A stretch of DNA of 38,979 bases, from sequence record NC_031937.1; one strand, 5' to 3'. A program made the position numbers and the translations under genes. This document shows, in pieces, positions 1 through 38,979 of the stretch. Source of the stretch: Escherichia phage LM33_P1. Positions within the stretch are counted from its first letter, which is position 1, and the number at the start of each line of letters is the position of its first letter. The notes beneath the pieces are model-generated. The model made no database searches. It was given only the letters and a program-made list of their open reading frames with translations, and was not told the origin of the DNA.

Positions 1-202
1 TTCAAGAACCTCAAGTCTCCCCATAGGCCCTCTTTCAGTCCAGACCAAAGGCCCTACCCGTTACTGCTCCTTGCAGTCACAGCCAGTCTATCATAAGGTT
101 GGACAGATGGTCAAGACTTAAGGTCAACGATAGGCTGAGGCTATGGCTTAGGGAAGGACGATAGGTTGGGACTATTGGTCTTCTTTGAGTCTCTATCTGT
201 AT

Positions 203-325
203 AACCATAAGTCACAACCATAGGTCACAGCCTACCTCTCACAACCATAAGTCATAACCTACAGTCTCACTAACCTACAGTCTCAACCATAAGACACCAA
301 CACCTACAGTCATAGACCTACAGTT
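203..325. repeat. Left-end array of short direct repeats (ACCATAAG x3-4 and CCTACAGT x4)
   Basis: Motifs recur at 10-40 nt spacing, read directly; position analogous to the short repeat arrays next to the terminal repeat in T7. Confidence 0.6.
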
Positions 326-435
326 AATAGACACAAGGCTATAGACTTAAGGTCTAAGACATGTTAGTCAAAGACTATATCCTCTTACACCATGGGGCCG
401 ACGATAGCTTAATCAATATTATTTCAAATTACCTA

Positions 436-470
436 TTGACTATAGGTCCAGACTATGGCCTAATAGCTTC
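436..470 (+). promoter_or_regulatory. Candidate host sigma70 early promoter (TTGACT -35, weak -10 CCTAAT/TAATAG, AT-rich upstream)
   Basis: TTGACT hexamer with 17-19 nt spacer to a -10-like hexamer; resembles T7 A1 layout. Confidence 0.35.
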
Positions 471-575
471 CGTCAACACGACACGGCAACAACCGGATAG
501 TGAAGACGCCGGTCCGGTCCGGTTAAGTAGTCAGCCTGTAAGACATACGAACAACAGGCAACCGACAGAAAGTAG

Positions 576-613
576 TTGACAGGCAGTAACGACTTAAAGT
601 AATATGTACCACA
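576..613 (+). promoter_or_regulatory. Host sigma70 early promoter (TTGACA - 18 nt - TAATAT), T7 A3-like
   Basis: Near-consensus -35 and -10 hexamers; downstream GTACCACAT..GAAAC resembles T7 A3 initiation region. Confidence 0.6.
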
Positions 614-727
614 TCGAAACAACGGTGATGACCAACACTGAATGGTCTACCTGAAGTCCTCTGACTGAAGGGAATGCTCTTTAACAATCTGGATAAACTC
701 TTAATGTGCGCCGATAGCGACTAACTA

Positions 728-775
728 CAGGGCCTTTGAGTCTACATCTGAAGGCCCTGACTGATAGTCACTAAC
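728..775 (+). promoter_or_regulatory. RNase III-type processing hairpin (CAGGGCCTT/AAGGCCCTG) plus conserved box ACTGATAGTCACTAAC
   Basis: 9-bp perfect inverted repeat followed by box that recurs at 1045-1092 and 1775-1820. Confidence 0.5.
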
Positions 776-782
776 TTAAAGG

Positions 783-1037
783 ATGGACACTATGAAACAC
801 TTAAGCACAATCACTAATCGCAATGAAGTATTCGTGAACACTAAAGGTTATGCGTGGATTCAGCTTAAAGAGATGACAGGAGCGCGTCACCGTGTGGTAG
901 TGCGCAAGGTATCAAGCAAGCAGTTCAGCAACTACAGCGTCGATACTGTGCGTATAGACAACGAGACATACCTGATAGACTCGCAGATAACCGTGAGTCC
1001 TACAGTGGGCGTCTCAGCTCCTTATTTCGCTAACTGA
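783..1037 (+). CDS. Hypothetical early protein (84 aa)
   Basis: ORF in early region, ATG preceded by AAAGGA, flanked by processing-site boxes; no recognised homolog. Confidence 0.55.
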   Translation: MDTMKHLSTITNRNEVFVNTKGYAWIQLKEMTGARHRVVVRKVSSKQFSNYSVDTVRIDNETYLIDSQITVSPTVGVSAPYFAN

Positions 1038-1044
1038 GAGTGAT

Positions 1045-1092
1045 TAACTACAGGTCGTTAGACTGATAGCGGCCTGACTGATAGTCACTAAC
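1045..1092 (+). promoter_or_regulatory. RNase III-type processing hairpin (CAGGTC/GGCCTG with G-U) plus box GACTGATAGTCACTAAC
   Basis: Second copy of conserved early intergenic box. Confidence 0.5.
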
Positions 1093-1120
1093 ACATAATT
1101 AACTTTGAGAGGATATAACT

Positions 1121-1624
1121 ATGGAACGTAATGCTAACGCATACTATGAGCTGCTGGCTGCAACCGTTGAGGCATTTATCGAGCGTATTCAGTACGACCA
1201 CCTGACTCAAGATGACGACTACAGCGCTGCGCTGCATGAGGTCGTAGACGGTCAGGTTCCACACTATTACCACGAGATTTTTACGGTGATGGCTGCTGAT
1301 GGTATAGACAACGAGTTCGAAGACTCTGGGATGATACCTGAAACCAAGGACGTAACGCGTATCCTACAAGCTCGCATCTATGAGGCACTTTATAACGACG
1401 TGTCTAATAGCTTGGATGTAGTCTGGTTTGAGGATGAAGAGGCAGACGAAGAGGATGAATATTGGGTAGTTGACGCTAAAACAGGCGCAATAATTGTGCA
1501 AGCTGTAGCTCTTGAGGTCGCTACTGCATGTGCCAAGGTCAACTATGTGATAGGTCGCCACCTTCAGGTGGAAGACATCAATGATAACGTAGTGTTTGAC
1601 CCTGCTGCTGAGGACTGCGAGTGA
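1121..1624 (+). CDS. ocr: Ocr-like anti-restriction DNA-mimic protein (T7 gene 0.3 homolog) with C-terminal extension
   Basis: Clear similarity to T7 Ocr (VPHYY..IF.VMA..GID.EFEDSG..P.TKDV.RILQARIYE); strongly acidic; RBS GAGAGG; 167 aa versus 117 aa in T7. Confidence 0.88.
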   Translation: MERNANAYYELLAATVEAFIERIQYDHLTQDDDYSAALHEVVDGQVPHYYHEIFTVMAADGIDNEFEDSGMIPETKDVTRILQARIYEALYNDVSNSLDVVWFEDEEADEEDEYWVVDAKTGAIIVQAVALEVATACAKVNYVIGRHLQVEDINDNVVFDPAAEDCE

Positions 1625-1774
1625 TGGTAACTTATGGCCTCTGCCAGCACCACGTCACTAACGCCCGGCTTATGGTCAAGACCGGGCAGTTAGACCACGA
1701 TTGGGCTATGCGTCTCTTGAAAGTGGTCTACAGGAGACGCAAGCGTATACACGACAGTTTACACGCTAAGTGAC

Positions 1775-1820
1775 AGACTACAGGTCATCAATGCTGGTGG
1801 CCTGACTGATAGTCATTAAC
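1775..1820 (+). promoter_or_regulatory. RNase III-type processing hairpin plus box GGCCTGACTGATAGTCATTAAC
   Basis: Third copy of conserved early intergenic box. Confidence 0.5.
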
Positions 1821-1836
1821 AACTGAGAGGGAAGAT

Positions 1837-2064
1837 ATGAACACAATCACTGGTGCCATAACCAAAGGTTTTCGAGCAATTTTCGGTGAAACGCAAGAAG
1901 TATGCACCAATCATAAATTCGTACTTTCTTGCGTAGCAGGTGACGAGTTTGACGGGTTCGATAAACTGGTGGTTTGCGACCATTGCGGACAAGAGGCTAT
2001 CCAACACTCAAACGGTAAATTTGAATTAATAGACGATAGCCTTACAGAAGGAGACGGCGAGTAA
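1837..2064 (+). CDS. Hypothetical early protein (75 aa) with Cys/His cluster (C..H...C...CDHC)
   Basis: ORF with RBS GAGAGGGAAG; possible small zinc-binding protein. Confidence 0.55.
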   Translation: MNTITGAITKGFRAIFGETQEVCTNHKFVLSCVAGDEFDGFDKLVVCDHCGQEAIQHSNGKFELIDDSLTEGDGE

Positions 2065-2137
2065 CCTAAATAAACAGGAGAGAACCAAATCATAGCTTGA
2101 CCATAACACTGACGTGATGGTACTGAGTGATAGACGA

Positions 2138-2166
2138 GAGGTCATCGACTGATAGGTGGCCTCAAA
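2138..2166 (+). promoter_or_regulatory. RNase III-type hairpin (GAGGTCA/TGGCCTC) with GACTGATAG loop
   Basis: Inverted repeat with G-U wobble, shares loop motif with the other early boxes. Confidence 0.4.
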
Positions 2167-2196
2167 GATTACCACTTACATTGATAGGAGTTAACT

Positions 2197-2301
2197 ATGA
2201 GCACTGCAATCATCTGGACTATCTCAGGCTTCGTAGCGTGGGGAATGTTTACTCTAGTCTGCAAACTACCGGTCCTTACTCAACTGTTATGGGGCTTATG
2301 A
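2197..2301 (+). CDS. Small hydrophobic early peptide (34 aa)
   Basis: ATG preceded by GATAGGAG; hydrophobic sequence MSTAIIWTISGFVAWGMFTLVCKLPVLTQLLWGL; below the ORF-track size cutoff. Confidence 0.35.
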   Translation: MSTAIIWTISGFVAWGMFTLVCKLPVLTQLLWGL

Positions 2302-2501
2302 CTATGAGTATCGCACTATTGATAGCCATAGGCTATGGACTTATCGCCTACGTGCTGGTGAGAGACATCAACAAAGCGCGTAAAGTCTACAAATTCAAAT
2401 ATGTACGTCTGGGTAGCTGGACTGTACGTCAACCTAACGGACGATTCATGCGTAACTTAGCGAACGTCTGGGATATAGCAACACTTGGGAGCAAACTGTA
2501 A
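2289..2501 (+). CDS. Small membrane protein (about 70 aa, one predicted TM helix)
   Basis: Internal ATG of track ORF 2127..2501; the upstream part of that ORF overlaps a hairpin site so the 2127 start is unlikely. Confidence 0.4.
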   Translation: MGLMTMSIALLIAIGYGLIAYVLVRDINKARKVYKFKYVRLGSWTVRQPNGRFMRNLANVWDIATLGSKL

Positions 2502-2827
2502 TGAACAAGTCATACGGGATTAATCTGGTACACTCTATGGACGCAGACATGCAAATGTTAAGCCTACTGGCTACCGGGTATCGTCACGGAACGTCAAGTC
2601 ACTCCGCACGTCAACAGCAGGAGCGGGACCGGGTACTGCAAGCAAGACTCCGGGCTGAGGGCCATAAGTCCGAACTAATGTGTCTGGTGTATGGTGGACG
2701 ACCAATCACTGACGATGGTAAACTTTTAGTCTCAGGCTGGAAGGCGATAGACCAACGGTCAACCATCAAGCACACGACTCATGGTGACTTCAGTCATCTC
2801 CACGCTAACCCGCTGATATGCAAGTAA
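2501..2827 (+). CDS. Hypothetical early protein (108 aa) at the position T7 gives to the 0.7 kinase
   Basis: ORF with ATG overlapping upstream stop (TAATG); no kinase motifs recognised. Confidence 0.55.
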   Translation: MNKSYGINLVHSMDADMQMLSLLATGYRHGTSSHSARQQQERDRVLQARLRAEGHKSELMCLVYGGRPITDDGKLLVSGWKAIDQRSTIKHTTHGDFSHLHANPLICK

Positions 2828-2832
2828 TTCTG

Positions 2833-2855
2833 ACTTAACTATCACTATAGGACTC
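2833..2855 (+). promoter_or_regulatory. Phage RNAP promoter variant (TTAACTATCACTATAGGAC) directly upstream of gene 1
   Basis: Matches the 11-member promoter family in this genome. Confidence 0.6.
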
Positions 2856-2924
2856 AAGGTCTAAGACTCCAAGTGAAAGACCAAAGAGACTTTAAGTGAA
2901 AGACTAATAACAAGGACTTTAAGT

Positions 2925-4892
2925 ATGAGCGTCATCTCTATTGACAAGCACGACTTCTCTGATGTGTCGAACGCCATTGAGCCGTTTAACCTACTGGCTG
3001 ACCACTACGGGCAAGACATTGCAGTCAAACAGCTTCAGCTTGAGCACGAGGCATACACTGAAGGCGAGCGACGTTTCATCAAGAACCTTGAGAGACAGAC
3101 TGAGCGAGGGGAACTGGCAGACAATCAGGTCGCCAAGCCTTTGATGCAGACTCTGGTCCCTAAGATTGCGCAAGCCGTCAAGGAGTGGCATGAAGGTCCA
3201 GACGGGAAGCTGTCAACCTCTCGTCCGAGCGTAGCGTTCACCATGTTGAGCACTGAAGAGAAGGCCGTAAAGGTCCGCTCTTTGCGCATCTCCTGCGAGT
3301 CTGCTGCGGTTATCATATTGAAGGTCATACTCTCCAAGCTGGTCAAGCCTGAAGGGATACCGATTACACCGATGGCCTCAGCGATAGGTCGCACACTTGA
3401 GGACGAAATCCGCTTCGGTCGCATCCGTGACAAGGAGAAAGAGCACTTCAAGAAGGCGATAGCTGATAACCTGAATAAGCGGGCCGGGGCGTCCTACAAG
3501 AAAGCCTACATGCAAGCGGTCGAGGCATCCATGCTGGAGCAAGGCCAACTGGAAGATGCGTGGGGGACTTGGAGTCCGACCGAGGCTGTCCACGTTGGAA
3601 TCAAGATGCTGGAGATTGTCATCCAGTCCACACAACTGGTCGAGCTTAAGCGTTACGGTGCTGGCAATGCAGCGGCTGACGTTGAGATGGTCCACCTGTC
3701 AGACTTCTGGGTCAAGAAGATGGCACAACGAGGATTCAGCCTTGCGGGTATAGCTCCAGTCTACCAGCCTTGCGTCGTTCCACCTAAGCCGTGGACTGGT
3801 GTCGTAGGCGGTGGGTACTGGGCCAAAGGACGCAGACCATTACCACTGATTCGCTTAGGGTCTAAGTCTGCGGTAGCACGCTACGAAGACGTGTATATGC
3901 CTGAAGTCTATGACGCTGTGAACATCATTCAGAATACACCTTGGAAAGTGAACAAGAAGGTTCTGGAAGTGGTGAACATGGTCGAGAAGCTGAACAACAC
4001 GCCTATTGATGACATCCCTCAGATGGAACCGCTGAAGCCTGAGGACTATGCGGGTGAGACTGAAGAAGAACTCAAGGCATGGAAGAAGGCTGCTGCTGGT
4101 ATCTATCGCCGCGAGAAGGCCAGACAGTCACGAAGATTGTCACTGAGCTTTATCGTCAACCAAGCGAACAAGTTCTCTCAGTTCAAGGCCATCTGGTTCC
4201 CGTATAACATGGACTGGCGCGGTCGCGTCTACGCTGTGCCGATGTTCAACCCTCAGGGTAACGACATGCAAAAGGGTCTTCTGACTCTGGCAGTCGGTAA
4301 GCCTATTGGTGCTGATGGTTTCAAATGGCTGAAGGTCCACGGTGCAAACTGCGCGGGTGTCGATAAAGTCACCTTCGAGGAGCGTATCAAGTGGGTGGAA
4401 GATAACCACGACAACATCATGGCTGCTGCCAAGGCACCGATGGATAGCATTGAGTGGTGGGGCAAGTTAGACTCTCCGTTCTGCTTCCTAGCGTTCTGCT
4501 TCGAGTATGCTGGCGTAATGCACCACGGCTTGTCTTACTCCTGCTCGCTGCCGATAGCGTTCGATGGGTCCTGCTCTGGGATTCAGCACTTCAGCGCTAT
4601 GCTTCGCGACCACATCGGTGGACATGCAGTAAACCTGACGCCATCCGGTAAGGTCCAAGACATCTACCGCATCGTGTCTGACCGCATTGAGGAGGAGCTT
4701 AAAGTCCTACTGGTTAACGGTACGGACAACGAGATGGTAACTCACGAGGACAAGAAAACTGGTGAGATTACCGAGCGTCTCAAGCTGGGGACACGAGAGC
4801 TTGCCCGTCAGTGGCTGACCTACGGTATGTCACGAAAGGTCACTAAGCGTTCGGTCATGACTCTGGCCTACGGGTCGAAAGAGTACGGCTGA
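2925..4892 (+). CDS. 1: T7-like single-subunit DNA-directed RNA polymerase, N-terminal 655 codons, ends at in-frame TGA
   Basis: Collinear similarity to T7 RNAP; ORF terminates ...MTLAYGSKEYG* where T7 continues ...GSKEFGFRQQ. Confidence 0.9.
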   Translation: MSVISIDKHDFSDVSNAIEPFNLLADHYGQDIAVKQLQLEHEAYTEGERRFIKNLERQTERGELADNQVAKPLMQTLVPKIAQAVKEWHEGPDGKLSTSRPSVAFTMLSTEEKAVKVRSLRISCESAAVIILKVILSKLVKPEGIPITPMASAIGRTLEDEIRFGRIRDKEKEHFKKAIADNLNKRAGASYKKAYMQAVEASMLEQGQLEDAWGTWSPTEAVHVGIKMLEIVIQSTQLVELKRYGAGNAAADVEMVHLSDFWVKKMAQRGFSLAGIAPVYQPCVVPPKPWTGVVGGGYWAKGRRPLPLIRLGSKSAVARYEDVYMPEVYDAVNIIQNTPWKVNKKVLEVVNMVEKLNNTPIDDIPQMEPLKPEDYAGETEEELKAWKKAAAGIYRREKARQSRRLSLSFIVNQANKFSQFKAIWFPYNMDWRGRVYAVPMFNPQGNDMQKGLLTLAVGKPIGADGFKWLKVHGANCAGVDKVTFEERIKWVEDNHDNIMAAAKAPMDSIEWWGKLDSPFCFLAFCFEYAGVMHHGLSYSCSLPIAFDGSCSGIQHFSAMLRDHIGGHAVNLTPSGKVQDIYRIVSDRIEEELKVLLVNGTDNEMVTHEDKKTGEITERLKLGTRELARQWLTYGMSRKVTKRSVMTLAYGSKEYG

Positions 4893-4926
4893 GGACATCG
4901 TGATGCCAGGGACATCGTGATGCCAG
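4893..4926 (+). repeat. Perfect 17-nt tandem direct repeat (GGACATCGTGATGCCAG x2) inside the RNAP gene
   Basis: Read directly; lies immediately 3' of the in-frame TGA (4890-4892). Confidence 0.9.
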
Positions 4927-5606
4927 CGATTGACTCAGGGTCTGGCGCTATGTTCACTGAACCAAGCCAAGCATCTCGCTTCATGGCTAAGATGATTTGG
5001 GAAGCTGTGAGTGTGACCGTAGTTGCTGCGGTTGACGCGATGAAATGGCTTCAGGGTGCTGCCAAGCTGCTTGCTGCTGAAGTGAAGGACAAGAAGACTG
5101 GAGAAATCCTGAAGCCTTGTCTTCCGGTACACTGGGTCACACCTGATGGTTTCCCTGTCTGGCAGGAATACCGCAAGAAGGACACCACTCGTCTGAACCT
5201 GATGTTCTTAGGGTCATTCAACCTTCAGCCTACCGTCAACAAAGGCACGAAGAAAGAGCTGGACAAGCACAAGCAGGAGTCAGGCATTAGCCCGAACTTC
5301 GTCCACTCACAAGATGGTAGCCACCTCCGCAAGACTGTAGTCCACACGCACCGCAAATATGGCGTGATGTCATTCGCAGTGATTCACGATAGCTTCGGGA
5401 CCATCCCGGCTGACGCTGAGTATCTGTTCCGTGGAGTCCGTGAGACGATGGTCGAGACCTACCGCGACAACGATGTGCTGCTTGACTTCTACGAGCAGTT
5501 TGAATACCAGCTTCACGAGAGCCAGAGAGACAAGTTGCCTGAGCTTCCGAAGAAAGGTAAACTGAATATCGAAGACATCTTGTCTTCAGACTTTGCATTC
5601 GCTTAA
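4917..5606 (+). CDS. 1: T7-like RNA polymerase, C-terminal 229 codons (same frame as N-terminal part)
   Basis: Similarity to T7 RNAP C-terminus through ...HDSFGTIPADA... to terminal FAFA; same frame as 2925..4892, separated by TGA plus 8 codons. Confidence 0.88.
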   Translation: MMPAIDSGSGAMFTEPSQASRFMAKMIWEAVSVTVVAAVDAMKWLQGAAKLLAAEVKDKKTGEILKPCLPVHWVTPDGFPVWQEYRKKDTTRLNLMFLGSFNLQPTVNKGTKKELDKHKQESGISPNFVHSQDGSHLRKTVVHTHRKYGVMSFAVIHDSFGTIPADAEYLFRGVRETMVETYRDNDVLLDFYEQFEYQLHESQRDKLPELPKKGKLNIEDILSSDFAFA

Positions 5607-5621
5607 CAACAGGAGAAGTAT

Positions 5622-5852
5622 ATGTCAATGAAACTTGTAGCACACAACAGGGTATTCAACGATGGGTCGGGACGTTGCCATGTAGAGCTGACTTATAAGG
5701 ATTTAATCATTCTCCGAGACAGATTACAGTCGGGTGTGACTGGGTGGATTCAACCTAACGAGTACAACCTTATAGCTTCGATTGATGAAGTTCTTAACGC
5801 GTGGATGGAAGACGAGCGCATTCAGTATCCGTCATTCCCTCTAATTAGATAA
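5622..5852 (+). CDS. Hypothetical protein (76 aa)
   Basis: ORF with RBS AGGAG immediately after gene 1; no T7 counterpart recognised. Confidence 0.55.
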   Translation: MSMKLVAHNRVFNDGSGRCHVELTYKDLIILRDRLQSGVTGWIQPNEYNLIASIDEVLNAWMEDERIQYPSFPLIR

Positions 5853-5862
5853 GGAGAGAGTT

Positions 5863-6078
5863 ATGAAATTTGCACACAAGCATACTGGCGTTAATGGTGG
5901 GACTCAAATCGTGACCGTAACAGAACACAACGGCAAGGGTCTGGTGAAGACCACGGTCATCCCTACCGAGATGTCCAAGCAGCTTAACATCCCGTTCAAG
6001 ACTCTTGTATATCTGGTCGAGTCCAGCCACGAGAAGTACCTGAAGGACGCAGTGTCCAAGCTGGAGCAGGCCAAATGA
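5863..6078 (+). CDS. Hypothetical protein (71 aa)
   Basis: ORF with strong RBS TAAGGAGAG. Confidence 0.6.
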   Translation: MKFAHKHTGVNGGTQIVTVTEHNGKGLVKTTVIPTEMSKQLNIPFKTLVYLVESSHEKYLKDAVSKLEQAK

Positions 6079-6153
6079 CAGACATACAGTTACTGGCCTT
6101 GTGGCTGGGAGCACTCGCAGTATTCACTTTAATCCAACGCAGAAGAGGTTAAC

Positions 6154-6176
6154 CCTAAACTATCACTATAGGATTA
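6154..6176 (+). promoter_or_regulatory. Phage RNAP promoter (CTAAACTATCACTATAGGATT)
   Basis: Consensus match; position equivalent to T7 phi1.1. Confidence 0.7.
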
Positions 6177-6215
6177 GACTCAAGGTCATGACTCAAAGTC
6201 GTGGCCTTCATGATT
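6177..6215 (+). promoter_or_regulatory. RNase III-type processing hairpin (AAGGTCA/TGGCCTT, G-U containing)
   Basis: Conserved box AGACTCAAGGTCAT...GTGGCCTTCATGATTA, also at 13110 and 35902. Confidence 0.5.
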
Positions 6216-6249
6216 AACCCTAAATAAACACTACTGGAGATTTAACCGT

Positions 6250-6429
6250 ATGTATCAGAACACTATCAACTTCGAGCGCATCCGTGAACGTCAGCAGACT
6301 GAAGGTTACATCCCTAAGGGCCGCAAGCTGAACAAGACTAAACGTGGAGGAGGTATCAAAGGTGCTTTCCGTAACGCTGAAGGTAAAGACTCTATGGTTA
6401 ACCAAGAGAAATACTTCGTAGGAGCATAA
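6250..6429 (+). CDS. 1.1: Gene 1.1-like small basic protein (59 aa)
   Basis: Similarity to T7 gp1.1 (..GRKLNKTKR..); position upstream of 1.2; below the ORF-track cutoff. Confidence 0.6.
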   Translation: MYQNTINFERIRERQQTEGYIPKGRKLNKTKRGGGIKGAFRNAEGKDSMVNQEKYFVGA

Positions 6430-6433
6430 CCAA

Positions 6434-6697
6434 ATGGGCAGACTTTATAGTGGCAACCTCAACGATTTCAAAGCAGCGTGTCACAGGCTTTATCAGTTAG
6501 ACTTCGCTGTCATATCTCAGGAGTTTCAAGACTATACGTCACGCCAAGAGTGTATGAAACTCAGGGTGGAGGACCGAGCTGGTAACATCTTCGCGCTTGA
6601 GACCTTCGCACACTACGATGAAGACGTGCTGTATAATACCGCAACCGACTACCTCAACGGTCTCGCTGACCATCTCGACACATGGAGCAAAGAATAA
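6434..6697 (+). CDS. 1.2: Gene 1.2 protein (host dGTPase inhibitor homolog)
   Basis: Strong similarity to T7 gp1.2 (MGRLYSGNL..FKAA....DEDVL). Confidence 0.85.
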   Translation: MGRLYSGNLNDFKAACHRLYQLDFAVISQEFQDYTSRQECMKLRVEDRAGNIFALETFAHYDEDVLYNTATDYLNGLADHLDTWSKE

Positions 6698-7785
6698 TGA
6701 CAACTATCAAAACTAACCCTCACCGCGCTGTAGATTACTCTGAGTCTGGAATTAAGAAGGCACTGGAAGCAGCCGGGTCTCTGGAAGCTGAAGTGAAGTA
6801 CGATGGTGTGCGCCTGAACCTCCTGGTCCTGCGTGAAGGTGAGACCTACTGGCTTAGCCGCGAGTCGAAACCTCTACCAGCCTTGGAGTGGATGAACTCT
6901 GAGTTAGGTAATGCGTGGACCCAAGCTGACTGGCGATGGTTCCTGCGTCAATCCGGCTACGAAGGTGTGGGCATGATGATTGATGGCGAGGTCATGGTCA
7001 AAGGTGTAGACTTCAACACCTCCTCAGGTCTCATCCGAACGAAGTGGCTCAAGCCTAACAACGAGGAGTTCGCTGAATACTATTCGCCGGCGACTGGTGG
7101 AAAGAAGCTCCCGTTCTGGGGATCCCGGTCACGACTTCAGGTTGTGGTCTACGGTGTCATCGACATGACAACCATTGCTGACCCGAAAGCCGAAGGTCCT
7201 ATCCATAGCGTCACACGCCTGAAGGCCGAAGCTATCGTCCCTCTCCTCCAGAAATACTTCCCGGAAATCGACTGGGTTCTGTCTGAGTCACACACGGTCT
7301 ATGACCTTGAGTCTCTCAACTCCCTGTACGAAGAGAAGCGTCTGGAAGGACACGAGGGTCTGGTAGTCAAGGACCCACTTGGTAAATACAAGCGCGGCAA
7401 GAAGTCAGGCATGTGGAAAATGAAGCCGGAGGACACCATTGATGGGACCGTGTGTGGACTCGTGTGGGGGACTCCTGGTAAGGCTAACGAAGGTAAGATC
7501 ATCGGCTTTGAGGTTCTACTGGAGGATGGCATGGTGGTCAACGCCTGCGGTCTGTCTGAAGAACAGAAGGACGGGTTTACGGCTAAGGTCAAGGAGGACA
7601 CGCTTGCTGCGGTTGGCATCTTTGCGCCGTACGGCATTGGTGGTAACGAACCTTGCTTCGATAACCCATACGAAGGCTGGCAGTGTGAAGTCCTCTTCAT
7701 GGAGAGGTTCCCTGATGGCTCCCTTCGTCACCCCAGCTTCAAGTGCTGGCGTGGAACCGAAGACAACCCAACGGTGAAGTCATGA
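6697..7785 (+). CDS. 1.3: ATP-dependent DNA ligase
   Basis: Similarity to T7 ligase including KYDGVR adenylation motif and C-terminal SLRHPSF..RGTEDNP; start taken at ATG overlapping the 1.2 stop (track ORF begins 6682). Confidence 0.9.
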   Translation: MTTIKTNPHRAVDYSESGIKKALEAAGSLEAEVKYDGVRLNLLVLREGETYWLSRESKPLPALEWMNSELGNAWTQADWRWFLRQSGYEGVGMMIDGEVMVKGVDFNTSSGLIRTKWLKPNNEEFAEYYSPATGGKKLPFWGSRSRLQVVVYGVIDMTTIADPKAEGPIHSVTRLKAEAIVPLLQKYFPEIDWVLSESHTVYDLESLNSLYEEKRLEGHEGLVVKDPLGKYKRGKKSGMWKMKPEDTIDGTVCGLVWGTPGKANEGKIIGFEVLLEDGMVVNACGLSEEQKDGFTAKVKEDTLAAVGIFAPYGIGGNEPCFDNPYEGWQCEVLFMERFPDGSLRHPSFKCWRGTEDNPTVKS

Positions 7786-7961
7786 GTACACAACTTTATA
7801 TCAACATAGCAAGTAGTCAACTCTACGCTGTGGTAAATGGCGAGCTGTGGTATCGTAAACTCAAGAAGTGGGCCAAGTCCTCCTACGATGAAGAGACAAT
7901 ATCAACCATGAGTCATCGCTACCGTAAGGCTGCTAAGGTGAACAACTTTAAGATGCGTTAA
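7782..7961 (+). CDS. Hypothetical small basic protein (59 aa)
   Basis: ATG overlapping ligase stop (ATGA); track ORF 7743..7961. Confidence 0.45.
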   Translation: MSTQLYINIASSQLYAVVNGELWYRKLKKWAKSSYDEETISTMSHRYRKAAKVNNFKMR

Positions 7962-7965
7962 CGTC

Positions 7966-7999
7966 AACCCAGTGGTCTTATGACTGCTGGGTTTCTTTG
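7966..7999 (+). terminator. Rho-independent terminator-like hairpin (AACCCAG/CTGGGTT) with U-tract; candidate early terminator TE
   Basis: 7-bp stem followed by TTTCTTTG, just upstream of a phage promoter. Confidence 0.5.
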
Positions 8000-8020
8000 C
8001 GTACGGGCCACCAGCTAGAC

Positions 8021-8043
8021 CCTAAGCTATCACTATAGGACAA
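8021..8043 (+). promoter_or_regulatory. Phage RNAP promoter (CCTAAGCTATCACTATAGGACAA)
   Basis: Consensus match. Confidence 0.7.
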
Positions 8044-8069
8044 CCCTAACCGACCAAAGGAGAAACCTT

Positions 8070-8324
8070 ATGTCTAAAAACTTAATGTTCAACCGATTTA
8101 CTCGAAGCTTCCACCTGTCGCATAGCCCATTCAGCTTCCATAAATCTAATCAACCATTACCCCGCTTTGGTAAGACAGTGGCTCTGTCTCCCACAGTTCA
8201 TGCGCTAGTCACCCGCAAGTCTATGCTGAAGGCTATGGATAAAGAACAAGTCGATGTACCTGTGGTCGTTACAAAATGGCCTCGCATTAAGCTGGCCCTT
8301 CTGGTAATTAAGGAAGTGTTTTGA
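8070..8324 (+). CDS. Gene 1.6-like protein
   Basis: C-terminal similarity to T7 gp1.6 (..RIKEVF) as recalled; RBS AAAGGAGAAA. Confidence 0.55.
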   Translation: MSKNLMFNRFTRSFHLSHSPFSFHKSNQPLPRFGKTVALSPTVHALVTRKSMLKAMDKEQVDVPVVVTKWPRIKLALLVIKEVF

Positions 8325-8662
8325 TGGCATATTGTGATAGCACCACATACTGTGAAGCATGTAATGGTGATGACCGCTTCCCACACGTTGGTAAACTTGT
8401 AGGTAACAAGCTGCAAGAAATTGATGGTGTACGCAAGCCATCCCACTATCAGGTCTTTGATGGCGTGGAATCCATTGAGATTATCGCACGGTCAATGACT
8501 GTGAGTGAGTTCCGTGGGTTCTGCATGGGTAACGTCCTGAAGTATCGACTCCGGGCTGGTAAGAAGTCAGAGCTGGCAACTATGGAGAAGGACCTGAACA
8601 AAGCAGCCTTCTATCAGGAGCTGTTCGACCTGCATAAAGGTAAGTGCTATGCTTCCGAGTGA
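8324..8662 (+). CDS. Gene 1.7-like protein (nucleotide kinase family, short form)
   Basis: C-terminal similarity to T7 gp1.7 (KPSHY..F...E.IE.IARSMTV..F.G.C.GN.LKYRLRAGKKSEL) as recalled; 113 aa versus about 196 in T7. Confidence 0.6.
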   Translation: MAYCDSTTYCEACNGDDRFPHVGKLVGNKLQEIDGVRKPSHYQVFDGVESIEIIARSMTVSEFRGFCMGNVLKYRLRAGKKSELATMEKDLNKAAFYQELFDLHKGKCYASE

Positions 8663-8672
8663 GTGGTGTGAA

Positions 8673-8744
8673 ATGATGTTCGAGAAGACAGGTAACACTG
8701 ACTACCTTGAATTGTATAACCAGTGGAAGGAGCGCGGTTTATGA
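8673..8744 (+). CDS. Possible mini-ORF (23 aa) at the gene 1.8 position
   Basis: ATG-initiated ORF overlapping the gp2 start; no strong RBS. Confidence 0.2.
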
Positions 8745-8899
8745 CTGAGGTTGAGAAGAAATACATCGTGGAGCTTGAGGGTCGCGTTCAGTCCTTCGAG
8801 GTTCCGTTGTACGCAAAGTCTCTTGAAGAGGCTACCCTGAAGTCCCAAGAGTATGAGGACGCTGGGTTTGTGGTCGGACGGATTCGCCCTGAGACCTAA
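8741..8899 (+). CDS. 2: Gp2-like inhibitor of host RNA polymerase (52 aa)
   Basis: Similarity to T7 Gp2 (..SFEVP.YA..L.EA......Y...GF.V.R.RP); below the ORF-track cutoff. Confidence 0.7.
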
Positions 8900-8917
8900 A
8901 CTATCACTGTAGGACAG
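8895..8917 (+). promoter_or_regulatory. Phage RNAP promoter variant (CTAAACTATCACTGTAGGACAG)
   Basis: Consensus match with TG at -3/-2. Confidence 0.6.
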
Positions 8918-8956
8918 ACGTCCAGTTAGTAACTTTAAATTAGGAGATTTACACCA

Positions 8957-9649
8957 ATGGCTAAAGAGCAACTGAAGACTTTCACCACTCCGGTAGCTGG
9001 TATCGTTGAGCCTTACGCATGGCTGAACAAAGCAGACACCAAGTTTAATGAACGTGGTGAGCATAAGGTTAACCTGACGTTCGACCTGAGCGACCCGAAG
9101 GTCCGTAAGATGATTGATGTCTTACAGAAGATTCACGACGATGCGTATGCGAAAGCACTCGCAGACCACGAGAAGAACCCACCTCAGGTTCAGCGTGGCA
9201 AGAAGCCTATTGAACCACGTGAAGGCGACATGCCGTGGATTGAGAATGGTGACGGTACTGTTACCCTTAAGTTTAAATGCTTTGCGTCTTACCTGAAAGA
9301 CGGCAAGTCCGAGCCTATCTTATTACGGTTCTACGACACCGATGCTAAACTCATCCGTGACGTCCCGAATATTAGCGCTGGCTCCAAACTGAAGGTCAAG
9401 TTTAAAGTCCTGCCGTTCAAGTGGAACGCTGCGACCGGTGCAAGCGTTAAGCTCCAGCTTGAGTCCTGCCTTCTTGTAGAACTGAAGGAGTGGAAAGGTG
9501 CTGGTGGTGATGGTGGCTGGGGTGATGATGAAGACCTTGGTACTGGCTACAAAGCGCCAACCGATGGTGACTTCGGGTCTGATGCCTTCGGTGACGATGG
9601 TTCCGAAGGTGGTGACGACTCCAGCTCTGGTGGCGATTACGACTTCTAA
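8957..9649 (+). CDS. 2.5: Single-stranded DNA-binding protein with acidic C-terminal tail ending in F
   Basis: Similarity to T7 gp2.5 (MAK.....EPYA., GDMP...NGDGT..FKFKC.AS, SKLKVK....P.KWN.A.GASVKLQLES..LVEL); D/E/G-rich tail ...GGDYDF. Confidence 0.9.
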   Translation: MAKEQLKTFTTPVAGIVEPYAWLNKADTKFNERGEHKVNLTFDLSDPKVRKMIDVLQKIHDDAYAKALADHEKNPPQVQRGKKPIEPREGDMPWIENGDGTVTLKFKCFASYLKDGKSEPILLRFYDTDAKLIRDVPNISAGSKLKVKFKVLPFKWNAATGASVKLQLESCLLVELKEWKGAGGDGGWGDDEDLGTGYKAPTDGDFGSDAFGDDGSEGGDDSSSGGDYDF

Positions 9650-10101
9650 TGGCCCAATGGTCTGCAAAACGGGGGCACTCTGTGGGTGCCTACCGCTCTG
9701 GACTTGAAGCCAAGAACCAGCAGTGGCTGGAACAGAACGGCGTCAAAGCGGAGTACGAAAGCCATTATATCAACTATGTGATTCCGGCTTCCGACCACAA
9801 GTACACACCAGATTTTATCCTTCCTAACGGTATCATCGTGGAGACCAAAGGTATCTTCGATAGTGATGACCGTAAGAAGCACCTTCTGGTACGAGAACAG
9901 CACCCAGAGTTAGACATCCGGTTCGTGTTCTCAAGTTCACGCTCCAAGTTATACAAAGGGTCTCCAACCACGTATGGCGCATGGTGCGAAAAGAACGGCT
10001 ATAAGTATGCCGATAAATTCATCCCGGTTGAGTGGCTTCGAGAGGCGACTGTACGTCTGCCTTCAGGTATACTCATCCCCAAGAAGAAAGGAGTTAAGTG
10101 A
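9649..10101 (+). CDS. 3: Endonuclease I (Holliday junction resolvase)
   Basis: Similarity to T7 gp3 (YTPDF.LPNGI.VETKG...SDDRKKHLL.REQHPELDIR.VFSSSR.KLYKGSPT.YG). Confidence 0.9.
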   Translation: MAQWSAKRGHSVGAYRSGLEAKNQQWLEQNGVKAEYESHYINYVIPASDHKYTPDFILPNGIIVETKGIFDSDDRKKHLLVREQHPELDIRFVFSSSRSKLYKGSPTTYGAWCEKNGYKYADKFIPVEWLREATVRLPSGILIPKKKGVK

Positions 10102-10592
10102 TGAGCAAGAAGTTTAAACTGTTAGTAGATGCGCATGGCTGGCCTAGTGGGACTATAGTTACCAAGTGTGAGAATGACCCCGTACCAGATTCAAGAATGA
10201 CCCTAGTTGAGTGCCAGATTCCAGGCGCATACAAACATGGGTCTAACGGCTGCAATACTCAGCCTGAGGGTATGTGGGGAGCATGGGTCCTTAATTGGAA
10301 ACTTGAGGAAATCAAGCCGGAAGAGAAACTCACTGGTGTCCAAACCACTCAAGTCCTGCCAGCTTCGAGCGTACCGCCTGTGACTTTGAAGCGTGAAGTC
10401 CTGACCATCGACAAGATTGGTGTAGGCCAGACGTTCATCGTCCATGGAAAGCCTGAAGAAGTTTACGTGAAGATTAGCAACTCACACGTCTTCAACCATA
10501 AGCATCTCCAGATGCACACCACGGACGCACAACGCTTCACCCAGCACCTGAATCTGGTTGTCGTAGAATTGGTGGTGTACAATGGTAAGTAA
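10101..10592 (+). CDS. Hypothetical protein (163 aa) between endonuclease I and amidase
   Basis: ORF with RBS AAAGGAG, ATG overlapping the gene 3 stop (TGATG); no T7 counterpart recognised. Confidence 0.6.
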   Translation: MSKKFKLLVDAHGWPSGTIVTKCENDPVPDSRMTLVECQIPGAYKHGSNGCNTQPEGMWGAWVLNWKLEEIKPEEKLTGVQTTQVLPASSVPPVTLKREVLTIDKIGVGQTFIVHGKPEEVYVKISNSHVFNHKHLQMHTTDAQRFTQHLNLVVVELVVYNGK

Positions 10593-11040
10593 GGTACAGT
10601 TCAATCCACGGTCCCGGACCGACGCTATCTTCGTACACTGTTCGGCTACCAAGCCAGAGATGGACATCGGGGTAGAGACCATCCGTATGTGGCACAAGCA
10701 GCAAGGCTGGCTGGACGTAGGCTACCACTTTATCATCAAGCGCGATGGCACTGTGGAAGAGGGACGCCCGGTCAATGTCGTAGGGTCACACGTTAAGGAC
10801 TGGAACTCACGGTCTGTAGGCGTCTGCCTTGTAGGTGGAATTGACGCTAAGGGCAAGTTTGAAGCTAACTTCACTCCGGCCCAGATGAACTCCCTGCGCA
10901 ACAAGCTGGCTGACCTGAAGGACTTGTATCCTCAGGCAGAAATCAAAGCACATCATGACGTAGCACCAAAGGCGTGTCCAAGTTTCGACTTGCAACGCTG
11001 GCTGTCTACCAATGAACTGGTCACTTCCGACCGAGGCTAA
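10582..11040 (+). CDS. 3.5: N-acetylmuramoyl-L-alanine amidase (T7 lysozyme, RNAP-binding)
   Basis: Strong similarity to T7 gp3.5 (DAIFVHCSATKP, WLDVGYHFIIKRDGTVE, CPSFDL..W....ELVTSDRG). Confidence 0.92.
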   Translation: MVSKVQFNPRSRTDAIFVHCSATKPEMDIGVETIRMWHKQQGWLDVGYHFIIKRDGTVEEGRPVNVVGSHVKDWNSRSVGVCLVGGIDAKGKFEANFTPAQMNSLRNKLADLKDLYPQAEIKAHHDVAPKACPSFDLQRWLSTNELVTSDRG

Positions 11041-11058
11041 ACTATCACCGTAGGGATG
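11036..11058 (+). promoter_or_regulatory. Phage RNAP promoter variant (CTAAACTATCACCGTAGGGATG), followed by 5' stem-loop 11053-11077
   Basis: Consensus match except CG at -4/-3; transcript would start with 10-bp hairpin GGGATGAGAC/GTCTTGTCCC. Confidence 0.55.
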
Positions 11059-11103
11059 AGACCACGAGTCTTGTCCCTTTGTTCGCATTTGAGATTAAGA
11101 AAT

Positions 11104-11182
11104 GTCTCCATAGCTCAAACGGTAGAGCGGCGGGTCGTGATGGCCTATTGCGATTAGGGTTCGAATCCCCGTGGAGACGCCA
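11104..11182 (+). tRNA. tRNA-like element (7-bp acceptor stem, canonical D-arm, T-loop GGTTCGAATCC, encoded CCA; anticodon arm non-canonical)
   Basis: GTCTCCA...TGGAGAC acceptor pairing, D-arm GCTC-AAACGGTA-GAGC, T-arm TAGGG-TTCGAAT-CCCCG, 3' GCCA; 76 nt plus CCA; no well-paired anticodon stem found by hand (candidate loops UCGUGAU or UUGCGAU). Confidence 0.5.
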
Positions 11183-11193
11183 CTAAGGAGTGA

Positions 11194-12897
<1,704 letters not shown>

Positions 12898-12939
12898 TCG
12901 GGACATCGCTGACTATAAGAATTTTACGGAGGACCGTTA

Positions 12940-13104
12940 GTGTTAAAGAAACTTAAAGCTCGCTACCATCGGTTCATGTACAAATGGTGGAGCGACGAAG
13001 CAACCTGCCTGTCGAACATTCTGGGAGACCAGCGGTTCAACTCTGAGGCATGGAAGAAAGCTAACCGGAAGTTCATGTATCACTTCTTGCGTACAGACTT
13101 CTAG
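12940..13104 (+). CDS. Possible small protein (54 aa, GTG start) in the gene 4.3/4.5 position
   Basis: GTG preceded by GGAGGA; basic/aromatic-rich; below the ORF-track cutoff. Confidence 0.3.
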   Translation: MLKKLKARYHRFMYKWWSDEATCLSNILGDQRFNSEAWKKANRKFMYHFLRTDF

Positions 13105-13109
13105 GTCTA

Positions 13110-13145
13110 GACTCAAGGTCATTCACATAGAGTGGCCTTTATGAT
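13110..13145 (+). promoter_or_regulatory. RNase III-type processing hairpin (AAGGTCA/TGGCCTT) upstream of gene 5
   Basis: Second copy of box AGACTCAAGGTCAT...GTGGCCTTTATGATTA. Confidence 0.5.
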
Positions 13146-13167
13146 TAGACTAAACGGAGGATTAACC

Positions 13168-15339
13168 ATGTTTGACCTTAAGAGTATCTGGGGTTCTGAC
13201 ATCGAGACCAACGGTCTCCTTGATACAGTCTCCCAGTTTCACTGTGGGGTCCTGATTAACGCCGAGTCGAATGAGACCCTTAAGTATGGGGTAGCTCCGA
13301 TGGTCGGTATCGTCGGTGGCTTCAAAGAGTATGTGCAGAAGGTGGAAGAGATTGCCGCATCACCTGATGGTATGCTGGTATTCCACAACGGTATCAACTA
13401 TGACGTCCCGGCTATTGACAAGCTGAAGCGTCTGTACTTCGGGAAACGCTTTAACTTCCCGAAACACAAGATGATTGATACCTTGGTGCTGGGTCGCTTG
13501 ATGTATCCCAACATTAAGTTCTCAGACATGGGCGCAGTGAAAGCTGGTCGTCTGCCACCTAAGATGATGGGACGCCAGTCTCTTGAGGCTTGGGGCTATC
13601 GTCTCGGTGAGATGAAAGGTGAGTACAAACACGATTACGTTGCCAAGTGCAAGGCTGAAGGTATCGAATATAAGGCTGGGGACGAATGGTTGTTCCCGTC
13701 TCAGGAGATGCTAGACTATAACGTTCAAGACGTTGTGGTCACACTGGCGTTGTTCAAGAAGTTCCTGACTGACAAGTATTACTTCCAGTCTGAACAGTTC
13801 GCTTTCGACCAGATTTATGCGTTGCGTCTGGAACATGATGCTGCGTGGACCTGTGCGAAGATGGAACGTAACGGCTATCCGATGAACACCGAGATGGTCG
13901 AAGGCTTATATCGTGAACTCACCGTCAAACGTGCAGAGCTGCTGGACAAGCTGCGTTCGACTTTCGGTAGCTGGTACGCACCAAAGGGCGGAAAGGAGTT
14001 CTTCAAGCACCCACGGACAGGCAAGGACCTTCCGAAGTATCCGAGAGTCGTGTATCCTAAGGTCGGTGGCATCTTTAAGAAGCCGAAGAACAAAGCTCAA
14101 CGCTTAGGTCTTGAACCCTGTGAACGCGATACGCGAGACACGATGGAGGGAGCACCATTCACGCCAATCACTTACGTTGAGTTTAATCCGGGAAGCGGAG
14201 ACCACTTAGCGAAAGTCTTGATGGAGCGTGGCTGGGAGCCTGTGGACTTCACTGACACCGGGAAACCTGTAGTCGATGACGAGACGTTGGAACACGTTAA
14301 GTTACCAGACGCAGAGGCTCAGGCTTGCGTAGAGCTGGTCCGTGAGTATCTGGTAGTCCAGAAGCGCATCGGTCAGGCGGCTGAAGGTAAGAACGCATGG
14401 TTGAAACTTGTAGGTCAAGACGGACGTATGCACGGTTCAATCAACCCATGCGGGGCAGTAACCGGACGTGCGACCCATAGTGCACCAAACATGGCTCAGG
14501 TACCTGCTAACGGTGCTCCGTATGGTGAGACTTGCCGTGGTGCTTTCGGTGCAGCGTGGAACAAGAAGGACGGCAAGCCAGACCCTTGGGTTCAAGTAGG
14601 CGTGGATGCTTCAGGTCTTGAGCTTCGTTGTCTGGGGAACCGAGCGGCACCGTTTGATGGTGGCGACTATGCTAAGACTGTGGTAGAAGGCGACATCCAC
14701 TGGGCCAACGCAGTCAACGCTGGGTTAGCACCTAACGTCCCACGCGACAAGTCGAGCCATGACCACGATGCTTTCCGTAATAACGCCAAGACGTTCATCT
14801 ATGCGTTCCTGTATGGCGCAGGGGCCGCTAAGATTGGACTGATAGTTGGTGGTGGTAAGAAGGAAGGTGCGGCCCTGATGAAGAAATTCATTGAGGGTAC
14901 ACCAGCTATCAAGGACCTCAGGGAAGCTGTGAGTAATACGTTAATCTCAGACTCTAAGTGGGTGGACGGAGAGAACATCGTTAAGTGGAAACGCCGTTGG
15001 CTGCGTGGACTTGATGGTCGCCGTATCCACATCCGGTCTCCACACTCAGCACTGAACGCATTACTTCAAGGTGATGGTGCGGTAGTCTGTAAGACTTGGT
15101 TCACTTGGCTGGAGCGTAACCTCGAAGCTAAGGGCTATGTTCACGGGTGGGATGGGGACTTTGCGATTATGGCATTTGTCCACGATGAAGTTCAGGTTGC
15201 TGCCCGCACCATGGAGATTGCTGAGGACATCGTTAAGGTTGCTCAGTCCACGATGCGCGAGGTGGGTGAGTTCTATCAGTTTAAATGCGTATTGGACACC
15301 GAGGGCAAGATAGGCCCTACGTGGAAAGAATGCCACTAA
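13168..15339 (+). CDS. 5: DNA polymerase (family A) with thioredoxin-binding loop
   Basis: Collinear similarity to T7 gp5 including KYPR...PKVGGIFKKPKNKAQR thioredoxin-binding segment; start taken at ATG after RBS AACGGAGG (track ORF begins 13132 inside the hairpin). Confidence 0.93.
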   Translation: MFDLKSIWGSDIETNGLLDTVSQFHCGVLINAESNETLKYGVAPMVGIVGGFKEYVQKVEEIAASPDGMLVFHNGINYDVPAIDKLKRLYFGKRFNFPKHKMIDTLVLGRLMYPNIKFSDMGAVKAGRLPPKMMGRQSLEAWGYRLGEMKGEYKHDYVAKCKAEGIEYKAGDEWLFPSQEMLDYNVQDVVVTLALFKKFLTDKYYFQSEQFAFDQIYALRLEHDAAWTCAKMERNGYPMNTEMVEGLYRELTVKRAELLDKLRSTFGSWYAPKGGKEFFKHPRTGKDLPKYPRVVYPKVGGIFKKPKNKAQRLGLEPCERDTRDTMEGAPFTPITYVEFNPGSGDHLAKVLMERGWEPVDFTDTGKPVVDDETLEHVKLPDAEAQACVELVREYLVVQKRIGQAAEGKNAWLKLVGQDGRMHGSINPCGAVTGRATHSAPNMAQVPANGAPYGETCRGAFGAAWNKKDGKPDPWVQVGVDASGLELRCLGNRAAPFDGGDYAKTVVEGDIHWANAVNAGLAPNVPRDKSSHDHDAFRNNAKTFIYAFLYGAGAAKIGLIVGGGKKEGAALMKKFIEGTPAIKDLREAVSNTLISDSKWVDGENIVKWKRRWLRGLDGRRIHIRSPHSALNALLQGDGAVVCKTWFTWLERNLEAKGYVHGWDGDFAIMAFVHDEVQVAARTMEIAEDIVKVAQSTMREVGEFYQFKCVLDTEGKIGPTWKECH

Positions 15340-15349
15340 GGAGGTGCAG

Positions 15350-15658
15350 ATGGGCGGTGTAGCCACTCTCCGCTTCCACAAGATGCCTACGGGTTGTATC
15401 GTTTGTGTATCCCACCGTAGAAATCAGGATGGGTACTTTCGGTATACTGTAGGCTCTGCCCGTAAGCCGGGACGTAAAGCGTTTATGTTTCACCGCTGGG
15501 TCTGGGAGCAACAGGTCGGACCGATTCCTGAGGGATTCGAGATAGACCATTTGTGTTTAAACCGTGGGTGCTGTAACATTGAGCACTTGCAGTGTATTGA
15601 CGGGACCGAGCATACTGTCAAGACCAACCGTGAGCGGAAGCTCATCAAGAAGAAATAA
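15350..15658 (+). CDS. HNH endonuclease (putative homing endonuclease)
   Basis: Motif ..FHRWVWEQQVGPIPEGFEIDHLCLNRGCCNIEHLQ..GTEH.. with Cys pairs; RBS AAGGAGG 5 nt upstream of ATG. Confidence 0.8.
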   Translation: MGGVATLRFHKMPTGCIVCVSHRRNQDGYFRYTVGSARKPGRKAFMFHRWVWEQQVGPIPEGFEIDHLCLNRGCCNIEHLQCIDGTEHTVKTNRERKLIKKK

Positions 15659-15669
15659 GGAGAAAGCTA

Positions 15670-15969
15670 ATGGCTATGACCAAACGCGCTATCGTAAGTT
15701 TCAACCTTAAGGCTGTACTTCCTACAGACCAAGAGGAAATCATCATTGGTGGTCTGCGTGAGCTGGCTAAGAGCGTTAACTCAGGTGAAATCGAGCCTGA
15801 CGGTAAGCAGCGCCATATGTTGACCCTGTGGCTAACAGAAGGTATGGACTCGGTGATTGAGTTCGTTCTGCGCGCTAGCTTACGGTCAATGGTTAAAGAT
15901 GCTGTACAGGAATATTCAGACTCAGAGTTCTTCAGTGTCTCACCAGCCACCGTGAGGTTCAAACAATGA
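15670..15969 (+). CDS. 5.5: Gene 5.5 protein (H-NS-binding family)
   Basis: Similarity to T7 gp5.5 (MAMTK...VSF, ..PNGKQ.., ..SPATVR). Confidence 0.8.
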   Translation: MAMTKRAIVSFNLKAVLPTDQEEIIIGGLRELAKSVNSGEIEPDGKQRHMLTLWLTEGMDSVIEFVLRASLRSMVKDAVQEYSDSEFFSVSPATVRFKQ

Positions 15970-16175
15970 GTGAATACTTACGGGTCCTAGCGGCCCTCAA
16001 GTCCTGCCCGAAGACCTTCCAGTCCAACTATGTGCGCAACAACGCTGCACTTGTGGCTGAGGCTGCGAGTCGTGGACATCTAAGCTGCCTGTCTATGGAT
16101 GGGCGTAACAACGGTGCGTGGGAGATTACCGCTGCTGGCACCAAGTTCCTGAACCAACACGGAGGATGCCTGTGA
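15966..16175 (+). CDS. 5.7: Gene 5.7 protein
   Basis: Strong similarity to T7 gp5.7 (LKSCPKTFQSNYVRNNA.LVAEAASRGH.SCL...GRN.GAWEITA.GT.FL...GGC). Confidence 0.85.
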   Translation: MSEYLRVLAALKSCPKTFQSNYVRNNAALVAEAASRGHLSCLSMDGRNNGAWEITAAGTKFLNQHGGCL

Positions 16176-17038
16176 GCGAAAAGAAAATAGCTCTGGTGCT
16201 AGACGGTGACTACTTAGTGTTCTCTTCTATGGCTGCTGCCGAGGACGAGACAGACTGGGGTGATGGCATCTGGACCCTTATCTGCGACCATGAGAAGGCT
16301 CGTCGTATCCTTGAGAACACCATCGCTGAAATCGTTAAGAAGCGTAAGGCGTGGAAAGACGCTAAGATTGTGATGTGCTTTACTGACGATAACAACTGGC
16401 GTAAGGACGTGCTACCTACCTATAAGGCCAACCGTAAAGGTTCTCGCAAGCCTGTAGGTTACAAGAAGTTCGTAGCCGAAGTGATGGCTGACCCACGGTT
16501 CAACAGCTTCCTACGTCCTACACTTGAGGGTGATGACTGTATGGGTATCATCGGGACACGACCTCAGATTGTAGGCTGTGACCATGCTGTTCTGGTGTCC
16601 TGCGATAAGGACTTCAAGACCATCCCGAACTGTGAGTTCTTCTGGTTAACCACTGGTGAAATTCTAAGTCATACTACTGCTGAGGCAGACTACTGGCACA
16701 TGGAGCAGACCATCAAGGGTGACACTACAGATGGCTACGGTGGCATTCCGGGGATGGGCGAGGATACTACTCGTGCGTTCCTTGACGAGCCGTACTACTT
16801 CGTGCAGGAGAGCCGTGAGCTTAAGACTGGCAAGAACAAAGGCCAGATTAAGACTGAGTGGAAGAAGTATCCTAAGCGTGAAGACATGACGCTGTGGGAC
16901 TGCATGGTGACTCTGGCTGCTAAAGCTGGGATGACCGAGGAGGAACTTCTGGTCCAAGCTCAGGTAGCTCGTATTTGTCGAGCCTCCGACTACGACCCTA
17001 CGTCCAAGGAGGTCATCCTATGGACACCATCCATGTAA
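16166..17038 (+). CDS. 6: 5'-3' exonuclease
   Basis: Similarity to T7 gp6 (WRK....YKANRK...KPVGY, SCDKDFKTIPNC.F.W.TTG, WH..QTIKGD.TDGY.GI.G, TLWDC......KAGMTEE); true start may be GTG at 16172 after GGAGG. Confidence 0.9.
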   Translation: MPVSEKKIALVLDGDYLVFSSMAAAEDETDWGDGIWTLICDHEKARRILENTIAEIVKKRKAWKDAKIVMCFTDDNNWRKDVLPTYKANRKGSRKPVGYKKFVAEVMADPRFNSFLRPTLEGDDCMGIIGTRPQIVGCDHAVLVSCDKDFKTIPNCEFFWLTTGEILSHTTAEADYWHMEQTIKGDTTDGYGGIPGMGEDTTRAFLDEPYYFVQESRELKTGKNKGQIKTEWKKYPKREDMTLWDCMVTLAAKAGMTEEELLVQAQVARICRASDYDPTSKEVILWTPSM

Positions 17039-17112
17039 TTTACTGGGTCGGACTTCTGGCCCTTTACTGCATGTACAAGTGGTTCGGGTCGAACAACCGT
17101 CCTAAACACTGA
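17020..17112 (+). CDS. Small hydrophobic peptide (30 aa) in the gene 6.3 position
   Basis: ATG 7 nt after AAGGAGG, overlapping gene 6 stop; MDTIHVIYWVGLLALYCMYKWFGSNNRPKH; below the ORF-track cutoff. Confidence 0.4.
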   Translation: MDTIHVIYWVGLLALYCMYKWFGSNNRPKH

Positions 17113-17163
17113 GTCTAACCGATAGTCATATCCTATCAATCCAATAGTCATCCATAGGTGAAA

Positions 17164-17186
17164 CACTAAACTATCACTATAGGGAC
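17164..17186 (+). promoter_or_regulatory. Phage RNAP promoter (CTAAACTATCACTATAGGGACT)
   Basis: Consensus match; position equivalent to T7 phi6.5. Confidence 0.75.
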
Positions 17187-17248
17187 TTTAGGACCTAAGA
17201 TATGACTATAAGATAGACTTTAGTCTTAACTTAAAGAGGAGATTCAAG

Positions 17249-17521
17249 ATGGCGATTAATGCTATTGAAAACGTTGTTAAGCAGTTACAGGAAGAAAGAC
17301 TTGATGTCCCGAACATCTCCCAGTCTGCCATCCAGTTCATGCACGTACTGTTCAACGCAAGCTACGCTGAGAAGACTGGAGCTATCAGTCTCCTCAAGCA
17401 GCAAGGCTACAGCGATGCGTTCATTGCCGGATTCATCAAGGGTCTCCAGTATTGTTCTGACACTCTCGACTCTGCGATTGCTATGCGTCGTGAGCTGAAA
17501 GATACCGTTCAGTTCGATTAA
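17249..17521 (+). CDS. Gene 6.5-position protein
   Basis: ORF with RBS AAAGAGGAG directly after promoter; synteny. Confidence 0.6.
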   Translation: MAINAIENVVKQLQEERLDVPNISQSAIQFMHVLFNASYAEKTGAISLLKQQGYSDAFIAGFIKGLQYCSDTLDSAIAMRRELKDTVQFD

Positions 17522-17535
17522 CTGTAGGAGGGACT

Positions 17536-17760
17536 ATGTGTTTCAGTCCAAAGATTAGCACTCCGAAGCCTTCGGTCCAAGCGCCTGAACCAGCACCTCT
17601 GAGTGAGGAGGTTGCGTCAGTTGACATCGGGGCTGAATCGGATGTGGACACCAACGAGACCAAAGGTATCAAAGACCTTAAGGTTAAGAAGGAGTCTGCA
17701 CCTAAAGATAAATCGTCAGTGAGTCGCGCTATGCGAGCCTCTGGCGTAAACATGGGGTAA
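17536..17760 (+). CDS. 6.7: Gene 6.7-like small virion protein
   Basis: N-terminal MCFSPKI..PK and overall similarity to T7 gp6.7. Confidence 0.7.
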   Translation: MCFSPKISTPKPSVQAPEPAPLSEEVASVDIGAESDVDTNETKGIKDLKVKKESAPKDKSSVSRAMRASGVNMG

Positions 17761-17764
17761 GACA

Positions 17765-18187
17765 ATGCTACCATATCTCAACTCACGCGAAGGTCGCCAC
17801 ATGTGCGCCTGCCGCCTCTGGGAAGACGGGCAGTCTAACTTCAAGTCATTCGAGGACTTCAAGGCTCATACTTACCGTATTGCTGACGAGTTCGACGGTG
17901 AAGAGTACACAATCTACGATGTCTCAGGTCAACCAGTAGCGTATCTCTACATGCTGGCTACCACATCTTGGCACCGACCGACTCCCGGTCTTGACCTTTC
18001 AATCGTCGCTATTCGTCGTGACTCGCAGTCCTCCCGCAAGGTTCTTGAGACTGTCAGGTACATCATAGACGAAGAGTGCAAGCGTTGGGGTCTTGGCTGG
18101 TATTCTCGTGTCAAGCATGTTTCCGGGTCGGTAGACATCGTAACAACCAAGTGCGTTAGCGCGAACAAGGAGATTAACCGTGGGTAA
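17765..18187 (+). CDS. Gene 7-position protein (host-range/virion assembly)
   Basis: Synteny between 6.7 and 7.3. Confidence 0.55.
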   Translation: MLPYLNSREGRHMCACRLWEDGQSNFKSFEDFKAHTYRIADEFDGEEYTIYDVSGQPVAYLYMLATTSWHRPTPGLDLSIVAIRRDSQSSRKVLETVRYIIDEECKRWGLGWYSRVKHVSGSVDIVTTKCVSANKEINRG

Positions 18188-18428
18188 ATCAATCAGTAAG
18201 GCCTTCAGTAAAGTAGTAAAAGGTGCTTTAGGGACCGTTGGTCTTGGTTCTAACGATGCACCTAAGGTTGTTGAGGCTCAGACCCCAGCAGCACCAGTGG
18301 AAGTACCGAACGACAAAGTGGAGGATGTGGATACTGAAACAACCGCATCTGACGAGAAGAAAGTGAAGCGCTCCGGTAAGCGTAGCCTTCAGGTCTCTCG
18401 TACATCTGGTGGCGGTATTTCTATATAA
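18180..18428 (+). CDS. 7.3: Gene 7.3-like tail-associated protein
   Basis: Similarity to T7 gp7.3 (MGK..K....K, C-terminal KRSGK.SL.V.R.SGGGI.I); GTG start overlapping gene 7 stop. Confidence 0.7.
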   Translation: MGKSISKAFSKVVKGALGTVGLGSNDAPKVVEAQTPAAPVEVPNDKVEDVDTETTASDEKKVKRSGKRSLQVSRTSGGGISI

Positions 18429-18439
18429 GGAGGTGACGA

Positions 18440-20008
18440 ATGGCTGAACGTGAAGGGTTCGCTGCTGAAGGCGCTAAGTCAGTTTATGATAGATTGAAGA
18501 ACGGACGACAGCCTTACGAGACCCGCGCACAGAACTGTGCTGCTGTCACTATCCCGTCACTGTTTCCTAAGGAATCAGACAACTCGTCTACTGAATATAC
18601 CACTCCGTGGCAAGCTGTAGGTGCTCGCTGCTTGAACAACTTGGCTGCAAAGCTGATGTTGGCGTTATTCCCTCAGTCACCGTGGATGCGACTGACAGTC
18701 TCCGAATATGAGGCCAAGACCTTGAGTCAGGACTCAGAGGCTGCTGCTCGTGTTGACGAAGGGCTTGCTATGGTCGAGCGTGTGTTGATGGCCTACATGG
18801 AGACTAACAGTTTCCGTGTGCCATTGTTCGAAGCTCTGAAGCAGCTTATCGTCTCCGGTAACTGTCTGCTTTACATTCCAGAGCCTGAACAGGGTACTTA
18901 CAGTCCGATGCGGATGTACCGCTTAGTGTCTTACGTTGTTCAACGTGATGCGTTCGGTAACATCTTGCAGATTGTGACTCTCGACAAGGTAGCTTTCAGT
19001 GCTCTACCGGAAGACGTGAAGTCTCAACTCAATGCAGACGACTATGAGCCTGACACCGAGCTTGAAGTGTATACGCACATCTACCGTCAAGACGACGAGT
19101 ATCTACGCTACGAGGAAGTGGAAGGGATTGAGGTAGCAGGGACCGATGGTTCCTACCCGCTGACTGCATGTCCGTACATCCCGGTACGAATGGTTCGACT
19201 GGATGGTGAAGACTACGGTCGTTCTTACTGCGAGGAGTATCTGGGCGACCTTAACTCGCTGGAGACGATTACAGAAGCTATCACCAAAATGGCTAAGGTA
19301 GCCTCCAAGGTGGTGGGACTCGTTAACCCGAACGGTATCACGCAACCTCGACGTCTGAACAAGGCGGCTACAGGTGAGTTCGTGGCTGGTCGCGTTGAGG
19401 ACATCAACTTCCTGCAACTGACGAAAGGTCAGGACTTTACGATTGCCAAGTCGGTGGCTGACGCTATAGAGCAACGTTTAGGCTGGGCCTTCCTTCTTAA
19501 TAGTGCTGTTCAGCGTAATGCCGAGCGGGTCACTGCTGAAGAGATTCGTTATGTTGCTGGCGAACTGGAGGCGACCTTAGGTGGCGTGTACTCAGTACAA
19601 TCACAAGAGCTTCAGTTGCCTATCGTCCGTGTGCTGATGAACCAGCTTCAGTCTGCTGGCATGATTCCTGACCTTCCGAAAGAAGCGGTAGAGCCTACGG
19701 TCTCCACTGGTCTTGAAGCGTTAGGCCGTGGTCAAGACTTAGAGAAGCTGACTCAGGCAGTCAACATGATGACCGGGCTACAGCCTCTGGCTCAGGACCC
19801 AGACATTAACTTGCCGACCCTGAAGCTGCGACTGCTGAATGCCTTAGGCATTGACACCGCTGGTCTACTCCTTACGCAGGACGAGAAGATTCAGCGCATG
19901 GCTGAACAGTCGTCTCAACAGGCAGTAGTCCAAGGTGCTGGTGCTGCTGGTGCCAACATGGGCGCTGCTGTAGGTCAGGGAGCTGGTGAGGACATGGCTC
20001 AAGCCTAA
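18440..20008 (+). CDS. 8: Head-to-tail connector (portal) protein
   Basis: Collinear similarity to T7 gp8 (GAKSVY.RLKN.R.PYETRAQNCA..TIPSLFPK.SDN.ST.Y.TPWQAVGAR.LNNLA.KLMLALFP). Confidence 0.93.
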   Translation: MAEREGFAAEGAKSVYDRLKNGRQPYETRAQNCAAVTIPSLFPKESDNSSTEYTTPWQAVGARCLNNLAAKLMLALFPQSPWMRLTVSEYEAKTLSQDSEAAARVDEGLAMVERVLMAYMETNSFRVPLFEALKQLIVSGNCLLYIPEPEQGTYSPMRMYRLVSYVVQRDAFGNILQIVTLDKVAFSALPEDVKSQLNADDYEPDTELEVYTHIYRQDDEYLRYEEVEGIEVAGTDGSYPLTACPYIPVRMVRLDGEDYGRSYCEEYLGDLNSLETITEAITKMAKVASKVVGLVNPNGITQPRRLNKAATGEFVAGRVEDINFLQLTKGQDFTIAKSVADAIEQRLGWAFLLNSAVQRNAERVTAEEIRYVAGELEATLGGVYSVQSQELQLPIVRVLMNQLQSAGMIPDLPKEAVEPTVSTGLEALGRGQDLEKLTQAVNMMTGLQPLAQDPDINLPTLKLRLLNALGIDTAGLLLTQDEKIQRMAEQSSQQAVVQGAGAAGANMGAAVGQGAGEDMAQA

Positions 20009-20026
20009 ACTATCACTATAGGAACA
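20004..20026 (+). promoter_or_regulatory. Phage RNAP promoter (CTAAACTATCACTATAGGAACA)
   Basis: Consensus match; upstream of scaffold gene. Confidence 0.75.
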
Positions 20027-20102
20027 ACACCGTAAGTCCAACTCTAGGTGAGTCAACTAGACGAGGCAGGTGTTACCTATTAACTACCAAAGGAGAGACT
20101 TA

Positions 20103-20987
20103 ATGTCCCAATCAGTTTATGCCGAGTTCGGCGTTAGTCCTAATGCAATCACTGGTTCCGTTGAGGACCTGAACGAACACCAGAAGTCTATGCTTGAACA
20201 GGACGTAGCTGTTCGTGATGGCGATGACGCTATTACCTTCAAGCAACTGGAAGCCGAAAACGAAGAGGCTACCGAAGAAGACGAGAACGTCGAAGAGACT
20301 GAAGGTGAAGAAGACCACGAGTCAGATGATGAAGAGTCTGAGACCGATGGTGAGCAGCCGGAGTTCATCGAACTAGGTGATGCGCCGAAAGAGCTGACTG
20401 AAAGTGTCACCGCTCTGGATGAAAACGAAGCTGCATTCGACGACATGGTGTCTTCTGCTGTAGAAGCTGGCAAGGTCACTGCTGATGAAATTACCGCTAT
20501 CAAGGCTGAATACGCCAAGGACGGTAAGCTGTCTGACGCATCCTACGCTAAGTTGCAGGAAGCAGGTTACACAAAGCGTTTCGTAGATTCGTTTGTCCGT
20601 GGTCAGGAAGCTCTGGCTGAACAGTATGCTGCTGGTGTGGTTCGCTACGCTGGTGGTGCTGAACAGTTTAATCGCATCCTGTCACACCTTGAGTCCAACG
20701 ACCCGTCAACTCGTGAAGCATTGGAAGCTGCCATCGTTCGTAAGGACATTGCGACTACCAAAGCTCTGCTGAATCTGGCTGGCAAGACTCTGGGTAAAGC
20801 TGTAGGCGTTAAACCTCAGCGTACCATCACCAATCAGGCTAAACCTGTGGTTGCACCTAAGGCTCCTCAGACCGAAGCATTCAGCTCCAAGGCTGACATG
20901 ATTAAGGCTATGAGTGACCCGCGATACCTGCGTGACGCTAAGTACACGATGGAAGTTCGAGCTAAGGTAGCTGCCTCAAGCCTGTAG
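20103..20987 (+). CDS. 9: Capsid assembly (scaffolding) protein
   Basis: Similarity to T7 gp9 (acidic E/D-rich centre, ..SYAKL.E.GYTK.F.DS..RGQEAL.EQY, C-terminal AMSDPRY..DA.Y); start at ATG after RBS AAAGGAGAG (track ORF begins 20070). Confidence 0.88.
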   Translation: MSQSVYAEFGVSPNAITGSVEDLNEHQKSMLEQDVAVRDGDDAITFKQLEAENEEATEEDENVEETEGEEDHESDDEESETDGEQPEFIELGDAPKELTESVTALDENEAAFDDMVSSAVEAGKVTADEITAIKAEYAKDGKLSDASYAKLQEAGYTKRFVDSFVRGQEALAEQYAAGVVRYAGGAEQFNRILSHLESNDPSTREALEAAIVRKDIATTKALLNLAGKTLGKAVGVKPQRTITNQAKPVVAPKAPQTEAFSSKADMIKAMSDPRYLRDAKYTMEVRAKVAASSL

Positions 20988-20988
20988 G

Positions 20989-21011
20989 ACTAAACTATCA
21001 CTATAGGGAGA
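20989..21011 (+). promoter_or_regulatory. Phage RNAP promoter, exact class III-like (CTAAACTATCACTATAGGGAGACC) upstream of capsid gene
   Basis: Best consensus match; followed by 5' stem-loop GGGAGACC...GGTTTCCC and AT-rich leader, as for T7 phi10. Confidence 0.8.
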
Positions 21012-21114
21012 CCAAGAGACAGACTCAAGGTTTCCCCTATTACTTAAGTCCATACGGATTGGGCGTACAGTAAGTAATAAACTTTATTTTTCAATTGAAT
21101 AGGAGAATTATCAT

Positions 21115-22164
21115 ATGGCAAACGTTCCGGGTCAGAAAGTTGGTACAGACCAAGGTAAAGGCAACTCTGGTTCCGACGCTCTGGCGTTGTTCCTGAAGGT
21201 ATTTGCTGGCGAAGTCCTGACCGCATTCACTCGCCGCTCTGTAACTGCTGACAAGCATATTGTCCGTACCATTCAGAACGGTAAGTCTGCTCAGTTCCCG
21301 GTCATGGGTCGCACCTCTGGTGTGTATCTGGCTCCGGGTGAGAGACTGTCCGATAAGCGTAAAGGTATCAAACATACCGAGAAAGTGATTACCATTGATG
21401 GTCTGCTGACTGCCGATGTGATGATTTTCGACATTGAAGACGCGATGAACCACTATGACGTGGCTGGTGAGTATTCCAACCAGTTGGGTGAAGCTCTGGC
21501 TATCGCTGCCGATGGTGCGGTACTGGCTGAGATGGCTATTCTGTGTAACCTACCGGCTGCATCTGATGAAAACATCGCTGGTCTTGGCAAAGCGTCTGTG
21601 CTGGAAGTTGGTACTAAAGCAGACCTGAACACTCCGGCTAAGCTGGGTGAAGCAATCATCGGTCAACTGACCATTGCTCGTGCGAAGCTGACATCCAACT
21701 ACGTTCCTGCTGGCGACCGTTACTTCTACACCACGCCGGACAACTACTCTGCAATCCTCGCGGCTCTGATGCCGAACGCTGCTAACTATGCTGCGCTGAT
21801 TGACCCAGAGACTGGTAACATCCGTAACGTAATGGGCTTCGTGGTTGTTGAAGTTCCACACTTGACTCAGGGTGGTGCTGGGGAAACTCGTGGTGCCGAT
21901 GGTATCACTATTGCGACTGGTCAGAAGCACGCCTTCCCAGCTACTGCTACTGGTGATGTTAAAGTTGCTCTGGACAACGTTGTGGGCCTGTTCTCTCACC
22001 GTTCTGCTGTAGGTACTGTTAAGCTGCGTGACTTGGCGCTGGAACGTGACCGTGACGTCGATGCTCAGGGCGACCTGATTGTTGGTAAGTACGCTATGGG
22101 TCACGGTGGTCTGCGTCCAGAAGCAGCAGGCGCACTGGTTTTCACAGCGGCGTCAGCGGGTTAA
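21115..22164 (+). CDS. 10: Major capsid protein 10A
   Basis: Similarity to T7 gp10A; strong RBS; 349 aa. Confidence 0.93.
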   Translation: MANVPGQKVGTDQGKGNSGSDALALFLKVFAGEVLTAFTRRSVTADKHIVRTIQNGKSAQFPVMGRTSGVYLAPGERLSDKRKGIKHTEKVITIDGLLTADVMIFDIEDAMNHYDVAGEYSNQLGEALAIAADGAVLAEMAILCNLPAASDENIAGLGKASVLEVGTKADLNTPAKLGEAIIGQLTIARAKLTSNYVPAGDRYFYTTPDNYSAILAALMPNAANYAALIDPETGNIRNVMGFVVVEVPHLTQGGAGETRGADGITIATGQKHAFPATATGDVKVALDNVVGLFSHRSAVGTVKLRDLALERDRDVDAQGDLIVGKYAMGHGGLRPEAAGALVFTAASAG

Positions 22165-22427
22165 CGACCTTTAAGGCCCTCTCTACAGAGGGTCCTACCT
22201 TAGAGACGTATAGTTCTACGGTGGGAACCAGCCTGAAGGTTGACTTCCCTGAGCTTTCAGATGTGACCGATTGGTCGCTGCTTGAGGTGACTACGCCTGA
22301 TGGTGTTAGCTACTCCCGTAGAACCAACAGTCTCTACTTCAAGGCCACCTCTGGCGTGGAAGGTCTGGTGATTGTTGGGTATGACGGGACGCCTGTGCGT
22401 TCCTTCAACGTATCTTTCACAAACTAA
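22137..22427 (+). CDS. 10: Capsid 10B C-terminal extension reached by -1 frameshift at GGTTTTC
   Basis: -1 frame is open from the slippery run GGTTTTC (22137-22143) to TAA at 22427; same arrangement as T7 10A/10B. Confidence 0.55.
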   Translation, partial: GFHSGVSGLTTFKALSTEGPTLETYSSTVGTSLKVDFPELSDVTDWSLLEVTTPDGVSYSRRTNSLYFKATSGVEGLVIVGYDGTPVRSFNVSFTN

Positions 22428-22430
22428 TTG

Positions 22431-22470
22431 AAACCCCTTGGGTGCCTTCGGGTGCTTGAGGGGTTTTTTT
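22431..22470 (+). terminator. T-phi-like terminator for phage RNAP (G-U-rich hairpin plus T7 tract)
   Basis: AACCCCTTGGGTGCCTTCGGGTGCTTGAGGGGTTTTTTTG closely resembles T7 T-phi. Confidence 0.85.
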
Positions 22471-22485
22471 GCTTAAGGAGGGACT

Positions 22486-22575
22486 ATGGTCCTTATTTAC
22501 ACAGGGTTAGCACTATTCGTCTTATTCTGGGCGTACCTGCTGTCCAGCTCACCGTCTAGCGCCTATGACCGTTAA
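22486..22575 (+). CDS. Small hydrophobic peptide (29 aa) between T-phi and gene 11
   Basis: Strong RBS TAAGGAGGG 5-7 nt upstream of ATG; MVLIYTGLALFVLFWAYLLSSSPSSAYDR; below the ORF-track cutoff. Confidence 0.4.
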   Translation: MVLIYTGLALFVLFWAYLLSSSPSSAYDR

Positions 22576-22586
22576 GGAGTAAACCT

Positions 22587-23153
22587 ATGGCTCAATACAT
22601 TCCACTGAATGCTAACGATGACTTAGATGCCATCAACGATATGTTAGCAGCTATCGGTGAACCAGCAGTCCTACAGCTTGACGAAGGTAACGCTGACGTC
22701 TCGAACGCTCAACGTATCCTGCATCGTGTCAATCGTCAGGTCCAAGCTAAAGGCTGGAACTTTAACATCAACGAAGCTGCTGTCCTGACGCCTGATGTCC
22801 AAGACAACAGGATTAGATTCCTGCCGTCTTACCTTCGGGTCATGACTGCTGGTGCTACCAGTTACTACAGCAACATGGGGGGCTATCTCTATGACCTGTC
22901 CACTCAGTCCACGACCTTCACTGGACCAATTACAGTCGAACTGGTGGAGATGAAACCGTTCGCTGAGATGCCTGTAGTATTCCGTGACTACATCGTTACC
23001 AAGGCTAGCCGTGAGTTCAACGCTAAGTTCTTCGGTAGCCCAGAGTCTGAACTGTACCTTCGTGAGCAGGAAGCAGAACTCTATCAGCAGGTTATGGAAT
23101 ACGAGATGGACACTGGTCGCTACAACATGATGTCTGACATTGGGAGGGACTAA
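22587..23153 (+). CDS. 11: Tail tubular protein A
   Basis: Similarity to T7 gp11 (..ND.L..IGEP.V..L..G); RBS TAAGGAG. Confidence 0.85.
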   Translation: MAQYIPLNANDDLDAINDMLAAIGEPAVLQLDEGNADVSNAQRILHRVNRQVQAKGWNFNINEAAVLTPDVQDNRIRFLPSYLRVMTAGATSYYSNMGGYLYDLSTQSTTFTGPITVELVEMKPFAEMPVVFRDYIVTKASREFNAKFFGSPESELYLREQEAELYQQVMEYEMDTGRYNMMSDIGRD

Positions 23154-23380
23154 TGGCTAGTCACAACCTGAAGATTCACCGCCAGCACTTTGGTCCGGTA
23201 CAGCTAGGTCTAAAGACAGCAGAGCTGAGACTTAACGACCGGGACTTTAAGGTTGGCGACTGGCTTATCCTGAATGAGTGGGACAACGGGTATACTGGAC
23301 AACAGGTAGCACGTAAGGTTGTCCACATTGCTGACGTTGGTGACATCGCTGAGGGATACGTCCTAATGAGTATGATTTAA
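23153..23380 (+). CDS. Small ASCH/PUA-like (DUF3850-type) protein (75 aa)
   Basis: Pattern LKIH...F.....G.KT.E.R.NDRDF.VGD.L.L.EWD...YTG......V..I recalled as typical of ASCH-like domains; ATG overlaps gp11 stop (TAATG). Confidence 0.6.
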   Translation: MASHNLKIHRQHFGPVQLGLKTAELRLNDRDFKVGDWLILNEWDNGYTGQQVARKVVHIADVGDIAEGYVLMSMI

Positions 23381-23389
23381 GGAGGGCAT

Positions 23390-25747
23390 ATGCCGCTTAT
23401 TACGCAAAGCATAAAAAATCTTAAGGGTGGCATTAGCCAACAGCCTGACATCCTGAGGTTCTCAGACCAAGGCGAGGCTCAAGTTAACTGCTGGTCATCC
23501 GAGAGTGATGGCCTCCAGAAGCGTCCACCTACAGTCTTCAAGCGACGTCTTAACATCGACGTTGGGAGCAACCCTAAGTTCCACCTGATTAACCGTGATG
23601 AGCAGGAGCAGTATTACATCGTGTTCAACGGGTCCAACATTCAGGTAGTCGACTTGAGCGGTAATCAATACTCAGTTTCAGGTGCGGTAGACTACGTTAA
23701 GTCGTCCAACCCGCGAGATGACATCCGTGTCGTTACAGTTGCAGACTATACGTTCATCGTGAACCGTAAGGTTGTCGTTAACGGTGGAAGCGAGAAGTCA
23801 CACTCTGGTTATAATCGTAAAGCTCGTGCTTTAATTAACCTGCGTGGTGGACAGTATGGTCGCACCCTTAAGGTAGGAATCAACGGAGGCGTTAAGGTTT
23901 CGCATAAGTTGCCAGCAGGTAATGATGCCGAGAATGACCCTCCTAAGGTTGATGCTCAGGCTATCGGTGCAGCTCTGAGAGACCTTCTTGTTGCTGCTTA
24001 CCCTACCTTCACGTTCGACCTTGGGTCTGGATTCCTGTTAATCACTGCCCCTTCAGGGACTGACATTAACTCAGTGGAGACGGAGGATGGCTACGCTAAC
24101 CAGCTAATCAGCCCAGTACTCGACACGGTGCAAACAATCTCTAAGCTGCCTCTTGCAGCTCCAAATGGGTACATCATTAAGATTCAAGGTGAGACCAACA
24201 GTAGCGCCGATGAGTATTACGTGATGTATGACTCCAACACTAAGACGTGGAAGGAGACAGTAGAGCCGGGAGTGGTCACTGGGTTCGATAACACCACAAT
24301 GCCACATGCTCTGGTTAGACAATCTGACGGCTCCTTTGAGTTCAAGACTCTGGACTGGTCTAAGCGGGGTGCTGGTAATGATGACACAAACCCTATGCCT
24401 AGCTTCGTGGATGCTACGATTAACGATGTGTTCTTCTACAGGAACAGGCTAGGGTTCTTGTCAGGAGAGAACGTAATCATGAGCCGTTCAGCCAGCTACT
24501 TTGCGTTCTTCCCTAAGAGTGTGGCGACATTGAGTGATGATGACCCTATTGACGTAGCTGTAAGTCACCCTAGAATCTCAATACTTAAGTATGCCGTTCC
24601 GTTTAGCGAGCAGCTACTACTTTGGTCAGATGAGGTGCAGTTCGTGATGACAAGCTCGGGGGTCCTTACCTCGAAGTCTATCCAGCTTGATGTAGGCTCA
24701 GAGTTTGCCTTAGGAGATAACGCCAGACCGTTCGCTGTAGGACGCTCAGTCTTCTTCTCAGCGCCTCGTGGATCATTCACCAGTATTAAGCGATACTTCG
24801 CTGTAGCAGATGTGTCTGACGTGAAGGATGCCGATGATACCACTGGTCACGTACTGTCCTATATCCCTAACGGGGTGTTTGACATTCAAGGTACAGGGAC
24901 TGAGAACTACATCTGCGTCAACTCCACAGGTGCATACAACCGAATCTACATCTACAAGTTCTTGTTTAAGGACGGCGTACAACTTCAAGCCTCTTGGTCG
25001 CACTGGGAGTTCCCTAAAGCTGATAAGATTCTGGCGTCTGCGTCGATTGGCTCTACCATGTTCATTGTTCGTCAGCACCAATGGGGTGTGGACATTGAGC
25101 ACCTTAAGTTCATCAAGGAGGCAACCGACTTTCCATTAGAGCCGTATAGACTCCACGTTGACTCTAAGGTGTCTATGGTAATCCCAATTGGCTCATATAA
25201 CGCTGACACCTATGAGACTACGGTCGACATTGGTTCTGCTTATGGTGGAAACGCTCCGTCTCCCGGTCGGTACTATCTGATTGACAGTCAGGGTGCCTAT
25301 GTGGACCTTGGTGAACTGACCAACATCTCAACTGTGGCTATACTCAATGGCGATTGGTCGGGACGTACAGTGTTCATCGGACGGTCTTATCTGATGTCCT
25401 ACAAGTTCTCACGGTTCCTGATTAAGATTGAAGACGATAGTGGCACTCAGTCTGAAGACACTGGACGTCTACAGCTTCGTAGGGCTTGGGTCAACTACAA
25501 GGACACTGGCGCTCTTAGACTCATTGTCAGAAACGGTGAGCGGGAGTTCGTGAACACCTTTAATGGGTACACCCTTGGTCAGCAACCCATCGGGACTACC
25601 AACATTGGGGACGGTCAGTATCGCTTCGCTATGAATGGTAACGCATTAACCACGAGTCTAACCTTAGAGTCAGACTATCCTACCCCAGTGTCCATCGTTG
25701 GGTGTGGCTGGGAGGCGTCATACGCTAAGAAAGCTCGTTCCGTCTAA
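23390..25747 (+). CDS. 12: Tail tubular protein B
   Basis: Size (785 aa), synteny and similarity to T7 gp12; RBS TAAGGAGGG. Confidence 0.9.
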   Translation: MPLITQSIKNLKGGISQQPDILRFSDQGEAQVNCWSSESDGLQKRPPTVFKRRLNIDVGSNPKFHLINRDEQEQYYIVFNGSNIQVVDLSGNQYSVSGAVDYVKSSNPRDDIRVVTVADYTFIVNRKVVVNGGSEKSHSGYNRKARALINLRGGQYGRTLKVGINGGVKVSHKLPAGNDAENDPPKVDAQAIGAALRDLLVAAYPTFTFDLGSGFLLITAPSGTDINSVETEDGYANQLISPVLDTVQTISKLPLAAPNGYIIKIQGETNSSADEYYVMYDSNTKTWKETVEPGVVTGFDNTTMPHALVRQSDGSFEFKTLDWSKRGAGNDDTNPMPSFVDATINDVFFYRNRLGFLSGENVIMSRSASYFAFFPKSVATLSDDDPIDVAVSHPRISILKYAVPFSEQLLLWSDEVQFVMTSSGVLTSKSIQLDVGSEFALGDNARPFAVGRSVFFSAPRGSFTSIKRYFAVADVSDVKDADDTTGHVLSYIPNGVFDIQGTGTENYICVNSTGAYNRIYIYKFLFKDGVQLQASWSHWEFPKADKILASASIGSTMFIVRQHQWGVDIEHLKFIKEATDFPLEPYRLHVDSKVSMVIPIGSYNADTYETTVDIGSAYGGNAPSPGRYYLIDSQGAYVDLGELTNISTVAILNGDWSGRTVFIGRSYLMSYKFSRFLIKIEDDSGTQSEDTGRLQLRRAWVNYKDTGALRLIVRNGEREFVNTFNGYTLGQQPIGTTNIGDGQYRFAMNGNALTTSLTLESDYPTPVSIVGCGWEASYAKKARSV

Positions 25748-25771
25748 CTTATTGAAGGGCCTATAGATTTA

Positions 25772-25794
25772 CCTTAACTATCACTATAGGGACT
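25772..25794 (+). promoter_or_regulatory. Phage RNAP promoter (CCTTAACTATCACTATAGGGACT)
   Basis: Consensus match; position equivalent to T7 phi13. Confidence 0.75.
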
Positions 25795-25823
25795 ATAGGC
25801 CCTTAAGGTTATAAGGAGACTTT

Positions 25824-26294
25824 ATGTATATTCGCAAGGCTACGGAACAGGATGTCCACTACTTTCTGTGGCATCTTTCAGCAGATGATGTTAATGAGTG
25901 CAAAGCAAACTACGGGTCAACCGTGGGTCTCTCAGAGAGACTGCTTAAGCATCTATCTCCGTCATCTGTGGTTTTAACGAACGGTGTAGGTGAAGTGTTT
26001 GCCTATGGTGGAAACCAAGGGGATAACGTATGGTTCTTGACTTCGGGTCTGGTCCACAAGCTGAGACCTAAAGAGAAGCGAGAGTTCATAAAGCGTATCT
26101 CTGAGTACAGGGACTTAATGTTAGACCAATACGGGACCATCTGGAACTACGTGTGGTCAGGCAATAAGTCTCACATTAAATTCTTGAAGTTGCTTGGGGC
26201 TAAGTTCCATGATGATTGGACTATCAGCCCGGTAACTGGTGAGCATTTTCAATTATTCACTATCTCTAAGGAGGACGTATGTGTGAACCCGTAA
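25824..26294 (+). CDS. Gene 13-position protein (internal virion/assembly protein)
   Basis: Synteny; RBS TAAGGAGA after promoter. Confidence 0.6.
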   Translation: MYIRKATEQDVHYFLWHLSADDVNECKANYGSTVGLSERLLKHLSPSSVVLTNGVGEVFAYGGNQGDNVWFLTSGLVHKLRPKEKREFIKRISEYRDLMLDQYGTIWNYVWSGNKSHIKFLKLLGAKFHDDWTISPVTGEHFQLFTISKEDVCVNP

Positions 26295-26866
26295 GTATCG
26301 GCATGGGTATCATGGCTGTAGCCGGGGCCACTATGTCCGCATCCCAGCAGGCAAAGGCCGAAGGTGCAGCAATTGACGCTCAGAACCGACAGGCTCAGGA
26401 AATGGTTAAGCAGATGAACTACTCTGACGCCAACCTGAGAATGCAGGAGCGAGACCTGAAGGAGCAGCAGATGGCTGAATTGACAGAGACCACGCTCAAC
26501 GGTATACGCAATCAGGGCATGGTCAGAGCTGCAGTGGCTGAGTCAGGTCTGGAAGGTAACTCTATGGACAGGATTGAACGTCAGGTCAAAGGAGATACAG
26601 TCAAGGAGCGAGCAGGGATTACCGAAAGTTACAACCGAGACTATGCGGCTATCTTCGGGAACCGTATCGCCAACATTGAGAACACAAAGTCTGCTATCCG
26701 TGGTCAAGGTAAAATCATCAAGACCAGCCCACTGGCCCATGCACTTAATGTTGCTAGCGCCGGGATGCAAGGTTACGCCGCTGGTAAGTCAATCTCTGGA
26801 GCGTCCAGCTCTGGCGGTGCTGCACCTATTAGTGCTGCTAAAGGCACACCTACAGGTCATAGCTAA
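26279..26866 (+). CDS. 14: Internal virion protein B
   Basis: Similarity to T7 gp14 (MC........G, GSSMDRI.R, TE.Y.RDY.AIF, AK.PI.AAKGT.TG). Confidence 0.85.
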   Translation: MCEPVSIGMGIMAVAGATMSASQQAKAEGAAIDAQNRQAQEMVKQMNYSDANLRMQERDLKEQQMAELTETTLNGIRNQGMVRAAVAESGLEGNSMDRIERQVKGDTVKERAGITESYNRDYAAIFGNRIANIENTKSAIRGQGKIIKTSPLAHALNVASAGMQGYAAGKSISGASSSGGAAPISAAKGTPTGHS

Positions 26867-26877
26867 GAGGAGGAATA

Positions 26878-29160
26878 ATGGCTAGTAATATTGAATCAGC
26901 TCTGGCTAATCGGACTATGGGTCGTGGCAGGGCTCCGGGTAAAACTATCGCCGTCAACTATCAAGCAGCCAGCGTTCAGGCTCCTACTGGTGACTCCGGT
27001 CTGGCTCGTGCGTTAACCAACTTCGTTGAGTCTGGGACAGGATTGTACAAGCAGTTCAAGGACGAGGAGAAGACACGGGCCGACGAGCGGTCTAACGAGA
27101 TTATCCGTAAACTGACACCTCAGCAAAGACGTGAGGCTATCCAGAACGGTACATTGCTGTATCAGGATGACCCTTACGCTATGGAAGCACTTCGAGTCAA
27201 GACGGGCCGTAACGCTGCCTTTGCGGTTGATGACGAGATTAACGTTAAGATTCAGAACGGTGAGTTCCGTACACGTCAGGACATGGAAGAGTATCGCCAC
27301 CAGAGACTTCAGGACGCCGCTAAGTCCTATGCTGAAGAGGCTGGTATTAACCCTACCGACGAGTTCTTCCAGCGCGGGTTCAACGATAACATCACAGACC
27401 GAAACATCGCTATCTATGGGTCTTTCAATAAGTATTTCAGCAAGCAGTCTGAAGAGACAGCAATGTTGAACACTCGTATTGAGATGAACTCGTTCCTTAA
27501 CGATGGGGACCTGATGCGTTCGCCTGAGTCTGGAAAGACCTTCATGGCCTACCTTCGGGATGGACTGACGACTGCTGCTATCCCTTCGGACCAGCGAGCA
27601 CGAGAGGTAATCACCCAGACTGTCCGTGACGCAATCCAGAAGTCAGGAGGCTCAAACTTCCTACAGCAAGTCCGTGGCGAGCGTATCACCCTTAACGGTG
27701 TGGACGCTACAGTCGAAGAGATTGTAGGCCCTGACGTCTTCAATGCTGCTGTGGTTGAGGCTCAAGGTACCGAGTACAAGTTGGTGGCTAAGTATCAGGA
27801 AGACTTATCGTTAGGCGTTCAGTCTGCGATTCTTCAGGACGACCCAACCATCGGTCTGGACCAGATTCAGAAACTCAAGGAGCAGAACAACCTGCTTCAG
27901 CCGGGTGAAGAACTCACGCCTCAGCGTCAGATGCTTATTAATGCCGAAGCCAGCTTACTGGAAGCGGTCAAGCGTAAGTCCGCTGAACAGGCGAAGGAGA
28001 ACACTAAGTTAATCCAGACCCAGAACAAGCAACTAGTCATAGACCAAGTGTATCAGCGACGTCTGGCTGGGGACAACGTGTCCACCAACTATGAGGACCT
28101 TCCGGTCTCAGATGCTACAGGAGAGTTCAAACGTTCAGACATGAACAACTATGCGTCTGCCAAGCTACAGCAGATTGACCAGATGGACATCCCTGAGGCT
28201 GCTAAGGACGCCCAGAAGGTGGCATTGTTAAGGGCTGACACTAACAACGGTCCGTTCCGTAATGCCTTCCAGACGCTTACTCAGGACGCTGCTGGTGAGT
28301 GGCAAGCTGCGGTCATCCGTGGACAGTACGACCCAGACAAGATGAAACGCTTCGAGTCTCTTCGTCGTGCCTACACTCAGGACCCTTCAAGTTTCGCTGC
28401 TCTGTATCCTGACCAAGCTCAGTTGTTCTCTACGTTCGACCAGATGGACAAGATGGGTCTGGACCCTCAGACGATGATTGAAGCTGATAAGCAAGCTGCA
28501 AGTCAAAGCCGTGAGATGCGCATGGAGTCAGACAAGGCGTGGCAGGAGTTGAAGAACGACTCTCGGAATAAGGACCTTTCGCGTCTTCCTACGTCTCTGG
28601 ACGCAAGTGCTCGTAAGGTCTGGGACTCATGGTACTATCGTACAGGTAACGCTGACGCTGCAACTCAGCAGACTCAACGCTGGCTGAATGAGAACACCGT
28701 AACGTTCCAGTCTGATGGTTCTGATGGTAAGTCCATCGGCATGGTGTCCAAGCACCAGCTTATGGTCGGGGATAACCCAGAGTCGTGGCAGGTGGGTCGA
28801 GACATTATCGACACCGCTCGTAAGCAGCTCATTAAGGACAACCCTTGGGTAGTGAACTCTCAGTTGTCCGTTGTTGAACAGAACGGCTCTATCTTCCTCC
28901 AAGACGCTACGGGGACTATTCGTATTCGATACGATAAAGAACTTGTAGGTAAACTCTACCGCGAACAACAGCAGAAGGTACAAGATGCCGCATATGCTCA
29001 GGCAGAACGTGACGCTAACAAGCGAGCGCGTATCGTCGGGACTAAAGCTGCTGGTGACAAACGTCGAGCTGACCGAGAGGCCAACATCGAGAAGAGCGGT
29101 GGGATGTACAATGACGTCTCACTGGAGGGTATCGCAAACGTACTAATTGGTAAGGAGTAA
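26878..29160 (+). CDS. 15: Internal virion protein C
   Basis: Size (760 aa) and synteny with T7 gp15. Confidence 0.85.
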   Translation: MASNIESALANRTMGRGRAPGKTIAVNYQAASVQAPTGDSGLARALTNFVESGTGLYKQFKDEEKTRADERSNEIIRKLTPQQRREAIQNGTLLYQDDPYAMEALRVKTGRNAAFAVDDEINVKIQNGEFRTRQDMEEYRHQRLQDAAKSYAEEAGINPTDEFFQRGFNDNITDRNIAIYGSFNKYFSKQSEETAMLNTRIEMNSFLNDGDLMRSPESGKTFMAYLRDGLTTAAIPSDQRAREVITQTVRDAIQKSGGSNFLQQVRGERITLNGVDATVEEIVGPDVFNAAVVEAQGTEYKLVAKYQEDLSLGVQSAILQDDPTIGLDQIQKLKEQNNLLQPGEELTPQRQMLINAEASLLEAVKRKSAEQAKENTKLIQTQNKQLVIDQVYQRRLAGDNVSTNYEDLPVSDATGEFKRSDMNNYASAKLQQIDQMDIPEAAKDAQKVALLRADTNNGPFRNAFQTLTQDAAGEWQAAVIRGQYDPDKMKRFESLRRAYTQDPSSFAALYPDQAQLFSTFDQMDKMGLDPQTMIEADKQAASQSREMRMESDKAWQELKNDSRNKDLSRLPTSLDASARKVWDSWYYRTGNADAATQQTQRWLNENTVTFQSDGSDGKSIGMVSKHQLMVGDNPESWQVGRDIIDTARKQLIKDNPWVVNSQLSVVEQNGSIFLQDATGTIRIRYDKELVGKLYREQQQKVQDAAYAQAERDANKRARIVGTKAAGDKRRADREANIEKSGGMYNDVSLEGIANVLIGKE

Positions 29161-29164
29161 CATA

Positions 29165-32100
29165 ATGGCGACTCGTGGTATTCGCAATAACAATCCGGGT
29201 AACATCCGGGTAAGTAAGGACCAATGGGAAGGGATGACTGGAGATGATGGCGCATTCGTCACCTTCGATAGTCCAGAGTCTGGCGTCCGAGCTTTAGGTA
29301 AAAACCTGCTGTCCTACGGTCGCCAAGGTTATGACTCCATCGAGAAGATTATCAACCGATGGGCACCTCCTAACGAGAACGACACTAAGGCTTATATTGA
29401 CTCAGTGGTGGCTGCAACTGGTATTCCAGCTACCCAGAGTCTAGACCTATCTGACCCTGACACCCTGTCTTCTCTGGCACAAGCTATCAGCTTCCATGAG
29501 ACAGGATCACGGTACGACCCTGAAGTCTATCAGAAGGGAGTCGCACGGGCACTCAATGGCATTAGCCCAAAGACTCCACCAGTAAGCGCTAACGTATTTG
29601 ACGCACTCACGGAAGGACTCAAGGCTAAACCTAAAGTAGATCTGGGCGAGAACCTTCCGACCGCTGCTGGTCTAAACATTGAGGGTCAAGCACCTGAAGC
29701 TCCCAACGAATCGTTCGGTGAGATGTTCTATAAGTCTACTGGCGAGACCATGCAGGAACGAGAGGATCGCTCTACGTGGTTCGGTTTCGGCTCGGCTACA
29801 GAAGCTGAAGTGAAGAACTCTATGGTCGGCGTGGCTATCCGCGCTGGTCAGACCGAGGACTCACTTGATGTCATTGGCGATGTGTTTAACCCGACCCGCT
29901 GGAACAACCATAAGTGGTCTCGTGAGGAGCTGGACCAGATTCGTAACGCTGGAGTTCTTCCTCAGTATTACGGGGTCATTACTGGTGGCTCCCCTCAGAA
30001 CCTGACCGAGCTTATTAACTTGGCGCTTGAGAATCAGAAGTTGGACCAAGAGAAGGCCAAGGCTGGGATTGGTGCTCAGTTAGCTGCTGGTGTGATTGGG
30101 GCTGGCGTGGACCCTCTGACCTACGTTCCTATTGCTGGGCAGGTAGGCAAAGGTGGGAAGCTAGTCAACAAGATGTTCACTGTGGCAGCTCAGTCTGGTG
30201 CTCTGGCTGGTGTGTCTGAGATGGCCCGTACCTCAGTGGCTGGTGGTGATGCTCATGTGGCTGAAGCTATCCTTGGCGGTGCTCTCTTCGGTGGTGGCAT
30301 GACTGCTATCGCTGATGGGTTAGGCAGAGCCTTAGGCCGCAACACTAATGAGTTTGCTGGCCCAGCTACACGTCTGGAAGCTCGTGAGACCGCTCGTAAC
30401 GTTGATGGTCAGGACCTGTCTCGTCTTCCTATTCAGGAAGGTGAGCAGACCTTTAGTCATCAAGGTGTTAAGTTCGCAGACGTTCCGAACGAGCCGGGTA
30501 GTGTACGACTGGAAGATGGTTCAATCCTGATTGGTGAGAATCCTCTGAACCCTCAGACACGTAAAGTCTTTGACGAAGTGATTGAGCCTGAACGTGCCGC
30601 TGCTGGTGTGAACCTTGGTGGGCTGACTGAGATTGGCCTGAAGCTGCTTCGGTCCGAGAACCCTGAGATTCGTGGAGTAGCTGCTGACTTAGTACGTTCA
30701 CCGACTGGTATGCAGTCTGGGGCCTCAGGTAAAATAGGGACAACTGCGTCAGACGTATTCGAGAGACTTCGTGCTGTGGACCATCGGTTCTACAATGACA
30801 TCGACGATGCGGTTACTGAGGCACTAAAGGACCCGTACTTCCAGACAGCATTCTGGCGAGACTCTGGCGCATTCCGTCAAGACATCTATCAGCGCGTGTC
30901 TATGGCTATCGAAGATGGTAGCGGAAACCTGAAGGCTGAATTGACTCCGGGAGAACTGAAAGTCTATGACCTGCTGAAGAACCAGTTTGACGCCAAGCGT
31001 GAGATGATGGAGAACCCCGCTATGTTTGGTCGCCCAGACGCTCAGTCTATCTTTCCGGGTAGCCGCTTCAAGGGAACATACGTCCCGCATGTGTATAGCA
31101 ACCAGATGAAGGAGCTGTACATCAAGGAGCTTGGGAGTCCAGAGGCACTACAGGAGGCCATCAAGAAGTCATGGTTGACCAGCTATGCGTCTCGACCTGA
31201 AGTCAAGAAACGTGTGGACGAGGCACTCTTAGAGGCTGACCCTACGTTGACTCCAGAAGGACTTGCGGCTGCGGTCGATAAGTACGCCAACGATAAGGCT
31301 TATGGTATCTCTCACACCGAGCAGTTCGAGCGTTCATCCGTAATGGAAGAGAACATCAATGGTCTGGTGGGTCTGGAGAACAACAGCTTCCTTGAGGCTC
31401 GTAACCTGTTCGATAGCGATATGTCAATCGTCCTACCTAACGGTCAGACCTTCAGTGTCAACAACCTGCGTGAGTGGGACATGGACAAGATTGTCCCGGC
31501 CTACAACCGTCGAGTTAATGGCGATATTGCTATCATGGCTGGTACAGGCAAGACCACGAAGGACATGAAGGACTTGGTTGAGACCCTGATGAACAAGGCT
31601 GGGGATGACGGTAAGTTGAAAGGTGAAGTATCTACCTTACGTGACACTTTGAAGATTCTAACTGGTCGTGCTCGACGTGATGGTGCTGATGATGCGGCCT
31701 TCGCTACCGTGATGCGCACAATGACAGACCTATCGTTCTTCGCTAAGAATGCCTACATGGGTGTTCAGAACTTAACGGAGATTGGTGGTATGCTGGCTCG
31801 TGGTAACGTTCGTGCAATGCTTCATGGAGTCCCAATTTTCCGTGACCTAGCCTTCCGTAACAAGAAGGTTGGGGCCTCAGAGATTAAGGACCTGCACAAT
31901 GTTATCTTCGGTAAGGAACTGGATGACTCAATCCGTCCGTCTAAACAGGATGTCATTGACCGTCTGCGATCTTACAGTGACCTCGGTCGTGGTACAGCTA
32001 CAGCTCTGGGGACTGCCAAGTATTACACTGGCGAACTTGCAGTACGCTCTCCGTTCACTAAAGTCCTCAACGGTACGACCAACTACCTGTTAGATGCTGG

Positions 32101-33052
32101 ACGTCAGGGCTTCCTGTCTGACATCGTGGAGCATAGCCTGACTGGTAGTAAGCGTAAGTTCGATGACCGCTGGCTGAAGACCGCTGGTATCTCTGACGAG
32201 CAGTGGAAGGGCATTAAGTCCCTAATCCGTGAGTCAGTGACTCGTGGTCCAGACGGGAAGTACACCATCAAGGATAAGAAGGCGTTCAGTCAGGACCCAA
32301 GGGCTATGGACCTCTGGCGTATGGGTGACACCATCGCTGACGAGACGTTACTCCGGCCTCATAAGCTGTCAAACATGGACGCCAAGGCTTATGGTCCTCT
32401 CGCTAAGACTGTCCTTCAGTTTAAGAACTTCGTCATCAAGTCTATCAATGGGAGAACCATGCGAACCTTCTATAACGCCACGAAGAACAACAGAGCGATT
32501 GACGCTGCACTGTCGACCGTGATGTCTATGGGTCTGGCTGGTATCTACTACATGGCTCAGGCGCATGTCAAGGCTTATGCTATGCAGGATGGTCGAGACC
32601 GTGACTACCTTAAGCAAGCTCTGGACCCAACGATGATTGGCTATGCGGCCCTGTCCCGTAGTTCACATCTTGGTGGCCCACTTGGGGTAGCTAACATTCT
32701 GGGTGGAATCGCTGGGTATGAGGACACTAAGATGCTCCGCTCGTCAATCCTTCCGCGCTCACCTACCGAGAAGACGGAGAAGCCAATCGCCTTTGGTGCT
32801 GCTTCCAGTGGTCCGGTAATGAATGTGGTCGGCAACTTCCTTGAGCAGGTCCCGGCTTTCGGCTATGCTGCTAACGTTGGTGCTACGGCTTACAACTTGG
32901 CGGGATACCTCAAGGCTGATACCCGTGTCAACGAGCGAGACTACATGACCGGGATGTATAACACGTTCCGTGAACTTGTACCGAATGACCCGATTACCCA
33001 GAAGTTGCTGCTTGGAACGTTTGAGGAGCAGGGCATCCACATCAAGGACTAA
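29165..33052 (+). CDS. 16: Internal virion protein D (ejection/core protein) with divergent N-terminal domain
   Basis: Collinear similarity to T7 gp16 over most of its length (DLVRSPTGMQSGASGK, ENPA.FG, YGISH.DQF..SS..EENI.GLVG.ENNSFLEARNLFDSD, RPHK.S, ALSRSS.LG.PL); start at ATG after AAGGAG (track ORF begins 29147). Confidence 0.9.
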   Translation: MATRGIRNNNPGNIRVSKDQWEGMTGDDGAFVTFDSPESGVRALGKNLLSYGRQGYDSIEKIINRWAPPNENDTKAYIDSVVAATGIPATQSLDLSDPDTLSSLAQAISFHETGSRYDPEVYQKGVARALNGISPKTPPVSANVFDALTEGLKAKPKVDLGENLPTAAGLNIEGQAPEAPNESFGEMFYKSTGETMQEREDRSTWFGFGSATEAEVKNSMVGVAIRAGQTEDSLDVIGDVFNPTRWNNHKWSREELDQIRNAGVLPQYYGVITGGSPQNLTELINLALENQKLDQEKAKAGIGAQLAAGVIGAGVDPLTYVPIAGQVGKGGKLVNKMFTVAAQSGALAGVSEMARTSVAGGDAHVAEAILGGALFGGGMTAIADGLGRALGRNTNEFAGPATRLEARETARNVDGQDLSRLPIQEGEQTFSHQGVKFADVPNEPGSVRLEDGSILIGENPLNPQTRKVFDEVIEPERAAAGVNLGGLTEIGLKLLRSENPEIRGVAADLVRSPTGMQSGASGKIGTTASDVFERLRAVDHRFYNDIDDAVTEALKDPYFQTAFWRDSGAFRQDIYQRVSMAIEDGSGNLKAELTPGELKVYDLLKNQFDAKREMMENPAMFGRPDAQSIFPGSRFKGTYVPHVYSNQMKELYIKELGSPEALQEAIKKSWLTSYASRPEVKKRVDEALLEADPTLTPEGLAAAVDKYANDKAYGISHTEQFERSSVMEENINGLVGLENNSFLEARNLFDSDMSIVLPNGQTFSVNNLREWDMDKIVPAYNRRVNGDIAIMAGTGKTTKDMKDLVETLMNKAGDDGKLKGEVSTLRDTLKILTGRARRDGADDAAFATVMRTMTDLSFFAKNAYMGVQNLTEIGGMLARGNVRAMLHGVPIFRDLAFRNKKVGASEIKDLHNVIFGKELDDSIRPSKQDVIDRLRSYSDLGRGTATALGTAKYYTGELAVRSPFTKVLNGTTNYLLDAGRQGFLSDIVEHSLTGSKRKFDDRWLKTAGISDEQWKGIKSLIRESVTRGPDGKYTIKDKKAFSQDPRAMDLWRMGDTIADETLLRPHKLSNMDAKAYGPLAKTVLQFKNFVIKSINGRTMRTFYNATKNNRAIDAALSTVMSMGLAGIYYMAQAHVKAYAMQDGRDRDYLKQALDPTMIGYAALSRSSHLGGPLGVANILGGIAGYEDTKMLRSSILPRSPTEKTEKPIAFGAASSGPVMNVVGNFLEQVPAFGYAANVGATAYNLAGYLKADTRVNERDYMTGMYNTFRELVPNDPITQKLLLGTFEEQGIHIKD

Positions 33053-33070
33053 ACTATCACTATAGGAAAC
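33048..33070 (+). promoter_or_regulatory. Phage RNAP promoter (CTAAACTATCACTATAGGAAAC)
   Basis: Consensus match; position equivalent to T7 phi17. Confidence 0.75.
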
Positions 33071-33116
33071 TGGAGGCGCTACCATAGGTCTCCGTTTAAA
33101 TCACAAAGGAGGCATA

Positions 33117-35297
33117 ATGTCCACGATTACACAATTCCCTTCAGGAAACACTCAGTACAGGATAGAGTTCGACTACCTAGCCAGAACGTTTGTTGTTGTT
33201 ACGCTGGTGAATAGCTCTAACCCTACCCTGAACCGTGTACTGGAAGTTGGTCGAGATTACCGATTCCTTAATCCAACGATGATTGAGATGTTGGCTGACC
33301 AATCAGGTTTCGACATCGTTCGTATTCACCGTCAGACTGGAACTGACTTAGTGGTAGACTTCAGGAATGGCTCAGTGTTGACAGCTAGTGACCTGACCAA
33401 TTCAGAGCTTCAGGCTATCCATATTGCAGAAGAAGGTCGAGACCAAACGGTTGACTTAGCGAAGGAATATGCCGATGCTGCTGGTAGCTCTGCTGGCAAC
33501 GCTAAGGATAGCGAGGACGAATCACGCCGAATCGCTGCGAGTATCAAGGCAGCTGGTAAAATTGGCTATATTACCCGTCGCTCCTTCGAGAAAGGCTTCA
33601 ACGTTACAACATGGAACGAGGTCCTGCTATGGGAAGAGGATGGTGATTATTACCGCTGGGATGGTACGCTTCCAAAGAACGTTCCCGCTGGTTCAACTCC
33701 TGAATCATCTGGTGGTATTGGGCTGAGTGCGTGGGTTAGTGTTGGTGATGCGTCACTTAGAGCAAACCTGGCTGATAGTGATGGCGCTAAATACATAGGC
33801 AGTGGAGAAAGGACATTACTTGAGCACAACAATGATGTTTTGCACTCAAAAGACTTTCCAACACTGCAGGCAGCTATAGATGCATCTTTGCAAAAAAATG
33901 ATCTACTGGTGTCTCCTGGCAATTATACTGAAAAAGTTACTATTGGAAACGCGCAGTTAAAAGGTGTTGGCGGGGCCACGGTACTAAAAACTCCGGCAGA
34001 CTTTACAAACACTGTTCAGGTTAATTTAGCTACACCTCATTGGCAATTCCGCCATAGTGGTGGTTTTGCTATAGATGGTTCCGGGACAACCGGGGCCGTA
34101 GGTATTAGTTTTGACCCGTCAGACCAATATTCCGGACGTCATAATTTTAGTGATGTATACATCCACAACATCAACAAGGCCATTCAGAAGCCTTCCGGGA
34201 ACATCGGCAATACTTGGAGAAATATTGGGATATCTACGTGTGATTGGGGGTATTACGCGATTAGTGGCTCAGAGATGCATTGCGGGGCCGATACCCTCTA
34301 CAATATCCACTTCGATGGCATCTCCACCTATGCAGTCTATCTAGACGGCACTGTCGATAATGGCGGGGGGGGCGCATGGTGGCTTAAAGACTCCATTATT
34401 GAGGCTTCCGGAGGTGGCGGGATATACTTAAAAAGTAAATCGGGCGACTGTCCTACATCTCCATGCGGGGTATCCAATATATGGATGGAAGCGATCGCAA
34501 CATCACCGGCTGTTCAGGTAGACGGCGTGGCGCAAAAACCGCGAGTTCTCAAGTTGGTAGACACAGCGATATTCTTTGCTGAGTATTCTTATCTCAACAA
34601 CATCGAGCTATCCAACTCCAACTTAGTAACTTATGGTTGCCGTTTTGACAACGCTGATGGCAATCAGGATATTGTCGTGGATGCACAAAGTACCATTGTA
34701 GCCCATGACGTGTATTTAAACGGCAGTTCTGGAAAGGACGTTATTGTGGAGTCCGTAGCATCGCAATCTGCAACGATAGCTGCCACAAACTTATCTCTGA
34801 GGGGCAACTTAACAAGAGGGAGAGTATTTAATACGCCGACAGGGAATAAATTAATGGCTATCACATTTGACTCAGGTAGCCATAATTTTTCTGGCAGCGG
34901 CACCGTTAACGGTTCGACTGTATCTGACGGACTTCACGCCGCTACATGTACCGAATTTTCATTCCCCGGAGCCGGTTTATATGAAATGGTAGCGACAAGA
35001 ACAACCATTACATCCGGTAGATGGTACGTGTGGGGAGTTAACTCACGCCTACAATCTGGCTCGGCGGATATTAGTATAACGTCAGGTATTACCATGGGTA
35101 GTGTTTACACAAAGCCGGGGGAGTGGATTAGCACTTTCGGTGTAGGAAAGGCATCTACCACTGGCACTGTAGCGCTATACGTTTCCACAGGAGGAGGTTC
35201 GGGAGCTACGGTCAGATTCAGTGACTTTTTCATCGCTGAGTTTACGACGCAAGCTCAGGCTTTAGCTTTCGCCAATTCAAGGATGTCGTTATCATAA
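33117..35297 (+). CDS. 17: Tail fibre/tailspike: T7 gp17-like N-terminal domain fused to beta-helix-type C-terminal receptor-binding/depolymerase-like module
   Basis: N-terminal roughly 150-220 aa resemble T7 gp17 (F.YLAR.FVVVTL......L....DYRF, H.AEE.RD); C-terminal portion is Gly/Ser/Thr-rich with repetitive beta-strand pattern and distinct AT-richer codon usage. Confidence 0.88.
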   Translation: MSTITQFPSGNTQYRIEFDYLARTFVVVTLVNSSNPTLNRVLEVGRDYRFLNPTMIEMLADQSGFDIVRIHRQTGTDLVVDFRNGSVLTASDLTNSELQAIHIAEEGRDQTVDLAKEYADAAGSSAGNAKDSEDESRRIAASIKAAGKIGYITRRSFEKGFNVTTWNEVLLWEEDGDYYRWDGTLPKNVPAGSTPESSGGIGLSAWVSVGDASLRANLADSDGAKYIGSGERTLLEHNNDVLHSKDFPTLQAAIDASLQKNDLLVSPGNYTEKVTIGNAQLKGVGGATVLKTPADFTNTVQVNLATPHWQFRHSGGFAIDGSGTTGAVGISFDPSDQYSGRHNFSDVYIHNINKAIQKPSGNIGNTWRNIGISTCDWGYYAISGSEMHCGADTLYNIHFDGISTYAVYLDGTVDNGGGGAWWLKDSIIEASGGGGIYLKSKSGDCPTSPCGVSNIWMEAIATSPAVQVDGVAQKPRVLKLVDTAIFFAEYSYLNNIELSNSNLVTYGCRFDNADGNQDIVVDAQSTIVAHDVYLNGSSGKDVIVESVASQSATIAATNLSLRGNLTRGRVFNTPTGNKLMAITFDSGSHNFSGSGTVNGSTVSDGLHAATCTEFSFPGAGLYEMVATRTTITSGRWYVWGVNSRLQSGSADISITSGITMGSVYTKPGEWISTFGVGKASTTGTVALYVSTGGGSGATVRFSDFFIAEFTTQAQALAFANSRMSLS

Positions 35298-35441
35298 AAA
35301 CAACCTCAGCCGAATCGGGTTATTTATCATCAGAACGGTATTGAATCATCGAAGGTTGTGGAGGTAGAGGCTAACTACACGTTGACCAACGTATGATAAC
35401 AACTTTGGGTCACGGACGACCCGCTTTAAACTGGAGGTTTT

Positions 35442-35636
35442 ATGATTGAGTTAGACTTCAAGAATGAGGTCCTCAAAGCCTCGCCTATCGTCGGGACCGC
35501 TGCGGCTGATGGTGCCAGTCGGTTCTTCTTTGGGCTAACGCTCAACGAATGGTTCTACGTCGCTGCTATCGCGTACACCGTGGTGCAGATTGGCGTCCTA
35601 ATTTACAAGACGATTAAGAGCGGAGGTAAGACATGA
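35442..35636 (+). CDS. 17.5: Holin (class II, T7 gp17.5-like)
   Basis: Similarity to T7 holin (..LDF.NE..KA.PIVGT..AD...R.FFGL.LNEWFYVAAIAYTVVQIG). Confidence 0.8.
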   Translation: MIELDFKNEVLKASPIVGTAAADGASRFFFGLTLNEWFYVAAIAYTVVQIGVLIYKTIKSGGKT

Positions 35637-35896
35637 CGCAGATGGACTTAGAGAAGTTCCTGTTAATGCTGGACACAGAACGTGCTAGACTAATGCTGCA
35701 AGACCTGCGGGATGACACTAAGCGTTCACCTCAGCTCTACAACGCCATTGAGAAACTGCTTGCTCGACACAACTTTGTGTTAAGCAAGGTGTCTGTGGAC
35801 GAGAAGACGCTGGCGGATATGGAGGCCTTGAACGAAGAGTACGATAAGGTGCTTTCAGCTACTGAGGATAATGACACCGGGTATGGTGTTCAATAA
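35633..35896 (+). CDS. 18: Terminase small subunit
   Basis: Similarity to T7 gp18 (..FL.MLDT..A..ML.DL.D...RSPQLYNAI.KLL.RH.F). Confidence 0.8.
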   Translation: MTQMDLEKFLLMLDTERARLMLQDLRDDTKRSPQLYNAIEKLLARHNFVLSKVSVDEKTLADMEALNEEYDKVLSATEDNDTGYGVQ

Positions 35897-35901
35897 GTGT
35901 T

Positions 35902-35935
35902 AGACTCAAGGTCATCGTCAGGTGGCCTTTATGGT
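35902..35935 (+). promoter_or_regulatory. RNase III-type processing hairpin (AAGGTCA/TGGCCTT) upstream of gene 18.5
   Basis: Third copy of box TAGACTCAAGGTCAT...GGTGGCCTTTATGGTTA; position matches T7 R18.5. Confidence 0.5.
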
Positions 35936-35992
35936 TAACACTGACTAGTGGAGGCGACTCTACGTTAAATCTGATAAACCGGGAGGGCAACT

Positions 35993-36442
35993 ATGCTCGA
36001 ATTTTTAAAGAGAGCGGCTCCGTGGTTACTTGCAGCAGTGATGTTTGCTGGTGGCTACCACACCGCTAACAATAAGTGGGAGGCTAAGGTCAATGCAGAA
36101 TACACCTCGAATCTTAAGGCATCGGAAGATACAAGGCTTGCTGTCCAAGCTGAAGTCAACAAAGTGTCCAAACGGTTTCAGGACGAAATGTCCTCGCTGG
36201 AAGGCAGCACTGATAGGATTATTGCTGACCTTCAGTCTGACAATAAGCGGTTGCGCATCCGAGTCAAACCAACGAGTGGAACCACGCAAAGTGACGGTCG
36301 ATGCTTCATTGATGGTTACGCCGAACTTGACGAACGAGATGCTAAACGTCTTATCGCCATCGGAGTGAAAGGAGACAAGTGGATTAAGGCCCTTCAAGAC
36401 ACTGTGAGAGCCTTACAGCAAGAGAAGGAGGTGACGCATTGA
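35993..36442 (+). CDS. 18.5: Rz-like i-spanin
   Basis: Similarity to T7 gp18.5 (MLEFL....PW.LA...[30 protein letters not shown]...GD.WI.ALQDT.R.LQ). Confidence 0.8.
36093..36368 (+). CDS. 18.7: Rz1-like o-spanin lipoprotein embedded in +1 frame within Rz
   Basis: Embedded ORF encodes signal-like [15 protein letters not shown] with lipobox-like ISGC and C-terminal ..MV.PNLT.EMLNV; start codon uncertain. Confidence 0.55.
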   Translation: MQNTPRILRHRKIQGLLSKLKSTKCPNGFRTKCPRWKAALIGLLLTFSLTISGCASESNQRVEPRKVTVDASLMVTPNLTNEMLNVLSPSE

Positions 36443-38202
36443 GTAAAGACTTAGTGGCGCGTCAGGCGCTAATGACTGCACGTATGAAGTCAGACTTCGT
36501 GTTCTTCCTGTTCGTCCTGTGGAAAGCTCTGTCGCTCCCAGTCCCGACTCGCTGTCAGATTGACATGGCGAAGAAACTATCGGCTGGGGACAACAGGCGC
36601 TTCATCCTACAGGCGTTCCGTGGTATAGGGAAGTCCTTCATTACGTGTGCCTTCGTTGTCTGGAAGCTATGGAACAACCCAGACTTGAAGTTCATGATTG
36701 TGTCGGCCTCAAAGGAGCGAGCCGATGCTAACTCCATCTTCATCAAGCGAATCATCGACCTCATGCCTCAGCTTCAGGAACTCAAACCTAAGCAGGGACA
36801 GCGAGATGCGGTTATTAGCTTCGACGTGGGACCTGCCAAGCCAGACCACTCACCTTCGGTTAAGTCCGTTGGTATCACTGGTCAGTTGACTGGTAGTCGT
36901 GCTGACATCCTGATTGCCGATGACGTGGAGGTTCCGAACAACTCAGCGACTCAGGCTGCACGAGACCGTCTATCAGAGCTTGTGAAAGAGTTCGACGCTA
37001 TCCTGAAGCCGGGAGGTACGATCATCTATCTGGGTACTCCTCAGAACGAGATGACCCTGTACCGTGAGCTGGAAGGTCGTGGGTACACCACTACTATCTG
37101 GCCCGCTCGTTATCCACGCGACAGGAAGGACTGGCAGTCTTACGGCGACCGTCTGGCTCCTATGCTTCAGGAAGAGCTGGAAGAGGACCCTGAGTCCTTC
37201 TACTGGCGTCCGACTGATGAAGTACGCTTCGATGATACGGACCTGAAGGAACGTGAGCTGTCCTACGGTAAAGCTGGCTTCGCTCTACAGTTCATGCTTA
37301 ACCCGAACCTGAGTGATGCCGAGAAGTACCCTCTTAAGCTCCGTGACCTTATCGTAGCCGACTTGGACCCAGCGTCCAGCCCAATGGTCTACCAATGGTT
37401 GCCGAACCCTCAGAACAAGCGTGAGGACGTTCCTAACGTTGGACTCATGGGTGACTCGTACCACACGTATCAGACTGTAGGTTCTGCCTTCAGCTCATAC
37501 ACCCAGAAGATTCTGGTCATTGACCCTAGTGGTCGTGGTAAGGATGAAACTGGATATGCGGTACTGTACCAGCTCAACGGCTACATCTTCGCTATGGAAG
37601 TTGGTGGCATGCGTGGTGGTTATGAAGACTCTACGCTGGAAGCCTTGGCTAAGATTGGTCGTAAGTGGAGGGTCAACGAATACGTCATTGAGGGTAACTT
37701 CGGTGATGGTATGTACCTTGAGTTATTCAAGCCTGTAGCTGCCCGTATCCATCCTGCTGCTGTAACTGAAGTGAAGAGTAAGGGTCAGAAAGAACTCCGC
37801 ATCTGTGACGTTCTGGAGCCTATCATGGGGTCTCACAGACTTATCGTTAACGCTGCCGCTATCGTCCAAGACTACCAGTCAGCCTCTGATAAGGATGGTG
37901 TTCGTAACCCTATCTACTCTCTCTTCTACCAGATGACTCGTATCTCTCGTGAACGTGGAGCATTGGCACATGATGACCGACTTGATGCGCTGGCTATCGG
38001 TGTACAGTTCTTCGTTGAGTCGATGGCTAAGGATGCCAACAAAGGCGAACGTGAAGTCACTGAGGAGTGGCTGGAGGAACAGATGGAGAACCCACGGAAA
38101 GGCTTCGAGTCCATCCACACTGAGTTCTGGGACAATGGGGTCCGGGTAACTCACGATACGGACGACGAGCTTGGACTAGGGTCATACGTTACGTTCCACT
38201 AG
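36439..38202 (+). CDS. 19: Terminase large subunit
   Basis: Extensive similarity to T7 gp19 ([83 protein letters not shown]); apparent TTG start 5 nt after AAGGAGGTGA. Confidence 0.93.
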
Positions 38203-38212
38203 CTGAATGAAT

Positions 38213-38260
38213 AACTATAGGTGAAAGCTGCATTAATAAGCAGCTAGTAACCTATAGTTA
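38213..38260. repeat. Nested palindrome (outer 10-bp AACTATAGGT/ACCTATAGTT, inner 6-bp AGCTGC/GCAGCT) after terminase gene
   Basis: Perfect inverted repeats read directly; arms contain promoter-core-like ACTATAGG. Confidence 0.7.
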
Positions 38261-38296
38261 CTACCAGTCTAACATACTGTTTTACAAGGAGTTTGG

Positions 38297-38319
38297 ACTT
38301 AACTATCACTATAGGGAAG
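38297..38319 (+). promoter_or_regulatory. Phage RNAP promoter (GACTTAACTATCACTATAGGGAAG), right-end promoter analogous to T7 phiOR
   Basis: Consensus match. Confidence 0.7.
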
Positions 38320-38499
38320 ACCCCCGGTTACTTATAGTATTACTATAGTGAATATACATATGCAGACTTTATGCAAGACCTTAGGAGGCAGACTCCGAGT
38401 TCTTACCTAAGGCTTGCACCGATGGAAGGAGGGTGATATTAATCATAATCCCTCCAATACAGATAGTCACCGACCATAGATACAGGAGGTATGTAGCAT

Positions 38500-38658
38500 A
38501 TGGCAAAGACCAAAGCTGTACTTAAAGCTCTGGCGACCAATCGAGCTACATACAGGTTTCTTACTGCTGTTCTACTTGCTGCTGGCGTTACTGCTGGAAG
38601 TCAGTGGGTCGGGTGGGTCGAGACTCTCGTATGTTCTCTGGTCTCTCAGTGTAATTAA
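38500..38658 (+). CDS. Small hydrophobic protein (52 aa) in the gene 19.5 position
   Basis: ATG 9 nt after AGGAGGT; below the ORF-track cutoff. Confidence 0.4.
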   Translation: MAKTKAVLKALATNRATYRFLTAVLLAAGVTAGSQWVGWVETLVCSLVSQCN

Positions 38659-38694
38659 CGCAATCATGATAACAATCAACGAAAGGAGGTAGGG

Positions 38695-38763
38695 ATGGAC
38701 GAGGAGTCTTATGGGTCGTTCTCTGACGAAGATTATCAGACGGAGTGGGAATACGCGCATTGA
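38695..38763 (+). CDS. Possible acidic mini-protein (22 aa)
   Basis: ATG 5 nt after AAAGGAGGT; MDEESYGSFSDEDYQTEWEYAH. Confidence 0.25.
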   Translation: MDEESYGSFSDEDYQTEWEYAH

Positions 38764-38767
38764 AGAC

Positions 38768-38935
38768 CTAAGGTCAGTTCATAGCTGACGCTACTCTACT
38801 GACCTTAGCTACTGTAGTCAAGGACTTTAGGTAACACCTTAAGAGAAGCTCACTTAGGGTCATCCTACTTATTGGTCTATCCTAGTGTCGCCTGACCTAC
38901 GGTCCTTGACCTACAGTGGCTGTGGCCTACAGTAG
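38768..38935. repeat. Right-end region with 10-bp inverted repeat (CTAAGGTCAG/CTGACCTTAG) and CCTACAGT/CCTACGGT direct repeats
   Basis: Same CCTACAGT motif as the left-end array; window ends ...CATCTCACAC resembling the T7 terminal-repeat start TCTCACAG. Confidence 0.5.
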
Positions 38936-38979
38936 TGACGATGAGTTTTGGACAAAAAGTTTGAGACCACATCTCACAC

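Follow-up and report, generated by a model that had tools for sequence, protein, structure and literature searches.

Gene 10 of Escherichia phage LM33_P1 (Kayfunavirus LM33P1, a K1F-like member of the T7 group) is very probably decoded in two ways, yielding the 349-aa capsid protein 10A and, by a -1 slip of a minority of ribosomes, a 437-aa minor capsid protein 10B that would display an Ig-like domain. All positions are those of the window, i.e. the whole stretch of 38,979 nucleotides analysed (NC_031937.1), unless another locus is named. Over the query, the window shows 100% identity to the Kayfunavirus LM33P1 record OZ035813.1 (38,979 bp). A preliminary description of this DNA had proposed a T7-type -1 frameshift signal in the capsid gene, and this reading was favoured by every computational test applied, covering the heptamer, the open frame, selection, start sites and annotated relatives.

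The slip site and the -1 frame of gene 10

The features of the locus are as follows.

20990-21013, + strand: phage RNA-polymerase promoter-like sequence CTAAACTATCACTATAGGGAGACC, upstream of gene 10, read from the sequence
21115-22164, + strand: gene 10A, major capsid protein, 0 frame; 349 aa, 36.3 kDa (Pfam Gp10A-like, E 5e-105)
22089-22161, + strand: overlap region of 24 codons in which a -1 shift would lead to the long product; last upstream -1-frame stop at 22086-22088
22137-22143, + strand: slippery heptamer G_GUU_UUC (GGTTTTC, phased G_GTT_TTC in the 10A frame), identical to the T7 gene 10 shift site
22143-22196, + strand: -1-frame linker of 10B, residues 344-361, HSGVSGLTTFKALSTEGP; ~18 aa, AlphaFold2 pLDDT ~40
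22197-22427, + strand: -1-frame predicted Ig-like beta-sandwich of 10B, residues 362-437, with TAA at 22425-22427
22430-22474, + strand: T-phi-type intrinsic terminator from a terminator scan, a 17-pair hairpin (22430-22467) plus T-run

The 10A protein shares 95% identity with deposited Kayfunavirus major capsid proteins, and its gene ends with a TAA stop at 22162-22164. The core TCACTATAGGGAGA of the promoter-like sequence agrees with the T7 promoter consensus, and the records of CR8, K11 and T7 show an annotated promoter at the corresponding place. The preliminary description had placed GGTTTTC nine codons before the 10A stop, and this count holds, with GTT lying eight sense codons ahead of TAA and the codon of the first G being the ninth. 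The -1 frame, described as open for 97 codons, was recovered as 96 sense codons from GGT at 22137 followed by the TAA, and it does end right before the T-phi hairpin, with the hairpin and T-run lying 3 nt past the stop. Taken over its entire length, the open -1 frame extends from 22089 to 22427; its first ATG, GTG or TTG codon is located at 22221, so that the first 44 codons contain no start codon. Within the overlap region, TTTT is the sole run of four identical bases.

The heptamer is present at the homologous position in T7, K1F, CR8, K11, Pokalde_002, TH20 and TH50 and, together with CTGGTTTTCA, is invariant in an alignment of eight sequences from three genera. One IMG/VR relative carries A_GUU_UUC (AGTTTTC) in place of G_GUU_UUC, which points to the U_UUC Phe slip as the constant core of the signal. 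Such a core agrees with the TTTTCA slip of Kvp1, whose 10B protein was proven by mass spectrometry (PMC2579914).

In the proposed mechanism, most ribosomes would pass through G_GUU_UUC and stop at 22162-22164 to produce 10A, and a presumed minority would slip back by one base, with tRNA-Phe exchanging UUC for UUU and tRNA-Val exchanging GUU for GGU. As in T7, this would be a -1 slip on G_GUU_UUC, of two tRNAs in tandem or of a single tRNA, in which G_GU takes the place of X_XX (PMC5009743; the details of the T7 signal and the identity of the T7 shift site are taken from this review, Atkins 2016). The slipped ribosomes would stay in the -1 frame up to 22427 to give the predicted 10B (45.9 kDa, with a net gain of 88 aa over 10A), consisting of a complete HK97-fold subunit to Phe343, a flexible linker of ~18 residues and a 76-residue Ig-like beta-sandwich. 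A few copies of this 10B would co-assemble with 10A in the virion. The predicted junction peptide is YAMGHGGLRPEAAGALVFHSGVSGLTTFK, and ALSTEGPTLETYSSTVGTSLK, VDFPELSDVTDWSLLEVTTPDGVSYSR and ATSGVEGLVIVGYDGTPVR are predicted peptides of the extension.

Selection on the -1 frame and alternative readings

The selection analysis was carried out on the region past the 10A stop in 14 distinct Kayfunavirus sequences having the 96-codon form. Enterobacter phages 03/04_vB_Eclo_IJM were left out of consideration as their genes are fragmented by apparent indel errors. The pN/pS ratio was 0.23 in the -1 frame vs 1.45-1.75 in the other two frames, and the variable sites at the first, second and third codon positions of the -1 frame numbered 14, 15 and 46, respectively. 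Within these 87 codons, none of the 14 sequences had a stop in the -1 frame, the other frames of each containing 4-6 and 6-10 stops, respectively. From the 10A stop to the GTG at 22221, which most annotators take as the start, the 20 codons (22164-22223) gave a pN/pS of 0.29, with 4/5/11 variable sites by codon position. The -1 frame, including these 20 codons upstream of the GTG, is thus the only frame under purifying selection. The stop counts and pN/pS values, both frame-specific, replaced an earlier control, the genome-wide length of -1 overhangs past stop codons, which was non-discriminating (median 38 codons, with many >100) because downstream genes often begin in the -1 frame. The same heptamer and open frame were found in Caroctavirus CR8, Przondovirus K11, Pokalde_002 and TH50, with 42-50% aa identity in the extension; judged from these sequences, the combination of heptamer and open -1 frame is more than chance and is kept in three genera.

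Conservation of the heptamer alone is weak evidence, because the heptamer lies inside conserved capsid coding sequence. This location is compatible with the -1 frame being a non-functional remnant, the heptamer being kept only as Val-Phe codons of the capsid C-terminus, as is the fact that one genome (L023, described below) tolerates a truncated domain. The strong frame-specific purifying selection and third-position excess nevertheless argue against a remnant, as do the retention of a foldable domain across three genera with 14 invariant residues, its confident predicted fold and the number of phage records carrying the module (453), making this explanation extremely improbable. A different origin of the long product has also to be considered, i.e. 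slippage of the phage RNA polymerase, rather than of the ribosome, at the T4 run of the shift site, since the protein made after transcriptional slippage can look like that of a -1 frameshift. The run is, however, merely four bases long, and slippage-prone sites are normally far longer homopolymers. The conserved X_XXY_YYZ-like phasing is important for the re-pairing of tRNAs and irrelevant to a slipping polymerase, and the identical T7 site is classed as ribosomal frameshifting (PMC5009743), so that a transcriptional origin appears very unlikely.

The extension ORF is annotated in many records as a free-standing small gene, which in LM33_P1 would encode 68 aa from GTG 22221 with its own initiation, and K11-type sequences do have a GTG with a moderate SD-like GAGG. 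In LM33_P1, however, the SD duplex of the GTG amounts to only -2.9 kcal/mol, compared with -7.3 to -12.6 kcal/mol for genes 10, 11 and 12. Candidate starts are found at codons 29, 10, 11 or 26 depending on the lineage, so their position is not conserved, and they have no SD ahead of them; gene callers have returned products ranging from 54 to 87 aa, so that there is no agreed start for this ORF. Moreover, in all intact loci the frame runs on unbroken from the conserved heptamer, the 20 codons before the GTG are stop-free in all lineages in addition to being under selection, and a start at GTG 22221 would remove the first predicted beta-strand (model residues 23-28). The weak SD, the shifting starts, the selection upstream of the GTG and the lost strand together make a free-standing gene unlikely for LM33_P1.

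An extension of 10B by frameshifting is a kind of arrangement that is already known, and it is annotated correctly in a few close relatives. The CR8 record has a joined -1 10B CDS with a 'tttt' slip site and the statement 'matches in mass spectrometry analysis', and Peacock (98% identical DNA) has a joined -1 'minor capsid protein' CDS citing CR8. In most other GenBank records, the module is split off as a hypothetical or 'minor capsid protein', mislabelled or omitted. In vB_EcoP-U8, it is 10A that is labelled 'minor capsid protein 10B'; the module is labelled 'XRE family transcriptional regulator' in EcpYZU01 and 'putative capsid assembly protein' in PP74, and it is unannotated in the K11 RefSeq record.

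The predicted Ig-like extension module and its exchange

AlphaFold2 prediction of the extension, based on a 33-sequence alignment, gave a disordered linker (model residues 1-20) followed by an all-beta domain (model residues 21-96) modelled as a 7-strand Ig-like beta-sandwich with a pLDDT of 88-92. The top structural matches of this domain in PDB and BFVD were Ig-like, and an Ig-like fold is therefore predicted with confidence. At the sequence level, no Pfam match was obtained at E<1 for the LM33_P1, K11 or CR8 modules, and the module belongs to PHROG 7473, annotated as 'unknown function' (E 7.2e-37, residues 17-96 against profile positions 2-82 of 82). An hhalign comparison with the T3 Big_2 extension gave a probability of 0.1%, and since the two share no profile-level similarity the LM33_P1 module belongs to a separate sequence family. 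Across the three genera, 14 residues of the module are invariant, including the VTDW and RRTNxLYFK motifs; it may be speculated that they form a binding patch. No paper in the library searched gives a fold or function to the LM33_P1-type module; the extension is not treated in the phage H5 cryo-EM paper or in Green et al. 2021, and the CR8 genome announcement is silent on it.

Large bacterial proteins with 4-13 matched stretches in HMMER searches were considered as tandem Ig repeats or homologues of the module and were rejected, since by Pfam and by their sequences they consist of ELWxYDGT/beta-propeller-type repeats that share only a ~30-aa strand-turn-strand motif with it, the score being raised by repetition (down to E 1e-14 summed over 7 repeats). 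The resemblance concerns extension residues ~54-92 (22296-22412), where RRTNSLYFK...YDGTPVRSF is similar to a unit of the bacterial ELWxYDGT/beta-propeller-like repeats (P0141, P0145), and was judged to be a motif-level likeness and not homology.

In K1F, frameshift fusions of 10B to GFP and adhesins gave viable virions displaying these proteins, from which the C-terminus of gp10 is external; the 10B domain of LM33_P1 would for this reason be shown on the capsid surface. The predicted Ig-like sandwich on a flexible linker, together with an external gp10 C-terminus, fits the preliminary suggestion that the extension could serve in surface decoration or binding. By analogy with what has been proposed for other phage Ig-like domains, its most likely role would be weak multivalent adhesion to host-surface or environmental glycans. 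If this adhesin reading is true, the domain could influence host finding or mucosal persistence of LM33_P1 and of Klebsiella KP32-like phages.

The LM33_P1-type module was detected by tblastn in 453 phage records, with Klebsiella (285), Escherichia (52) and Salmonella (35) as the commonest organism names, and all 60 rows sampled corresponded to T7-like genomes of ~38-42 kb. Among the matches sampled, the module had no other location than the 3' end of a T7-like gene 10. For comparison, the T3 Big_2 module was found in 266 records covering many unrelated phage types and the K1F-type tail in at least 35 records, the latter count being a lower bound as the query is short and of low complexity. 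Among the 120 best database proteins (cluster representatives, all of 10A length), the domain was never fused in-frame to the capsid, with query coverage ≤80%, a result that agrees with selection for display in sub-stoichiometric amounts.

The -1 extensions fall into three kinds, i.e. a short Ala/Glu-rich tail in T7 and K1F (58 and 50 codons from the heptamer, respectively), Big_2 in T3 and the present module of 93-98 codons in LM33_P1, CR8 and K11. Along gene 10, LM33_P1 and K1F share 90-100% identity as far as the heptamer; the two cannot be aligned over ~22150-22425 and become near-identical again at the terminator. As the two phages differ only between the slip site and the terminator, the extension behaves as a cassette exchanged between two conserved anchors. 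In comparison with KP32-like phages, the LM33_P1 module shares 42-46% identity and the capsid body ~78%; on these sequences the module diverges faster than the capsid body. In a wider and more tentative reading, the module may represent an undescribed Ig-like family confined to T7-like capsids and a third independent cargo at a 'frameshift socket', swapped within a genus, that could act as a glycan or cell-surface adhesin.

A natural deletion of ~160 nt was observed in L023 (IMGVR_UViG_2974604219_000001) at ~1660-1700 of that locus, equivalent to window positions ~22301-22460. The Ig-like domain thereby loses its C-terminal half and the terminator its stem, leaving a truncated -1 frame fused to a small hydrophobic ORF. 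This suggests that the Ig-like domain and T-phi are dispensable, or else L023 may be an assembly or laboratory variant.

Comparison with known systems and neighbouring elements

The T7 10A/10B pair and the Ig-like frameshift extension of T3 are textbook recoding cases (PMC5009743), the T3 case being restated in the Peru-2 preprint. T7 shares with LM33_P1 the G_GUU_UUC at homologous codons of a homologous capsid gene, similar first residues past the shift (F-Q/H-S-G-V), a T-phi terminator with an AACCCC arm directly after the 10B stop and the lack of a canonical nearby stem-loop. As stated in the preliminary description, the T7 extension is shorter by comparison, at ~53 aa (345 aa for 10A and 398 aa for 10B, a net gain of 53 aa); it is Ala/Glu-rich and not Ig-like, whereas the net 88 aa of LM33_P1 end in a predicted folded beta-sandwich. 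The -1 frameshift of T3 and phiYeO3-12 also adds a C-terminal Ig-like domain of ~80-90 aa to 10B (PMC5009743; Peru-2 preprint), but T3 slips on C_CCA_AAG instead of G_GUU_UUC and its domain belongs to Pfam Big_2 (E 4.5e-10), found as well in the tail and surface proteins of numerous phages of other types, in contrast to the LM33_P1 module with no Pfam family. K1F, the type species of the genus, matches LM33_P1 in gene 10 as far as the heptamer and again in the terminator, and its 10B has been used experimentally for GFP and adhesin display; it differs in its short T7-like extension, counted as 50 codons from the heptamer or as 44 added triplets (PMC6277420). The same module behind the same heptamer is found in Peacock (96-98% identity), CR8 (50%) and the K11/KP32-like Klebsiella phages (42-46%), LM33_P1 being one further carrier with no difference in kind. 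The best structural matches, i.e. the C-terminal domain of lambda gpV, T4 Hoc and N4/Hoc-like decorations, are likewise small 7-strand beta-sandwiches on a virion protein. They differ by sharing only 10-20% sequence identity with the module and by either standing alone as decoration proteins or being joined to other proteins as in-frame or +1/-1 extensions.

The terminator of LM33_P1 is almost identical to the annotated terminators of T7, K11 and T3, and its sequence AAACCCCTTGGG...GAGGGGTTTTTT, with the AAACCCC arm included, is invariant across three genera. In T7, an unexplained long-range stimulation of frameshifting involves the CCCC of the terminator, over 200 nt from the shift site (PMC5009743). 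The AAACCCC arm of LM33_P1, ~290 nt from the slip site, corresponds to this CCCC and by analogy may have a stimulatory role. No conserved stimulatory structure was found 5-9 nt downstream of the heptamer, and the LM33_P1 segment had a z of -1.3; this matches T7, in which the stimulator is long-range (PMC5009743). A nearby RNA stimulator is not claimed, as the hairpins that each lineage has 20-35 nt past the heptamer are non-homologous and a synonymous change in TH20 breaks the LM33_P1 stem.

Each lineage has a different stable hairpin beginning 10-35 nt past the 10A stop or slip site, located as follows.

LM33_P1, 22174-22196 of the window: lineage hairpin
K11 (locus L006), ~1448-1475: lineage hairpin
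CR8 (locus L005), ~1506-1545: lineage hairpin

The segment z values were significant for K11 (-3.2) and CR8 (-3.5) and not significant for LM33_P1 (-1.3). It was also observed that GGGUU at 22158-22162, in the context of the 10A stop, is complementary to AACCC at 22432-22436, which lies in the terminator's 5' arm. In T7 there is a GGGGG ~20 nt past the slip site facing the terminator CCCC, and K11 and CR8 have no G-run at the place of LM33_P1 22158-22162. One idea suggested by these sequences is that pairing between the G-run and the C-run of the terminator could be the basis of the unexplained long-range stimulator.

The present findings leave the current understanding of recoding unchanged; their use lies in assigning a predicted fold to PHROG 7473, in arguing against a stand-alone ORF and in the picture of a swapped cassette. 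Hundreds of Kayfunavirus and Przondovirus genomes, including many phage-therapy candidates, have the module filed as a free-standing hypothetical protein or missed, and annotation as a joined -1 10B CDS is advised. The interval from slip site to terminator behaves as a socket for at least three unrelated cargos (the T7/K1F tail, T3 Big_2 and the Ig-like module), making it a natural counterpart of the T7 and K1F display vectors and suggesting selection for low-copy surface decoration. An Ig-like domain displayed on the capsid may affect how therapeutic phages adhere to mucus or tissue, as well as their immunogenicity and pharmacokinetics, and it marks a tolerated engineering site.

Two small ORFs were observed downstream of the locus. 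Between the terminator and gene 11, a 29-aa hydrophobic ORF (22486-22575; MVLIYTGLALFVLFWAYLLSSSPSSAYDR) with a strong SD (AAGGAGGG) has neither a Pfam nor a PHROG match and resembles a single-pass membrane peptide; the vB_EcoP-101136BS1 record lists it as hypothetical, K1F and Peacock lack it, and L023 has a divergent version. Between tail genes 11 and 12, which directly follow each other in K1F, LM33_P1 has an inserted 75-aa ORF (23153-23380) with a DUF3850/ASCH (PUA-like) domain (Pfam E 1.9e-19) that matches PHROG 986, 'RNA-binding protein' (E 2.8e-35).

What the first reader, a model, noticed from the sequence alone, without database searches (positions are those of the whole stretch)
22486..22575. 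Unannotated 29-codon hydrophobic ORF with a near-perfect Shine-Dalgarno right after the T-phi terminator
TAAGGAGGG sits 5 nt upstream of an ATG that opens a 29-codon ORF (MVLIYTGLALFVLFWAYLLSSSPSSAYDR) between the terminator and gene 11. T7 has no gene here. Because T-phi is leaky, the ORF would be expressed from read-through late transcripts. A single-TM micropeptide could act in lysis timing or membrane perturbation.
Basis: partly seen in the sequence, partly recalled or inferred. Interest (0 to 1): 0.45.

Follow-up and report, generated by a model that had tools for sequence, protein, structure and literature searches.

The report
Tiny membrane-peptide gene before tail gene 11
The 29-codon reading frame is very probably a real but optional phage gene for a tiny membrane peptide; it uses the start signals that its relatives use for tail gene 11, belongs to an unstudied family found at this one spot in several groups of T7-like phages, and has no known function.

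Summary
The ORF (22486-22575), its SD (TAAGGAGG, 22474-22481) and the terminator (22430-22470) are as described. The window is Kayfunavirus LM33_P1, not T7. The SD and ATG are the gene 11 initiation region of relatives. ORF-less Kayfunaviruses and T7 run from this SD-ATG straight into gene 11. LM33_P1 has a 101-nt cassette there, ending in a second SD whose TAA is the ORF's stop.

Within the LM33_P1-type allele the coding signal is weak (10 nonsynonymous, 6 synonymous). Homologues at the same junction settle it: a second Kayfunavirus allele (MFYLLTALGLFVSFWAIILLTGPCSPYDR), Przondovirus (MFIVLSAVSLAVATMLYVVVTGPCSPYDK) and a 37-aa Molineuxvirinae form. Synonymous sites between alleles are saturated (pS 0.8-0.9, pN 0.3). 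Identity is 18/18/9 of 28 at codon positions 1/2/3 (P=0.005). Pooled within-clade changes are 19 synonymous to 25 nonsynonymous (P=0.009), and the off-frames look neutral.

All members have one roughly 19-residue hydrophobic helix and a polar P-x-S tail, ending Y-D-[R/K/H/C] in the 29-aa forms. The gene is dispensable and patchy: CLB_P1 lacks it with gene 11 only 1.4% different. No Pfam, PHROG or Rfam family and no paper covers it. GenBank calls the identical peptide "hypothetical protein".

Verdict: a genuine accessory micro-gene of unknown function. A lysis role is untested.

The parts
19999..20023 (+). Phage RNA-polymerase promoter (consensus CTAAACTATCACTATAGGGA), one of two that can feed transcripts through the terminator
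   Evidence: Repeat family D1, 11 copies in the window
20984..21008 (+). Phage promoter in front of capsid gene 10; the last promoter before the ORF (the next is at 25767-25791, after gene 12)
22430..22470 (+). T-phi-type intrinsic terminator: 17-pair hairpin plus a run of seven T
   Evidence: It is nearly identical in relatives with and without the ORF
22474..22481 (+). Shine-Dalgarno TAAGGAGG, 4 nt before the ATG. It corresponds to the gene 11 SD of ORF-less Kayfunaviruses and of T7
   Evidence: A GGAGG core is kept in all 13 allele-A haplotypes despite indels just upstream
22486..22575 (+). 29-codon micro-ORF MVLIYTGLALFVLFWAYLLSSSPSSAYDR: hydrophobic helix at residues 1-19 and a polar tail at 20-29. 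The stop TAA is at 22573-22575
22486..22586 (+). 101-nt cassette (ATG to ATG) that is absent from CLB_P1, Peacock and other Kayfunaviruses. It is bracketed by the direct repeat CTATGG (22484-22489 and 22585-22590)
   Evidence: The Przondovirus equivalent is bracketed by a perfect 15-nt repeat, AGGAGGCTTTATGTT, present once in an ORF-less relative
22573..22579 (+). Second Shine-Dalgarno, TAAGGAG, serving gene 11. Its first three bases are the stop codon of the micro-ORF, and the gene 11 ATG follows 7 nt later
   Evidence: The same stop-in-SD layout occurs in allele B (TAGGAGG) and Przondovirus (TAAGGAGG); in Molineuxvirinae the ORF overlaps the gene 11 start
22587..23153 (+). Gene 11 (tail tubular protein A / tail adaptor), 188 aa, translated immediately after the micro-ORF

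Best explanation
The ORF is a genuine but dispensable late gene of Kayfunavirus LM33_P1. It encodes a 29-residue single-pass membrane peptide: residues 1-19 form the membrane helix and residues 20-29 form a short polar tail.

It belongs to an uncharacterised family that occupies one fixed site, between the T-phi-type terminator and tail gene 11, in Kayfunavirus (two old alleles), Przondovirus and some Molineuxvirinae.

The gene is a roughly 100-nt cassette. It starts at the SD and ATG that ORF-less relatives use for gene 11. It carries at its 3' end a replacement SD and ATG for gene 11, with its own stop codon inside that SD.

It is transcribed only when the phage RNA polymerase reads through the terminator. 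It is translated from one of the strongest initiation sites in the genome. Ribosomes finishing it are released 11 nt before the gene 11 ATG, so gene 11 can be made by re-initiation as well as by direct initiation.

Shown here: the anatomy, the homologues, the frame-specific constraint, dispensability and patchy distribution. Inferred: read-through expression, membrane insertion (probably N-terminus out and C-terminus in, because the only basic residue is C-terminal) and coupling to gene 11.

My committed guess for the molecular role is that the peptide binds an inner-membrane protein of the host or phage through its helix and conserved tail, in the manner of small bacterial membrane regulators. 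That would give a host-dependent advantage such as counter-defence, exclusion of competing phages or tuning of late envelope events. I think forming a pore is less likely. I put the gene's reality at about 0.75-0.8 and this particular role at no more than about 0.35.
For: Homologous peptides sit at the identical junction in four lineages.

Allele A versus allele B: amino-acid identity is 16-18 of 30 in frame 0, against 6-7 of 29 in the other frames. Nucleotide identity at codon positions 1/2/3 is 18/18/9 of 28 (Fisher P=0.005). pS is 0.77-0.91 and pN is 0.31-0.38.

Within allele B and within Przondovirus, dN/dS is 0.25-0.31. Pooled within-clade changes are 19 synonymous to 25 nonsynonymous against a neutral 26% synonymous (P=0.009). 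Off-frame controls give 10:29 and 8:32.

The TGPCSPYD tail of allele B and Przondovirus is invariant across the five distinct DNA haplotypes I hold, although five of its eight codons differ synonymously among them (sequences).

Length is exactly 29 aa in three lineages. The ORF is open in all 13 allele-A haplotypes and every one keeps a GGAGG core.

Every member has a 19-residue window with mean hydropathy 2.1-2.6.

The SD context is the same as for genes 12 and 14, and strong SDs are confined to real gene starts.

There is no promoter between 20984 and 25767. T7 T-phi is described as inefficient by design (PMC9157156).

Dispensability and patchiness: CLB_P1 lacks the ORF at 1.4% gene 11 divergence, and the A, B, absent and endonuclease states are interspersed on the gene 11 tree.
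Against: There is no direct evidence of translation or of the peptide itself.

Constraint is only moderate (dN/dS about 0.25-0.5, against about 0.02 for gene 11). Within the LM33_P1-type allele alone it is not distinguishable from neutrality (10 nonsynonymous to 6 synonymous).

One natural variant (22664UKE3-2) carries a 1-nt deletion that rewrites the last four residues (YDR to MTAKE) and is apparently viable. Residue 29 also varies within allele A (R, H or C).

LM33_P1's own allele lacks the Cys and two of the Pro residues of the TGPCSPYD motif.

Homology to the Molineuxvirinae form rests on about 53% identity plus synteny, with a tblastn E-value near 1-2.

Many close relatives thrive without the gene, so any function is conditional. 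Nothing here identifies a partner or a phenotype.
Confidence: 0.75

Rival explanations
1. Passenger ORF. The roughly 100-nt segment is a neutral indel created by duplication of, or recombination at, the gene 11 ribosome-binding site. It is translated only because it sits behind the old gene 11 SD and ATG. The peptide does nothing, and the segment persists by hitch-hiking.
For: The ORF starts at the initiation region that relatives use for gene 11. It is flanked by direct repeats, perfect over 15 nt in Przondovirus. It is absent from near-identical phages. Within allele A the tally is 10 nonsynonymous to 6 synonymous, and a frameshifted tail is tolerated. From the genetic code alone, a random 28-codon extension stays open about a quarter of the time.
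Against: A neutral segment would not keep the same length, frame, hydrophobic helix and polar tail across four lineages whose synonymous sites are saturated. The excess of synonymous change is specific to this frame. The SD core is kept despite indels around it.
Confidence: 0.12
2. Leader or coupling ORF. What matters is the act of translating it, not the peptide. Translation delivers ribosomes to the gene 11 SD, or the conserved C-terminal residues stall the ribosome, and either effect sets gene 11 output.
For: The stop codon lies inside the gene 11 SD in three lineages, and the ORF overlaps the gene 11 ATG in the fourth. The most conserved residues are the last eight or nine, which would be in the ribosome tunnel at termination.
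Against: Gene 11 has a good SD of its own with 7-nt spacing and no masking structure. Local folds around both initiation sites are no better than shuffles (z from 0 to -1). ORF-less relatives express gene 11 directly from the same upstream SD. A pure coupling device would not need a conserved 19-residue hydrophobic helix. The peptide is too short for its helix to leave the ribosome before termination, so a force-sensing stall of the MifM or SecM type cannot operate (inference from the known tunnel length of about 30-40 residues). The frameshift variant and the R/H/C variation at residue 29 change the tail without loss of viability.
Confidence: 0.08
3. Lysis-timing or pore-forming peptide. The peptide acts as a holin, antiholin or membrane-depolarising toxin.
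For: It is a late, strongly translated, single-helix hydrophobic peptide of the same size as membrane-active toxins such as TisB (size from general knowledge; hydropathy).
Against: The phage already has a T7-family holin (PF10746, E=3.7e-22), an i-spanin and a lipobox o-spanin. The micro-ORF matches no holin or other Pfam or PHROG family. The helix has no charged or strongly polar residue to line a pore (sequences). Relatives without it are normal lytic phages.
Confidence: 0.12
4. RNA element. The segment acts as RNA, for example as a processing site, a stabiliser of read-through transcripts or a small RNA, and the ORF is incidental.
For: It lies directly after a terminator in a read-through transcript, and T7-like phages use RNA processing sites between genes (general knowledge).
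Against: No Rfam match is anywhere near threshold. Folding of 22425-22610 is no better than shuffles beyond the terminator itself (z=-0.99). The two Kayfunavirus alleles share only 54% of nucleotides but 52-59% of amino acids, with third positions changed most.
Confidence: 0.03

Closest known systems
T-phi / gene 11 junction of phage T7 and of ORF-less Kayfunaviruses (CLB_P1, Peacock, K1F type)
   Same: Same terminator, same GCT-(T/G)AAGGAGG SD a few bases after the T-run, and same ATG.
   Different: In those phages the ATG opens gene 11 itself. In LM33_P1 it opens the 29-codon ORF, and gene 11 uses a second SD and ATG 101 nt downstream.
Deposited 'hypothetical protein' gene calls (URY99520.1 of phage HC13, QZI78483.1 and others; UniRef A0A9E7M778; WQZ00629.1 of Klebsiella phage cmc355D; UFK26379.1 of ZK1)
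   Same: URY99520.1 and QZI78483.1 have the identical 29-aa sequence. The others are the Przondovirus and Molineuxvirinae homologues.
   Different: They are automatic gene calls with no family, name, function or publication. Most records with the sequence do not annotate it at all.
Phage morons (accessory genes inserted between conserved genes)
   Same: A small optional gene sits between two core genes, is present or absent among near-identical genomes, and is exchanged as a cassette.
   Different: Classical morons bring their own promoter and terminator (general knowledge). This cassette has neither. It borrows the neighbour's SD and ATG and supplies a replacement, so it is embedded in the host operon.
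Small single-helix membrane regulators of bacteria (for example KdpF and PmrR at 29 aa, AcrZ, MgrB, MgtS)
   Same: Size, one hydrophobic helix and a short polar tail. These act by binding a larger membrane protein (general knowledge; hydropathy).
   Different: There is no sequence similarity. The origin is phage. The motif has no counterpart in 185,579 bacterial species genomes. No partner is known.
T7-family holin gp17.5 and small membrane toxins (TisB-type)
   Same: Small, hydrophobic and, for the holin, late-expressed.
   Different: The holin is 64 aa here, matches PF10746 and is present separately. The micro-ORF matches nothing and has no polar or charged face.
Kayfunavirus core micro-gene at 17020-17112 (30 aa, overlaps the end of the exonuclease gene)
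   Same: Same size class, a hydrophobic stretch and a strong SD.
   Different: That gene is in 196 records, including K1F and the Salmonella phages, so it is core. The ORF studied here is in about a quarter of comparable records and is an indel.

Membership tests
Micro-ORF family at the terminator/gene 11 junction of Autographiviridae (defined here) | Position: directly after the T-phi-type terminator and directly before tail tubular protein A (gene 11) | tested here: met
Micro-ORF family at the terminator/gene 11 junction of Autographiviridae (defined here) | 29 aa (37 in Molineuxvirinae), an N-terminal hydrophobic helix of about 19 residues, and a polar tail with invariant P23 and S25, ending Y-D-[R/K/H/C] in the 29-aa forms | tested here: met
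   LM33_P1 has SSSPSSAYDR where allele B and Przondovirus have TGPCSPYD[R/K]
Micro-ORF family at the terminator/gene 11 junction of Autographiviridae (defined here) | Stop codon inside or overlapping the gene 11 initiation region | tested here: met
T7-family holin (Pfam PF10746) | Match to the family profile | tested here: not met
   No Pfam hit for the micro-ORF. The phage's own gp17.5 homologue at 35442-35636 matches with E=3.7e-22
Rz1-type o-spanin or other lipoprotein | Lipobox with an invariant Cys after a signal-like helix | tested here: not met
   The LM33_P1 peptide has no Cys. In allele B and Przondovirus the Cys is preceded by G-P, which is not a lipobox. The real o-spanin ORF lies within 36045-36368
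Classical moron | Own promoter and own terminator flanking the inserted gene | tested here: not met
   No phage promoter between 20984 and 25767. The only terminator is the resident T-phi upstream. No sigma-70-like site was found on the + strand of 21000-24000
Regulatory leader or arrest peptide (TnaC, SecM, MifM types) | Translation or stalling controls a masked downstream SD or a terminator through alternative RNA structures | tested here: inconclusive
   No structure masks the gene 11 SD (z about 0). Stalling itself cannot be tested with these tools
Any described RNA family (Rfam 15) | Covariance-model match at the gathering score | tested here: not met
   The best matches score 18-20 bits against thresholds of 36-70
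Any PHROG family | Profile match | tested here: not met
   No family for three of four peptides. One chance-level hit for the fourth (E=0.29)

The most novel reading that the evidence does not exclude
A family of roughly 29-residue membrane peptides is maintained in enterobacterial T7-like phages as a three-state polymorphism (allele A, allele B or absent, with a homing endonuclease sometimes taking the same slot). It sits at one fixed site and is carried on a self-contained cassette that takes over the neighbour's ribosome-binding site and supplies a replacement.

The combination of anciently diverged alleles in backbones that are 90% or more identical, near-restriction to phages of E. coli and Klebsiella, and easy loss would fit a host-specific arms-race function. 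Examples are blocking a membrane-bound defence system or excluding competing phages. If so, this would be one of the smallest such phage effectors.
Probability: 0.2. Interest if true: 0.65.

Novelty: new member of a known kind. Interest (0 to 1): 0.4.

Why it matters
LM33_P1 and several relatives that carry this ORF are candidate therapeutic phages, so every expressed gene in them should be accounted for. At 90 nt including the stop, the ORF sits at the lower size limit of common gene callers. That is probably why identical sequences are annotated in some records and not in others.

Nature has already supplied near-isogenic phages with allele A, allele B and no ORF, which makes the function directly testable.

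The cassette architecture takes over the neighbour's SD and ATG and supplies a replacement with the stop codon inside it. It is a tidy example of how a gene can be inserted into, or lost from, a tightly packed operon without disturbing the downstream gene.

If the peptide turns out to target a host membrane protein or defence system, it would add a very small effector to the phage repertoire.

Tried and rejected
I used tblastn with four family members instead.

2. The representative-library phmmer search with the window peptide padded to 30 aa returned only an allele-A variant and one repetitive chance hit, P0006.

3. Origin of the insert: blastn in distant mode found it nowhere except this site in 47 Kayfunavirus records and not in 5,426 E. 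coli genomes. Degenerate motif patterns found nothing in 185,579 bacterial species genomes.

4. In IMG/VR the motif pattern found three known allele-B genomes plus two chance hits inside unrelated long ORFs. The metagenome scan found only two more allele-B Kayfunavirus genomes.

5. RNA-element reading: no Rfam hit and no structural excess. Rejected.

6. Hidden promoter in the insert: the phage promoter consensus derived from the window does not occur there. Rejected.

7. Replacement for a missing lysis gene: the lysis cassette is complete. Rejected.

8. Alternative frame: the Pipis record annotates a 34-aa 'single TM' CDS in another frame, starting with TTG inside the terminator. That frame contains stop codons in allele B and Przondovirus and shows neutral substitution patterns. 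Rejected.

9. Direction of the event (insertion or repeated deletion) could not be settled. T7 and most relatives have the short form. However, ORF-less Kayfunaviruses exist with both the A-type and the B-type upstream SD, and homologues in three lineages argue that the cassette is old.

10. Literature: no paper contains the peptide strings. Searches for a description of a gene between genes 10 and 11, and for T7 deletion between short repeats, were unproductive.

Full report
WHAT IS THERE

The window is the genome of Kayfunavirus LM33_P1, a K1F-like relative of T7 (100% identity to OZ035813.1). The ATG at 22486 opens a 29-codon ORF, MVLIYTGLALFVLFWAYLLSSSPSSAYDR, ending with TAA at 22573-22575. 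TAAGGAGG lies at 22474-22481, 4 nt before the ATG. A 17-pair hairpin (22430-22467) and a run of seven T, of T-phi type, end 4 nt before the SD. Gene 11 starts at 22587.

The signal is not a chance one. Only 16 ATGs in the whole window, counting both strands, have an SD match of 7 nt or more at a spacing of 3-10 nt. All 16 lie on the coding strand and almost all are gene starts. Genes 12 and 14 use the same TAAGGAGG+4 context.

THE SD AND ATG BELONG TO GENE 11 IN RELATIVES

Kayfunaviruses CLB_P1 and Peacock read ...GGGGTTTTTTTGCTTAAGGAGGGCCTATGGCTCAATAC..., which is the same SD and ATG running directly into gene 11 (MAQY...). T7 has the same layout, GAGGGGTTTTTTGCTGAAAGGAGGAACTATATG followed by gene 11.

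LM33_P1, HC13 and Vec13 have 101 extra nucleotides between that ATG and the second codon of gene 11. The extra segment ends with a second SD and ATG, TAAGGAGTAAACCTATG, and the TAA of that SD is the stop codon of the ORF. The segment is bracketed by the direct repeat CTATGG.

So the ORF is a presence/absence cassette. It uses the initiation signals that serve gene 11 elsewhere and provides new ones for gene 11.

IS IT A GENE?

Thirteen DNA haplotypes of the LM33_P1-type allele (allele A) all keep the ORF open from the same ATG with a GGAGG core upstream. However, the changes among them are about 10 nonsynonymous to 6 synonymous. One phage (22664UKE3-2) has a 1-nt deletion that rewrites the last residues. 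Taken alone, allele A is not convincing.

The decisive evidence came from loci fetched through gene 11 and from tblastn with the variants found. The same junction holds the following forms:
- A second Kayfunavirus allele B, in about 19 phage records: MFYLLTALGLFVSFWAIILLTGPCSPYDR and MCYLLIALGLFVSFWVTMLLTGPCSPYDR.
- A Przondovirus form in six Klebsiella phages: MFIVLSAVSLAVATMLYVVVTGPCSPYDK.
- A 37-aa form in 17 Klebsiella and Proteus Molineuxvirinae: MYYLLCVTLLLFASFWCYVLATGPVSVAERRDNANSK.

All of them follow a terminator-like hairpin and a strong SD. All of them end in, or overlap, the gene 11 initiation region.

Comparing allele A with allele B:
- Nucleotide identity is only 54%, but 16-18 of 30 residues are shared in frame 0, against 6-7 of 29 in the other two frames.
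- Identity at codon positions 1/2/3 is 18/18/9 of 28 (Fisher P=0.005).
- pS is 0.77-0.91 (saturated) and pN is 0.31-0.38.

Within allele B and within Przondovirus, dN/dS is 0.25-0.31. Pooling the within-clade changes of all four lineages gives 19 synonymous to 25 nonsynonymous, against a neutral expectation of 26% synonymous (binomial P=0.009). The two off-frames give 10:29 and 8:32, as neutrality predicts.

The TGPCSPYD tail is invariant across the five distinct allele-B and Przondovirus DNA haplotypes I hold, although five of its eight codons differ synonymously among them (sequences).

Constraint is therefore real and specific to this frame. It is moderate: gene 11 in the same phage pairs has pN 0.008-0.012 at pS 0.35-0.39.

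WHAT KIND OF PRODUCT

Every member has a 19-residue window with mean Kyte-Doolittle hydropathy of 2.1-2.6, beginning at residue 1-4. It is followed by a short polar tail whose only basic residue is at or near the C-terminus. This is the signature of a single-pass membrane peptide. N-out/C-in topology is inferred from the positive-inside rule.

No Pfam, PHROG or Rfam family matches. No excess RNA structure exists beyond the terminator or around either initiation site. The motif is absent from 185,579 bacterial species genomes. Allele A DNA is absent from 5,426 E. coli genomes.

EXPRESSION

The phage's own promoter consensus, CTAAACTATCACTATAGGGA, occurs at 19999 and 20984 and next at 25767. The ORF and genes 11, 11.1 and 12 can therefore only be transcribed by read-through of the terminator. 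This is an inference. The T7 counterpart terminator is described as inefficient by design (PMC9157156 abstract).

Ribosomes finishing the ORF stop inside the gene 11 SD, 11 nt before its ATG. Coupling by re-initiation is therefore plausible, but gene 11 also has a competent SD of its own.

POPULATION PATTERN

In the phage collection, allele A is in about 47 records and allele B in about 19, out of 243 Kayfunavirus-like records that match the region. Nearly all carriers are labelled as E. coli phages. The many Salmonella, Enterobacter and Citrobacter relatives almost all lack the ORF. This may reflect clade structure as much as host.

On a gene 11 tree the A, B and absent states are interspersed. 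CLB_P1 (absent) differs from LM33_P1 by 1.4%, which is less than Vec13 (allele A, 2.0%). Allele-B phages cluster among ORF-less ones.

Flanks of allele-A and allele-B phages are mostly above 90% identical, while the ORF is 54% identical. The boundaries fall at the SD and at the gene 11 ATG. Because synonymous sites are also far more diverged than in gene 11, the two alleles are old lineages exchanged as cassettes. They are not the result of fast local evolution.

ORF-less genomes exist with both the A-type and the B-type upstream SD. In Przondovirus the cassette is bracketed by a perfect 15-nt repeat, AGGAGGCTTTATGTT, that occurs once in an ORF-less relative. Loss by recombination between the duplicated initiation regions is thus mechanistically easy; deletion between short direct repeats is well known in T7 from general knowledge, though I could not retrieve a citation. 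I could not decide whether the short form is ancestral or the product of repeated loss.

The junction is also used by a homing-type endonuclease VII gene in one IMG/VR phage (L018; PF02945, E=1.6e-19).

FUNCTION

The gene is dispensable, and the phage has its own T7-family holin, i-spanin and o-spanin. The helix has no charged or strongly polar residue.

Neither is tested.

The alternatives are less likely, for the reasons given under each rival: a functionless passenger ORF, a pure leader or coupling ORF, and an RNA element.

WHAT IS KNOWN

The identical peptide is already deposited as 'hypothetical protein' in four Kayfunavirus records and in UniRef. The Przondovirus and Molineuxvirinae forms are deposited likewise. 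Most records leave it uncalled. One record (Pipis) annotates a different, unsupported frame. No paper in the searchable library contains the peptide strings.

It is best described as a new, uncharacterised member of the broad class of small accessory phage membrane proteins, with an unusual way of sitting in its operon.

VERDICT

Interest is moderate (0.4).

Noticed in passing
window 17020-17112 (+): A second hydrophobic micro-ORF (30 aa, MDTIHVIYWVGLLALYCMYKWFGSNNRPKH) with SD AAGGAGGT at 6 nt, overlapping the 3' end of the exonuclease gene. Unlike the ORF studied, it is core: tblastn finds it in 196 records, including K1F and the Salmonella Kayfunaviruses, and it is often unannotated there.
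   Followed up: partly
L018 267-698 (IMG/VR UViG_3300045988_000061): At the same terminator/gene 11 junction this Kayfunavirus carries a 143-aa endonuclease VII / His-Me finger ORF (PF02945, E=1.6e-19) instead of the micro-ORF. The junction is therefore an insertion hot spot.
   Followed up: partly
L020 (= Escherichia phage ZG49) about 560-580: ZG49 has allele B but lacks the terminator hairpin. The gene 10B tail runs ...ACGCCTGAGTGGTTTTTTTTGC..., as if a deletion of about 150 nt had fused the 10B tail to the T-run. Its micro-ORF and tail genes may no longer be behind a terminator.
   Followed up: no
window 22221-22427 (+) compared with L022 and L034: The frameshift extension of the capsid protein (10B tail) is itself a swapped cassette. 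LM33_P1 has a 68-aa tail ending ...VSFTN, while allele-B phages L022 and L034 have an unrelated shorter Ala/Lys-rich tail. The 10A sequence before it and the terminator after it are conserved. The LM33_P1 tail has no Pfam match.
   Followed up: no
window 23153-23380 (+): A 75-aa ORF sits between genes 11 and 12, a position T7 leaves empty. It matches DUF3850/ASCH (PF12961, E=1.9e-19) and is annotated 'RNA-binding protein' in some relatives. Its ATG overlaps the gene 11 stop (ATGA-type overlap).
   Followed up: partly
L014 220-324 (Escherichia phage Pipis, PV714130.1): This record annotates a 34-aa CDS, described as 'single transmembrane domain', in a different frame starting with TTG inside the terminator stem, rather than the conserved 29-codon frame. 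That frame has stop codons in allele B and Przondovirus.
   Followed up: yes
PV615262.1 (hit H56): A record labelled Acinetobacter phage vB_Aba_01KA (39,611 bp) carries the identical allele-A peptide and is almost the same length as Escherichia phage vB_Eco_1RS (39,612 bp). The host label looks doubtful.
   Followed up: no
window 203-301 (+): Short tandem-like repeats (AACCATAAGTCACAACC, four copies) lie near the start of the window. The public record OZ035813.1 is circularly permuted relative to the window by 3,376 nt.
   Followed up: no

Follow-up and report, generated by a model that had tools for sequence, protein, structure and literature searches.

A stand-alone DUF3850 (minimal ASCH) gene between tail tubular genes 11 and 12 of Escherichia phage LM33_P1

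What is a 75-residue protein with the appearance of a nucleic-acid-related factor doing between the two tail tubular genes of a T7-like phage, and what might it contribute there? The question is raised by a small open reading frame of Escherichia phage LM33_P1, which a first-pass annotation made from the sequence had likened to ASCH/DUF3850 proteins and had described as unexpected within the structural cluster. The window analysed here is the whole 38,979-nucleotide stretch of record NC_031937.1. As judged from the annotation of the 99.6% identical HC13, its gene order is T7-like, comprising ocr, RNA polymerase, ligase, ssDNA-binding protein, primase/helicase, DNA polymerase and exonuclease, followed by portal, scaffold, capsid, genes 11, 12 and 13–16, tail spike, holin and terminase. 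As LM33_P1 is a phage-therapy candidate, an accessory gene related to nucleic acids deserves a functional check.

The gene and its expression

The reading frame (Table 1) runs on the plus strand from an ATG to a TAA and encodes 75 residues with a mass of 8.5 kDa, VGDWLILNEWDNGYTGQQVAR being an example of its tryptic peptides. Its ATG overlaps the TAA of gene 11 by one base (cTAATGg), the purine-rich stretch GGGAGGG lies 5 nt upstream of it, and gene 12 starts 9 nt beyond its stop codon, preceded by AAGGAGGG. Length, extent and TAATG coupling had been given in the same way by the first-pass annotation, and every detail was borne out in the sequence, as was the location between two tail tubular genes, since the flanking products gp11 and gp12 match the Pfam families Tube and Phage_nozzle. 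From this arrangement, gene 11.05, as the orthologue in Citrobacter phage CR44b is called, is translationally coupled to gene 11.

The protein was recognised by the Pfam profile DUF3850 (PF12961) with 70.1 bits (E 1.9e-19; residues 4–73 on profile positions 2–76/77) and by ASCH (PF04266, PUA-like clan) with 26.2 bits, both above the curated gathering scores of 22.9 and 21.2 bits, respectively, so that the resemblance first noticed in the sequence is upheld by both families. The motif string on which that resemblance had been based agrees with the translation, and at 70.1 bits the similarity is far above chance. Further matches were obtained with PHROG 986 (E 2.8e-35) and, by sequence, with the solved structure PDB 3IUW (E 1e-10 when the protein was searched alone, 4.7e-26 with the family profile).

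Variation among 13 orthologues taken from related phages is concentrated at third codon positions, which account for 40 of the 63 variable sites. The dN/dS ratio of the gene (Nei-Gojobori) is 0.16–0.17, while that of gene 11 is 0.03–0.04; the DUF3850 gene is under clear purifying selection, weaker than the constraint on gene 11. An antisense reading frame at 23176–23346 was rejected, as the pattern of variation by codon position fits the plus-strand frame. A search for an RNA element in the region gave no Rfam match and a folding z-score of just -2.0.

The phage promoter repeat CTAAACTATCACTATAGGGA has no copy between the phi10-type and phi13-type sites, which leaves the DUF3850 gene without a promoter of its own. 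Because an intrinsic terminator also stands ahead of gene 11, genes 11, 11.05 and 12 would be made late, by terminator read-through. In T7, genes 11 and 12 are likewise expressed late through terminator read-through. Between the major capsid gene and this terminator lies a 68-aa reading frame (22221–22427, plus strand; PHROG 7473, E 4e-35), called a hypothetical protein in relatives, which takes the place of the T7 10B frameshift extension.

Two further features of the genome were recorded. The phage RNA polymerase gene 1 (2925–5606) carries an in-frame TGA at 4890–4892, giving reading frames 2925–4892 and 4917–5606 in the same frame; in comparison with HC13, 19 nt at 4886–4908 are replaced by a copy of the following 17 nt (GGACATCGTGATGCCAG, now in tandem), with the frame kept. 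As the gene is essential, a viable genotype seems less likely here than an artefact of assembly or consensus calling, or a local conversion. Immediately 5' of the primase/helicase gene, a tRNA-like gene at 11104–11182 (plus strand) scored 36.7 bits with the Rfam tRNA model (gathering score 29) and was read by ARAGORN as a 79-nt tRNA-Thr(CGT) whose CCA end is encoded. Such a gene is unusual in a T7-like phage, and nine other Kayfunavirus genomes used for comparison do not have it; copies at least 95% identical occur in about 31 phage records under the labels tRNA-Thr, tRNA-Pseudo or tRNA-OTHER.

Table 1. Features at and around the DUF3850 locus of LM33_P1 (coordinates of the window)
Feature	Position	Strand	Basis
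Phage-RNAP promoter, phi10-type copy of the CTAAACTATCACTATAGGGA consensus, 5' of gene 10	20984..21008	+	11-copy repeat family D1/D3; EcoDS1 promoter annotation
T-phi-like intrinsic terminator, 17-bp stem then T run, between capsid genes and gene 11	22430..22467	+	Terminator scan; EcoDS1 terminator at the same relative position
Gene 11, tail tubular protein A, 188 aa	22587..23153	+	Pfam Tube, E 6.1e-46; stop overlaps start of DUF3850 gene
Shine-Dalgarno sequence GGGAGGG of DUF3850 gene	23142..23148	+	Sequence; LM33_P1/K1F alignment; serves gene 12 in K1F
Gene 11.05-type CDS, 75-aa stand-alone DUF3850/minimal ASCH domain	23153..23380	+	Profile matches, model, conservation
237-bp cassette relative to the empty K1F site; ends with AAGGAGGGCATATG, which starts gene 12	23156..23392	+	Alignments with K1F, KM02 and LI10P1
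Gene 12, tail tubular protein B/nozzle, 785 aa	23390..25747	+	Pfam Phage_nozzle, E 0
Phage promoter, phi13-type, 3' of gene 12 and before gene 13	25767..25791	+	Repeat family D1/D3; EcoDS1 phi13 annotation

An insertion slot between genes 11 and 12

Comparison with phage K1F bears on how the gene came to lie in this position. In K1F, which is without the DUF3850 gene, the TAA of gene 11 overlaps the ATG of gene 12 directly, and LM33_P1 has exactly 237 bp more, immediately 3' of the old gene 12 ATG; the boundaries of this cassette can slide by three common bases (ATG). The cassette has captured the old Shine-Dalgarno (SD) sequence and start codon of gene 12 and has brought replacements for both. 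In KM02 and the Hafnia phage yong1, an additional 418 bp with an HNH endonuclease gene separate the DUF3850 stop codon from gene 12, and this insert has the same architecture, beginning after an ATG and ending in a new SD and ATG. A deletion remnant was recognised in LI10P1, in which only the initial 17 nt of the DUF3850 gene survive, joined to the 3' portion of the HNH gene. At the sites of the slot (23142–23155 and 23379–23392 of the window; 600–1279 of the KM02 locus), a new GGAGG...ATG restores the start of the downstream gene. The recurring design of the two inserts suggests cassette exchange by recombination at SD/ATG microhomology. In 12 Kayfunavirus genomes, a small sample, dS is 0.18 in the cassette compared with 0.55 in the neighbouring 3' portion of gene 11 and 0.40 in the 5' portion of gene 12, a difference that suggests either a younger age of the cassette relative to its flanks or its spread by recombination.

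A 1114-bp query around the gene matched more than 200 other records of K1F-like Autographiviridae at 80–99%, and about three quarters of the related records (153–162 of approximately 215) carry the gene. Of 48 close relatives sampled at even spacing, approximately 38 had the cassette, seven an empty site, two the cassette with the HNH gene and one the remnant. Empty sites were found in K1F, 216Ecol046PP, pO2, YZ1, BUCT788, phiHAO2-2 and MirsaeidiM_Esher2, and the gene is dispensable in the genus. The more distant relatives Dev2, GW1, SFPH2, SH3-5 and the T7-like SH1 have no insert, so the empty state is probably ancestral; T7 is also without the gene. Orthologues occupy the identical slot in CR44b, EcoDS1, Vec13, FFK3, JSS1 and other members of Kayfunavirus, most with 96–100% protein identity to the LM33_P1 copy, whereas the CR44b copy is only about 44% identical. 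They are already labelled in public records as 11.05 (CR44b), "RNA-binding protein", "DUF3850 domain-containing protein" or "activating signal cointegrator". The identification is correct and the biology ordinary, with both the gene and its domain assignment present in the annotations of the genus; to call the gene unexpected was an overstatement, given its presence in about three quarters of the related phages, its prior annotation and the role of the gene 11/12 junction, in the late operon, as a general insertion slot prone to recombination.

When gene content was compared between four carrier and six non-carrier Kayfunavirus genomes, no reading frame other than the gene itself tracked its presence. 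A 3195-nt gene 17 was seen in four of the six non-carriers (K1F, 216Ecol046PP, BUCT788 and phiHAO2-2), two of these being annotated as K1F-like tail spike/endosialidase, and phiHAO1-1 combines an endosialidase spike with the cassette. The empty site may mark a K1F sub-lineage, though phiHAO1-1 runs counter to this.

Fold, signature residues and characterised relatives

The 75-residue protein is a miniature ASCH/PUA-like (DUF3850) domain. An AlphaFold2 model computed from a 51-sequence alignment (pLDDT 96.7) consists of a five-stranded barrel and one helix, that is, the PUA-like beta-barrel of the ASCH superfamily and the fold of the solved DUF3850 member 3IUW, and the BFVD matches are all viral DUF3850/ASCH proteins. 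The first-pass annotation was prepared to abandon its assignment if neither a profile match nor a related fold appeared; both did. The ASCH octapeptide GxKxxExR is present as G19-L-K21-T-A-E24-L-R26, in register with GRKTITIR of the E. coli enzyme YqfB, and the DUF3850 signature HxLK...G.KT.E.R.NDR..(x)GD..L.E is found in full. In an alignment of the profile of 51 homologues with YqfB, K21/E24/R26 fall on K21/T24/R26, and a GD further downstream is common to both.

In 51 stand-alone homologues, each of H4, K7, K21, E24, R26, N28, D29, R30, G35, D36, L40 and E42, all present in LM33_P1, is at least 88% conserved; K21, R26 and E42 are invariant, and H4, K7, E24, D29, R30 and D36 reach at least 94%. 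In 74 longer homologues the signature residues are invariant except for K7 and G35 (both at least 90%). The protein is slightly acidic (pI 6.4, net charge about -1), in line with a family median pI of 6.3 and 35 acidic proteins among the 51. Nine conserved charged or polar residues in a chain of 75, combined with this slight acidity, are more readily reconciled with a specific ligand pocket or an active site than with a surface for general RNA binding.

The orthologue in CR44b (1796–2020 of its locus) has lost N28/D29/R30 and carries E24D, with the fold still predicted. Among IMG/VR phages, one copy (L018, 2501–2728) carries R30L, a change at a nearly invariant position, and a second (L016, 589–816) carries D31G. 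These three variants may be decaying or functionally shifted alleles.

Among the characterised ASCH proteins is YqfB, the N4-acetylcytidine amidohydrolase of E. coli (1TE7, 9KYF), whose catalytic residues are K21, T24, R26 and E74 (PMC9599836) and which, in complex with N4-acetylcytidine (ac4C), holds the acetylated base in a narrow pocket formed by K21, T24 and R26 (bioRxiv 10.64898/2026.08.01.741249). YqfB has 103 residues in comparison with 75 here, and the two proteins share 17% identity, with a sequence-only E value of about 0.2–0.3. Although K21 and R26 are present in the phage protein, position 24 is Glu rather than Thr or Ser, and no segment aligns to E74. With T24 replaced and the C-terminal third, including E74, absent, ac4C-type catalysis is unsupported and the protein is not a YqfB-type enzyme. 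Glu at position 24 is absolutely conserved in the TRIP4/EOLA1-like clade, and the ac4C deacetylase activity of EOLA1 is disputed between studies (bioRxiv 10.64898/2026.08.01.741249). Being in register with that Glu, E24 gives the phage protein a K-E-R version of the pocket. In YqfB and EOLA1, these three positions are catalytic or touch the ligand (PMC9599836; bioRxiv 10.64898/2026.08.01.741249). K21/E24/R26 agree with the TRIP4-like clade (human EOLA1/EOLA2, TRIP4/ASC-1), whereas its members are approximately twice as long and typically have Ser or Thr at position 7, where DUF3850 proteins have a nearly invariant Lys.

The structure 3IUW, an "activating signal cointegrator" of Enterococcus faecalis (NP_814290) solved by structural genomics, names the family, its function being unpublished. 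Fusions of a ParB-type CTPase with DUF3850 have been described in prophages and ICEs (PMC12704722; TnSmu1 smu_194c, PMC10098952). They place the same domain on mobile elements, whereas in LM33_P1 it stands alone, and no ParB, ParA or methyltransferase gene was found in this genome. The EVE, YTH and SRA/THYN1-type PUA-like readers of m6A, 5mC and 5hmC are alike in fold only; no sequence relationship and no aromatic-cage motif were identified.

Proposed role and its alternatives

Evidence from outside the locus bears on whether the protein belongs to the particle. The mass-spectrometry matches noted in the CR44b record cover 10A, 11 and 12 and not 11.05, which is weak evidence for a protein of 8.5 kDa, and the virion proteomes of Citrobacter phages SH3 and SH4 (PMC4925675) are uninformative, both phages being without the gene. 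Beyond the genus, the family is large and enriched in phages and prophages (5324 cluster representatives at 50% identity), and in Drexlerviridae, P2-like and Listeria phages, together with 58 IMG/VR loci, it sits among replication and nin-region genes. Its neighbours in sipho- and myoviruses include helicase, replication initiator A, SSB, NinB, NinG, RusA, primase, Dam methylase, Mom and Gam. Across the 58 diverse IMG/VR loci, with 130 neighbouring reading frames from nin-region, replication and recombination genes, there was no constant partner. Fusion partners in the 74 longer homologues were DUF551 in nine, a dATP/dGTP pyrophosphohydrolase in one and DUF7415 in one, while the PHROGs of the extensions are unannotated; none of the fusions and neighbours surveyed pinpoints a substrate. 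Absence from viable close relatives (K1F and at least six others) and from Dev2 and SH3-5, the setting of the homologues and the CR44b mass spectrometry argue for an accessory cytoplasmic protein rather than a tail part, and the protein is probably not a component of the virion.

On these grounds, the reading preferred here, with a probability of roughly 0.6, is that of a non-structural, dispensable, cassette-borne mini-ASCH protein whose most likely activity in the infected cell is to recognise, and possibly also to hydrolyse, a modified base or nucleotide. The gene, its fold and motif, the structure of the cassette, dispensability and selection follow from the data above, and the class of ligand, the catalysis and the biological benefit are what we infer. 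The cassette would have inserted directly after the gene 12 start codon and taken over the ribosome-binding site of that gene, its 3' end supplying gene 12 with a fresh SD and ATG. The protein would then be made late, by read-through of the T-phi-like terminator, with translation coupled to that of gene 11. By analogy with characterised ASCH proteins, the conserved cluster K21-E24-R26 of strand 2, together with H4, K7, D29, R30 and E42, would form a nucleobase pocket holding a flipped-out or free nucleobase, through which a modified base or nucleotide might be recognised and perhaps hydrolysed; the protein would probably neither coat RNA nor build the tail. The missing C-terminal third of YqfB with E74 and the Lys at position 7 leave catalysis of the known ac4C type unsupported. 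The lack of a constant neighbour or fusion pointing to a substrate and the late expression also weigh against this reading. A search of the literature on DUF3850/ASCH phage proteins returned no biochemical or genetic data for this gene or any other DUF3850 protein.

The closest competitor, possible but clearly less probable, is counter-defence, in which the mini-ASCH protein would act on an immune signal derived from a nucleotide, by sequestering or hydrolysing it, or on a base sensed by a host defence, by masking or editing it; carriers would then benefit on certain hosts only. Accessory genes for host range or anti-defence are typically present in some and absent from other near-identical phages, as is the case here, the low dS of the cassette suggests recent recombinational spread, and a large family enriched in phages and prophages would fit as well. 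Expression behind the T-phi-like terminator points the other way, as late synthesis is unusual for a host-takeover or counter-defence factor. The known anti-defence genes of the T7 group are early, and we know of no described anti-defence family with an ASCH-type fold. The only PADLOC match was not significant (E 0.007, 14 bits) and no NCBIfam model matched.

Passive binding of phage or host RNA late in infection, tuning translation or RNA stability, is what the label on PHROG 986 and many GenBank records would imply, and it seems unlikely. Both the translation control and the epigenetic-mark sensing suggested in the first-pass annotation are speculative. The RNA-binding label is a transferred prediction; the acidity of the protein and of most homologues argues against generic RNA coating, the dense invariant charged residues resemble a pocket rather than a surface, and YqfB was reported to be without intrinsic RNA binding (bioRxiv 10.64898/2026.08.01.741249).

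It is more doubtful still that the gene is selfish or hitch-hiking cargo, linked to the HNH homing endonuclease or spread through SD/ATG microhomology with little gain for the phage. Such cargo would account for the HNH gene directly after the DUF3850 gene in KM02 and yong1, for the LI10P1 remnant, which shows that both genes were once together in the slot, and for the dS difference and common design of the two inserts. Against it, a dN/dS of 0.17 and the fact that nearly every copy retains all the family-invariant residues point to selection acting on the protein, most carriers have no adjoining HNH gene, and in distant phages only 2 of 130 neighbouring reading frames are HNH genes. A tail-assembly factor or minor virion component acting with gp11/gp12, as the position between genes 11 and 12, the coupling to gene 11 and the late co-transcription might suggest, is very improbable and was rejected on distribution: K1F and other viable phages whose gp11/gp12 are more than 90% identical in DNA do without the gene, as do T7, Dev2 and SH3-5, homologues lie in replication and nin regions of sipho- and myoviruses with unrelated tails, and the CR44b virion notes do not flag 11.05.

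The placement of the gene reflects an ordinary insertion slot in T7-like genomes, and that observation in itself adds little. The greater interest lies in DUF3850, a domain widespread in phages and prophages whose structure has been solved and whose polar pocket is strikingly conserved. Within Kayfunavirus, nature has already set up a clean comparison of empty sites, the cassette alone, the cassette with HNH and a remnant, all in therapeutic-grade and genetically tractable phages. A broader and tentative idea is that DUF3850 is a catalytic mini-ASCH of phages and mobile elements that removes, traps or reads a specific modified base or nucleotide, for example a host-made defence signal or a damage or modification mark on nucleic acid; its natural presence or absence across Kayfunavirus, including near-isogenic pairs such as phiHAO1-1/phiHAO2-2, would make this directly testable. 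If it were true, DUF3850, with more than 5000 clusters at 50% identity, would represent a new class of counter-defence or nucleotide-sanitising factor.

Follow-up and report, generated by a model that had tools for sequence, protein, structure and literature searches.

Gp16 of Escherichia phage LM33_P1, its internal virion protein D, carries an Enc34-type peptidoglycan hydrolase domain at its N-terminus, at the position where gp16 of phage T7 has a lytic transglycosylase (SLT) domain. LM33_P1 is a T7-like, K1F-like coliphage of the genus Kayfunavirus. We analyzed its sequence record NC_031937.1, a window of 38,979 nucleotides, in which the gene 16 region is laid out as follows.

26279 to 26866, plus strand: gp14 homologue (ejectosome outer-membrane pore component), 38% identity to T7 gp14
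26878 to 29160, plus strand: gp15 homologue (periplasmic tunnel protein, ejectosome partner of gp16), 47% identity to T7 gp15
29152 to 29157, plus strand: Shine-Dalgarno AAGGAG, read from the sequence, 7 nt upstream of ATG 29165 and abutting the gp15 stop codon TAA (29158-29160)
29165 to 33052, plus strand: gene 16 homologue (internal virion protein D, ejectosome component), an ORF of 1295 aa with a full-length match to phrog_342
29165 to 29557, plus strand: predicted Enc34-type (PHA02564) peptidoglycan glycosidase domain, residues 1-131, at the position of the T7 SLT domain
29558 to 29782, plus strand: first segment of the body collinear with T7, with a 'GISPK...' linker (GISPK from residue 132) homologous to T7 gp16 residues ~157-228

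A T7-type gp16 body and its N-terminal boundary

The start codon of gp16 is ATG 29165. TTG 29147 was rejected as the start because it is merely the first in-frame candidate and the Shine-Dalgarno site serves ATG 29165. BLASTP aligned residues 125-1295 of the protein with residues 152-1315 of T7 gp16 at 54% identity over 1171 residues (E = 0), so that the remainder of gp16 is collinear with its T7 counterpart, as the earlier note had proposed. Matches to phrog_342 and to PDB chain 7eyb_I also gave E = 0, and in phmmer the alignments to T7 gp16 chains begin at residue 125. The gene occupies the same position as T7 gene 16 (PDB 7EYB, 7K5C, 6YT5), downstream of homologues of gp13 (52% identity to T7 gp13), gp14 and gp15, and is itself followed by the tail spike gene. 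The layout of the two proteins is also shared, with a muralytic head, a gp15-binding linker and a membrane/cytoplasmic body, as is the presumed role in building a trans-envelope DNA channel. In both, the head is followed by a 'G-I-[ST]-P-K' linker, and T7 residues 157-228 have been described as a 'molecular tape' that binds gp15 (PMC8954989). Judged by the collinear body and by synteny after gp14 and gp15, LM33_P1 gp16 is a T7-type internal virion protein D, the inner-membrane member of the ejectosome. The protein is about 99% identical to 'Gp29' of phage E1004 (9vvp_L), one chain of a PDB entry entitled 'Core proteins of the bacteriophage E1004', from which we infer that LM33_P1 gp16 is packaged in the capsid core. 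No literature indexed under 9VVP was found.

The earlier note had held that the first 130 or so residues do not resemble the T7 SLT domain, quoting the motifs GIRNNNPGNIR, WEGM and FVTFDSPESGVRA, which are present at residues 5-15, 21-24 and 31-43, respectively. Our searches agree with that view. The Pfam SLT model (PF01464) matched T7 gp16 at residues 15-127 (E 1.7e-31), but gave no match to LM33_P1 gp16 even at E <= 1. Scans of full-length gp16 and of residues 1-150 with Pfam and NCBIfam gave no match at all, a result that is informative only beside the T7 control; neither collection has a model for the Enc34-type domain. Comparison of the first 150 residues with the first 175 of T7 gp16 gave E = 2 in BLASTP, and nothing aligned with T7 gp16 before residue 125. 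A jackhmmer search seeded with the T7 N-terminus recovered 34 of 44 gp16-type sequences (33 representatives and T7 gp16), and LM33_P1 gp16 was absent from them. The SLT motifs (the N-terminal 'ES' glutamate, GLMQ and AYNxG) are absent from residues 1-131. The outcome that the earlier note had set against its own claim, a profile search finding a standard SLT domain at the N-terminus, did not occur: Pfam found none, and hhalign assigned a probability of 4.4% to the match between the SLT profile and that of the LM33_P1 domain.

Because the gp13, gp14 and gp15 homologues are 52%, 38% and 47% identical to their T7 counterparts, general divergence does not explain the break at the gp16 N-terminus, which is a true discontinuity. 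The junction lies at residues 125-132, corresponding to T7 residues 152-157, and the T7 transglycosylase domain comprises residues 1-156 (PMC8954989). We count this coincidence with the end of the T7 domain at residue 156 as evidence for domain exchange. By these alignments, the N-terminal muralytic head has been exchanged at a domain boundary and the gp16 body has been kept. This supports the swapped cell-wall-hydrolase module proposed earlier, with an Enc34-type domain in place of SLT; the extent of about 130 residues was also right, although the proposed end at 29600 (residue 145) slightly overshot the domain end near residue 131 (29557).

Enc34-type identity and candidate active site

Residues 3-123 of gp16 matched residues 7-140 of the Enc34 catalytic domain (7q47_A) with an E-value of 2.4e-15 in phmmer, and an HMM built from 40 family members, the LM33_P1 sequence included, matched residues 1-138 (E 7.6e-60). 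In BFVD, the domain matched entries named 'virion protein' and 'internal virion protein D'. The predicted fold is of the Enc34 type, all-helical like the lysozyme alpha-lobe, and was not similar to the GH23 structures with which it was compared. To examine the active site, we used a 40-sequence family alignment (A1) and an alignment of 11 sequences comprising gp16-borne domains, phiV10 and Enc34 (A2). Three codons correspond to Enc34 active-site residues.

29360 to 29362, plus strand: Trp66, equivalent to Enc34 Trp79 (substrate-positioning aromatic) by alignment, codon checked
29393 to 29395, plus strand: Tyr77, equivalent to Enc34 Tyr95, invariant in A1 and A2
29498 to 29500, plus strand: Glu112 (within FHETGS), counterpart of Enc34 Glu131, the proposed catalytic residue, with no variation in A1 or A2

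Conservation of Trp66 is not strict: at least 90% of the sequences in A1 have W at this position, but it is Y in phage Kc166A and L in the Providencia-phage protein P0144. The family signature RNNNPGNIR...W.G...G.RA...APP.E.N.T..Y...HE.G is kept. The conserved glutamate at 112 follows the conserved Trp and Tyr, the same permuted order that is described for Enc34 (PMC8943055). The available part of that report contains no mutagenesis and derives the role of Glu131 from structural superposition. The T7 head, in contrast, is a Pfam SLT, GH23-like lytic transglycosylase with its catalytic Glu37 near the N-terminus, whereas the putative catalytic Glu112 of LM33_P1 lies near the C-terminal end of a domain that is about 25 residues shorter and is predicted to hydrolyze the other glycosidic bond.

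Could the domain be a T7-like lytic transglycosylase that has diverged beyond recognition? Many GenBank relatives are labeled 'peptidoglycan lytic exotransglycosylase', and hhalign gave one weak match of 29 columns, pairing 'F..P..GIRA.A' with the SLT helix 'dP..I.AaA'. The Enc34 report also argues for a very distant kinship, with circular permutation, between this fold and the GH73/GH23 lysozyme-like enzymes, and proposes a single, spatially equivalent catalytic glutamate (PMC8943055). Our description of the head as unlike that of T7 therefore refers to family and sequence, and need not extend to ultimate ancestry. Set beside the SLT searches described above, a diverged T7-like transglycosylase is unlikely. 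Database labels for LM33_P1-type gp16 are 'lytic exotransglycosylase', 'transglycosylase' or plain 'internal virion protein', and thus mostly mislabel the head.

A catalytically dead domain, serving only as a structural or murein-binding 'wing' or anchor of the periplasmic tunnel, is improbable. The domain keeps the whole signature, with no variation at Tyr77 or Glu112, a strictness unexpected for a scaffold; moreover, the dN/dS of the domain is 0.03-0.13, similar to that of the gp16 body and indicative of purifying selection. A dead module would nonetheless fit the apparent lack of any N-terminal hydrolase in 7 of 44 representative gp16-like proteins. It would also fit the finding, reportedly made by Moak and Molineux in 2000, that T7 can do without its muralytic domain in standard laboratory conditions, and the fitness contribution of the head may therefore be conditional.

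Proposed role in genome entry

The Enc34-type head on this T7-type gp16 is most likely a virion-borne enzyme that opens murein at entry, probably as an N-acetylglucosaminidase. Its activity, bond specificity, timing and place of action are proposed here by analogy with Enc34 and M4Lys biochemistry and with the T7 model. Gp16 would be packaged in the capsid core and, at infection, would follow gp14 and gp15 out through the tail. Its N-terminal domain would lie outside the gp15 periplasmic tunnel, level with the murein layer, where Glu112, aided by Tyr77 and Trp66, would cut glycan strands locally by hydrolysis, and this local opening would allow the gp15 tunnel to reach the inner membrane. The bond cut would most probably be GlcNAc-beta-1,4-MurNAc (GH73-like), not the MurNAc-GlcNAc bond cut by the T7 transglycosylase. 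A glucosaminidase cleaves GlcNAc-MurNAc by hydrolysis, and does so without need for a free MurNAc C6-OH.

The Enc34 report describes a turbidity assay in which the catalytic domain, ORF39 without its C-terminal transmembrane domain, lysed permeabilized E. coli, P. aeruginosa and Hafnia cells (PMC8943055). M4Lys without its transmembrane domain degraded E. coli murein, and HPLC-MS analysis pointed to N-acetylglucosaminidase activity; the same study also reports an endopeptidase product that it leaves unexplained, and a figure legend there says muramidase (PMC7143992). This one HPLC-MS study, of an endolysin that is 34% identical, is the basis for the family's bond specificity. No measured activity for LM33_P1 gp16, or for any Kayfunavirus gp16, was found in the searchable literature.

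Enc34 ORF39 (PDB 7Q47; from a Hafnia phage) and M4Lys (from Salmonella phage BSPM4) are lysis-cassette endolysins of ~26 kDa that carry a transmembrane domain at the C-terminus and lyse the cell from within when infection ends. The LM33_P1 domain, in contrast, forms the N-terminus of a 141-kDa ejection protein and is without either of the two loop insertions found in Enc34. The genome has lysis genes elsewhere.

10582 to 11040, plus strand: T7 gp3.5-like amidase, a separate endolysin (Pfam Amidase_2, E 7.7e-17)
35993 to 36442: Rz-like spanin

LM33_P1 has its own amidase endolysin, which shows that lysis does not require the gp16 domain. Although the same family supplies true endolysins to Enc34, BSPM4, D3112-like, Seurat-like and SSU5-like phages, it is very improbable that the gp16 domain is a second endolysin acting at the end of infection rather than an entry enzyme, given that it is fused to a 1295-aa protein that is probably packaged in the capsid core (PDB 9vvp), that its N-terminus lacks the signal or transmembrane segment of other family members, that the genome already encodes the Amidase_2 endolysin and the Rz-like spanin, and that the close relative Vec13 has an annotated holin directly downstream of the tail gene.

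Distribution and exchange of the head

The Enc34-type head is common to the gp16 proteins of K1F and about 220 sequenced relatives. The swap is thus an old, genus-wide Kayfunavirus trait; the exchange seen in the earlier note stands, but it is not peculiar to LM33_P1, since K1F has 96% amino-acid identity. Among gp16 proteins, Enc34-type heads occur in Kayfunavirus, in Providencia phage PSTRCR_120 and in one uncultured lineage. Enterobacter phage 01_vB_Eclo_IJM, a 62% match, was dropped because its assembly is full of frameshifts. We judged exchange events by clade and Fitch-parsimony counts on a tree of gp16 bodies, on which the three Enc34-type lineages never group. The exact clade of LM33_P1 gp16 with T7 and P0121 has a bootstrap value of only 17%, and we therefore limit the claim to this non-grouping and propose no precise sister relationship. 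Replacement of SLT by an Enc34-type head has probably happened at least two or three times, to judge from this tree. The pattern suggests repeated exchange of unrelated muralytic modules at one linker, which would make the gp16 N-terminus a recombination hot spot. GC content carries no signal of recent transfer: the domain has 0.511, the gp16 body 0.525 and 393-nt windows 0.521 ± 0.016.

It is doubtful that the repeated replacement of SLT by Enc34-type heads at the same junction was adaptive rather than neutral shuffling. If it was, a glucosaminidase would bypass host defences against lytic transglycosylases and lysozymes, such as MurNAc O-acetylation or periplasmic proteins that inhibit these enzymes, and would also avoid the release of 1,6-anhydro-muropeptide signals. 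The choice of muralytic head would then be a determinant of host range or entry efficiency for therapeutic phages such as LM33_P1. MurNAc O-acetylation is known in Providencia, Proteus and Morganella.

The main value of these results lies in correcting the annotation of ~220 Kayfunavirus-type phages, several of them therapeutic (LM33_P1 and K1F derivatives). The Enc34-type assignment supplies E112 as a candidate active site and makes a different bond specificity probable, and the N-terminal junction offers a natural engineering site. Papers in which K1F, gp16 and transglycosylase are all mentioned contain no discussion of the K1F gp16 N-terminus, and a 2025 review that examined 39 putative lysins of uropathogenic E. 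coli phages in silico gives no domain in these 1295-aa proteins. A preprint on 205 Autographivirales genomes reports that only 127 of them have ejection proteins with an identifiable lysozyme or transglycosylase domain (bioRxiv 10.64898/2026.05.18.726046); domains that lack a Pfam model, like the Enc34-type head, may account for part of the remainder.

The LM33_P1 head swap is a real yet fairly ordinary case of phage part exchange, and leaves the general picture of mosaic ejection proteins unchanged. Murein hydrolases are found fused to ejection proteins, with the fusion point and the type of module varying by lineage (bioRxiv 10.64898/2026.05.18.726046; PMC5380687). Phage phiKMV gp36 and Ar-KM gp42 have a lysozyme at the C-terminus of a gp15-like protein, and SP6 gp36 and K1-5 gp38 are likewise podovirus ejectosome lysins. 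In these phages, the lysozyme-type module is attached to another protein or at another end, whereas LM33_P1 uses the exact T7 fusion site and differs in enzyme family alone. The closest sequence relatives of the LM33_P1 domain are copies of 50-57% identity located around residues 250-390 of proteins of 500-1000 aa; in the annotated example, epsilon15-like phage phiV10, the domain is internal in an 837-aa structural protein. The domains of phiV10/epsilon15-like phages, PM2 P5-like proteins and NO16 GP11 are also virion-carried, GP11 being a virion component of a tailless phage (PMC13552765), but in these other carriers the domain is internal or free-standing rather than N-terminal. The Enc34-type domain also occurs in tape-measure, head and 'injection transglycosylase' PHROGs.

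N-terminal boundary of gp16

LM33_P1, a K1F-like phage within the Studiervirinae, is in therapeutic use against E. coli. Its 3888-nt gene for gp16 (internal virion protein D) has a 100% full-length megablast match in Kayfunavirus LM33P1 (OZ035813.1) and lies in a T7-like gene order of gp13, gp14, gp15, gp16 and then the tail spike. Identity to the T7 homologues is 52% for gp13, 38% for gp14 and 47% for gp15. An ORF lister begins gp16 at an in-frame TTG (29147), but the true start is an ATG at 29165, which gives a product of 1295 residues. The features used here are:

7 nt upstream of the ATG at 29165, + strand: Shine-Dalgarno sequence AAGGAG, overlapping the gp15 stop codon
10582..11040, + strand: Amidase_2 endolysin of the phage itself, separate from gp16

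Because the genome carries this endolysin and also encodes an Rz-like spanin, the N-terminal domain of gp16 should be dispensable for lysis. A GTG-initiated ORF of 164 residues (10098-10592, + strand) without a Pfam match is flanked by endonuclease I (9649-10101) and the amidase; we know of no T7 gene of about 164 residues at this position.

BLASTP produced a single collinear alignment to T7 gp16 (NC_001604), pairing window residues 125-1295 with T7 residues 152-1315 at 54% identity, and aligned nothing before residue 125. The alignment from phmmer against T7 gp16 PDB chains likewise began at residue 125, and direct comparison of the two N-termini gave E = 2. The lytic transglycosylase (SLT) profile, Pfam PF01464, matched residues 15-127 of T7 gp16 at E 1.7e-31 as a positive control, whereas window gp16 had no match to it at E ≤ 1 and no NCBIfam match. 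Since the gp16 body (the T7-collinear remainder) and gp13-gp15 are all homologous to T7, the loss of similarity over the first ~125 residues is a sharp discontinuity within a homologous block. The N-terminal domain, or head, ends near residue 131 (29557). Its junction with the T7-collinear sequence falls exactly where the T7 transglycosylase region (residues 1-156) gives way to the gp15-binding segment (157-228): window GISPK, at residue 132, is the equivalent of T7 GITPK, at ~157.

The earlier note had proposed that the gp16 N-terminus is unlike the T7 transglycosylase while the remainder is collinear with gp16, and both statements hold. The motifs it quoted occur at residues 5-15, 21-24 and 31-43, and the result that it named as refuting, a match to a standard SLT or lysozyme-like transglycosylase profile, was sought with a negative outcome. 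Its interval, 29165-29600, starts correctly at the ATG but overruns the end of the domain at ~29557.

Profile-profile comparison of the head family identified below with 28 aligned SLT-type gp16 N-termini gave a probability of 4.4%. The sole hhalign match between head types was a weak 29-column stretch (window gp16 23-51 with T7 gp16 65-93) that pairs the helix "F.F..PE.GIRA.A..L" with the SLT helix "D..dP..sI.AaA..L". This pairing (probability 4%, not significant) is compatible with the proposed, very distant and permuted kinship of Enc34 and GH23.

An Enc34-type glycosidase head

When residues 1-150 were searched against all PDB sequences, phmmer returned "Endolysin" 7q47_A at E 2.4e-15, besides a near-identical 9vvp chain. 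The Enc34 paper describes this domain, from the ORF39 endolysin of Hafnia phage Enc34, as CDD family PHA02564 (PMC8943055). The predicted structure of the window domain (pLDDT 90.7, pTM 0.85) retrieved 7q47 with Foldseek at E 2.7e-9 and TM 0.83, and its BFVD matches were "virion protein" and "internal virion protein D" entries. The domain has 936 homologues at E ≤ 1e-3, mostly of 130-220 residues; among the 120 listed, none has a Pfam domain and several are named "structural protein". The N-terminal module of gp16 is thus an Enc34-type glycosidase, a member of an established enzyme family, which supports and identifies the swapped cell-wall-hydrolase module that the earlier note had suggested.

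For the Enc34 domain, the authors of that paper propose a catalytic Glu131 together with Trp79 and Tyr95, from superposition on GH73 and GH23 enzymes, with a circular permutation of the helix order relative to both families (PMC8943055). Residue numbers in the paper differ by one from a count that begins at the native Met1; Trp79 is the W of RWAPP, Tyr95 the Y of TAYAN and Glu131 the E of RHENGS. We placed these residues with two alignments, one of the window domain with 39 homologues (A1) and one of Enc34 ORF39, taken from its genome, with gp16-borne domains (A2):

29360, + strand: W66 codon, aligned with Enc34 Trp79
29393, + strand: Y77 codon, aligned with Enc34 Tyr95
29498, + strand: E112 codon, aligned with Enc34 Glu131, the proposed catalytic residue

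Neither alignment shows any change at Y77 or E112. W66 is kept in at least 90% of A1; Kosakonia phage Kc166A has Y there, and one distant gp16 has L. Pairwise dN/dS for residues 1-131 against six Kayfunaviruses was 0.03-0.13, with dS up to 1.7, in line with the 0.04-0.08 of a stretch of the gp16 body. Purifying selection thus maintains the domain, whose putative catalytic residues are intact. Its GC content is unremarkable, and the acquisition therefore does not appear recent.

The chemistry of the family comes solely from the Enc34 catalytic domain and M4Lys. The purified Enc34 catalytic domain lyses permeabilised Gram-negative cells, and the authors of that study regard the family members as glucosaminidases that work by a GH73-like mechanism (PMC8943055). 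M4Lys without its transmembrane domain gave HPLC-MS products read as N-acetylglucosaminidase activity, along with an additional, puzzling endopeptidase product (PMC7143992). On these data and the Enc34 authors' conclusion, we favor a glucosaminidase as the fairly likely activity of the window head; a transglycosylase is improbable.

Free-standing A1 members are of three types, with an N-terminal hydrophobic, signal-anchor-like segment, with a C-terminal transmembrane tail as in Enc34 and M4Lys, or with neither. Comparison of P0003, P0004, P0008, P0093, P0100, P0111 and P0118 with P0007, P0021 and P0082 suggests that endolysins of this family may use at least two export solutions.

Distribution and exchange of the head

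The domain matched 685 phage records by tblastn, ~222 of them at ≥ 60% identity. The ≥ 60% matches listed are all T7-like gp16 genes, from phages of Escherichia, Salmonella, Enterobacter, Klebsiella, Citrobacter, Cronobacter and Kosakonia; K1F shows 94% nucleotide identity across the whole gene and 96% amino-acid identity over the domain. The remaining matches divide into three groups: true endolysins (Enc34, Siskin, BSPM4, and D3112-like, Seurat-like and SSU5-like phages), an internal domain of an 837-residue structural protein in the epsilon15-like phage phiV10, and proteins of tailless vibriophages. One of the last, NO16 GP11, belongs to the virion and has an Enc34-like fold (PMC13552765). 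The T7-type SLT head was found in 1139 records and the gp16 body in about 1300, and from these sequence counts the Enc34-type head would sit on roughly one-sixth of cultured gp16 proteins. The family occurs across many virion-protein architectures, with two copies in tandem in P0177 (1259 residues; 302-440 and 542-683), two in P0194 (1337 residues; 87-203 and 697-815) and one in P0218 (3773 residues; 499-640).

From 1.84 billion cluster representatives, searched exhaustively with phmmer, we recovered 42 full-length or near-full-length matches to the gp16 body and typed them with local HMMs together with the window protein and T7 gp16. Heads were SLT-type in 34 of the 44 sequences and Enc34-type in three, and seven had no N-terminal hydrolase. 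Besides window gp16, the Enc34-type head is on P0126, which comes from an uncultured source and has 39% body identity to window gp16, and on P0144, which has 30% body identity and matches Providencia phage PSTRCR_120 at 97.7%. In a neighbor-joining tree of 1029 body columns, a distance tree of very divergent proteins with one representative per 50% cluster, these three were scattered among SLT-type proteins, and no two grouped in any of 200 bootstrap replicates. Fitch parsimony required three changes of head in 196 replicates and two in four. The window body is nearest that of T7 (56% identity, versus 39% for P0126 and 30% for P0144), with exact-clade support of only 17% for their sister relationship. 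Its head, however, is 50-57% identical to free-standing domains and to domains within proteins of 500-1000 residues, such as the phiV10 structural protein, and less like the heads of P0126 (43%) and P0144 (40%). Both the scatter of the Enc34-type bodies and the closeness of the window head to non-gp16 domains suggest that the muralytic head has been exchanged independently more than once, each time at the same gp16 linker.

The seven proteins with neither head type (P0125, P0127, P0140, P0150, P0154, P0164 and P0165; 1100-1220 residues) may be genuinely headless, with a lysin elsewhere in the ejectosome, or truncated metagenomic gene calls. In the window, the tail-spike gene next to gp16 (33117-35297, + strand) is another mosaic junction, joining a T7 tail-fibre N-terminal adaptor (PF03906) and a Tail_spike_N (TSP1/Gp66) domain to a long C-terminal part without a Pfam match; we take it to be the usual site of the host-specific (O25b) depolymerase in LM33_P1.

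Probable action at entry and relation to other ejection proteins

T7 gp16 has three parts: transglycosylase "wings" (residues 1-156) that sit on the periplasmic tunnel made of gp15, a gp15-binding "molecular tape" (157-228), and a remainder that enters the inner membrane and extends to the cytoplasm (PMC8954989). PDB 9VVP ("Core proteins of the bacteriophage E1004") includes a chain ~99% identical to window gp16, which would therefore also be packaged in the core. The best-supported reading, by analogy with T7, is that the head acts as a virion-associated lysin at entry: gp16 would be ejected with the capsid core at infection, and its head would make a local opening in the murein, allowing the gp15/gp16 channel to cross the periplasm. 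We hold the overall explanation, an Enc34-type glycosidase, probably an N-acetylglucosaminidase, serving as a virion-associated lysin at entry, with good confidence, and the bond specificity with less.

Shuffling of murein hydrolase modules among podovirus ejection proteins is already established; T7 gp16 has an N-terminal SLT, and SP6 gp36 and phiKMV gp36 are lysozyme-type virion lysins (PMC5380687). A recent preprint reports lysozyme domains, C-terminal or mid-protein, in the gp15-like tunnel protein of phiKMV-like and Dunnvirinae phages, and identified a lysozyme or transglycosylase domain in only 127 of 205 Autographivirales (bioRxiv 10.64898/2026.05.18.726046). Within the searchable literature, we found no explicit statement of an Enc34-type head on Kayfunavirus gp16, and no paper that treats Enc34 together with gp16 or other T7-like internal virion proteins. 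Lysins of uropathogenic E. coli phages were reviewed in 2025, with the report that no domain could be detected in the same 1295-residue proteins. GenBank records label related gp16 variously, with "hypothetical protein" and "peptidoglycan lytic exotransglycosylase" as the extremes. Since the PHA02564 assignment would be visible to any CDD user and an earlier description is possible, we regard this head as either new or little documented. As an annotation the assignment is correct and useful; the recurrence of the exchange gives it a modest evolutionary interest, and it should not surprise specialists.

Some relatives appear to carry insertions within gp16. The Kosakonia phage Kc166A protein (L003:892-5283; 1464 residues) has an in-frame insertion of ~168 residues, absent from window gp16, between the equivalents of window residues 690 and 691 (~31234-31237). 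In ST31, P7124, ZH4 and ElsieAttenhofer_Bas105 the gp16 match is in two pieces spanning ~4.4 kb rather than 3.9 kb, and an "endonuclease" or "HNH nuclease" is annotated under gp16 in GA2A, Ro45lw and EPr2. This suggests a homing-endonuclease or intein-like insertion site within gp16.

Follow-up and report, generated by a model that had tools for sequence, protein, structure and literature searches.

Gene 17 of the Kayfunavirus LM33_P1 is the single receptor-binding protein gene of this phage, and it raises the question of which part of its product holds the protein to the virion, where the remainder was acquired and what it recognises. The window analysed in this work (38,979 nucleotides) is the complete LM33_P1 genome. 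The gene lies between the gene for internal virion protein gp16 and the holin/terminase genes, at a syntenic locus that is also annotated in Kayfunavirus F, and it is identical (100% over the entire gene) to that of record OZ035813.1 (LM33P1). We consider it likely that gene 17 encodes a modular receptor-binding protein, in which a T7-type anchor carries a beta-helix module acquired by recombination, and that this module would bind the O25b O-antigen and probably hydrolyse it. The features on which this reading is based are collected in Table 1.

Table 1. Features of the gene 17 region of LM33_P1 (positions in the window).
Feature	Position	Strand	Basis or remark
Putative phage RNA-polymerase promoter copy, CTAAACTATCACTATAGGA	33049..33067	+	Overlaps the gene 16 end; gene 17 begins 50 nt downstream
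Gene 17, tail fibre/tailspike	33117..35297	+	726 aa and stop codon; ORF list; full-length match to PHROG 27367 'tail fiber protein'
T7 gp17-type N-terminal tail-attachment domain, aa 10-115	33144..33461	+	Pfam PF03906, E = 3.4e-16
Long alpha-helix, aa 97-148	33405..33560	+	Full-length AF2 model; pLDDT ~40-46 (monomer)
Tail_spike_N domain, aa 151-211, last part of the genus-conserved anchor	33567..33749	+	Pfam PF18668, E = 1.4e-19
5' recombination junction, encoding ...SLRANLADS/DGAKYIG...	33753..33780	+	Kayfunavirus F identity stops at 33752; Golestan identity from ~33774-33780
Exchanged receptor-binding module, aa 222-726	33780..35297	+	88% nt identity to Kagunavirus tailspikes; atypical codon usage
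Predicted right-handed parallel beta-helix, ~aa 241-575	33837..34841	+	Short N-terminal cap helix LQAAIDA; conserved acidic D425, E458, D511
Predicted C-terminal beta-sandwich domain, ~aa 577-726	34845..35294	+	AF2 strands E577-709, pLDDT >90
3' junction, ~50 nt past the stop codon	35300..35350	+	Common to neither Golestan nor Kayfunavirus F

The anchor is the T7-like part of the protein. The PF03906 match reached 59.7 bits against a curated cut-off of 25.2, the T7 gp17 structure (PDB 7boz) matched residues 6-116 with E = 3e-16, and residues 4-89 were beta-rich in the full-length AF2 model. The long helix is probably a trimeric coiled-coil neck, judging from the same model. In the PF18668 region, which was modelled with pLDDT of 84-91, the PDB matches were to the N-terminal domains of CBA120 TSP1/3/4. 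The original prediction regarded the first 150-220 residues as resembling T7 gp17; this holds for residues ~6-116, but residues 151-211 form the PF18668 domain, which is a different one. A homologue search with the anchor alone returned just 18 proteins, most of them truncated. Furthermore, PDB entry 9vvr, a 'tail spike protein' with 18 chains, is ~97% identical to gene 17 over residues 1-225. The structure models are AF2 monomers; the chain numbers of 9vvr, with its 97% identical anchor, and of 9lna, which has three, give indirect support for a homotrimer. We hypothesize that residues 1-221, comprising the gp17-type domain, the helical neck and the PF18668 domain, attach six such trimers to the tail. 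The branched multi-spike systems of the CBA120 TSP1-4/G7C type, found on myoviruses and podoviruses, differ in this respect from LM33_P1 with its one receptor-binding protein gene.

A T7-like distal part, with a coiled-coil shaft and a small tip, is absent from residues 222-726, which were modelled as a beta-helix followed by a beta-sandwich. The central domain is a parallel beta-helix in the prediction, in agreement with the beta-helix-type C-terminal module that had been proposed from the DNA. Gene 17 is thus predicted to share the anchor with T7 and not the fibre. The beta-sandwich gave local Foldseek matches to the CBM22 domains 4xup/4xuo (158 columns, target TM 0.57-0.60), and it may serve in trimerisation or sugar binding. 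At the sequence level, no Pfam family matched the module, PF13229 matched 5 of 46 module homologues (best E = 1.7e-5), and the comparison of the module sequence with the PDB gave nothing beyond the anchor, that is, no solved structure related by sequence. The best PDB profile match was the Sf6 tailspike (E = 4e-23), a score that comes from the P22/Sf6 head-binding domains of fused homologues, and the same tailspike gave the best Foldseek TM (0.43-0.46). The tailspikes of P22, Sf6 and HK620, which are O-antigen endoglycosidases of Lederbergviruses, likewise consist of a beta-helix and then a C-terminal beta domain. However, the identity of their helix to that of LM33_P1 is ~12-13%, their active-site residues are not transferable and the LM33_P1 anchor is of the T7 type. 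The C-terminal part had also been described as Gly/Ser/Thr/Asn-rich and repetitive. The composition was borne out, with these four residues making up 38% of the C part versus 24% of the proteome (30% in the highest other gene), but not the repetition at the sequence level: neither internal protein repeats (BLAST) nor DNA tandem repeats were found in the module, and its repetition is structural only.

The hosts of the phages that carry the module point to its receptor. The podovirus 22664BS1, whose gene is 99.8% identical, and the siphovirus 22664BS2, whose module has 87% nucleotide identity to that of LM33_P1, were both isolated on the O25b-positive strain DSM22664, and the phages 101136BS1 and 101118UKE1 were isolated on O25b-positive strains as well (PMC8614997). 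Phage ES17 targets ST131 (PMC7885116), and LM33_P1 is named an O25b:H4-ST131 phage in the title of its description (Dufour 2016). These correlations with the host fit the polysaccharide receptor suggested earlier from the sequence. In the UNVERIFIED record LNA5 the gene is 99% identical, yet the listed host is the rough K-12 strain MG1655. The specificity of LM33_P1 is reportedly LPS-dependent. The most likely ligand of the module is the O25b O-antigen of E. coli ST131.

We suggest that the module also hydrolyses O25b, probably via conserved acidic residues of the helix, and that cleavage of the O-antigen would give the short-tailed virion access to the outer membrane. The candidates for the active site are D425, E458 and D511, which do not vary even in homologues of just 40% identity; conservation peaks in a block at mid-helix, and D392, E429, E489 and D522 are conserved at 90% or above. 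Transfer of catalytic residues from Sf6 (E366/D399) was rejected, as a profile-profile alignment (hhalign) of the family with the Sf6 tailspike did not extend past the head-binding domain and the initial coils. The literature that could be searched yielded no biochemical evidence of cleavage. The beta-helix could instead be an adhesin that binds the O-antigen or another glycan and has no enzymatic activity, which we regard as unlikely. The three invariant acidic residues, together with the conserved block in mid-helix, form a pattern that is expected of an active site. Moreover, short-tailed podoviruses such as P22, Sf6 and HK620 generally must cut through long O-antigen, which also counts against a protein that only binds.

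A capsule (K-antigen) depolymerase in place of an O-antigen tailspike is a much less probable identity of the module. The O25b antigen is the trait that the isolation hosts share, and the capsule types of ST131 are heterogeneous. In addition, versions of the module occur on a P22 head-binding domain, as in the class of tailspikes that classically targets O-antigen, and LM33_P1 is characterised as O25b-specific, as far as the title of its description tells (Dufour 2016). The receptor is thus most likely the O-antigen rather than the capsule.

The type of chemistry would follow from the proposed substrate. The O25b repeat unit consists of Glc, Rha, Rha2Ac and GlcNAc; it is neutral and without uronic acid (PMC8260533). 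If O25b is the substrate, no beta-elimination can take place, so a hydrolase is likelier than a lyase, and polysaccharide lyase tailspikes (e.g., K5 lyase, LKA1gp49), whose substrates contain uronic acid, were set aside as models on the same condition. The Rha2Ac residue would suit a carbohydrate esterase on a beta-helix (CE8 pectin-methylesterase-like), which would remove the 2-O-acetyl group and leave the chain uncut, and some weak matches are in keeping with it: the profile match to PDB 8tne (E = 0.31), the Foldseek match to the pectin methylesterase 2ntb (E = 4e-4) and the 'putative pectinesterase' domain reported in the ES17 paper as common to LM33_P1 (E = 7e-3; PMC7885116). These signals concern the general fold, however, and far better scores went to glycosidase and lyase tailspikes. 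The known tailspike deacetylases rely on SGNH domains, and we regard the esterase as very improbable, about as much so as the capsule enzyme. The depolymerase activity of the module, if real, would be that of a hydrolase.

The acquisition of the module can be followed in the alignments of the flanking DNA. By blastn, Kayfunavirus F aligned to 32900-33752 with 96.1% identity and resumed at 35351-35700 with 90.3%, and the siphovirus Golestan aligned to 33780-35299 with 88.2% identity and showed no clear DNA identity upstream of ~33774. The start of the foreign segment, placed at 33780 in the original prediction, is therefore at the 5' junction as defined by these homology breakpoints. The junction falls within the region encoding ...LRxxLAxxDGAKxIG..., and the stretch 35300-35350 is unshared. 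We propose that residues 222-726 were gained by recombination just past the anchor and ~50 nt after the stop codon. Sharp breakpoints of this kind, together with 88% nucleotide identity to siphovirus genes, make an exchange necessary.

In the phage collection, megablast with gene 17 matched 182 records, just 10 of them over the full length. Thirteen siphovirus records matched gene positions 677-2174 only, and the rest, among the matches listed, including other Kayfunaviruses, ended at gene positions 636-647. The anchors found in front of the module were PF03906 with PF18668 (726-aa protein), PF18668 alone (661 aa), the P22 Head_binding domain PF09008 (644 aa, 82% identity), in a P22-like E. 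coli prophage adjoining its integrase, and that of the Kuravirus ES17 fibre (1021 aa, 64% identity); further proteins of 772-891 aa carry the module with other anchors. Sequence comparison thus shows the module joined to four or more distinct N-terminal anchors, in Kayfunavirus, Kagunavirus, Kuravirus and a P22-like E. coli prophage. Other siphoviruses carry it as well, and the genera involved are unrelated. Its source would be a pool of tailspike modules circulating in unrelated E. coli phages, namely Kagunavirus siphoviruses, Kuravirus podoviruses and P22-like prophages. The breakpoints, the four anchor types and the foreign codon usage agree with one another on the horizontal acquisition that had been supposed.

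The composition of the gene bears on the same question. It had been claimed that from about 33780 the DNA is more AT-rich with different codon choices. The second part was confirmed, and the bulk GC step proved small: GC was 0.486 in the N part, 0.466 in the C part and 0.502 in the genome, so the step inside the gene is weak, and its opening 300 nt match the C-terminal module in AT-richness. The 1518-nt module lies within the lowest 3% of genome windows for GC, and its GC3 (0.436) is below every 505-codon window of the other genes. However, GC3 was nearly flat along the gene (0.443 in the N part, about 0.435 in the C part), and just 0.8% of the reference windows are as low as the anchor part. 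Low GC3 alone is therefore no marker of the junction, and low bulk GC was rejected as its mark. Synonymous codon choice, on the other hand, is more atypical in the C-terminal module than anywhere else in the LM33_P1 genome. Its codon score was -0.130 (z = -5.9), with no reference window that low, whereas the N part (0.055, z = -1.2) was within range. In a within-amino-acid permutation, the C part versus the genome gave 0 of 500, the N part versus the genome p = 0.056 and N versus C p = 0.025. The frequent AAA, TTA and AAT codons named earlier are indeed enriched, with Lys AAA at 11/17 in the module vs 140/611 in the other genes, Leu TTA at 12/30 vs 70/740 and Asn AAT at 15/31 vs 83/407; the AT-rich run CAAAAAAATG was located at 33891. 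From the N part to the C part GC1 falls from 0.56 to 0.47 and GC2 rises. These two shifts, with the nearly flat GC3, are what the unusual amino-acid content of a Gly/Ser/Thr/Asn-rich beta-helix would produce without any horizontal transfer, but this explanation is refuted by the phage-collection matches, the breakpoints that require exchange, the codon score and the permutation, which sets the module apart from the genome with amino-acid content held constant.

The recombined module is foreign in Golestan too, where its GC3 is 0.437 vs 0.54-0.60 in the neighbouring genes. The copy in the P22-like prophage, with GC3 of 0.363 vs 0.34-0.43 in its neighbours, fits its context. This prophage is the sole context found in which the codon usage of the module fits that of its neighbours; P22-like E. 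coli prophages may, with low probability, be the reservoir. A blastn search of 5,426 complete E. coli genomes gave no match to the module, so the case for a prophage origin is based on a small number of contigs, either drafts or assembled from reads. In a glycan-array experiment the ES17 protein, 64% identical, was seen to bind heparan sulfate, and by analogy ligands other than the O-antigen are possible. A wider scenario, in which the module also binds heparan-sulfate-type host glycans as in ES17 and positions the phage on mucosa, and in which it spread from the prophage reservoir to three lytic virion types converging on ST131, is speculative and rather improbable.

Among known systems, the Kagunavirus tailspikes (Golestan, phiEc3/phiEc4, 22664BS2, fEg-Eco06) carry the LM33_P1 module in full, residue 222 through the stop codon, with 87-89% nucleotide and 90-92% amino-acid identity. 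They differ in their own 156-aa anchor, which has a divergent PF18668-type domain and no T7 tail domain, and in their siphovirus virion. The K1F-type Kayfunavirus gp17 (e.g., of phage vB_EcoP_F) is the converse case: it shares the anchor (96-97% nucleotide identity to gene position ~636) and the locus between gene 16 and holin, but it ends in a K1 capsule endosialidase module, for which the annotation gives a beta-propeller and not a beta-helix. In the heparan sulfate-binding tail fibre protein of ES17, it is the C-terminal 505 aa that are 64% identical, behind a long unrelated N-terminal part. It was reported that genus-conserved anchors and horizontally exchanged receptor-binding domains occur in Kayfuna-, Kaguna- and Lederbergviruses (Pas 2023; PMC10408124). 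O25/O25b is missing from the serogroup subtypes listed in the abstract of that study, and the LM33_P1 module would add one. The mosaic of anchor and module is already well documented and LM33_P1 already published (Dufour 2016; Pas 2023; Green 2021), so gene 17 is another clear case of an established rule and opens no new question. Its practical value lies in the module, which sets the E. coli strains that LM33_P1, a candidate for phage therapy directed at the pandemic ST131-O25b clone, can attack. The edges of the cassette (33753-33780 and 35300-35350) and its presence on four anchors could be used for host-range engineering by swapping the module onto other backbones, for a recombinant O25b-specific binder or depolymerase, and for sequence-based prediction of host range.

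At the ends of the gene, no convincing hairpin of a terminator was found 3' of gene 17. The element upstream of the gene is a member of the direct-repeat families D1/D2, copies of which precede several genes, and its resemblance to the T7-group consensus suggests a promoter function.

The mosaic structure predicted for gene 17 of LM33_P1 is confirmed and has sharply defined limits; the accompanying interpretation, a T7-like anchor (aa 1-221) fused to a foreign C-terminal module (aa 222-726), is supported. By blastn, the siphovirus Golestan (Kagunavirus) matches positions 33780-35299 with 88.2% identity, and the K1F-like Kayfunavirus vB_EcoP_F matches 32900-33752 (96.1%) and again 35351-35700 (90.3%). 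Three-way alignments locate the 5' switch at the codons of ...SLRANLADS/DGAKYIG..., with the 3' switch no more than about 50 nt past the stop codon. In the phage collection, gene 17 was matched by 182 records, full-length in only 10; the match is confined to gene positions 677-2174 in the 13 siphovirus records, and the Kayfunavirus matches end at positions 636-647. Because of these breakpoints and match limits, the module start proposed at 33780 is right within a few bases. The finding itself is ordinary and already known: the phage is published, and its tailspike is a textbook case of modularity. Gene 17 has the architecture that Pas et al. 2023 (PMC10408124) described; the serogroup subtypes listed in their abstract do not include O25. 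The relationship between the fibres of LM33_P1, Golestan, myPSH and ES17 was noted by Green et al. 2021 (PMC7885116).

Gene 17 is bordered on one side by the gene of gp16, a large internal virion protein, and on the other by the holin gene. The repeat family CTAAACTATCACTATAGG(G/A)A has about a dozen copies in the window, each ahead of gene blocks; these are presumably phage RNA-polymerase promoters, one of them serving gene 17. The window is the complete genome of Kayfunavirus LM33P1 (38,979 nt), with no terminal direct repeat between its two ends (1-38979). It is a circular permutation of OZ035813.1, offset by 3,376 nt.

Features of gene 17, its product and the module family
Feature	Position or length	Strand	Basis or remark
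Gene 17	33117-35297	+	ORF, 726 aa
Promoter repeat copy	33049-33067		Repeat family; just upstream of gene 17
CTAAACTATCACTATAGG(G/A)A copies	6147-6173, 8014-8040, 8888-8914, 11037-11067, 17158-17213, 19997-20035		Repeat family
CTAAACTATCACTATAGG(G/A)A copies, continued	20990-21020, 25773-25803, 33041-33079, 2833-2851, 38297-38315		Repeat family
T7 tail-fibre N-terminal domain	aa 10-115		Pfam
Tail_spike_N domain PF18668	aa 151-211		Pfam
Beta-rich domain	aa 4-89		Full-length AlphaFold model
Long helix	aa 97-148		Full-length AlphaFold model; low confidence as monomer
Small beta domain	aa 152-208		Full-length AlphaFold model
Flexible linker	aa 211-240		Full-length AlphaFold model; then long all-beta body
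T7_tail + Tail_spike_N fusion of module	726 aa		
Tail_spike_N-only fusion of module	661 aa		86-92% identity
P22 head-binding domain fusion of module	644 aa		82-83% identity
Further module architectures	772-891 aa		

In a large protein collection, the module was recovered in 64 clusters, fused to varied N-termini. One version with the head-binding domain belongs to a P22-like prophage (gp7, gp20, gp16, antirepressor, tailspike, integrase); the chromosomal DNA flanking this prophage on its contig matches several E. coli strains (SK1144, SA186, 4/1-1 and others) at 100% identity. In this Logan contig from SRR14303836, the module gene (8001-9935, 82% identity) adjoins the integrase and the yfdC/mlaA/fadL region. 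By tblastn against the phage collection, the Kuraviruses ES17, myPSH1131 and myPSH2311 carry the module at 64% and other siphoviruses at 45%, and Kayfunavirus IMEP24 has a 39%-identical paralogue at the same locus. In vB_EcoP_IMEP24 (MZ648215.1, 33800-35314), the anchor is 97.7% identical at the nucleotide level and the module, a member of the same family, presumably gives the shared fold another serogroup specificity. The module is also matched, at 71% identity, by a tail fibre at 4480-7230 of MZ417522.1 ('Mycolicibacterium phage J1'). This UNVERIFIED 25-kb record is assigned to Microviridae and to a Mycolicibacterium host, and has a Kuravirus-like gene order; almost certainly it is a coliphage fragment, mislabelled or present as a contaminant. 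The sharp breakpoints, the several anchor fusions and the foreign codon usage bear out the horizontal acquisition of the receptor-binding module. Its GC3 is foreign in Golestan too, at 0.437 against 0.54-0.60 in neighbouring genes and 0.545 in the N part of the same spike. In the P22-like prophage, at 0.363, it agrees with the neighbouring genes (0.34-0.43), unlike in the lytic phages, which suggests, without proving it, a reservoir in temperate P22-like phages.

The T7 gp17 resemblance had been predicted over roughly the first 150-220 residues. A T7 N-terminal domain is present, but the Pfam and PDB matches and the domain layout of the full-length AlphaFold model (pLDDT 84) limit it to about 115 residues; beyond these, the anchor consists of a neck and a domain common to many tailspikes. 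In the PDB, T7 gp17 matches aa 6-116, CBA120 TSP1/3/4 match the PF18668 domain, and 9vvr, an 18-chain entry named 'tail spike protein', shares about 97% identity with aa 1-225. The other 500 residues gave no Pfam match. For a model of aa 218-726, built with 46 homologues (pLDDT 91.2, pTM 0.87), the top Foldseek hits are CBA120 TSP4, the Klebsiella K2-2 tailspike, Kp32gp38 and the Sf6 tailspike, and Pfam Beta_helix matches five distant homologues. Thus, the module as modelled is of the expected beta-helix type and not a T7-like tip. The last ~158 residues locally match CBM22 beta-sandwiches (Foldseek). No solved structure of the module was found. It is indeed rich in Gly/Ser/Thr/Asn (38% vs 24% in the proteome) and poor in charged residues (14.5% vs 25%), but not repetitive at the sequence level, where neither internal BLAST matches nor tandem repeats were detected.

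LM33_P1 is reported to be strictly specific for O25b, with an interaction that depends on LPS. Kayfunavirus 22664BS1 and Kagunavirus 22664BS2 were both isolated on the O25b-positive strain DSM22664 (Loose et al., PMC8614997); gene 17 of the former is 99.8% identical to that of LM33_P1, and the module of the latter 87% at the nucleotide level. Other O25b-positive strains yielded phages 101136BS1 and 101118UKE1 (PMC8614997), and ES17 also targets ST131 (PMC7885116). LM33_P1 has been published as a therapeutic candidate against E. coli ST131-O25b:H4 (Dufour et al. 2016, J Antimicrob Chemother 71:3072). Between the two receptors first proposed, capsule and O-antigen, these isolation hosts favour the O25b O-antigen, and a capsule depolymerase is unlikely because O25b is what the hosts of module carriers have in common. 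The UNVERIFIED record of vB_EcoP_LNA5 (MZ311861.1), with a 99.2% identical gene 17, names rough K-12 MG1655 as host, which is at odds with strict O-antigen dependence unless the host field is unreliable. The O25b repeat unit, ->4)[beta-Glc-(1->6)][alpha-Rha-(1->3)]alpha-Glc-(1->3)-alpha-Rha2Ac-(1->3)-beta-GlcNAc-(1->, contains no uronic acid (PMC8260533). Therefore, a lyase mechanism is excluded if O25b is the substrate, and the spike, if it is an enzyme at all, should be an endoglycosidase. D425, E458 and D511 are candidate catalytic carboxylates, since they are invariant among homologues down to 40% identity. The Sf6 tailspike active site was beyond the reach of profile alignment with the module family, and no enzymology of the module was found in the literature searched. 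Weak pectinesterase signals point to a CE8-like esterase acting on Rha2Ac, which we regard as very improbable. With O25b as receptor, the most likely model is that six trimers, held on the tail by the T7-type domain, would bind and cleave O25b chains along the beta-helix, and that this would bring the short tail to the outer membrane.

The change in composition at 33780 is weaker than the visible AT-richness first described. GC falls only from 0.486 (33117-33779) to 0.466 (33780-35297; genome 0.502), GC3 is almost equal (0.443 and 0.435), and the gene's opening 300 nt match the module in AT-richness. The run CAAAAAAATG does lie at 33891. The predicted difference in codon choice is strong: AAA encodes Lys in 11/17 cases in the module vs 140/611 elsewhere, TTA Leu in 12/30 vs 70/740, and AAT Asn in 15/31 vs 83/407. 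When codons were shuffled solely within amino-acid classes (500 permutations), the module was separated from the other genes (0/500), the N part was not (p = 0.056), and the two parts differed (p = 0.025). The codon-usage log-odds were -0.130 for the module (z = -5.9), lower than in any 505-codon window of other genes, and 0.055 for the anchor (z = -1.2). An amino-acid bias explaining the composition without transfer is refuted by this permutation and by the homology breakpoints with Golestan and vB_EcoP_F, and was dropped. Among 27 long ORFs, gene 17 as a whole has the lowest GC3 (0.438; the rest 0.48-0.64). The anchor half (33117-33779) is itself unusually low, with only 0.8% of reference windows equally low, and the K1 endosialidase module of vB_EcoP_F (1282-3840 of its locus) has a GC3 of 0.379, below that anchor; hence, in these phages, the entire receptor-binding-protein locus seems to differ in composition from the backbone. 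Elsewhere, CCTGACTGATAGTCA(C/T)TAAC has three copies in the low-GC early region (747-776, 1064-1093 and 1792-1821), and GC has a trough of 0.39 at about 38200-38500.

The T7-type RNA polymerase is split by an in-frame TGA into 655 + 228 aa (ORFs 2925-4892 and 4920-5606), and 'two separate enzymes' in LT594300 were remarked on in PMC13298934. The window and OZ035813.1 differ at only 12 bases, all within a 19-nt patch of this gene (4891-4909), remote from gene 17. In the window, this patch nearly duplicates, in tandem, the 17 nt that follow it (GGACATCGTGATGCCAG), and OZ035813.1 has TCGCAGACCAAGTTTACGA there with the frame open. The split most likely reflects an artefact of the assembly or the record.

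Follow-up and report, generated by a model that had tools for sequence, protein, structure and literature searches.

A run of eight guanines lies within the tail fibre gene of Escherichia phage LM33_P1, raising the question of whether it serves as a switch, turning receptor binding on and off through slipped-strand mispairing, or whether it is an incidental product of sequence change at a single codon. The former possibility was raised in an earlier note on this DNA, which proposed that slippage at the run could give stochastic on/off or variant expression of a host-range gene. LM33_P1 is a T7-like podophage of the genus Kayfunavirus, for which the isolation host was an ST131-O25b:H4 Escherichia coli strain (PMC5434335). 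The window considered throughout is the whole stretch of DNA that was analysed, comprising the 38,979 nt of the LM33_P1 genome.

The tail fibre gene and its G8 run

Across gene 17, the window shares 100 % identity with Kayfunavirus LM33P1 (OZ035813.1), and the encoded gp17 corresponds to the RefSeq LM33_P1 tail fibre, YP_009324518.1. The N-terminus of the ORF matches the T7 tail-fibre adaptor domain (PF03906, E = 3.4e-16) as well as Tail_spike_N (PF18668), by which the naming of gene 17 in the earlier note proves to be correct. Additionally, residues 1–225 align with tailspike N-termini of known structure, with PDB matches that include T7 gp17 and related N-termini. Only one tailspike/fibre gene is found in the T7-like late region, located between gp16 and the holin, and LM33_P1 has no receptor-binding protein besides gp17. 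The features of relevance within the gene are as follows.

33117..35297, + strand: gene 17, tail fibre/tailspike of 726 aa (ORF list, Pfam and PDB sequence matches)
33792..35294, + strand: exchangeable receptor-binding module, residues 226–726, predicted as a right-handed beta-helix and C-terminal beta-sandwich (AlphaFold)
34347..34376, + strand: loop of residues 411–420 (GTVDNGGGGA), predicted to lie between two beta-helix strands (AlphaFold secondary structure)
34365..34372, + strand: G8 homopolymer run, comprising GGG417, GGG418 and the first two bases of GGC419 (direct read)
34368..34370, + strand: codon 418, the GGG state of which creates G8, and which reads GTG, GTT, TGT or ATA in relatives

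Structural prediction for residues 226–726 yields a model of high confidence (pLDDT 92.4, pTM 0.88), in which a right-handed parallel beta-helix is followed by a C-terminal beta-sandwich. Foldseek searches with this module return the tailspikes of CBA120 (TSP4), Sf6 and P22, alongside Klebsiella depolymerase tailspikes, with E-values down to 1.6e-8, and CBM-like domains are matched also. Model and matches together support the earlier placement of the run inside the receptor-binding module of gp17, and locate it in the beta-helix. The fold predicted for the C-terminal module is the same as that of the P22, Sf6, HK620 and CBA120 tailspikes, and, as with the modules of those proteins, it has been exchanged among podophages, siphophages and other phages; Kagunavirus siphophages, for example, share the gp17 module at 87–89 % nucleotide identity from gene nucleotide 677 onwards. 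Unlike these tailspikes, the gp17 module is known from a predicted fold.

A direct read of the LM33_P1 window reveals exactly eight G residues at 34365–34372 of the plus strand (ATGGCGGGGGGGGCGCATGG), set in the frame GGC416 GGG417 GGG418 GGC419 and encoding the GGGG of DNGGGGAWW, so that both the presence of the run and its in-frame GGGG motif within gene 17 are borne out. From the start of the run to the end of the gene there are 309–310 codons, in agreement with the figure given in the earlier note. No homopolymer in the 38,979-bp genome is longer, the next in length being A7, T7, G6 and A6, and no other G/C run reaches 7 bases. Two further possibilities for the surrounding sequence were considered and set aside: a G-quadruplex has no canonical motif here, with the next G3 run lying ~45 nt away, and nothing supports gene status for an antisense ORF at 34337–34477 (46 aa).

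With regard to chance expectation, dinucleotide-preserving shuffles predict 3.2 G7/C7 matches, compared with the two overlapping matches observed. Synonymous codons were also shuffled within each gene, with every protein kept, and a run of at least 8 bases then appeared somewhere in 51 % of the shuffled genomes, within gene 17 in 26 %, and as a G8 at this very GGGG in 6.6 %. The same procedure generates 11.0 ± 3.0 in-gene runs of at least 6 bases, against the four that are observed, demonstrating a genome-wide depletion against which G8 stands out. Neither kind of shuffle makes the run statistically surprising: unusual as it is in a genome with so few runs, it does not exceed what chance would produce for the protein that is encoded. 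This depletion (4 versus 11 ± 3) agrees with a 2025 preprint in which, among coliphages, repeat density is at its lowest in Kayfunavirus and Teseptimavirus (PMC12633550).

Origin of the run and its length amongst relatives

The homologous stretch was gathered from 22 GenBank phages, 5 IMG/VR contigs, 2 metagenome contigs and 10 further contigs. Outside of the records bearing G8, codon 418 takes the following forms.

GTG (Val): HC12 and siphophage loci L034–L038
GTT (Val): HC13 and 6925
TGT (Cys): Emlis
ATA (Ile): most Kagunavirus siphophages and SHAK9454
GTA (Val): ES17-type kuraviruses
ATC (Ile): locus L004

The nearest outgroups possess either GGGGTGGG (Val; L034–L038 and HC12) or GGGATAGG (Ile) in place of the run, and, when the siphophage genes are taken for an outgroup, the ancestral base at the second position of codon 418 (gene nucleotide 1253) proves to be T. 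As the outgroups carry T at this position, G8 is a derived state that arose from GGGGTGGG by way of one T>G transversion. Across 58 homologues, extending down to 35 % identity, the column for residue 418 reads I44, V8, F2, L1 and G3, such that I, V, L or F is present in 55 of the 58 (95 %), marking a conserved hydrophobic position within the motif GG-x-GG-WW. The run itself is restricted to a subclade of sequences that are at least 99 % identical; judged by this distribution, it is young and limited to one clade, quite unlike what would be seen for a maintained switch. Within the clade the G8 allele spans up to about 10 module differences and resides on two flanking haplotypes. Site patterns conflict as to whether the run had a single origin or several, and recombination is evident among these phages. 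The only break within the G8 clade is the TGT of Emlis, which changes the amino acid.

A comparison of tract length among isolates, which the earlier note had put forward as a check, finds exactly G8 in all 10 carriers, these being independent records in which the reading frame is intact. The carriers are LM33_P1, 22664BS1, 101136BS1, 101118UKE1, LNA5, four SRA-derived assemblies and one NCBI assembly, and they originate from different laboratories, with France, Germany, Australia, four SRA runs and one NCBI assembly as their sources. No G7 or G9 variants, synonymous interruptions or frameshifted copies of gene 17 were found among these ten records, and all BLAST alignments of the surrounding 451 bases are gap-free in closely related records. 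Pattern scans tolerant of G6–G10 in metagenome, viral and genome collections recovered only normal-length, Ile-type alleles and no length variant, and an exact look-up of ten hypothetical truncated products of G7 or G9 alleles found them absent from about 15 billion proteins. As signs that would speak against its proposal, the earlier note had named an invariant tract length in deep sequencing together with synonymous interruption of the run in related phages. This is only half borne out: tract length is invariant across the ten records, and relatives do interrupt the run, but by Val, Cys or Ile and never synonymously.

These same records bear on whether the run is an artefact of sequencing or assembly, the true sequence being GGGGTGGG or a tract of another length. 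Homopolymers are indeed error hotspots, and the nearest alleles are one base away; the occurrence of G8 with an intact frame in ten independent records or assemblies nevertheless makes such an error barely conceivable.

Slippage, truncation and known systems

When the run is shifted in silico by one base in either direction, gp17 is truncated (437 or 423 aa), just as had been claimed, at the stop codons listed below.

34429..34431, + strand: TAA after a –1 deletion (G7), giving a product of 437 aa that ends ...GGGAHGGLKTPLLRLPEVAGYT (in-silico frameshift)
34385..34387, + strand: TAA after a +1 insertion (G9), giving a product of 423 aa that ends ...GGGGRMVA (in-silico frameshift)

Either product acquires a novel tail, of 4 or 21 residues, with no alternative ORF, and the computed truncation removes about 290–300 C-terminal residues, corresponding in the structural model to the distal beta-helix rungs and the entire beta-sandwich.

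It could be envisaged that a defined amount of such a shorter gp17 isoform is produced by programmed ribosomal frameshifting or transcriptional slippage. T7-like phages use frameshifting in gene 10, and on GGG GGG the A-site tRNA can shift its pairing to the –1 frame. The in-frame heptamer is, however, C GGG GGG and not X XXY YYZ. Folding of the next 100 nt is no more stable than that of shuffled sequences (z = –0.52), Rfam yields no match, translation in either shifted frame ends after 4 or 21 codons, and the run is absent from homologues. With neither a canonical heptamer, nor downstream structure, nor an Rfam family, programmed frameshifting was rejected as extremely unlikely.

A true contingency locus would entail reversible, high-frequency slippage at G8, producing a subpopulation with truncated gp17 that confers a bet-hedging benefit, as in Fletchervirus. 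An 8-base, in-frame run within a host-range gene has the appearance of such a locus: contingency loci are characterised by a homopolymer of at least 6 bases that is in frame within coding sequence, as G8 is, and the run likewise falls within the repeat definition of the preprint by Gomez, Barrick & Waters (2025; homopolymer of at least 6 bases in an ORF; PMC12633550). In that study, read-level indels occur at most phage runs of at least 6 bases, including the single such run of T7, which supports the earlier contention that a run of this length is slippage-prone in phages. By analogy with this T7 repeat, G8 probably shows read-level indels as well. Furthermore, the five LM33_P1 runs of at least 6 bases (0.13 per kb) exceed the genus averages of 0.02–0.07 per kb (PMC12633550), with gene 17 holding two of them. 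The same preprint nonetheless finds a general deficit of repeats in tail fibres, and the fewest repeats in Kayfunavirus and Teseptimavirus, and the loci that it demonstrates, T2 agt and T4 rIIA, are conditionally dispensable genes with a trade-off. Unlike these, G8 lies in an essential gene and shows no sign of reversible switching.

The closest parallel is offered by the Fletchervirus phages of Campylobacter, in which hypermutable polyG tracts are reported in receptor-binding protein genes (Sorensen et al. 2021, Cell Rep 35:109214). Those tracts, of G7–G11, and the G8 of LM33_P1 are both in frame in a phage receptor-binding gene, and the same slippage mechanism is expected of both. In Fletchervirus, the tracts are reported to vary within populations and to switch one of several receptor-binding options, with both states viable. 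LM33_P1 differs in each regard, as its G8 is invariant in 10 records, is absent from homologues and occupies the sole receptor-binding gene, such that a shift would be lethal. With one tailspike gene, a genome in the off state would be expected to become non-infectious after one phenotypically mixed cycle, leaving only the on state viable, and both frameshift products stop within 4–21 novel residues with no alternative ORF to take over. Nor does tract length differ among isolates or assemblies, and selection has not maintained the tract across related genomes, given that it is not conserved beyond the subclade of at least 99 % identity. Thus, three of the four defining features of a contingency locus that were tested (length variation, tract conservation and viability of both states) are lacking, and it is very unlikely that G8 represents one. 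The proposal of useful stochastic on/off or variant expression accordingly finds no support, with all 10 records at G8, a run confined to one subclade, no G6–G10 variants in three public collections, and gp17 as the sole tailspike.

Most probably, G8 is instead an incidental and young by-product of a V418G substitution, imposing a small mutational load and not acting as a switch. Codon 418 was GTG (Val), within GGC GGG GTG GGC, in the common ancestor from which the LM33_P1 subclade descends, and a single T>G transversion at 34369 converted it to GGG (Gly), fusing G4 and G3 runs into G8. Residue 418 is predicted to stand at the end of a loop that is rich in glycine and variable in length (GG-x-GG-WW), placed between two strands of the beta-helix. 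If the repeats measured in other phages are a guide, slippage under a T7-like DNA polymerase may occur at ~1e-4 to 1e-3 per genome, with each slip truncating gp17 at 423 or 437 aa and presumably abolishing its function. Slipped genomes could then ride in wild-type-coated particles through one more infection, to be followed by fibre-defective progeny, and purifying selection would remove them. It is because gp17 is the sole receptor-binding protein that slipped genomes should be limited to this one further infection, making the run a load and not a switch.

Two observations on the history of the run sit less comfortably with a load. G8 is never broken synonymously, which is unexpected if a slippage load were strongly selected against, and its persistence across the clade and on two flanking haplotypes likewise counts against such a load.

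Homopolymer runs were recognised as frameshift hotspots, acting via slipped-strand mispairing, in the T4 rII work of Benzer and Streisinger. The rII hotspots belong to the same category of passive ±1 slippage as G8, and it is with these passive homopolymer frameshift hotspots that the run is most likely best filed. Unlike T4 rII, the gene that harbours G8 is essential, and its mutants would therefore not be recoverable as plaques.

Substitution at codon 418

Whilst the run itself is ordinary, the codon that completes it is hypervariable, and this is the only mildly interesting outcome of the analysis. In a set of 13 full-length genes of at least 99 % identity, containing 93 variable nucleotide sites, codon 418 is alone among 727 in varying at all three positions, with four codons (GGG, GTG, GTT and TGT) represented. 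On a neighbour-joining tree built without codon 418, this codon accounts for 4 parsimony events, with every other codon at no more than 2. The chance of any codon reaching four events is P = 0.011, or 0.0037 when two obvious recombinant patches are left out. All four events are G<->T transversions. Emlis, which is nested in the G8 clade, has just five differences from the clade consensus, and two of these make up its GGG to TGT change.

In the AlphaFold model, loop 411–420 corresponds to model residues 186–195, a non-strand segment between strands E180–185 and E196–206, in a block with pLDDT of 87–91. Residue 418 is situated at the C-terminal end of this loop, between predicted strands 405–410 and 421–431. 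The loop is variable in length, with insertions of 3–8 residues in distant homologues.

One explanation for repeated change at this codon is a dislocation (misalignment) hotspot, whereby G4-T-G3 converts to G8 at a raised rate and the resulting G run then attracts G>T changes. In dislocation mutagenesis of the Kunkel type, a base takes the identity of its flanking run, which is what the T>G change at codon 418 amounts to. The four independent G<->T events in otherwise near-identical genes fit this scheme, as does the presence of G8 on two different flanking haplotypes, albeit that recombination can account for the latter. The transversion class is, however, not special to codon 418, with G<->T plus A<->C changes accounting for 43 of the 93 variable sites of gene 17; dislocation gives no reason to expect a G>T change in the interior of a run, and selection on residue 418 would explain the same pattern. 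On balance, a dislocation hotspot is unlikely. It is equally unlikely that a context-driven hotspot toggles residue 418, in a receptor-binding loop, between Val, Gly and Cys much faster than is usual for other sites, thereby tuning host recognition within the O25b:H4-ST131 complex, on which LM33_P1 preys; were this so, toggling at codon 418 would constitute localized hypermutation by substitution and not by frameshift. Three causes may underlie the variability of the codon: selection for the recognition of glycan or host, a relaxation of constraint, or a bias in mutation that stems from the G-rich surroundings. In the literature on the isolates with G, V or C at this position, no phenotype is tied to residue 418.

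Taking G8 as a by-product of V418G, the practical implications are modest. Together with its relatives, LM33_P1 is a candidate for phage therapy against the ST131-O25b:H4 E. coli clone, and, in phage production, the longest homopolymer of the genome, lying as it does in the sole receptor-binding gene, should be a minor and predictable source of defective genomes. It is also a site at which variant callers will misfire, and synonymous recoding could remove it at no cost to the protein. Residue 418 is the more useful lead. It is the residue most often substituted among natural isolates (G, V and C, with I in outgroups), and for this reason presents a cheap first target for mutagenesis of host range or stability.

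Exchange of the tailspike module

The receptor-binding portion of gp17, the tailspike of LM33_P1, is not confined to T7-like phages, as revealed by comparison at both the nucleotide and protein levels.

33792-35294, + strand: shared receptor-binding module, gp17 residues 226-726

The same module is found in Kagunavirus siphophages, with 87-89 % nucleotide identity, and in the Kuravirus phages ES17/myPSH, with about 67 %, and its boundary is a sharp junction at approximately nucleotide 677 of gene 17. It is also present in proteins that possess a P22-type head-binding domain (PF09008), and is likewise carried by proteins of 816-844 aa. The gp17 module clearly illustrates how a tailspike module moves from one phage morphotype to another.

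Recombinant patches and substitutions in gene 17

Within the alignment of 13 gene 17 sequences from the LM33 clade, two members display private differences that are tightly clustered, and that are mostly synonymous in both cases.

34661-34841 (gene nt 1545-1725), + strand: cluster in L033, the sequence from ERR13731096, of approximately 20 sites in 180 nt
33527-33553, + strand: cluster in the relative HC12 (L047), of 7 sites in 27 nt

The distribution of these differences indicates short patches that were recombined in from diverged alleles. Across the same 13 sequences, transversion sites (A↔C, 22; G↔T, 21) are about as common as transition sites (C↔T, 25; A↔G, 21), and the spectrum of gene 17 is thus unusually rich in transversions, an excess that may derive from oxidative damage or from recombination with diverged donors.

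Homopolymers and a putative late terminator

Gene 17 harbours a second homopolymer, a run of seven A, which is unchanged in all 13 LM33-clade genes; in the siphophage homologues the corresponding site is shortened or broken (e.g. AAGAAC, GAAAAAT).

33892-33898, + strand: A7 within CAA AAA AAT (Q-K-N, codons 259-261)
22436-22470, 3′ of the capsid gene: G+C-rich hairpin followed by a U-tract, arms AACCCCTTGGG...CTTGAGGGGTTTTTTT

The T7 homopolymer at 22464-22470 forms the U-tract of this hairpin, and the element as a whole looks like a late terminator of the T-phi type, rather than a coding repeat. Over the whole window, runs of at least 6 bases within genes number only 4, against 11.0 ± 3.0 expected from synonymous-codon shuffles, a scarcity that fits the idea that selection removes slippery runs from T7-like genomes.

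Doubtful database records and hosts

Several of the records compared carry questionable labels. MZ417522.1 (L027, 'Mycolicibacterium phage J1') is a 24,953 bp entry whose label is that of a Mycolicibacterium phage of the Microviridae. A stretch of it matches the window at 67.1 %, the same figure as for the tail-fibre gene of the E. coli kuraviruses ES17/myPSH, with which it is identical across 50 compared bases around the G-rich loop. Mislabelling or contamination of this entry is probable. Two further entries look like errors of annotation or classification: SHAK7858 (L016, OR594183.1), named vB_EcoM and classed as Kayfunavirus, is 44.5 kb with a Kagunavirus-type tailspike of 661 aa, and in SHAK9454 (L017, OR594184.1) the gene 17 region bears a single annotation, 'similar to terminase large subunit', entered as a misc_feature. 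Finally, LNA5 (L008/L046, MZ311861.1) possesses a tailspike of the LM33 type, with the run of eight G and several private substitutions, and its listed host is E. coli K-12 MG1655; as K-12 is without O-antigen, this would be an odd host for a phage with a tailspike of this kind.

Follow-up and report, generated by a model that had tools for sequence, protein, structure and literature searches.

At which codon does translation of the large terminase of Escherichia phage LM33_P1 begin, and does the position of that codon on the stop codon of the preceding spanin gene make terminase expression depend on spanin translation? These questions were addressed in the window, i.e. the whole stretch of 38,979 nucleotides that was analysed (NC_031937.1). 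Over the 1,001 bases compared around the proposed TTG start, the junction of the two genes matched phage HC12 and the LM33P1 record at 100% identity, and K1F and numerous further K1F-like relatives of T7 at 96-98%. Judged by these matches, the window genome is a K1F-like T7 relative (Kayfunavirus). The genes around the junction lie on the plus strand in the order holin, small terminase, spanins and large terminase. The holin gene (35442-35636, PF10746) is followed by the small terminase gene (35633-35896, PF11123) and by gene 18.5 (35993-36442), which encodes an Rz-like inner-membrane i-spanin of 149 aa. The Pfam Phage_lysis match of this protein (E 9.2e-5) is just under the curated cutoff, and its counterparts in HC12, K1F and Pipis are annotated as Rz-like or i-spanin. 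Gene 18.7 (36093-36368, PF17531 O_Spanin_T7, E 1.1e-25), an Rz1-like outer-membrane lipoprotein spanin, is embedded in gene 18.5 in another frame; its translation contains a lipobox-like LTISGC, and its position matches K1F 18.7 and the Pipis o-spanin. Gene 19 (36439-38202, PF22530, E 1.3e-37) encodes the large terminase subunit of 587 aa when read from the TTG.

Several features of the 36439-38202 product identify it as a T7-family large terminase (gp19, TerL). The RNase H-like nuclease domain PF22530 was found at residues 361-468 over the full length of the profile, and a P-loop ATPase motif, AFRGIGKS, is located at residues 59-66. The protein matched the terminase large subunit of PDB 8dgc_E (586 aa) with an E value of 8e-246, residues 1-579 aligning on residues 1-579, and the DNA maturase B of PDB 4bij_A with an E value of 7e-216. 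The position of the gene after genes 18 and 18.5 is conserved as well.

The start region itself is the 19-nucleotide segment GAAGGAGGTGACGCATTGA (36424-36442). It contains an extended Shine-Dalgarno (SD) sequence, AAGGAGGTGA (36425-36434, plus strand), of which all 10 nt are complementary to the 3' end of 16S rRNA. The SD is encoded by the last codons of gene 18.5 (AAG GAG GTG) and ends 4 nt before the TTG at 36439-36441, with 7 nt separating its GGAGG from that codon. The TTG overlaps the TGA stop of gene 18.5 (36440-36442), so that the two genes share the 4 nt TTGA (36439-36442). Upstream, the terminase frame is closed by a TAA at 36385-36387, 54 nt before the TTG, and no ATG, GTG, TTG, ATT or CTG was found in frame between the two; the TTG is thus the first ATG, GTG or TTG codon after the stop. 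Further candidates in the same frame are GTG 36454 (codon 6), ATG 36472 (codon 12) and ATG 36484 (codon 16). The calculated duplex of the TTG site with the 16S rRNA 3' end has an energy of -17.4 kcal/mol, which ranks fourth strongest among the 49 annotated starts of HC12. The values for ATG12, ATG16 and GTG6 are -4.0, -2.5 and -2.2 kcal/mol, respectively (that of GTG6 at usable spacing), and none of the three is preceded by an SD at usable spacing. The 10-mer AAGGAGGTGA occurs twice in the window, compared with an expectation of 0.11, and none of 100 shuffled sequences reached two copies. Both copies lie 4 nt ahead of late-gene starts, the second one before ATG 18441. The SD-TTG pattern is therefore a correct observation and not a product of chance. 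The sequence-only reading had described TTG 36439 as the sole in-frame start near the strong ribosome-binding site and as overlapping the Rz stop, and both statements were confirmed.

The database records disagree on which codon is used. Gene 19 of K1F is annotated from the TTG in AM084414 and from the ATG at codon 12, 33 nt downstream, in NC_007456/DQ111067. ATG12 was also chosen for EPr2, and for SH4/SH5 in PMC4925675, which lists 577 aa and gives the SD as TCAGGCGCTt. If ATG12 (36472-36474, plus strand) or ATG16 (36484) were the true start, the terminase would have 576 aa (or 572 aa), and the TTG and its SD would be incidental to the coding of the Rz C-terminus. ATG is the preferred initiator, but the two downstream codons lack an SD, and in two relatives the SD-TTG module stands apart from the Rz coding sequence. 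The relative L013, whose terminase is 99% identical, has an intact TAAGGAGGTGA-n4-TTG at a distance of 154 nt from the end of Rz. Providencia phage EPr2 keeps TAAGGAGGTGA-n4-TTG behind an unrelated gene ending 12 nt before the TTG. Since the module is retained where no Rz coding overlies it, it is not a by-product of that coding. Moreover, ATG12 is replaced by GTG in the relative L109, and homologues with an ATG at codon 1 share MSK...RQA.MT.RM over the disputed stretch. The length of the N-terminus also agrees with the upstream codon. T7-family terminases align with the window terminase from residue 1, and T7, phiYeO3-12 and the 8dgc terminase have 16-17 residues ahead of a conserved GDF motif; the corresponding SDF of the window terminase is preceded by 17 residues when counted from the TTG and by 6 when counted from ATG12. 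A start at ATG12 or ATG16 is thus very unlikely.

To compare the start codon among relatives, K1F-type junctions were gathered from GenBank, IMG/VR and metagenomes in searches that allowed the start codon to begin with any base. The 34 loci represent 19 distinct haplotypes. The TTG and the AAGGAGG core were present in 19 of 19, an invariance of limited statistical weight because these relatives are close (mostly above 90% identity), and the 4-nt spacer before the TTG showed up to four states per site across the same haplotypes. No ATG or GTG variant of the K1F-type junction was found in IMG/VR and the metagenomes, where five metagenome matches turned out to be unrelated genes. Nine changes were observed in codons 2-11, four of them at third positions; about five are synonymous and four are not, which is a weak sign of coding. 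Codon periodicity in this stretch was dropped as proof of translation, nine changes being too few. Gene 19 of K1F (AM084414), HC12, Dev2, U8, HC13 and Pipis has an identical or near-identical junction, with the same TTG, the same 4-nt overlap and a product of 586-587 aa, and shows no material difference from the window. The TTG start is annotated in all six of these and in Salmonella phage 792, so it is already known from the records of sister phages. The literature searched contained neither an experimental N-terminus nor an initiation-site map for a K1F-like or T7-family terminase, and no discussion of the start codon of T7-family terminases was found either.

Relatives with a different start codon place it at the same position. 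PM139, L005, L006 and BDX03P1 belong to the same genus, and their terminases are 94-96% identical to that of the window over the first 200 residues. They start at the homologous codon, but this codon is an ATG behind an ordinary GGAGG SD (-10.2 kcal/mol), and the first ~15 codons have been replaced. The recombinant 5' end of gene 19 in PM139, L005 and L006 reads ATG TCT AAG (MSK) at this position, MSK being also how the window terminase begins when read from the TTG. In these three phages gene 19 adjoins an inserted HNH endonuclease gene; in PM139 this gene, for an HNH homing endonuclease, separates Rz from gene 19, unlike in the window. In more distant lineages (L020, L030-34, L035 and L040), only GTG or TTG is available ahead of the conserved domain.

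Within the genus, the junction of Rz and the terminase gene is a hot spot for insertions. It carries the 154-nt insert in L013 (1347-1500), the unrelated gene in EPr2 (L098, 1-515) and the HNH homing endonuclease in PM139 (L095, 537-974), and it is at this same junction that the first ~15 terminase codons of PM139, L005 and L006 were replaced and the start became ATG.

Because the TTG follows the only SD in the region, has no other possible start between itself and the upstream stop, coincides with the starts of homologues and is supported by curated annotations, translation of the large terminase very probably starts at TTG 36439. We estimate the probability at about 0.88, and the use of UUG as the codon is what we infer from sequence comparison. 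Initiation here is the ordinary SD-led kind at a near-cognate codon. The 30S subunit would be positioned by AAGGAGGTGA within the last codons of gene 18.5, and initiation with fMet-tRNA on the near-cognate UUG would give the 587-aa protein, whose N-terminus would match T7-family terminases in length. Since the comparative evidence favors the TTG, the models that begin at codon 12 are probably an annotation error and 11 residues too short. The main value of the result is accordingly for annotation, as public records are split between the 587-aa model from TTG and the 576-aa model from the ATG at codon 12.

Both forms could in principle be made, a full-length protein from the TTG and an N-terminally shortened one from ATG12 or ATG16, as with the 4A and 4B products of T7 gene 4. 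The two in-frame ATGs lie no more than 45 nt from the TTG and occur in nearly all K1F-type haplotypes, and internal starts are found in T7-like phages, gene 4A/4B being annotated in NC_001604. However, the internal ATGs have no SD, the methionine at position 12 is lost in L109, other terminase lineages lack both ATGs, and the records examined annotate no isoforms for T7-family terminases. We consider two isoforms extremely improbable and retain the single start at the TTG. A Rz-terminase fusion by -1 frameshifting was also considered and was dropped, as the junction has no slippery run and the SD and start codon explain its anatomy.

The comparison with T7 required one correction. The sequence-only reading stated that T7 uses ATG at this gene, which is wrong: the reference record NC_001604 annotates GTG 37370 as the start of gene 19, the surrounding sequence being TAAGGAGGCAAT GTG TCT, or more fully AAGTAAGGAGGCAAT GTG TCT ACT. 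T7 and the window phage therefore both start the terminase with a codon other than ATG. The two phages are also alike in the gene order 18, 18.5/18.7, 19, in an N-terminal tail of equal length, and in a strong SD ahead of the non-ATG codon (TAAGGAGG, -12.1 kcal/mol in T7). They differ in that T7 has GTG instead of TTG and starts gene 19 at a distance of 21 nt past the 18.5 stop with no overlap. GTG starts 6 of the 57 annotated T7 genes, gene 19 included, and TTG starts none of the 57; among the 49 HC12 genes, four start with GTG and two with TTG. A near-cognate start behind a strong SD is thus routine biology and is already present in T7.

Two observations were made on these other starts. The GTG of T7 gene 19 is part of AAUGUGU, so that an ATG in another frame lies 2 nt upstream of it (L087, locus 960-975), and sites of the AUGUG type have been discussed as able to start two frames (PMC9841429). 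The only other gene annotated with TTG in HC12, at position 15250 (L085), encodes a hypothetical protein of 138 aa, has the start context GGAGGGTAAAA TTG and overlaps the end of the DNA polymerase gene; its 30-mer had no exact match in the window.

The overlap with the Rz stop had been taken as a link between terminase and lysis-gene expression. In the strict form of this model, the terminase would be made chiefly by termination and reinitiation after Rz at the overlapping TGA, its output would be tied to and limited by spanin translation, and the weak TTG would block independent entry. The TTGA overlap is indeed found here and in most K1F-type junctions, and it resembles the ATGA-type pairs of E. 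coli, which are likewise co-directional with a 4-nt overlap and an SD within the upstream gene. Four of five tested overlapping E. coli pairs were translationally coupled, with the SD usually aiding reinitiation, and strict coupling is thought to need a structure that occludes the downstream site (PMC6728339). The window differs from those pairs in having TTG, in the absence of a detected occluding structure, and in an overlap that is dispensable in relatives. The start module is retained without the overlap in L013, across the 154-nt gap, and in EPr2, behind the unrelated gene, and T7 has a gap of 21 nt between 18.5 and 19.

RNA folding likewise gave little indication that the site is masked. 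In the single-sequence fold, structure over the SD and start had a z score of -1.27, which is not significant. The alignment fold of 11 junctions gave -13.8 kcal/mol with a covariation term of -0.5 and no compensatory change. Predicted stems involving the SD and the TTG were weak and either not significant or without covariation, and nothing stable or conserved was found that would prevent independent initiation. A search of 35400-38979 against Rfam returned no match. In addition, few genes of the genome have an SD as strong as this one, which would be sufficient for independent entry of ribosomes.

Since the overlap is absent in L013, EPr2 and T7, the SD is strong and no masking structure was detected, coupling cannot be the essential mechanism, as far as these comparisons indicate, and may contribute, at most in a minor way, where the TTGA overlap exists. 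The proposal that terminase output depends mainly on reinitiation after Rz is therefore unlikely, and Rz-linked expression as a requirement was partly contradicted by the L013 gap, the unrelated upstream gene of EPr2 and the lack of a blocking structure. Initiation at the TTG would instead be mainly independent and SD-driven; ribosomes that finish gene 18.5 at the overlapping TGA may also reinitiate there, but this would not be needed.

A weak start codon had further been expected to lower terminase expression. UUG initiation in E. coli ranges from 10 to 100% of that of AUG (10.1101/063800). Within the genus, junctions with TTG and an SD of 10-11 nt have duplex energies of -17.4 to -18.1 kcal/mol (-13.7 kcal/mol in L010, with GGAGGC), and the ATG variants with the plain GGAGG have -10.2 kcal/mol. 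The pairing of a long SD with TTG suggests compensation and not down-tuning. The weaker start codon is probably balanced by the extended SD, and the net output need not be low. The net terminase level cannot be predicted from sequence, and the proposed lowering of expression is unproven.

It is conceivable that non-AUG initiation of the large terminase is a recurrent, selected trait of T7-like phages and did not arise by accident in a single genome. The gene starts with GTG in T7, with TTG in the K1F group and with one or the other in at least six further IMG/VR lineages, where an ATG is often not available. By hand count, which is only suggestive, non-ATG codons start about 10 of the 28 distinct types of start region that have a usable SD, compared with a background of ~10-12% in the annotated genes of T7 and HC12 and of 18% according to our own start caller. 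In lineages with CCT ahead of the TGA, the TTG could become ATG at no cost to Rz, the base concerned being synonymous, yet this was never seen. When the same start caller was applied to 76 loci, non-ATG starts were found in 4 of 11 terL clusters compared with 19 of 107 background clusters from the flanking genes, an enrichment that is not significant in a test where clustering at 85% merged lineages. We therefore regard a selected trait as a tentative and rather doubtful explanation. If it were true, the weak codon, together with the over-long SD in the K1F group, could set the dose or timing of the terminase.

The anatomy of the junction also has a practical side. LM33_P1 and its K1F relatives serve in therapy and as chassis for engineering, and for this reason a change to the ribosome-binding site of the terminase matters. 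Replacing the TTG by ATG, or editing the end of the spanin gene, would alter that site.

Three minor observations were made in the same genome. The embedded o-spanin has ~50 residues ahead of the lipobox Cys, a leader unusually long for a lipoprotein; its annotated ATG (36093) is preceded by GGAGGCTAAGG, and the earliest possible in-frame start is TTG 36045. A stable hairpin is predicted at 35896-35942 on the plus strand, in the intergenic stretch that separates the small terminase gene from the spanin gene (fold z -2.7, equalled by 2 of 200 shuffles). It coincides in position with the putative RNase III site R18.5 annotated in the phiYeO3-12 record, and it would determine where the spanin-terminase message begins. 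One genome paper (PMC4283147) describes T7-like phages as lacking tRNAs. A tRNA-like gene was found at 11104-11182 on the plus strand, flanked by the genes for lysozyme and primase/helicase. ARAGORN identified it as a 79-nt tRNA-Thr (cgt), the CCA is encoded at its end, and it scored 36.7 bits with the Rfam tRNA model (gathering score 29, E 3.6e-6). The same gene occurs in 33 phage records, in which it is labelled tRNA-Thr, labelled tRNA-OTHER/pseudo, or left unlabelled.

Follow-up and report, generated by a model that had tools for sequence, protein, structure and literature searches.

The T7-group phages are a textbook model of phage gene expression. Among the elements described in them, the T7 RNase III signals (R0.3, R0.5, R1.1, R4.7, R18.5 and others) are intercistronic plus-strand hairpins in which two stems flank an asymmetric loop and which give a folded 3′ end; cleavage at R1.1, R18.5 and other sites separates messages and leaves a hairpin at the 3′ end. 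Tphi, the class I terminator of the T7 group, is a stable stem-loop on the transcribed strand after a late gene, and generic bacterial 3′ stabilizer hairpins (REP-like or terminator-derived) are proposed to act as barriers to 3′ exonucleases and so to raise the stability of the upstream message. The sarcin-ricin motif, an internal loop in which AGUA faces GAA, has been described chiefly in rRNA, RNase P, viroids and some regulatory RNAs. The polycistronic messages of T7 are processed by RNase III and are unusually long-lived, and in E. coli operons differences in decay are shaped by RNA structure (PMC6938266).

Here we describe a hairpin that shares features with each of these elements in Escherichia phage LM33_P1, a Kayfunavirus of the T7 group in which genes and phage promoters all lie on the plus strand. 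The window is the whole stretch of DNA that was analyzed, 38,979 nucleotides (NC_031937.1). A sequence-only reading of this window had pointed to a nested perfect palindrome between the terminase gene and the right-end promoter, and had offered three roles for it: a terminator of late transcripts, a cruciform used in concatemer processing or packaging, or a bidirectional pseudo-promoter that titrates RNA polymerase. The element is a real, conserved and hitherto unannotated RNA-type hairpin, which belongs to a known class, the 3′ stem-loops of phage messages, and carries an unusual sarcin-ricin-like internal loop.

Results

A stable hairpin lies between gene 19 and the phiOR promoter

The palindrome is present in the LM33_P1 sequence at 38212-38260 on the plus strand (49 nt). 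Its parts and its neighbors are as follows:

36439..38202, plus strand: gene 19, terminase large subunit (from the open reading frame list; annotated as gp19 or terminase large subunit in K1F, Vec13 and EcoDS1)
38212..38222, plus strand: lower stem, 5′ arm TAACTATAGGT; contains the promoter-core look-alike ACTATAGG; pairing held through double changes in relatives; nucleotide diversity 0.209, about that of third codon positions
38223..38225, plus strand: internal loop, 5′ side, GAA; diversity 0.0 in 20 Kayfunavirus sequences, found in Berlinvirus too
38226..38231, plus strand: upper stem, 5′ arm AGCTGC; pair types in relatives C-G/G-C, G-C/G.U/A-U and C-G/A-U
38232..38239, plus strand: apical loop ATTAATAA; relatives have ATGAATAC, ATGAATAA or ATAGGTAA, with A1, U2 and A7 invariant in the alignment
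38240..38245, plus strand: upper stem, 3′ arm GCAGCT (from sequence, fold and covariation)
38246..38249, plus strand: internal loop, 3′ side, AGTA (AGUA in RNA); diversity 0.0; with GAA it fits the sarcin-ricin (bulged-G) consensus
38250..38260, plus strand: lower stem, 3′ arm ACCTATAGTTA (from sequence, fold and covariation)
38297..38319, plus strand: phiOR-type phage promoter ACTTAACTATCACTATAGGGAAG; 34.7 bits on the weight matrix, phiOR in the EcoDS1 annotation; downstream neighbor, outside the hairpin

The hairpin begins 9 nt after the stop codon of gene 19 (TAG, 38200-38202) and ends 36 nt before phiOR. Its predicted RNA fold is irregular, with 17 bp in total: an 11-bp lower stem, a 3x4 internal loop, a 6-bp upper stem and an 8-nt apical loop. 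The folding energy is -24.2 kcal/mol (z = -4.76), and none of 200 shuffled sequences was as stable. The genome holds 3 inverted repeats whose arms match perfectly over 11 nt or more and whose loop does not exceed 40 nt, against 0.28 expected from 100 dinucleotide shuffles (maximum 2 per shuffle). The spacer after gene 19 thus does hold a genuine hairpin-forming element, and both the outer and the inner arms that had been read from the sequence exist. The outer arms are 11 rather than 10 nt long, and the palindrome as a whole is imperfect, since the unequal spacers GAA and AGTA give the 3x4 internal loop. The inner arms are perfect only in LM33_P1, which alone among 21 aligned sequences has G-C at one inner-arm pair where most relatives have G.T. 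An overlapping mini-ORF (ATG AAT AAC TAT AGG TGA, 38207-38224) was discarded, as it has no ribosome-binding site.

The last 1080 bases of the window match Kayfunavirus LM33P1 at 100% identity and are 95-99% identical to those of many K1F-like coliphages. The final 8 bases, TCTCACAC, are the start of the terminal repeat according to the Vec13 annotation; this puts the unique right end at about 38971, with the hairpin about 710 nt to its left.

The hairpin is unmarked in the annotated records inspected (K1F, Vec13, EcoDS1, 285P, FE44, T3 and phiYeO3-12), and a search of 37900-38979 with the Rfam 15 covariance models gave no match up to E = 10. There was no match in 5,426 E. coli genomes either, and an origin in, or mimicry of, the host was rejected accordingly. 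Within the window, both a scan for the loop motif and a covariance model built from the alignment (R1) returned this copy only. Nothing specific on hairpins or RNase III sites close to gene 19 came up in the literature that we searched.

The stems covary while the internal loop is fixed

Regions downstream of gene 19 were gathered from IMG/VR contigs and GenBank phages. The same hairpin was found in the same place in at least 184 Kayfunavirus records and in about 50 Berlinvirus records, 52 by count (e.g., 285P, FE44 and Kvp1). Every main Kayfunavirus lineage has a hairpin of the same build at this position, and the distance from the gene 19 stop to the phiOR core is 101-104 nt across these lineages.

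The sequence of the lower stem varies widely among relatives. It shows a double change in the Pisces type (TAACTATGGGT / ACCCATAGTTA), with G.U intermediates in Vec13 and EcoDS1, and is wholly replaced both in the SFP21A type (ACCTACGCA / TGCGTTAGGT; arms ATACCTACGCA / TGCGTTAGGTAT) and in Berlinvirus (GTATGCGG / CCGCTAC). Compensatory changes were seen at pair 11/45 (A-U to G-C through G.U intermediates), at pair 20/35 (C-G to G-C) and at pair 23/32 (C-G through A.G to A-U), and a further pair of the upper stem alternates between G-C, G.U and A-U. Over the 21 distinct sequences, 85.7% of cells pair in register, compared with 25-45% in shifted registers; double changes occur in 9 of the 17 pairs, and the observed covariation score was reached by none of 500 shuffles. 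Both helices were recovered independently by RNAalifold.

Nucleotide diversity, computed over 20 distinct Kayfunavirus sequences, is 0.15-0.21 in the four stem strands, 0.20 in the spacer to phiOR and 0.20 at third codon positions of gene 19, compared with 0.008 in phiOR and 0.0 in GAA and AGUA. At the third-position rate, seven invariant sites out of seven have a probability of P = 0.0016. The same seven loop bases are found in Berlinvirus, although the aligned C-terminal segment of the terminase is only about 56% identical between the two genera. One further type (L018/L026) has no GAA/AGUA. Stems that drift in sequence and still pair, together with an internal loop that is fixed in sequence, form a pattern typical of a structured RNA motif.

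Three lineages carry an HNH insertion. In one of them (L013), an HNH endonuclease gene inserted directly after gene 19 has removed the left half of the hairpin, and the retained right flank takes part in a new 9-bp hairpin (GGTAGTTAC / GTGACTACC) past the new last stop codon. In the other two (L014 and L015) a comparable hairpin is absent, which shows that phages can do without the element. Having a hairpin just past the last reading frame is thus favored but not a necessity.

Outside the two genera, neither the loop-motif scan nor the covariance model gave a convincing match in T7, T3, phiYeO3-12 or some 70 distant T7-like loci. Eight pattern matches outside T7-like phages were dismissed as chance: four (L111, L112, L115 and L117) lie antisense in a ribonucleotide-reductase-like ORF, and four (L133, L136, L138 and L139) are missing the lower stem. 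The wider T7 supergroup shows no excess structure past the terminase stop, with a mean of -17.5 kcal/mol versus -17.0 kcal/mol in coding controls. T7, T3, phiYeO3-12 and K11-like phages do have a short stem, UUAUGCA...UGCAUAA, which directly follows the gene 19 stop and precedes phiOR by about 100 nt. This stem is 6-8 bp long, has neither the lower stem nor GAA/AGUA, and is not detected by the covariance model; sharing the apical UGCAU start, it is probably a homologous core.

The internal loop resembles a sarcin-ricin motif

AGUA opposite GAA is the signature of a sarcin-ricin (bulged-G, loop E type) internal loop. In the hairpin, GAA (38223-38225) faces AGUA (38246-38249) between two helices, in the polarity that the sarcin-ricin motif is known to have. 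When the genome was scanned for GAA/AGUA loops with 4 bp or more of helix on either side, this hairpin was the only one, against 0.07 expected. A UAA/GAN reading of the loop is possible and fits less exactly; a kink-turn was rejected on the asymmetry, which is wrong for it (3x4). The pair adjoining AGUA/GAA is usually U-A, with A.A in the SFP21A type, G.A in MBBL139 and U.U in the Pisces type. AGUA is typical of sarcin-ricin loops (PMC13085918). Next to the A.A pair of the motif, where a variable sheared pair sits, A.A and G.A are allowed combinations and U-A is called ambiguous (PMC8450098). The A.A and G.A variants of the hairpin would suit such a pair; the usual U-A could form a plain Watson-Crick pair. 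Judged from its sequence, the invariant GAA/AGUA loop probably adopts the sarcin-ricin (bulged-G) fold, here predicted in a 3′ hairpin of a phage mRNA.

Several features favor a role as RNA

The alignment of relatives contains 30 G.U cells (G.T in DNA) on the plus strand compared with 7 A.C cells, and the covariance model built from it scores 79 bits on the plus strand and 12.8 bits on the minus strand. By folding energy the plus strand is the more stable one in 15 of 25 variants, a difference that is only suggestive (p = 0.12). In LM33_P1 and K1F the minus-strand hairpin is about as good a fold as that of the plus strand. As DNA, the hairpin folds about equally well on both strands in these two phages (z = -4.4 to -6.0) and is marginal in Berlinvirus (z = -1.4 to -1.6). 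Given the G.U wobbles, the strand preferred by the covariance model, the RNA-type loop and the rightward transcription of the whole genome, we infer that a role as RNA is more likely than a role as DNA.

The promoter-like arms do not score as promoters

The genome has nine near-identical promoters of the form (A/C)CT(A/T)A(A/G)CTATCACTATAGG, scoring 33-38 bits on their own weight matrix, and two weaker variants at 8906 and 11047. As the sequence-only reading had noticed, the promoter core is found in both orientations in the outer arms of the hairpin, where the exact 8-mer ACTATAGG occurs at 38214 (plus) and 38258 (minus). The likeness is confined to the -6..+2 core. On the nine-promoter matrix the left arm scores -3.0 bits and the right arm -14.5 bits, and over the polymerase-binding region at -17..-7 (CCTAAACTATC) the scores are -12.4 and -25.6 bits, compared with +18.6 for phiOR. 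ACTATAGG is found 13 times in the genome against 1.09 expected. Of these, nine belong to the real promoters, one (25792) adjoins the promoter at 25783, one is at 439 and two are in the hairpin arms, which depend on each other; the independent extra copies are thus two (439 and the hairpin), which is not significant against 1.09 expected.

Relatives do not conserve the core. In close relatives the left arm is ACTATGGG, ATTATAGG or ACTATTGG and the right arm CCTATGGT; the match is absent from relatives that keep the hairpin (ACTATGGG, ACCTACGC, GTATGCGG), and in distant relatives the arms are quite different. That the arms resemble the promoter core is incidental.

Discussion

We favor, tentatively and at somewhat less than an even chance, the view that the hairpin is a plus-strand RNA element that lies at the 3′ end of the gene 19 message and bars the way to 3′ exonucleases. 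The phage RNA polymerase would transcribe through gene 19, and the late transcripts would fold into the hairpin 9 nt past the stop codon, so that it would mark and protect the 3′ end of this message. Further downstream, 3′ ends may arise from run-off, from a pause site near the terminal repeat or from endonuclease cuts; host 3′-to-5′ exonucleases would chew back from these ends and then stall at the base of the hairpin. The sarcin-ricin-type loop would keep the helix stacked and stable and, at the same time, break it into segments of 11 and 6 bp that would be too short for double-strand cleavage by RNase III. The proposed action is the same as that of generic operon stabilizers; unlike these, the gene 19 hairpin is phage-specific and single-copy, with an invariant structured internal loop. 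What is known of T7 messages is consistent with a stability role, and is not a test of it. The plain hairpin that substitutes for the element in L013 also fits a generic 3′-end role better than an essential specific interaction. On the other side, a bare exonuclease barrier needs no seven invariant bases, so something more specific may be recognized, and the loop could double as a surface for protein binding.

Other explanations of the same structure can be weighed against this one. The build of the hairpin (lower stem, asymmetric internal loop and upper stem, about 20 bp-equivalents or about two helical turns) is that of the T7 RNase III sites, and so is its location in an intercistronic spacer. 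It may accordingly be a site at which RNase III or another endonuclease separates the gene 19 message from the phiOR / gene 19.5 RNA, with a 3′ hairpin predicted to remain. T7 in addition has non-consensus sites that pair a promoter core with its inverted copy (R13, T7 27233-27280), and LM33_P1 has an analogue of the R13 hairpin at 25755-25804. We nevertheless consider processing at this site rather unlikely. When T7 was folded at ten coordinates that we take, from the T7 literature, to be its RNase III sites, most gave hairpins with a common CUCAAGGUC...GGCCUUUAUGAUU, which the T7 signals carry and the gene 19 hairpin does not. Clear homologues of T7 sites do exist in LM33_P1, at about 6179, 13112 and 35905, and their canonical GACTCAAGGTC...GGCCTT(T/C)ATGATTA is wholly absent from the hairpin. 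Its upper stem has 6 bp compared with 9-12 bp in T7 sites, its internal loop is GAA/AGUA, the total helix length varies among relatives (about 12 bp in L025, and 6-8 bp in T7 and T3), and no RNase III site is marked here in the curated T3, phiYeO3-12 and EcoDS1 records inspected. The invariant sarcin-ricin-type and apical loops may instead be a putative platform for a specific phage or host protein or for the ribosome, with control of terminase expression or a link from transcription in the phiOR area to packaging as possible roles. This would account for seven loop bases that stay fixed, and for the A1, U2 and A7 kept in the apical loop, between stems that drift at a neutral rate; the single copy per genome and a core that is identical in two genera despite the divergence of the terminase argue in the same direction, and sarcin-ricin loops are recurrent structured motifs (PMC13085918, PMC8450098). 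Such recognition is nonetheless unlikely: no candidate partner was identified, and the plain loop-less hairpin of L013 and the loss of the element in L014 and L015 are a poor fit to an essential specific interaction.

A stable hairpin right after the last long late gene also recalls a terminator. It could make the phage RNA polymerase pause or terminate, so that less transcription from the late genes would reach phiOR and the end of the genome, which we regard as improbable. Class I terminators combine a stem with a U-run. The Tphi-like site of LM33_P1 (22429-22475) has a GC-rich stem followed immediately by U7, whereas the gene 19 hairpin has an AT-rich lower stem and the 3′ flank CUACCAGUCUAAC; as the U-run is missing, a classical terminator is rejected, and a scan of 37000-38979 found no terminator-like site. 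For class II, the signal ATCTGTT (non-template strand) is absent near the hairpin; a partial core match, TACTGTTTT (38275-38283, 15 nt downstream), agrees with it at 5 of 7 positions and is not enriched. From the idea of a late-transcript terminator, what survives as the best reading is a role at the 3′ end of the late message, in stability or processing. As DNA, single-stranded or supercoiled, the near-perfect palindrome could act as a hairpin or cruciform when replication starts at the origin associated with phiOR, or when concatemers are processed and packaged; it folds on both strands in LM33_P1 and K1F, and lies in the right-end region of a genome whose group has its packaging specificity within 5% of the termini (PMC3276506). 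This is quite improbable in view of the plus-strand G.T wobbles of relatives, which are A.C mismatches on the minus strand, the marginal DNA fold in Berlinvirus, the loop of RNA-motif type, and the position of the element upstream of phiOR, about 710 nt from the terminal repeat of a linear genome. T7 endonuclease I cuts extruded cruciforms. Least credible, and very improbable, is that the arms titrate RNA polymerase as a two-way pseudo-promoter, or that they are the decayed remains of a duplicated promoter and now do nothing. ACTATAGG is indeed in both arms, and real promoter cores take part in two other hairpins of the genome (25755-25804 and 38306-38351). These two and T7 R13 resemble the gene 19 hairpin in that their arms hold the CTATAG(G) initiation core; they enclose or include a real promoter, whereas the gene 19 hairpin has none. 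The negative scores of its arms, above all over -17..-7, and a core that varies (ACTATGGG, ATTATAGG, ACTATTGG, ACCTACGC) while the pairing and the internal loop are kept leave the pseudo-promoter idea unsupported.

Transcription, replication and packaging meet in the interval from gene 19 to the terminal repeat, where only a promoter and the repeat have been annotated, and Kayfunavirus and Berlinvirus phages are under development for therapy (LM33_P1, K1F). In T7 and T3, transcription near phiOR is already known to feed into DNA packaging. It is conceivable, though unlikely, that the hairpin founds an undescribed family of cis-acting RNAs in Kayfunavirus and Berlinvirus, and that the ribosome, or a protein of the phage or the host, docks on it; if so, it would bear on the control of terminase synthesis or on the tethering of the late transcript or the polymerase near phiOR. 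For annotation and phage engineering, these 49 nt are best not handled as free spacer, and the promoter look-alike can be ignored. A structured RNA with an invariant non-Watson-Crick loop is an easily mutated handle on how the last late message is ended or stabilized, and on what RNA may do near phiOR.

Sequences around the stem-loop and toward the right end

The conserved stem-loop at 38212-38260, located between the stop of gene 19 (terminase large subunit) and the promoter phiOR, is replaced or removed in three relatives (IMG/VR contigs L013, L014 and L015), in which HNH homing-endonuclease-like ORFs were inserted between gene 19 and phiOR. Positioned 15 nt 3' of the stem-loop, TACTGTTTT (38275-38283) is kept across the main Kayfunavirus clade. 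The class II pause/termination signal is ATCTGTT, which TACTGTTTT matches at 5 of 7 positions; TACTGTTTT was found as a single occurrence, without enrichment.

The phiOR core TCACTATAG (38306-38314) recurs 28 nt further downstream in inverted form without mismatch (CTATAGTGA, 38343-38351), where most relatives carry CTGTAGTGA. The fold of 38306-38351 was not significant (z = -0.2), and a weight matrix built from the nine phage promoters scored 38342 as a weak promoter-like site (10.4 bits, compared with 33-38 bits for real promoters). Two palindromic structures and a class I terminator were also located:

22429-22475, Tphi-type class I terminator, GAAACCCCUUGGGUGCCUUCGGGUGCUUGAGGGGUUUUUUUG
38428-38455, nested palindrome GGAGGG TGAT ATTA ATCA TAAT CCCTCC, just 5' of the gene 19.5-like ORF
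38500-38658, gene 19.5-like ORF
38768-38808, perfect 11-nt inverted repeat CTAAGGTCAGT / ACTGACCTTAG, within the array of short repeats that lies left of the terminal repeat

Folded as RNA, the nested palindrome gave z = -2.0, and T7 has an inverted repeat, GGTGATTATATTGTATTAGTATCACC, at the matching place. Folding of the 38768-38808 repeat yielded -20.5 kcal/mol (z = -3.5).

The last 8 bases of the window (38972-38979, TCTCACAC) coincide with the first 8 bases of the annotated terminal repeat in the Kayfunavirus relative Vec13 (TCTCACAG...); accordingly, the record contains one repeat copy and was opened 8 nt inside the repeat. At the other end, CTCTATCTGTATAACC is found at about 191-206, and it resembles the T7 concatemer-junction pause site.

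Promoter variants and probable RNase III sites

Two further promoter variants, weaker and with altered cores, lie at 8906 (CACTGTAGG) and 11047 (CACCGTAGG); on the same weight matrix they score 29.2 and 20.3 bits, respectively. At 439, the core-only match TTGACTATAGGTCC, which is without the upstream binding region, occupies the place equivalent to that of phiOL in T7.

Hairpins and inverted repeats with a possible role in RNA processing are as follows:

about 6179-6225, hairpin with the T7 RNase III consensus
about 13112-13155, hairpin with the T7 RNase III consensus
about 35905-35950, hairpin with the T7 RNase III consensus
25755-25804, perfect 12-nt inverted repeat AAGGGCCTATAG / CTATAGGCCCTT, with the promoter at 25783 inside

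The three hairpins, each probably an RNase III site, share the consensus GACTCAAGGTC...GGCCTT(T/C)ATG(A/G)TTA; the position of the third, upstream of the gene 19 start, is consistent with R18.5. The 25755-25804 repeat contains ACTATAGG in tandem (copies at 25783 and 25792) and its RNA folds at -23 kcal/mol (z = -3.6). This arrangement is similar to that of R13 in T7, a hairpin that pairs the promoter core with an inverted copy upstream. In read-through transcripts, the repeat may serve as an RNase III site.
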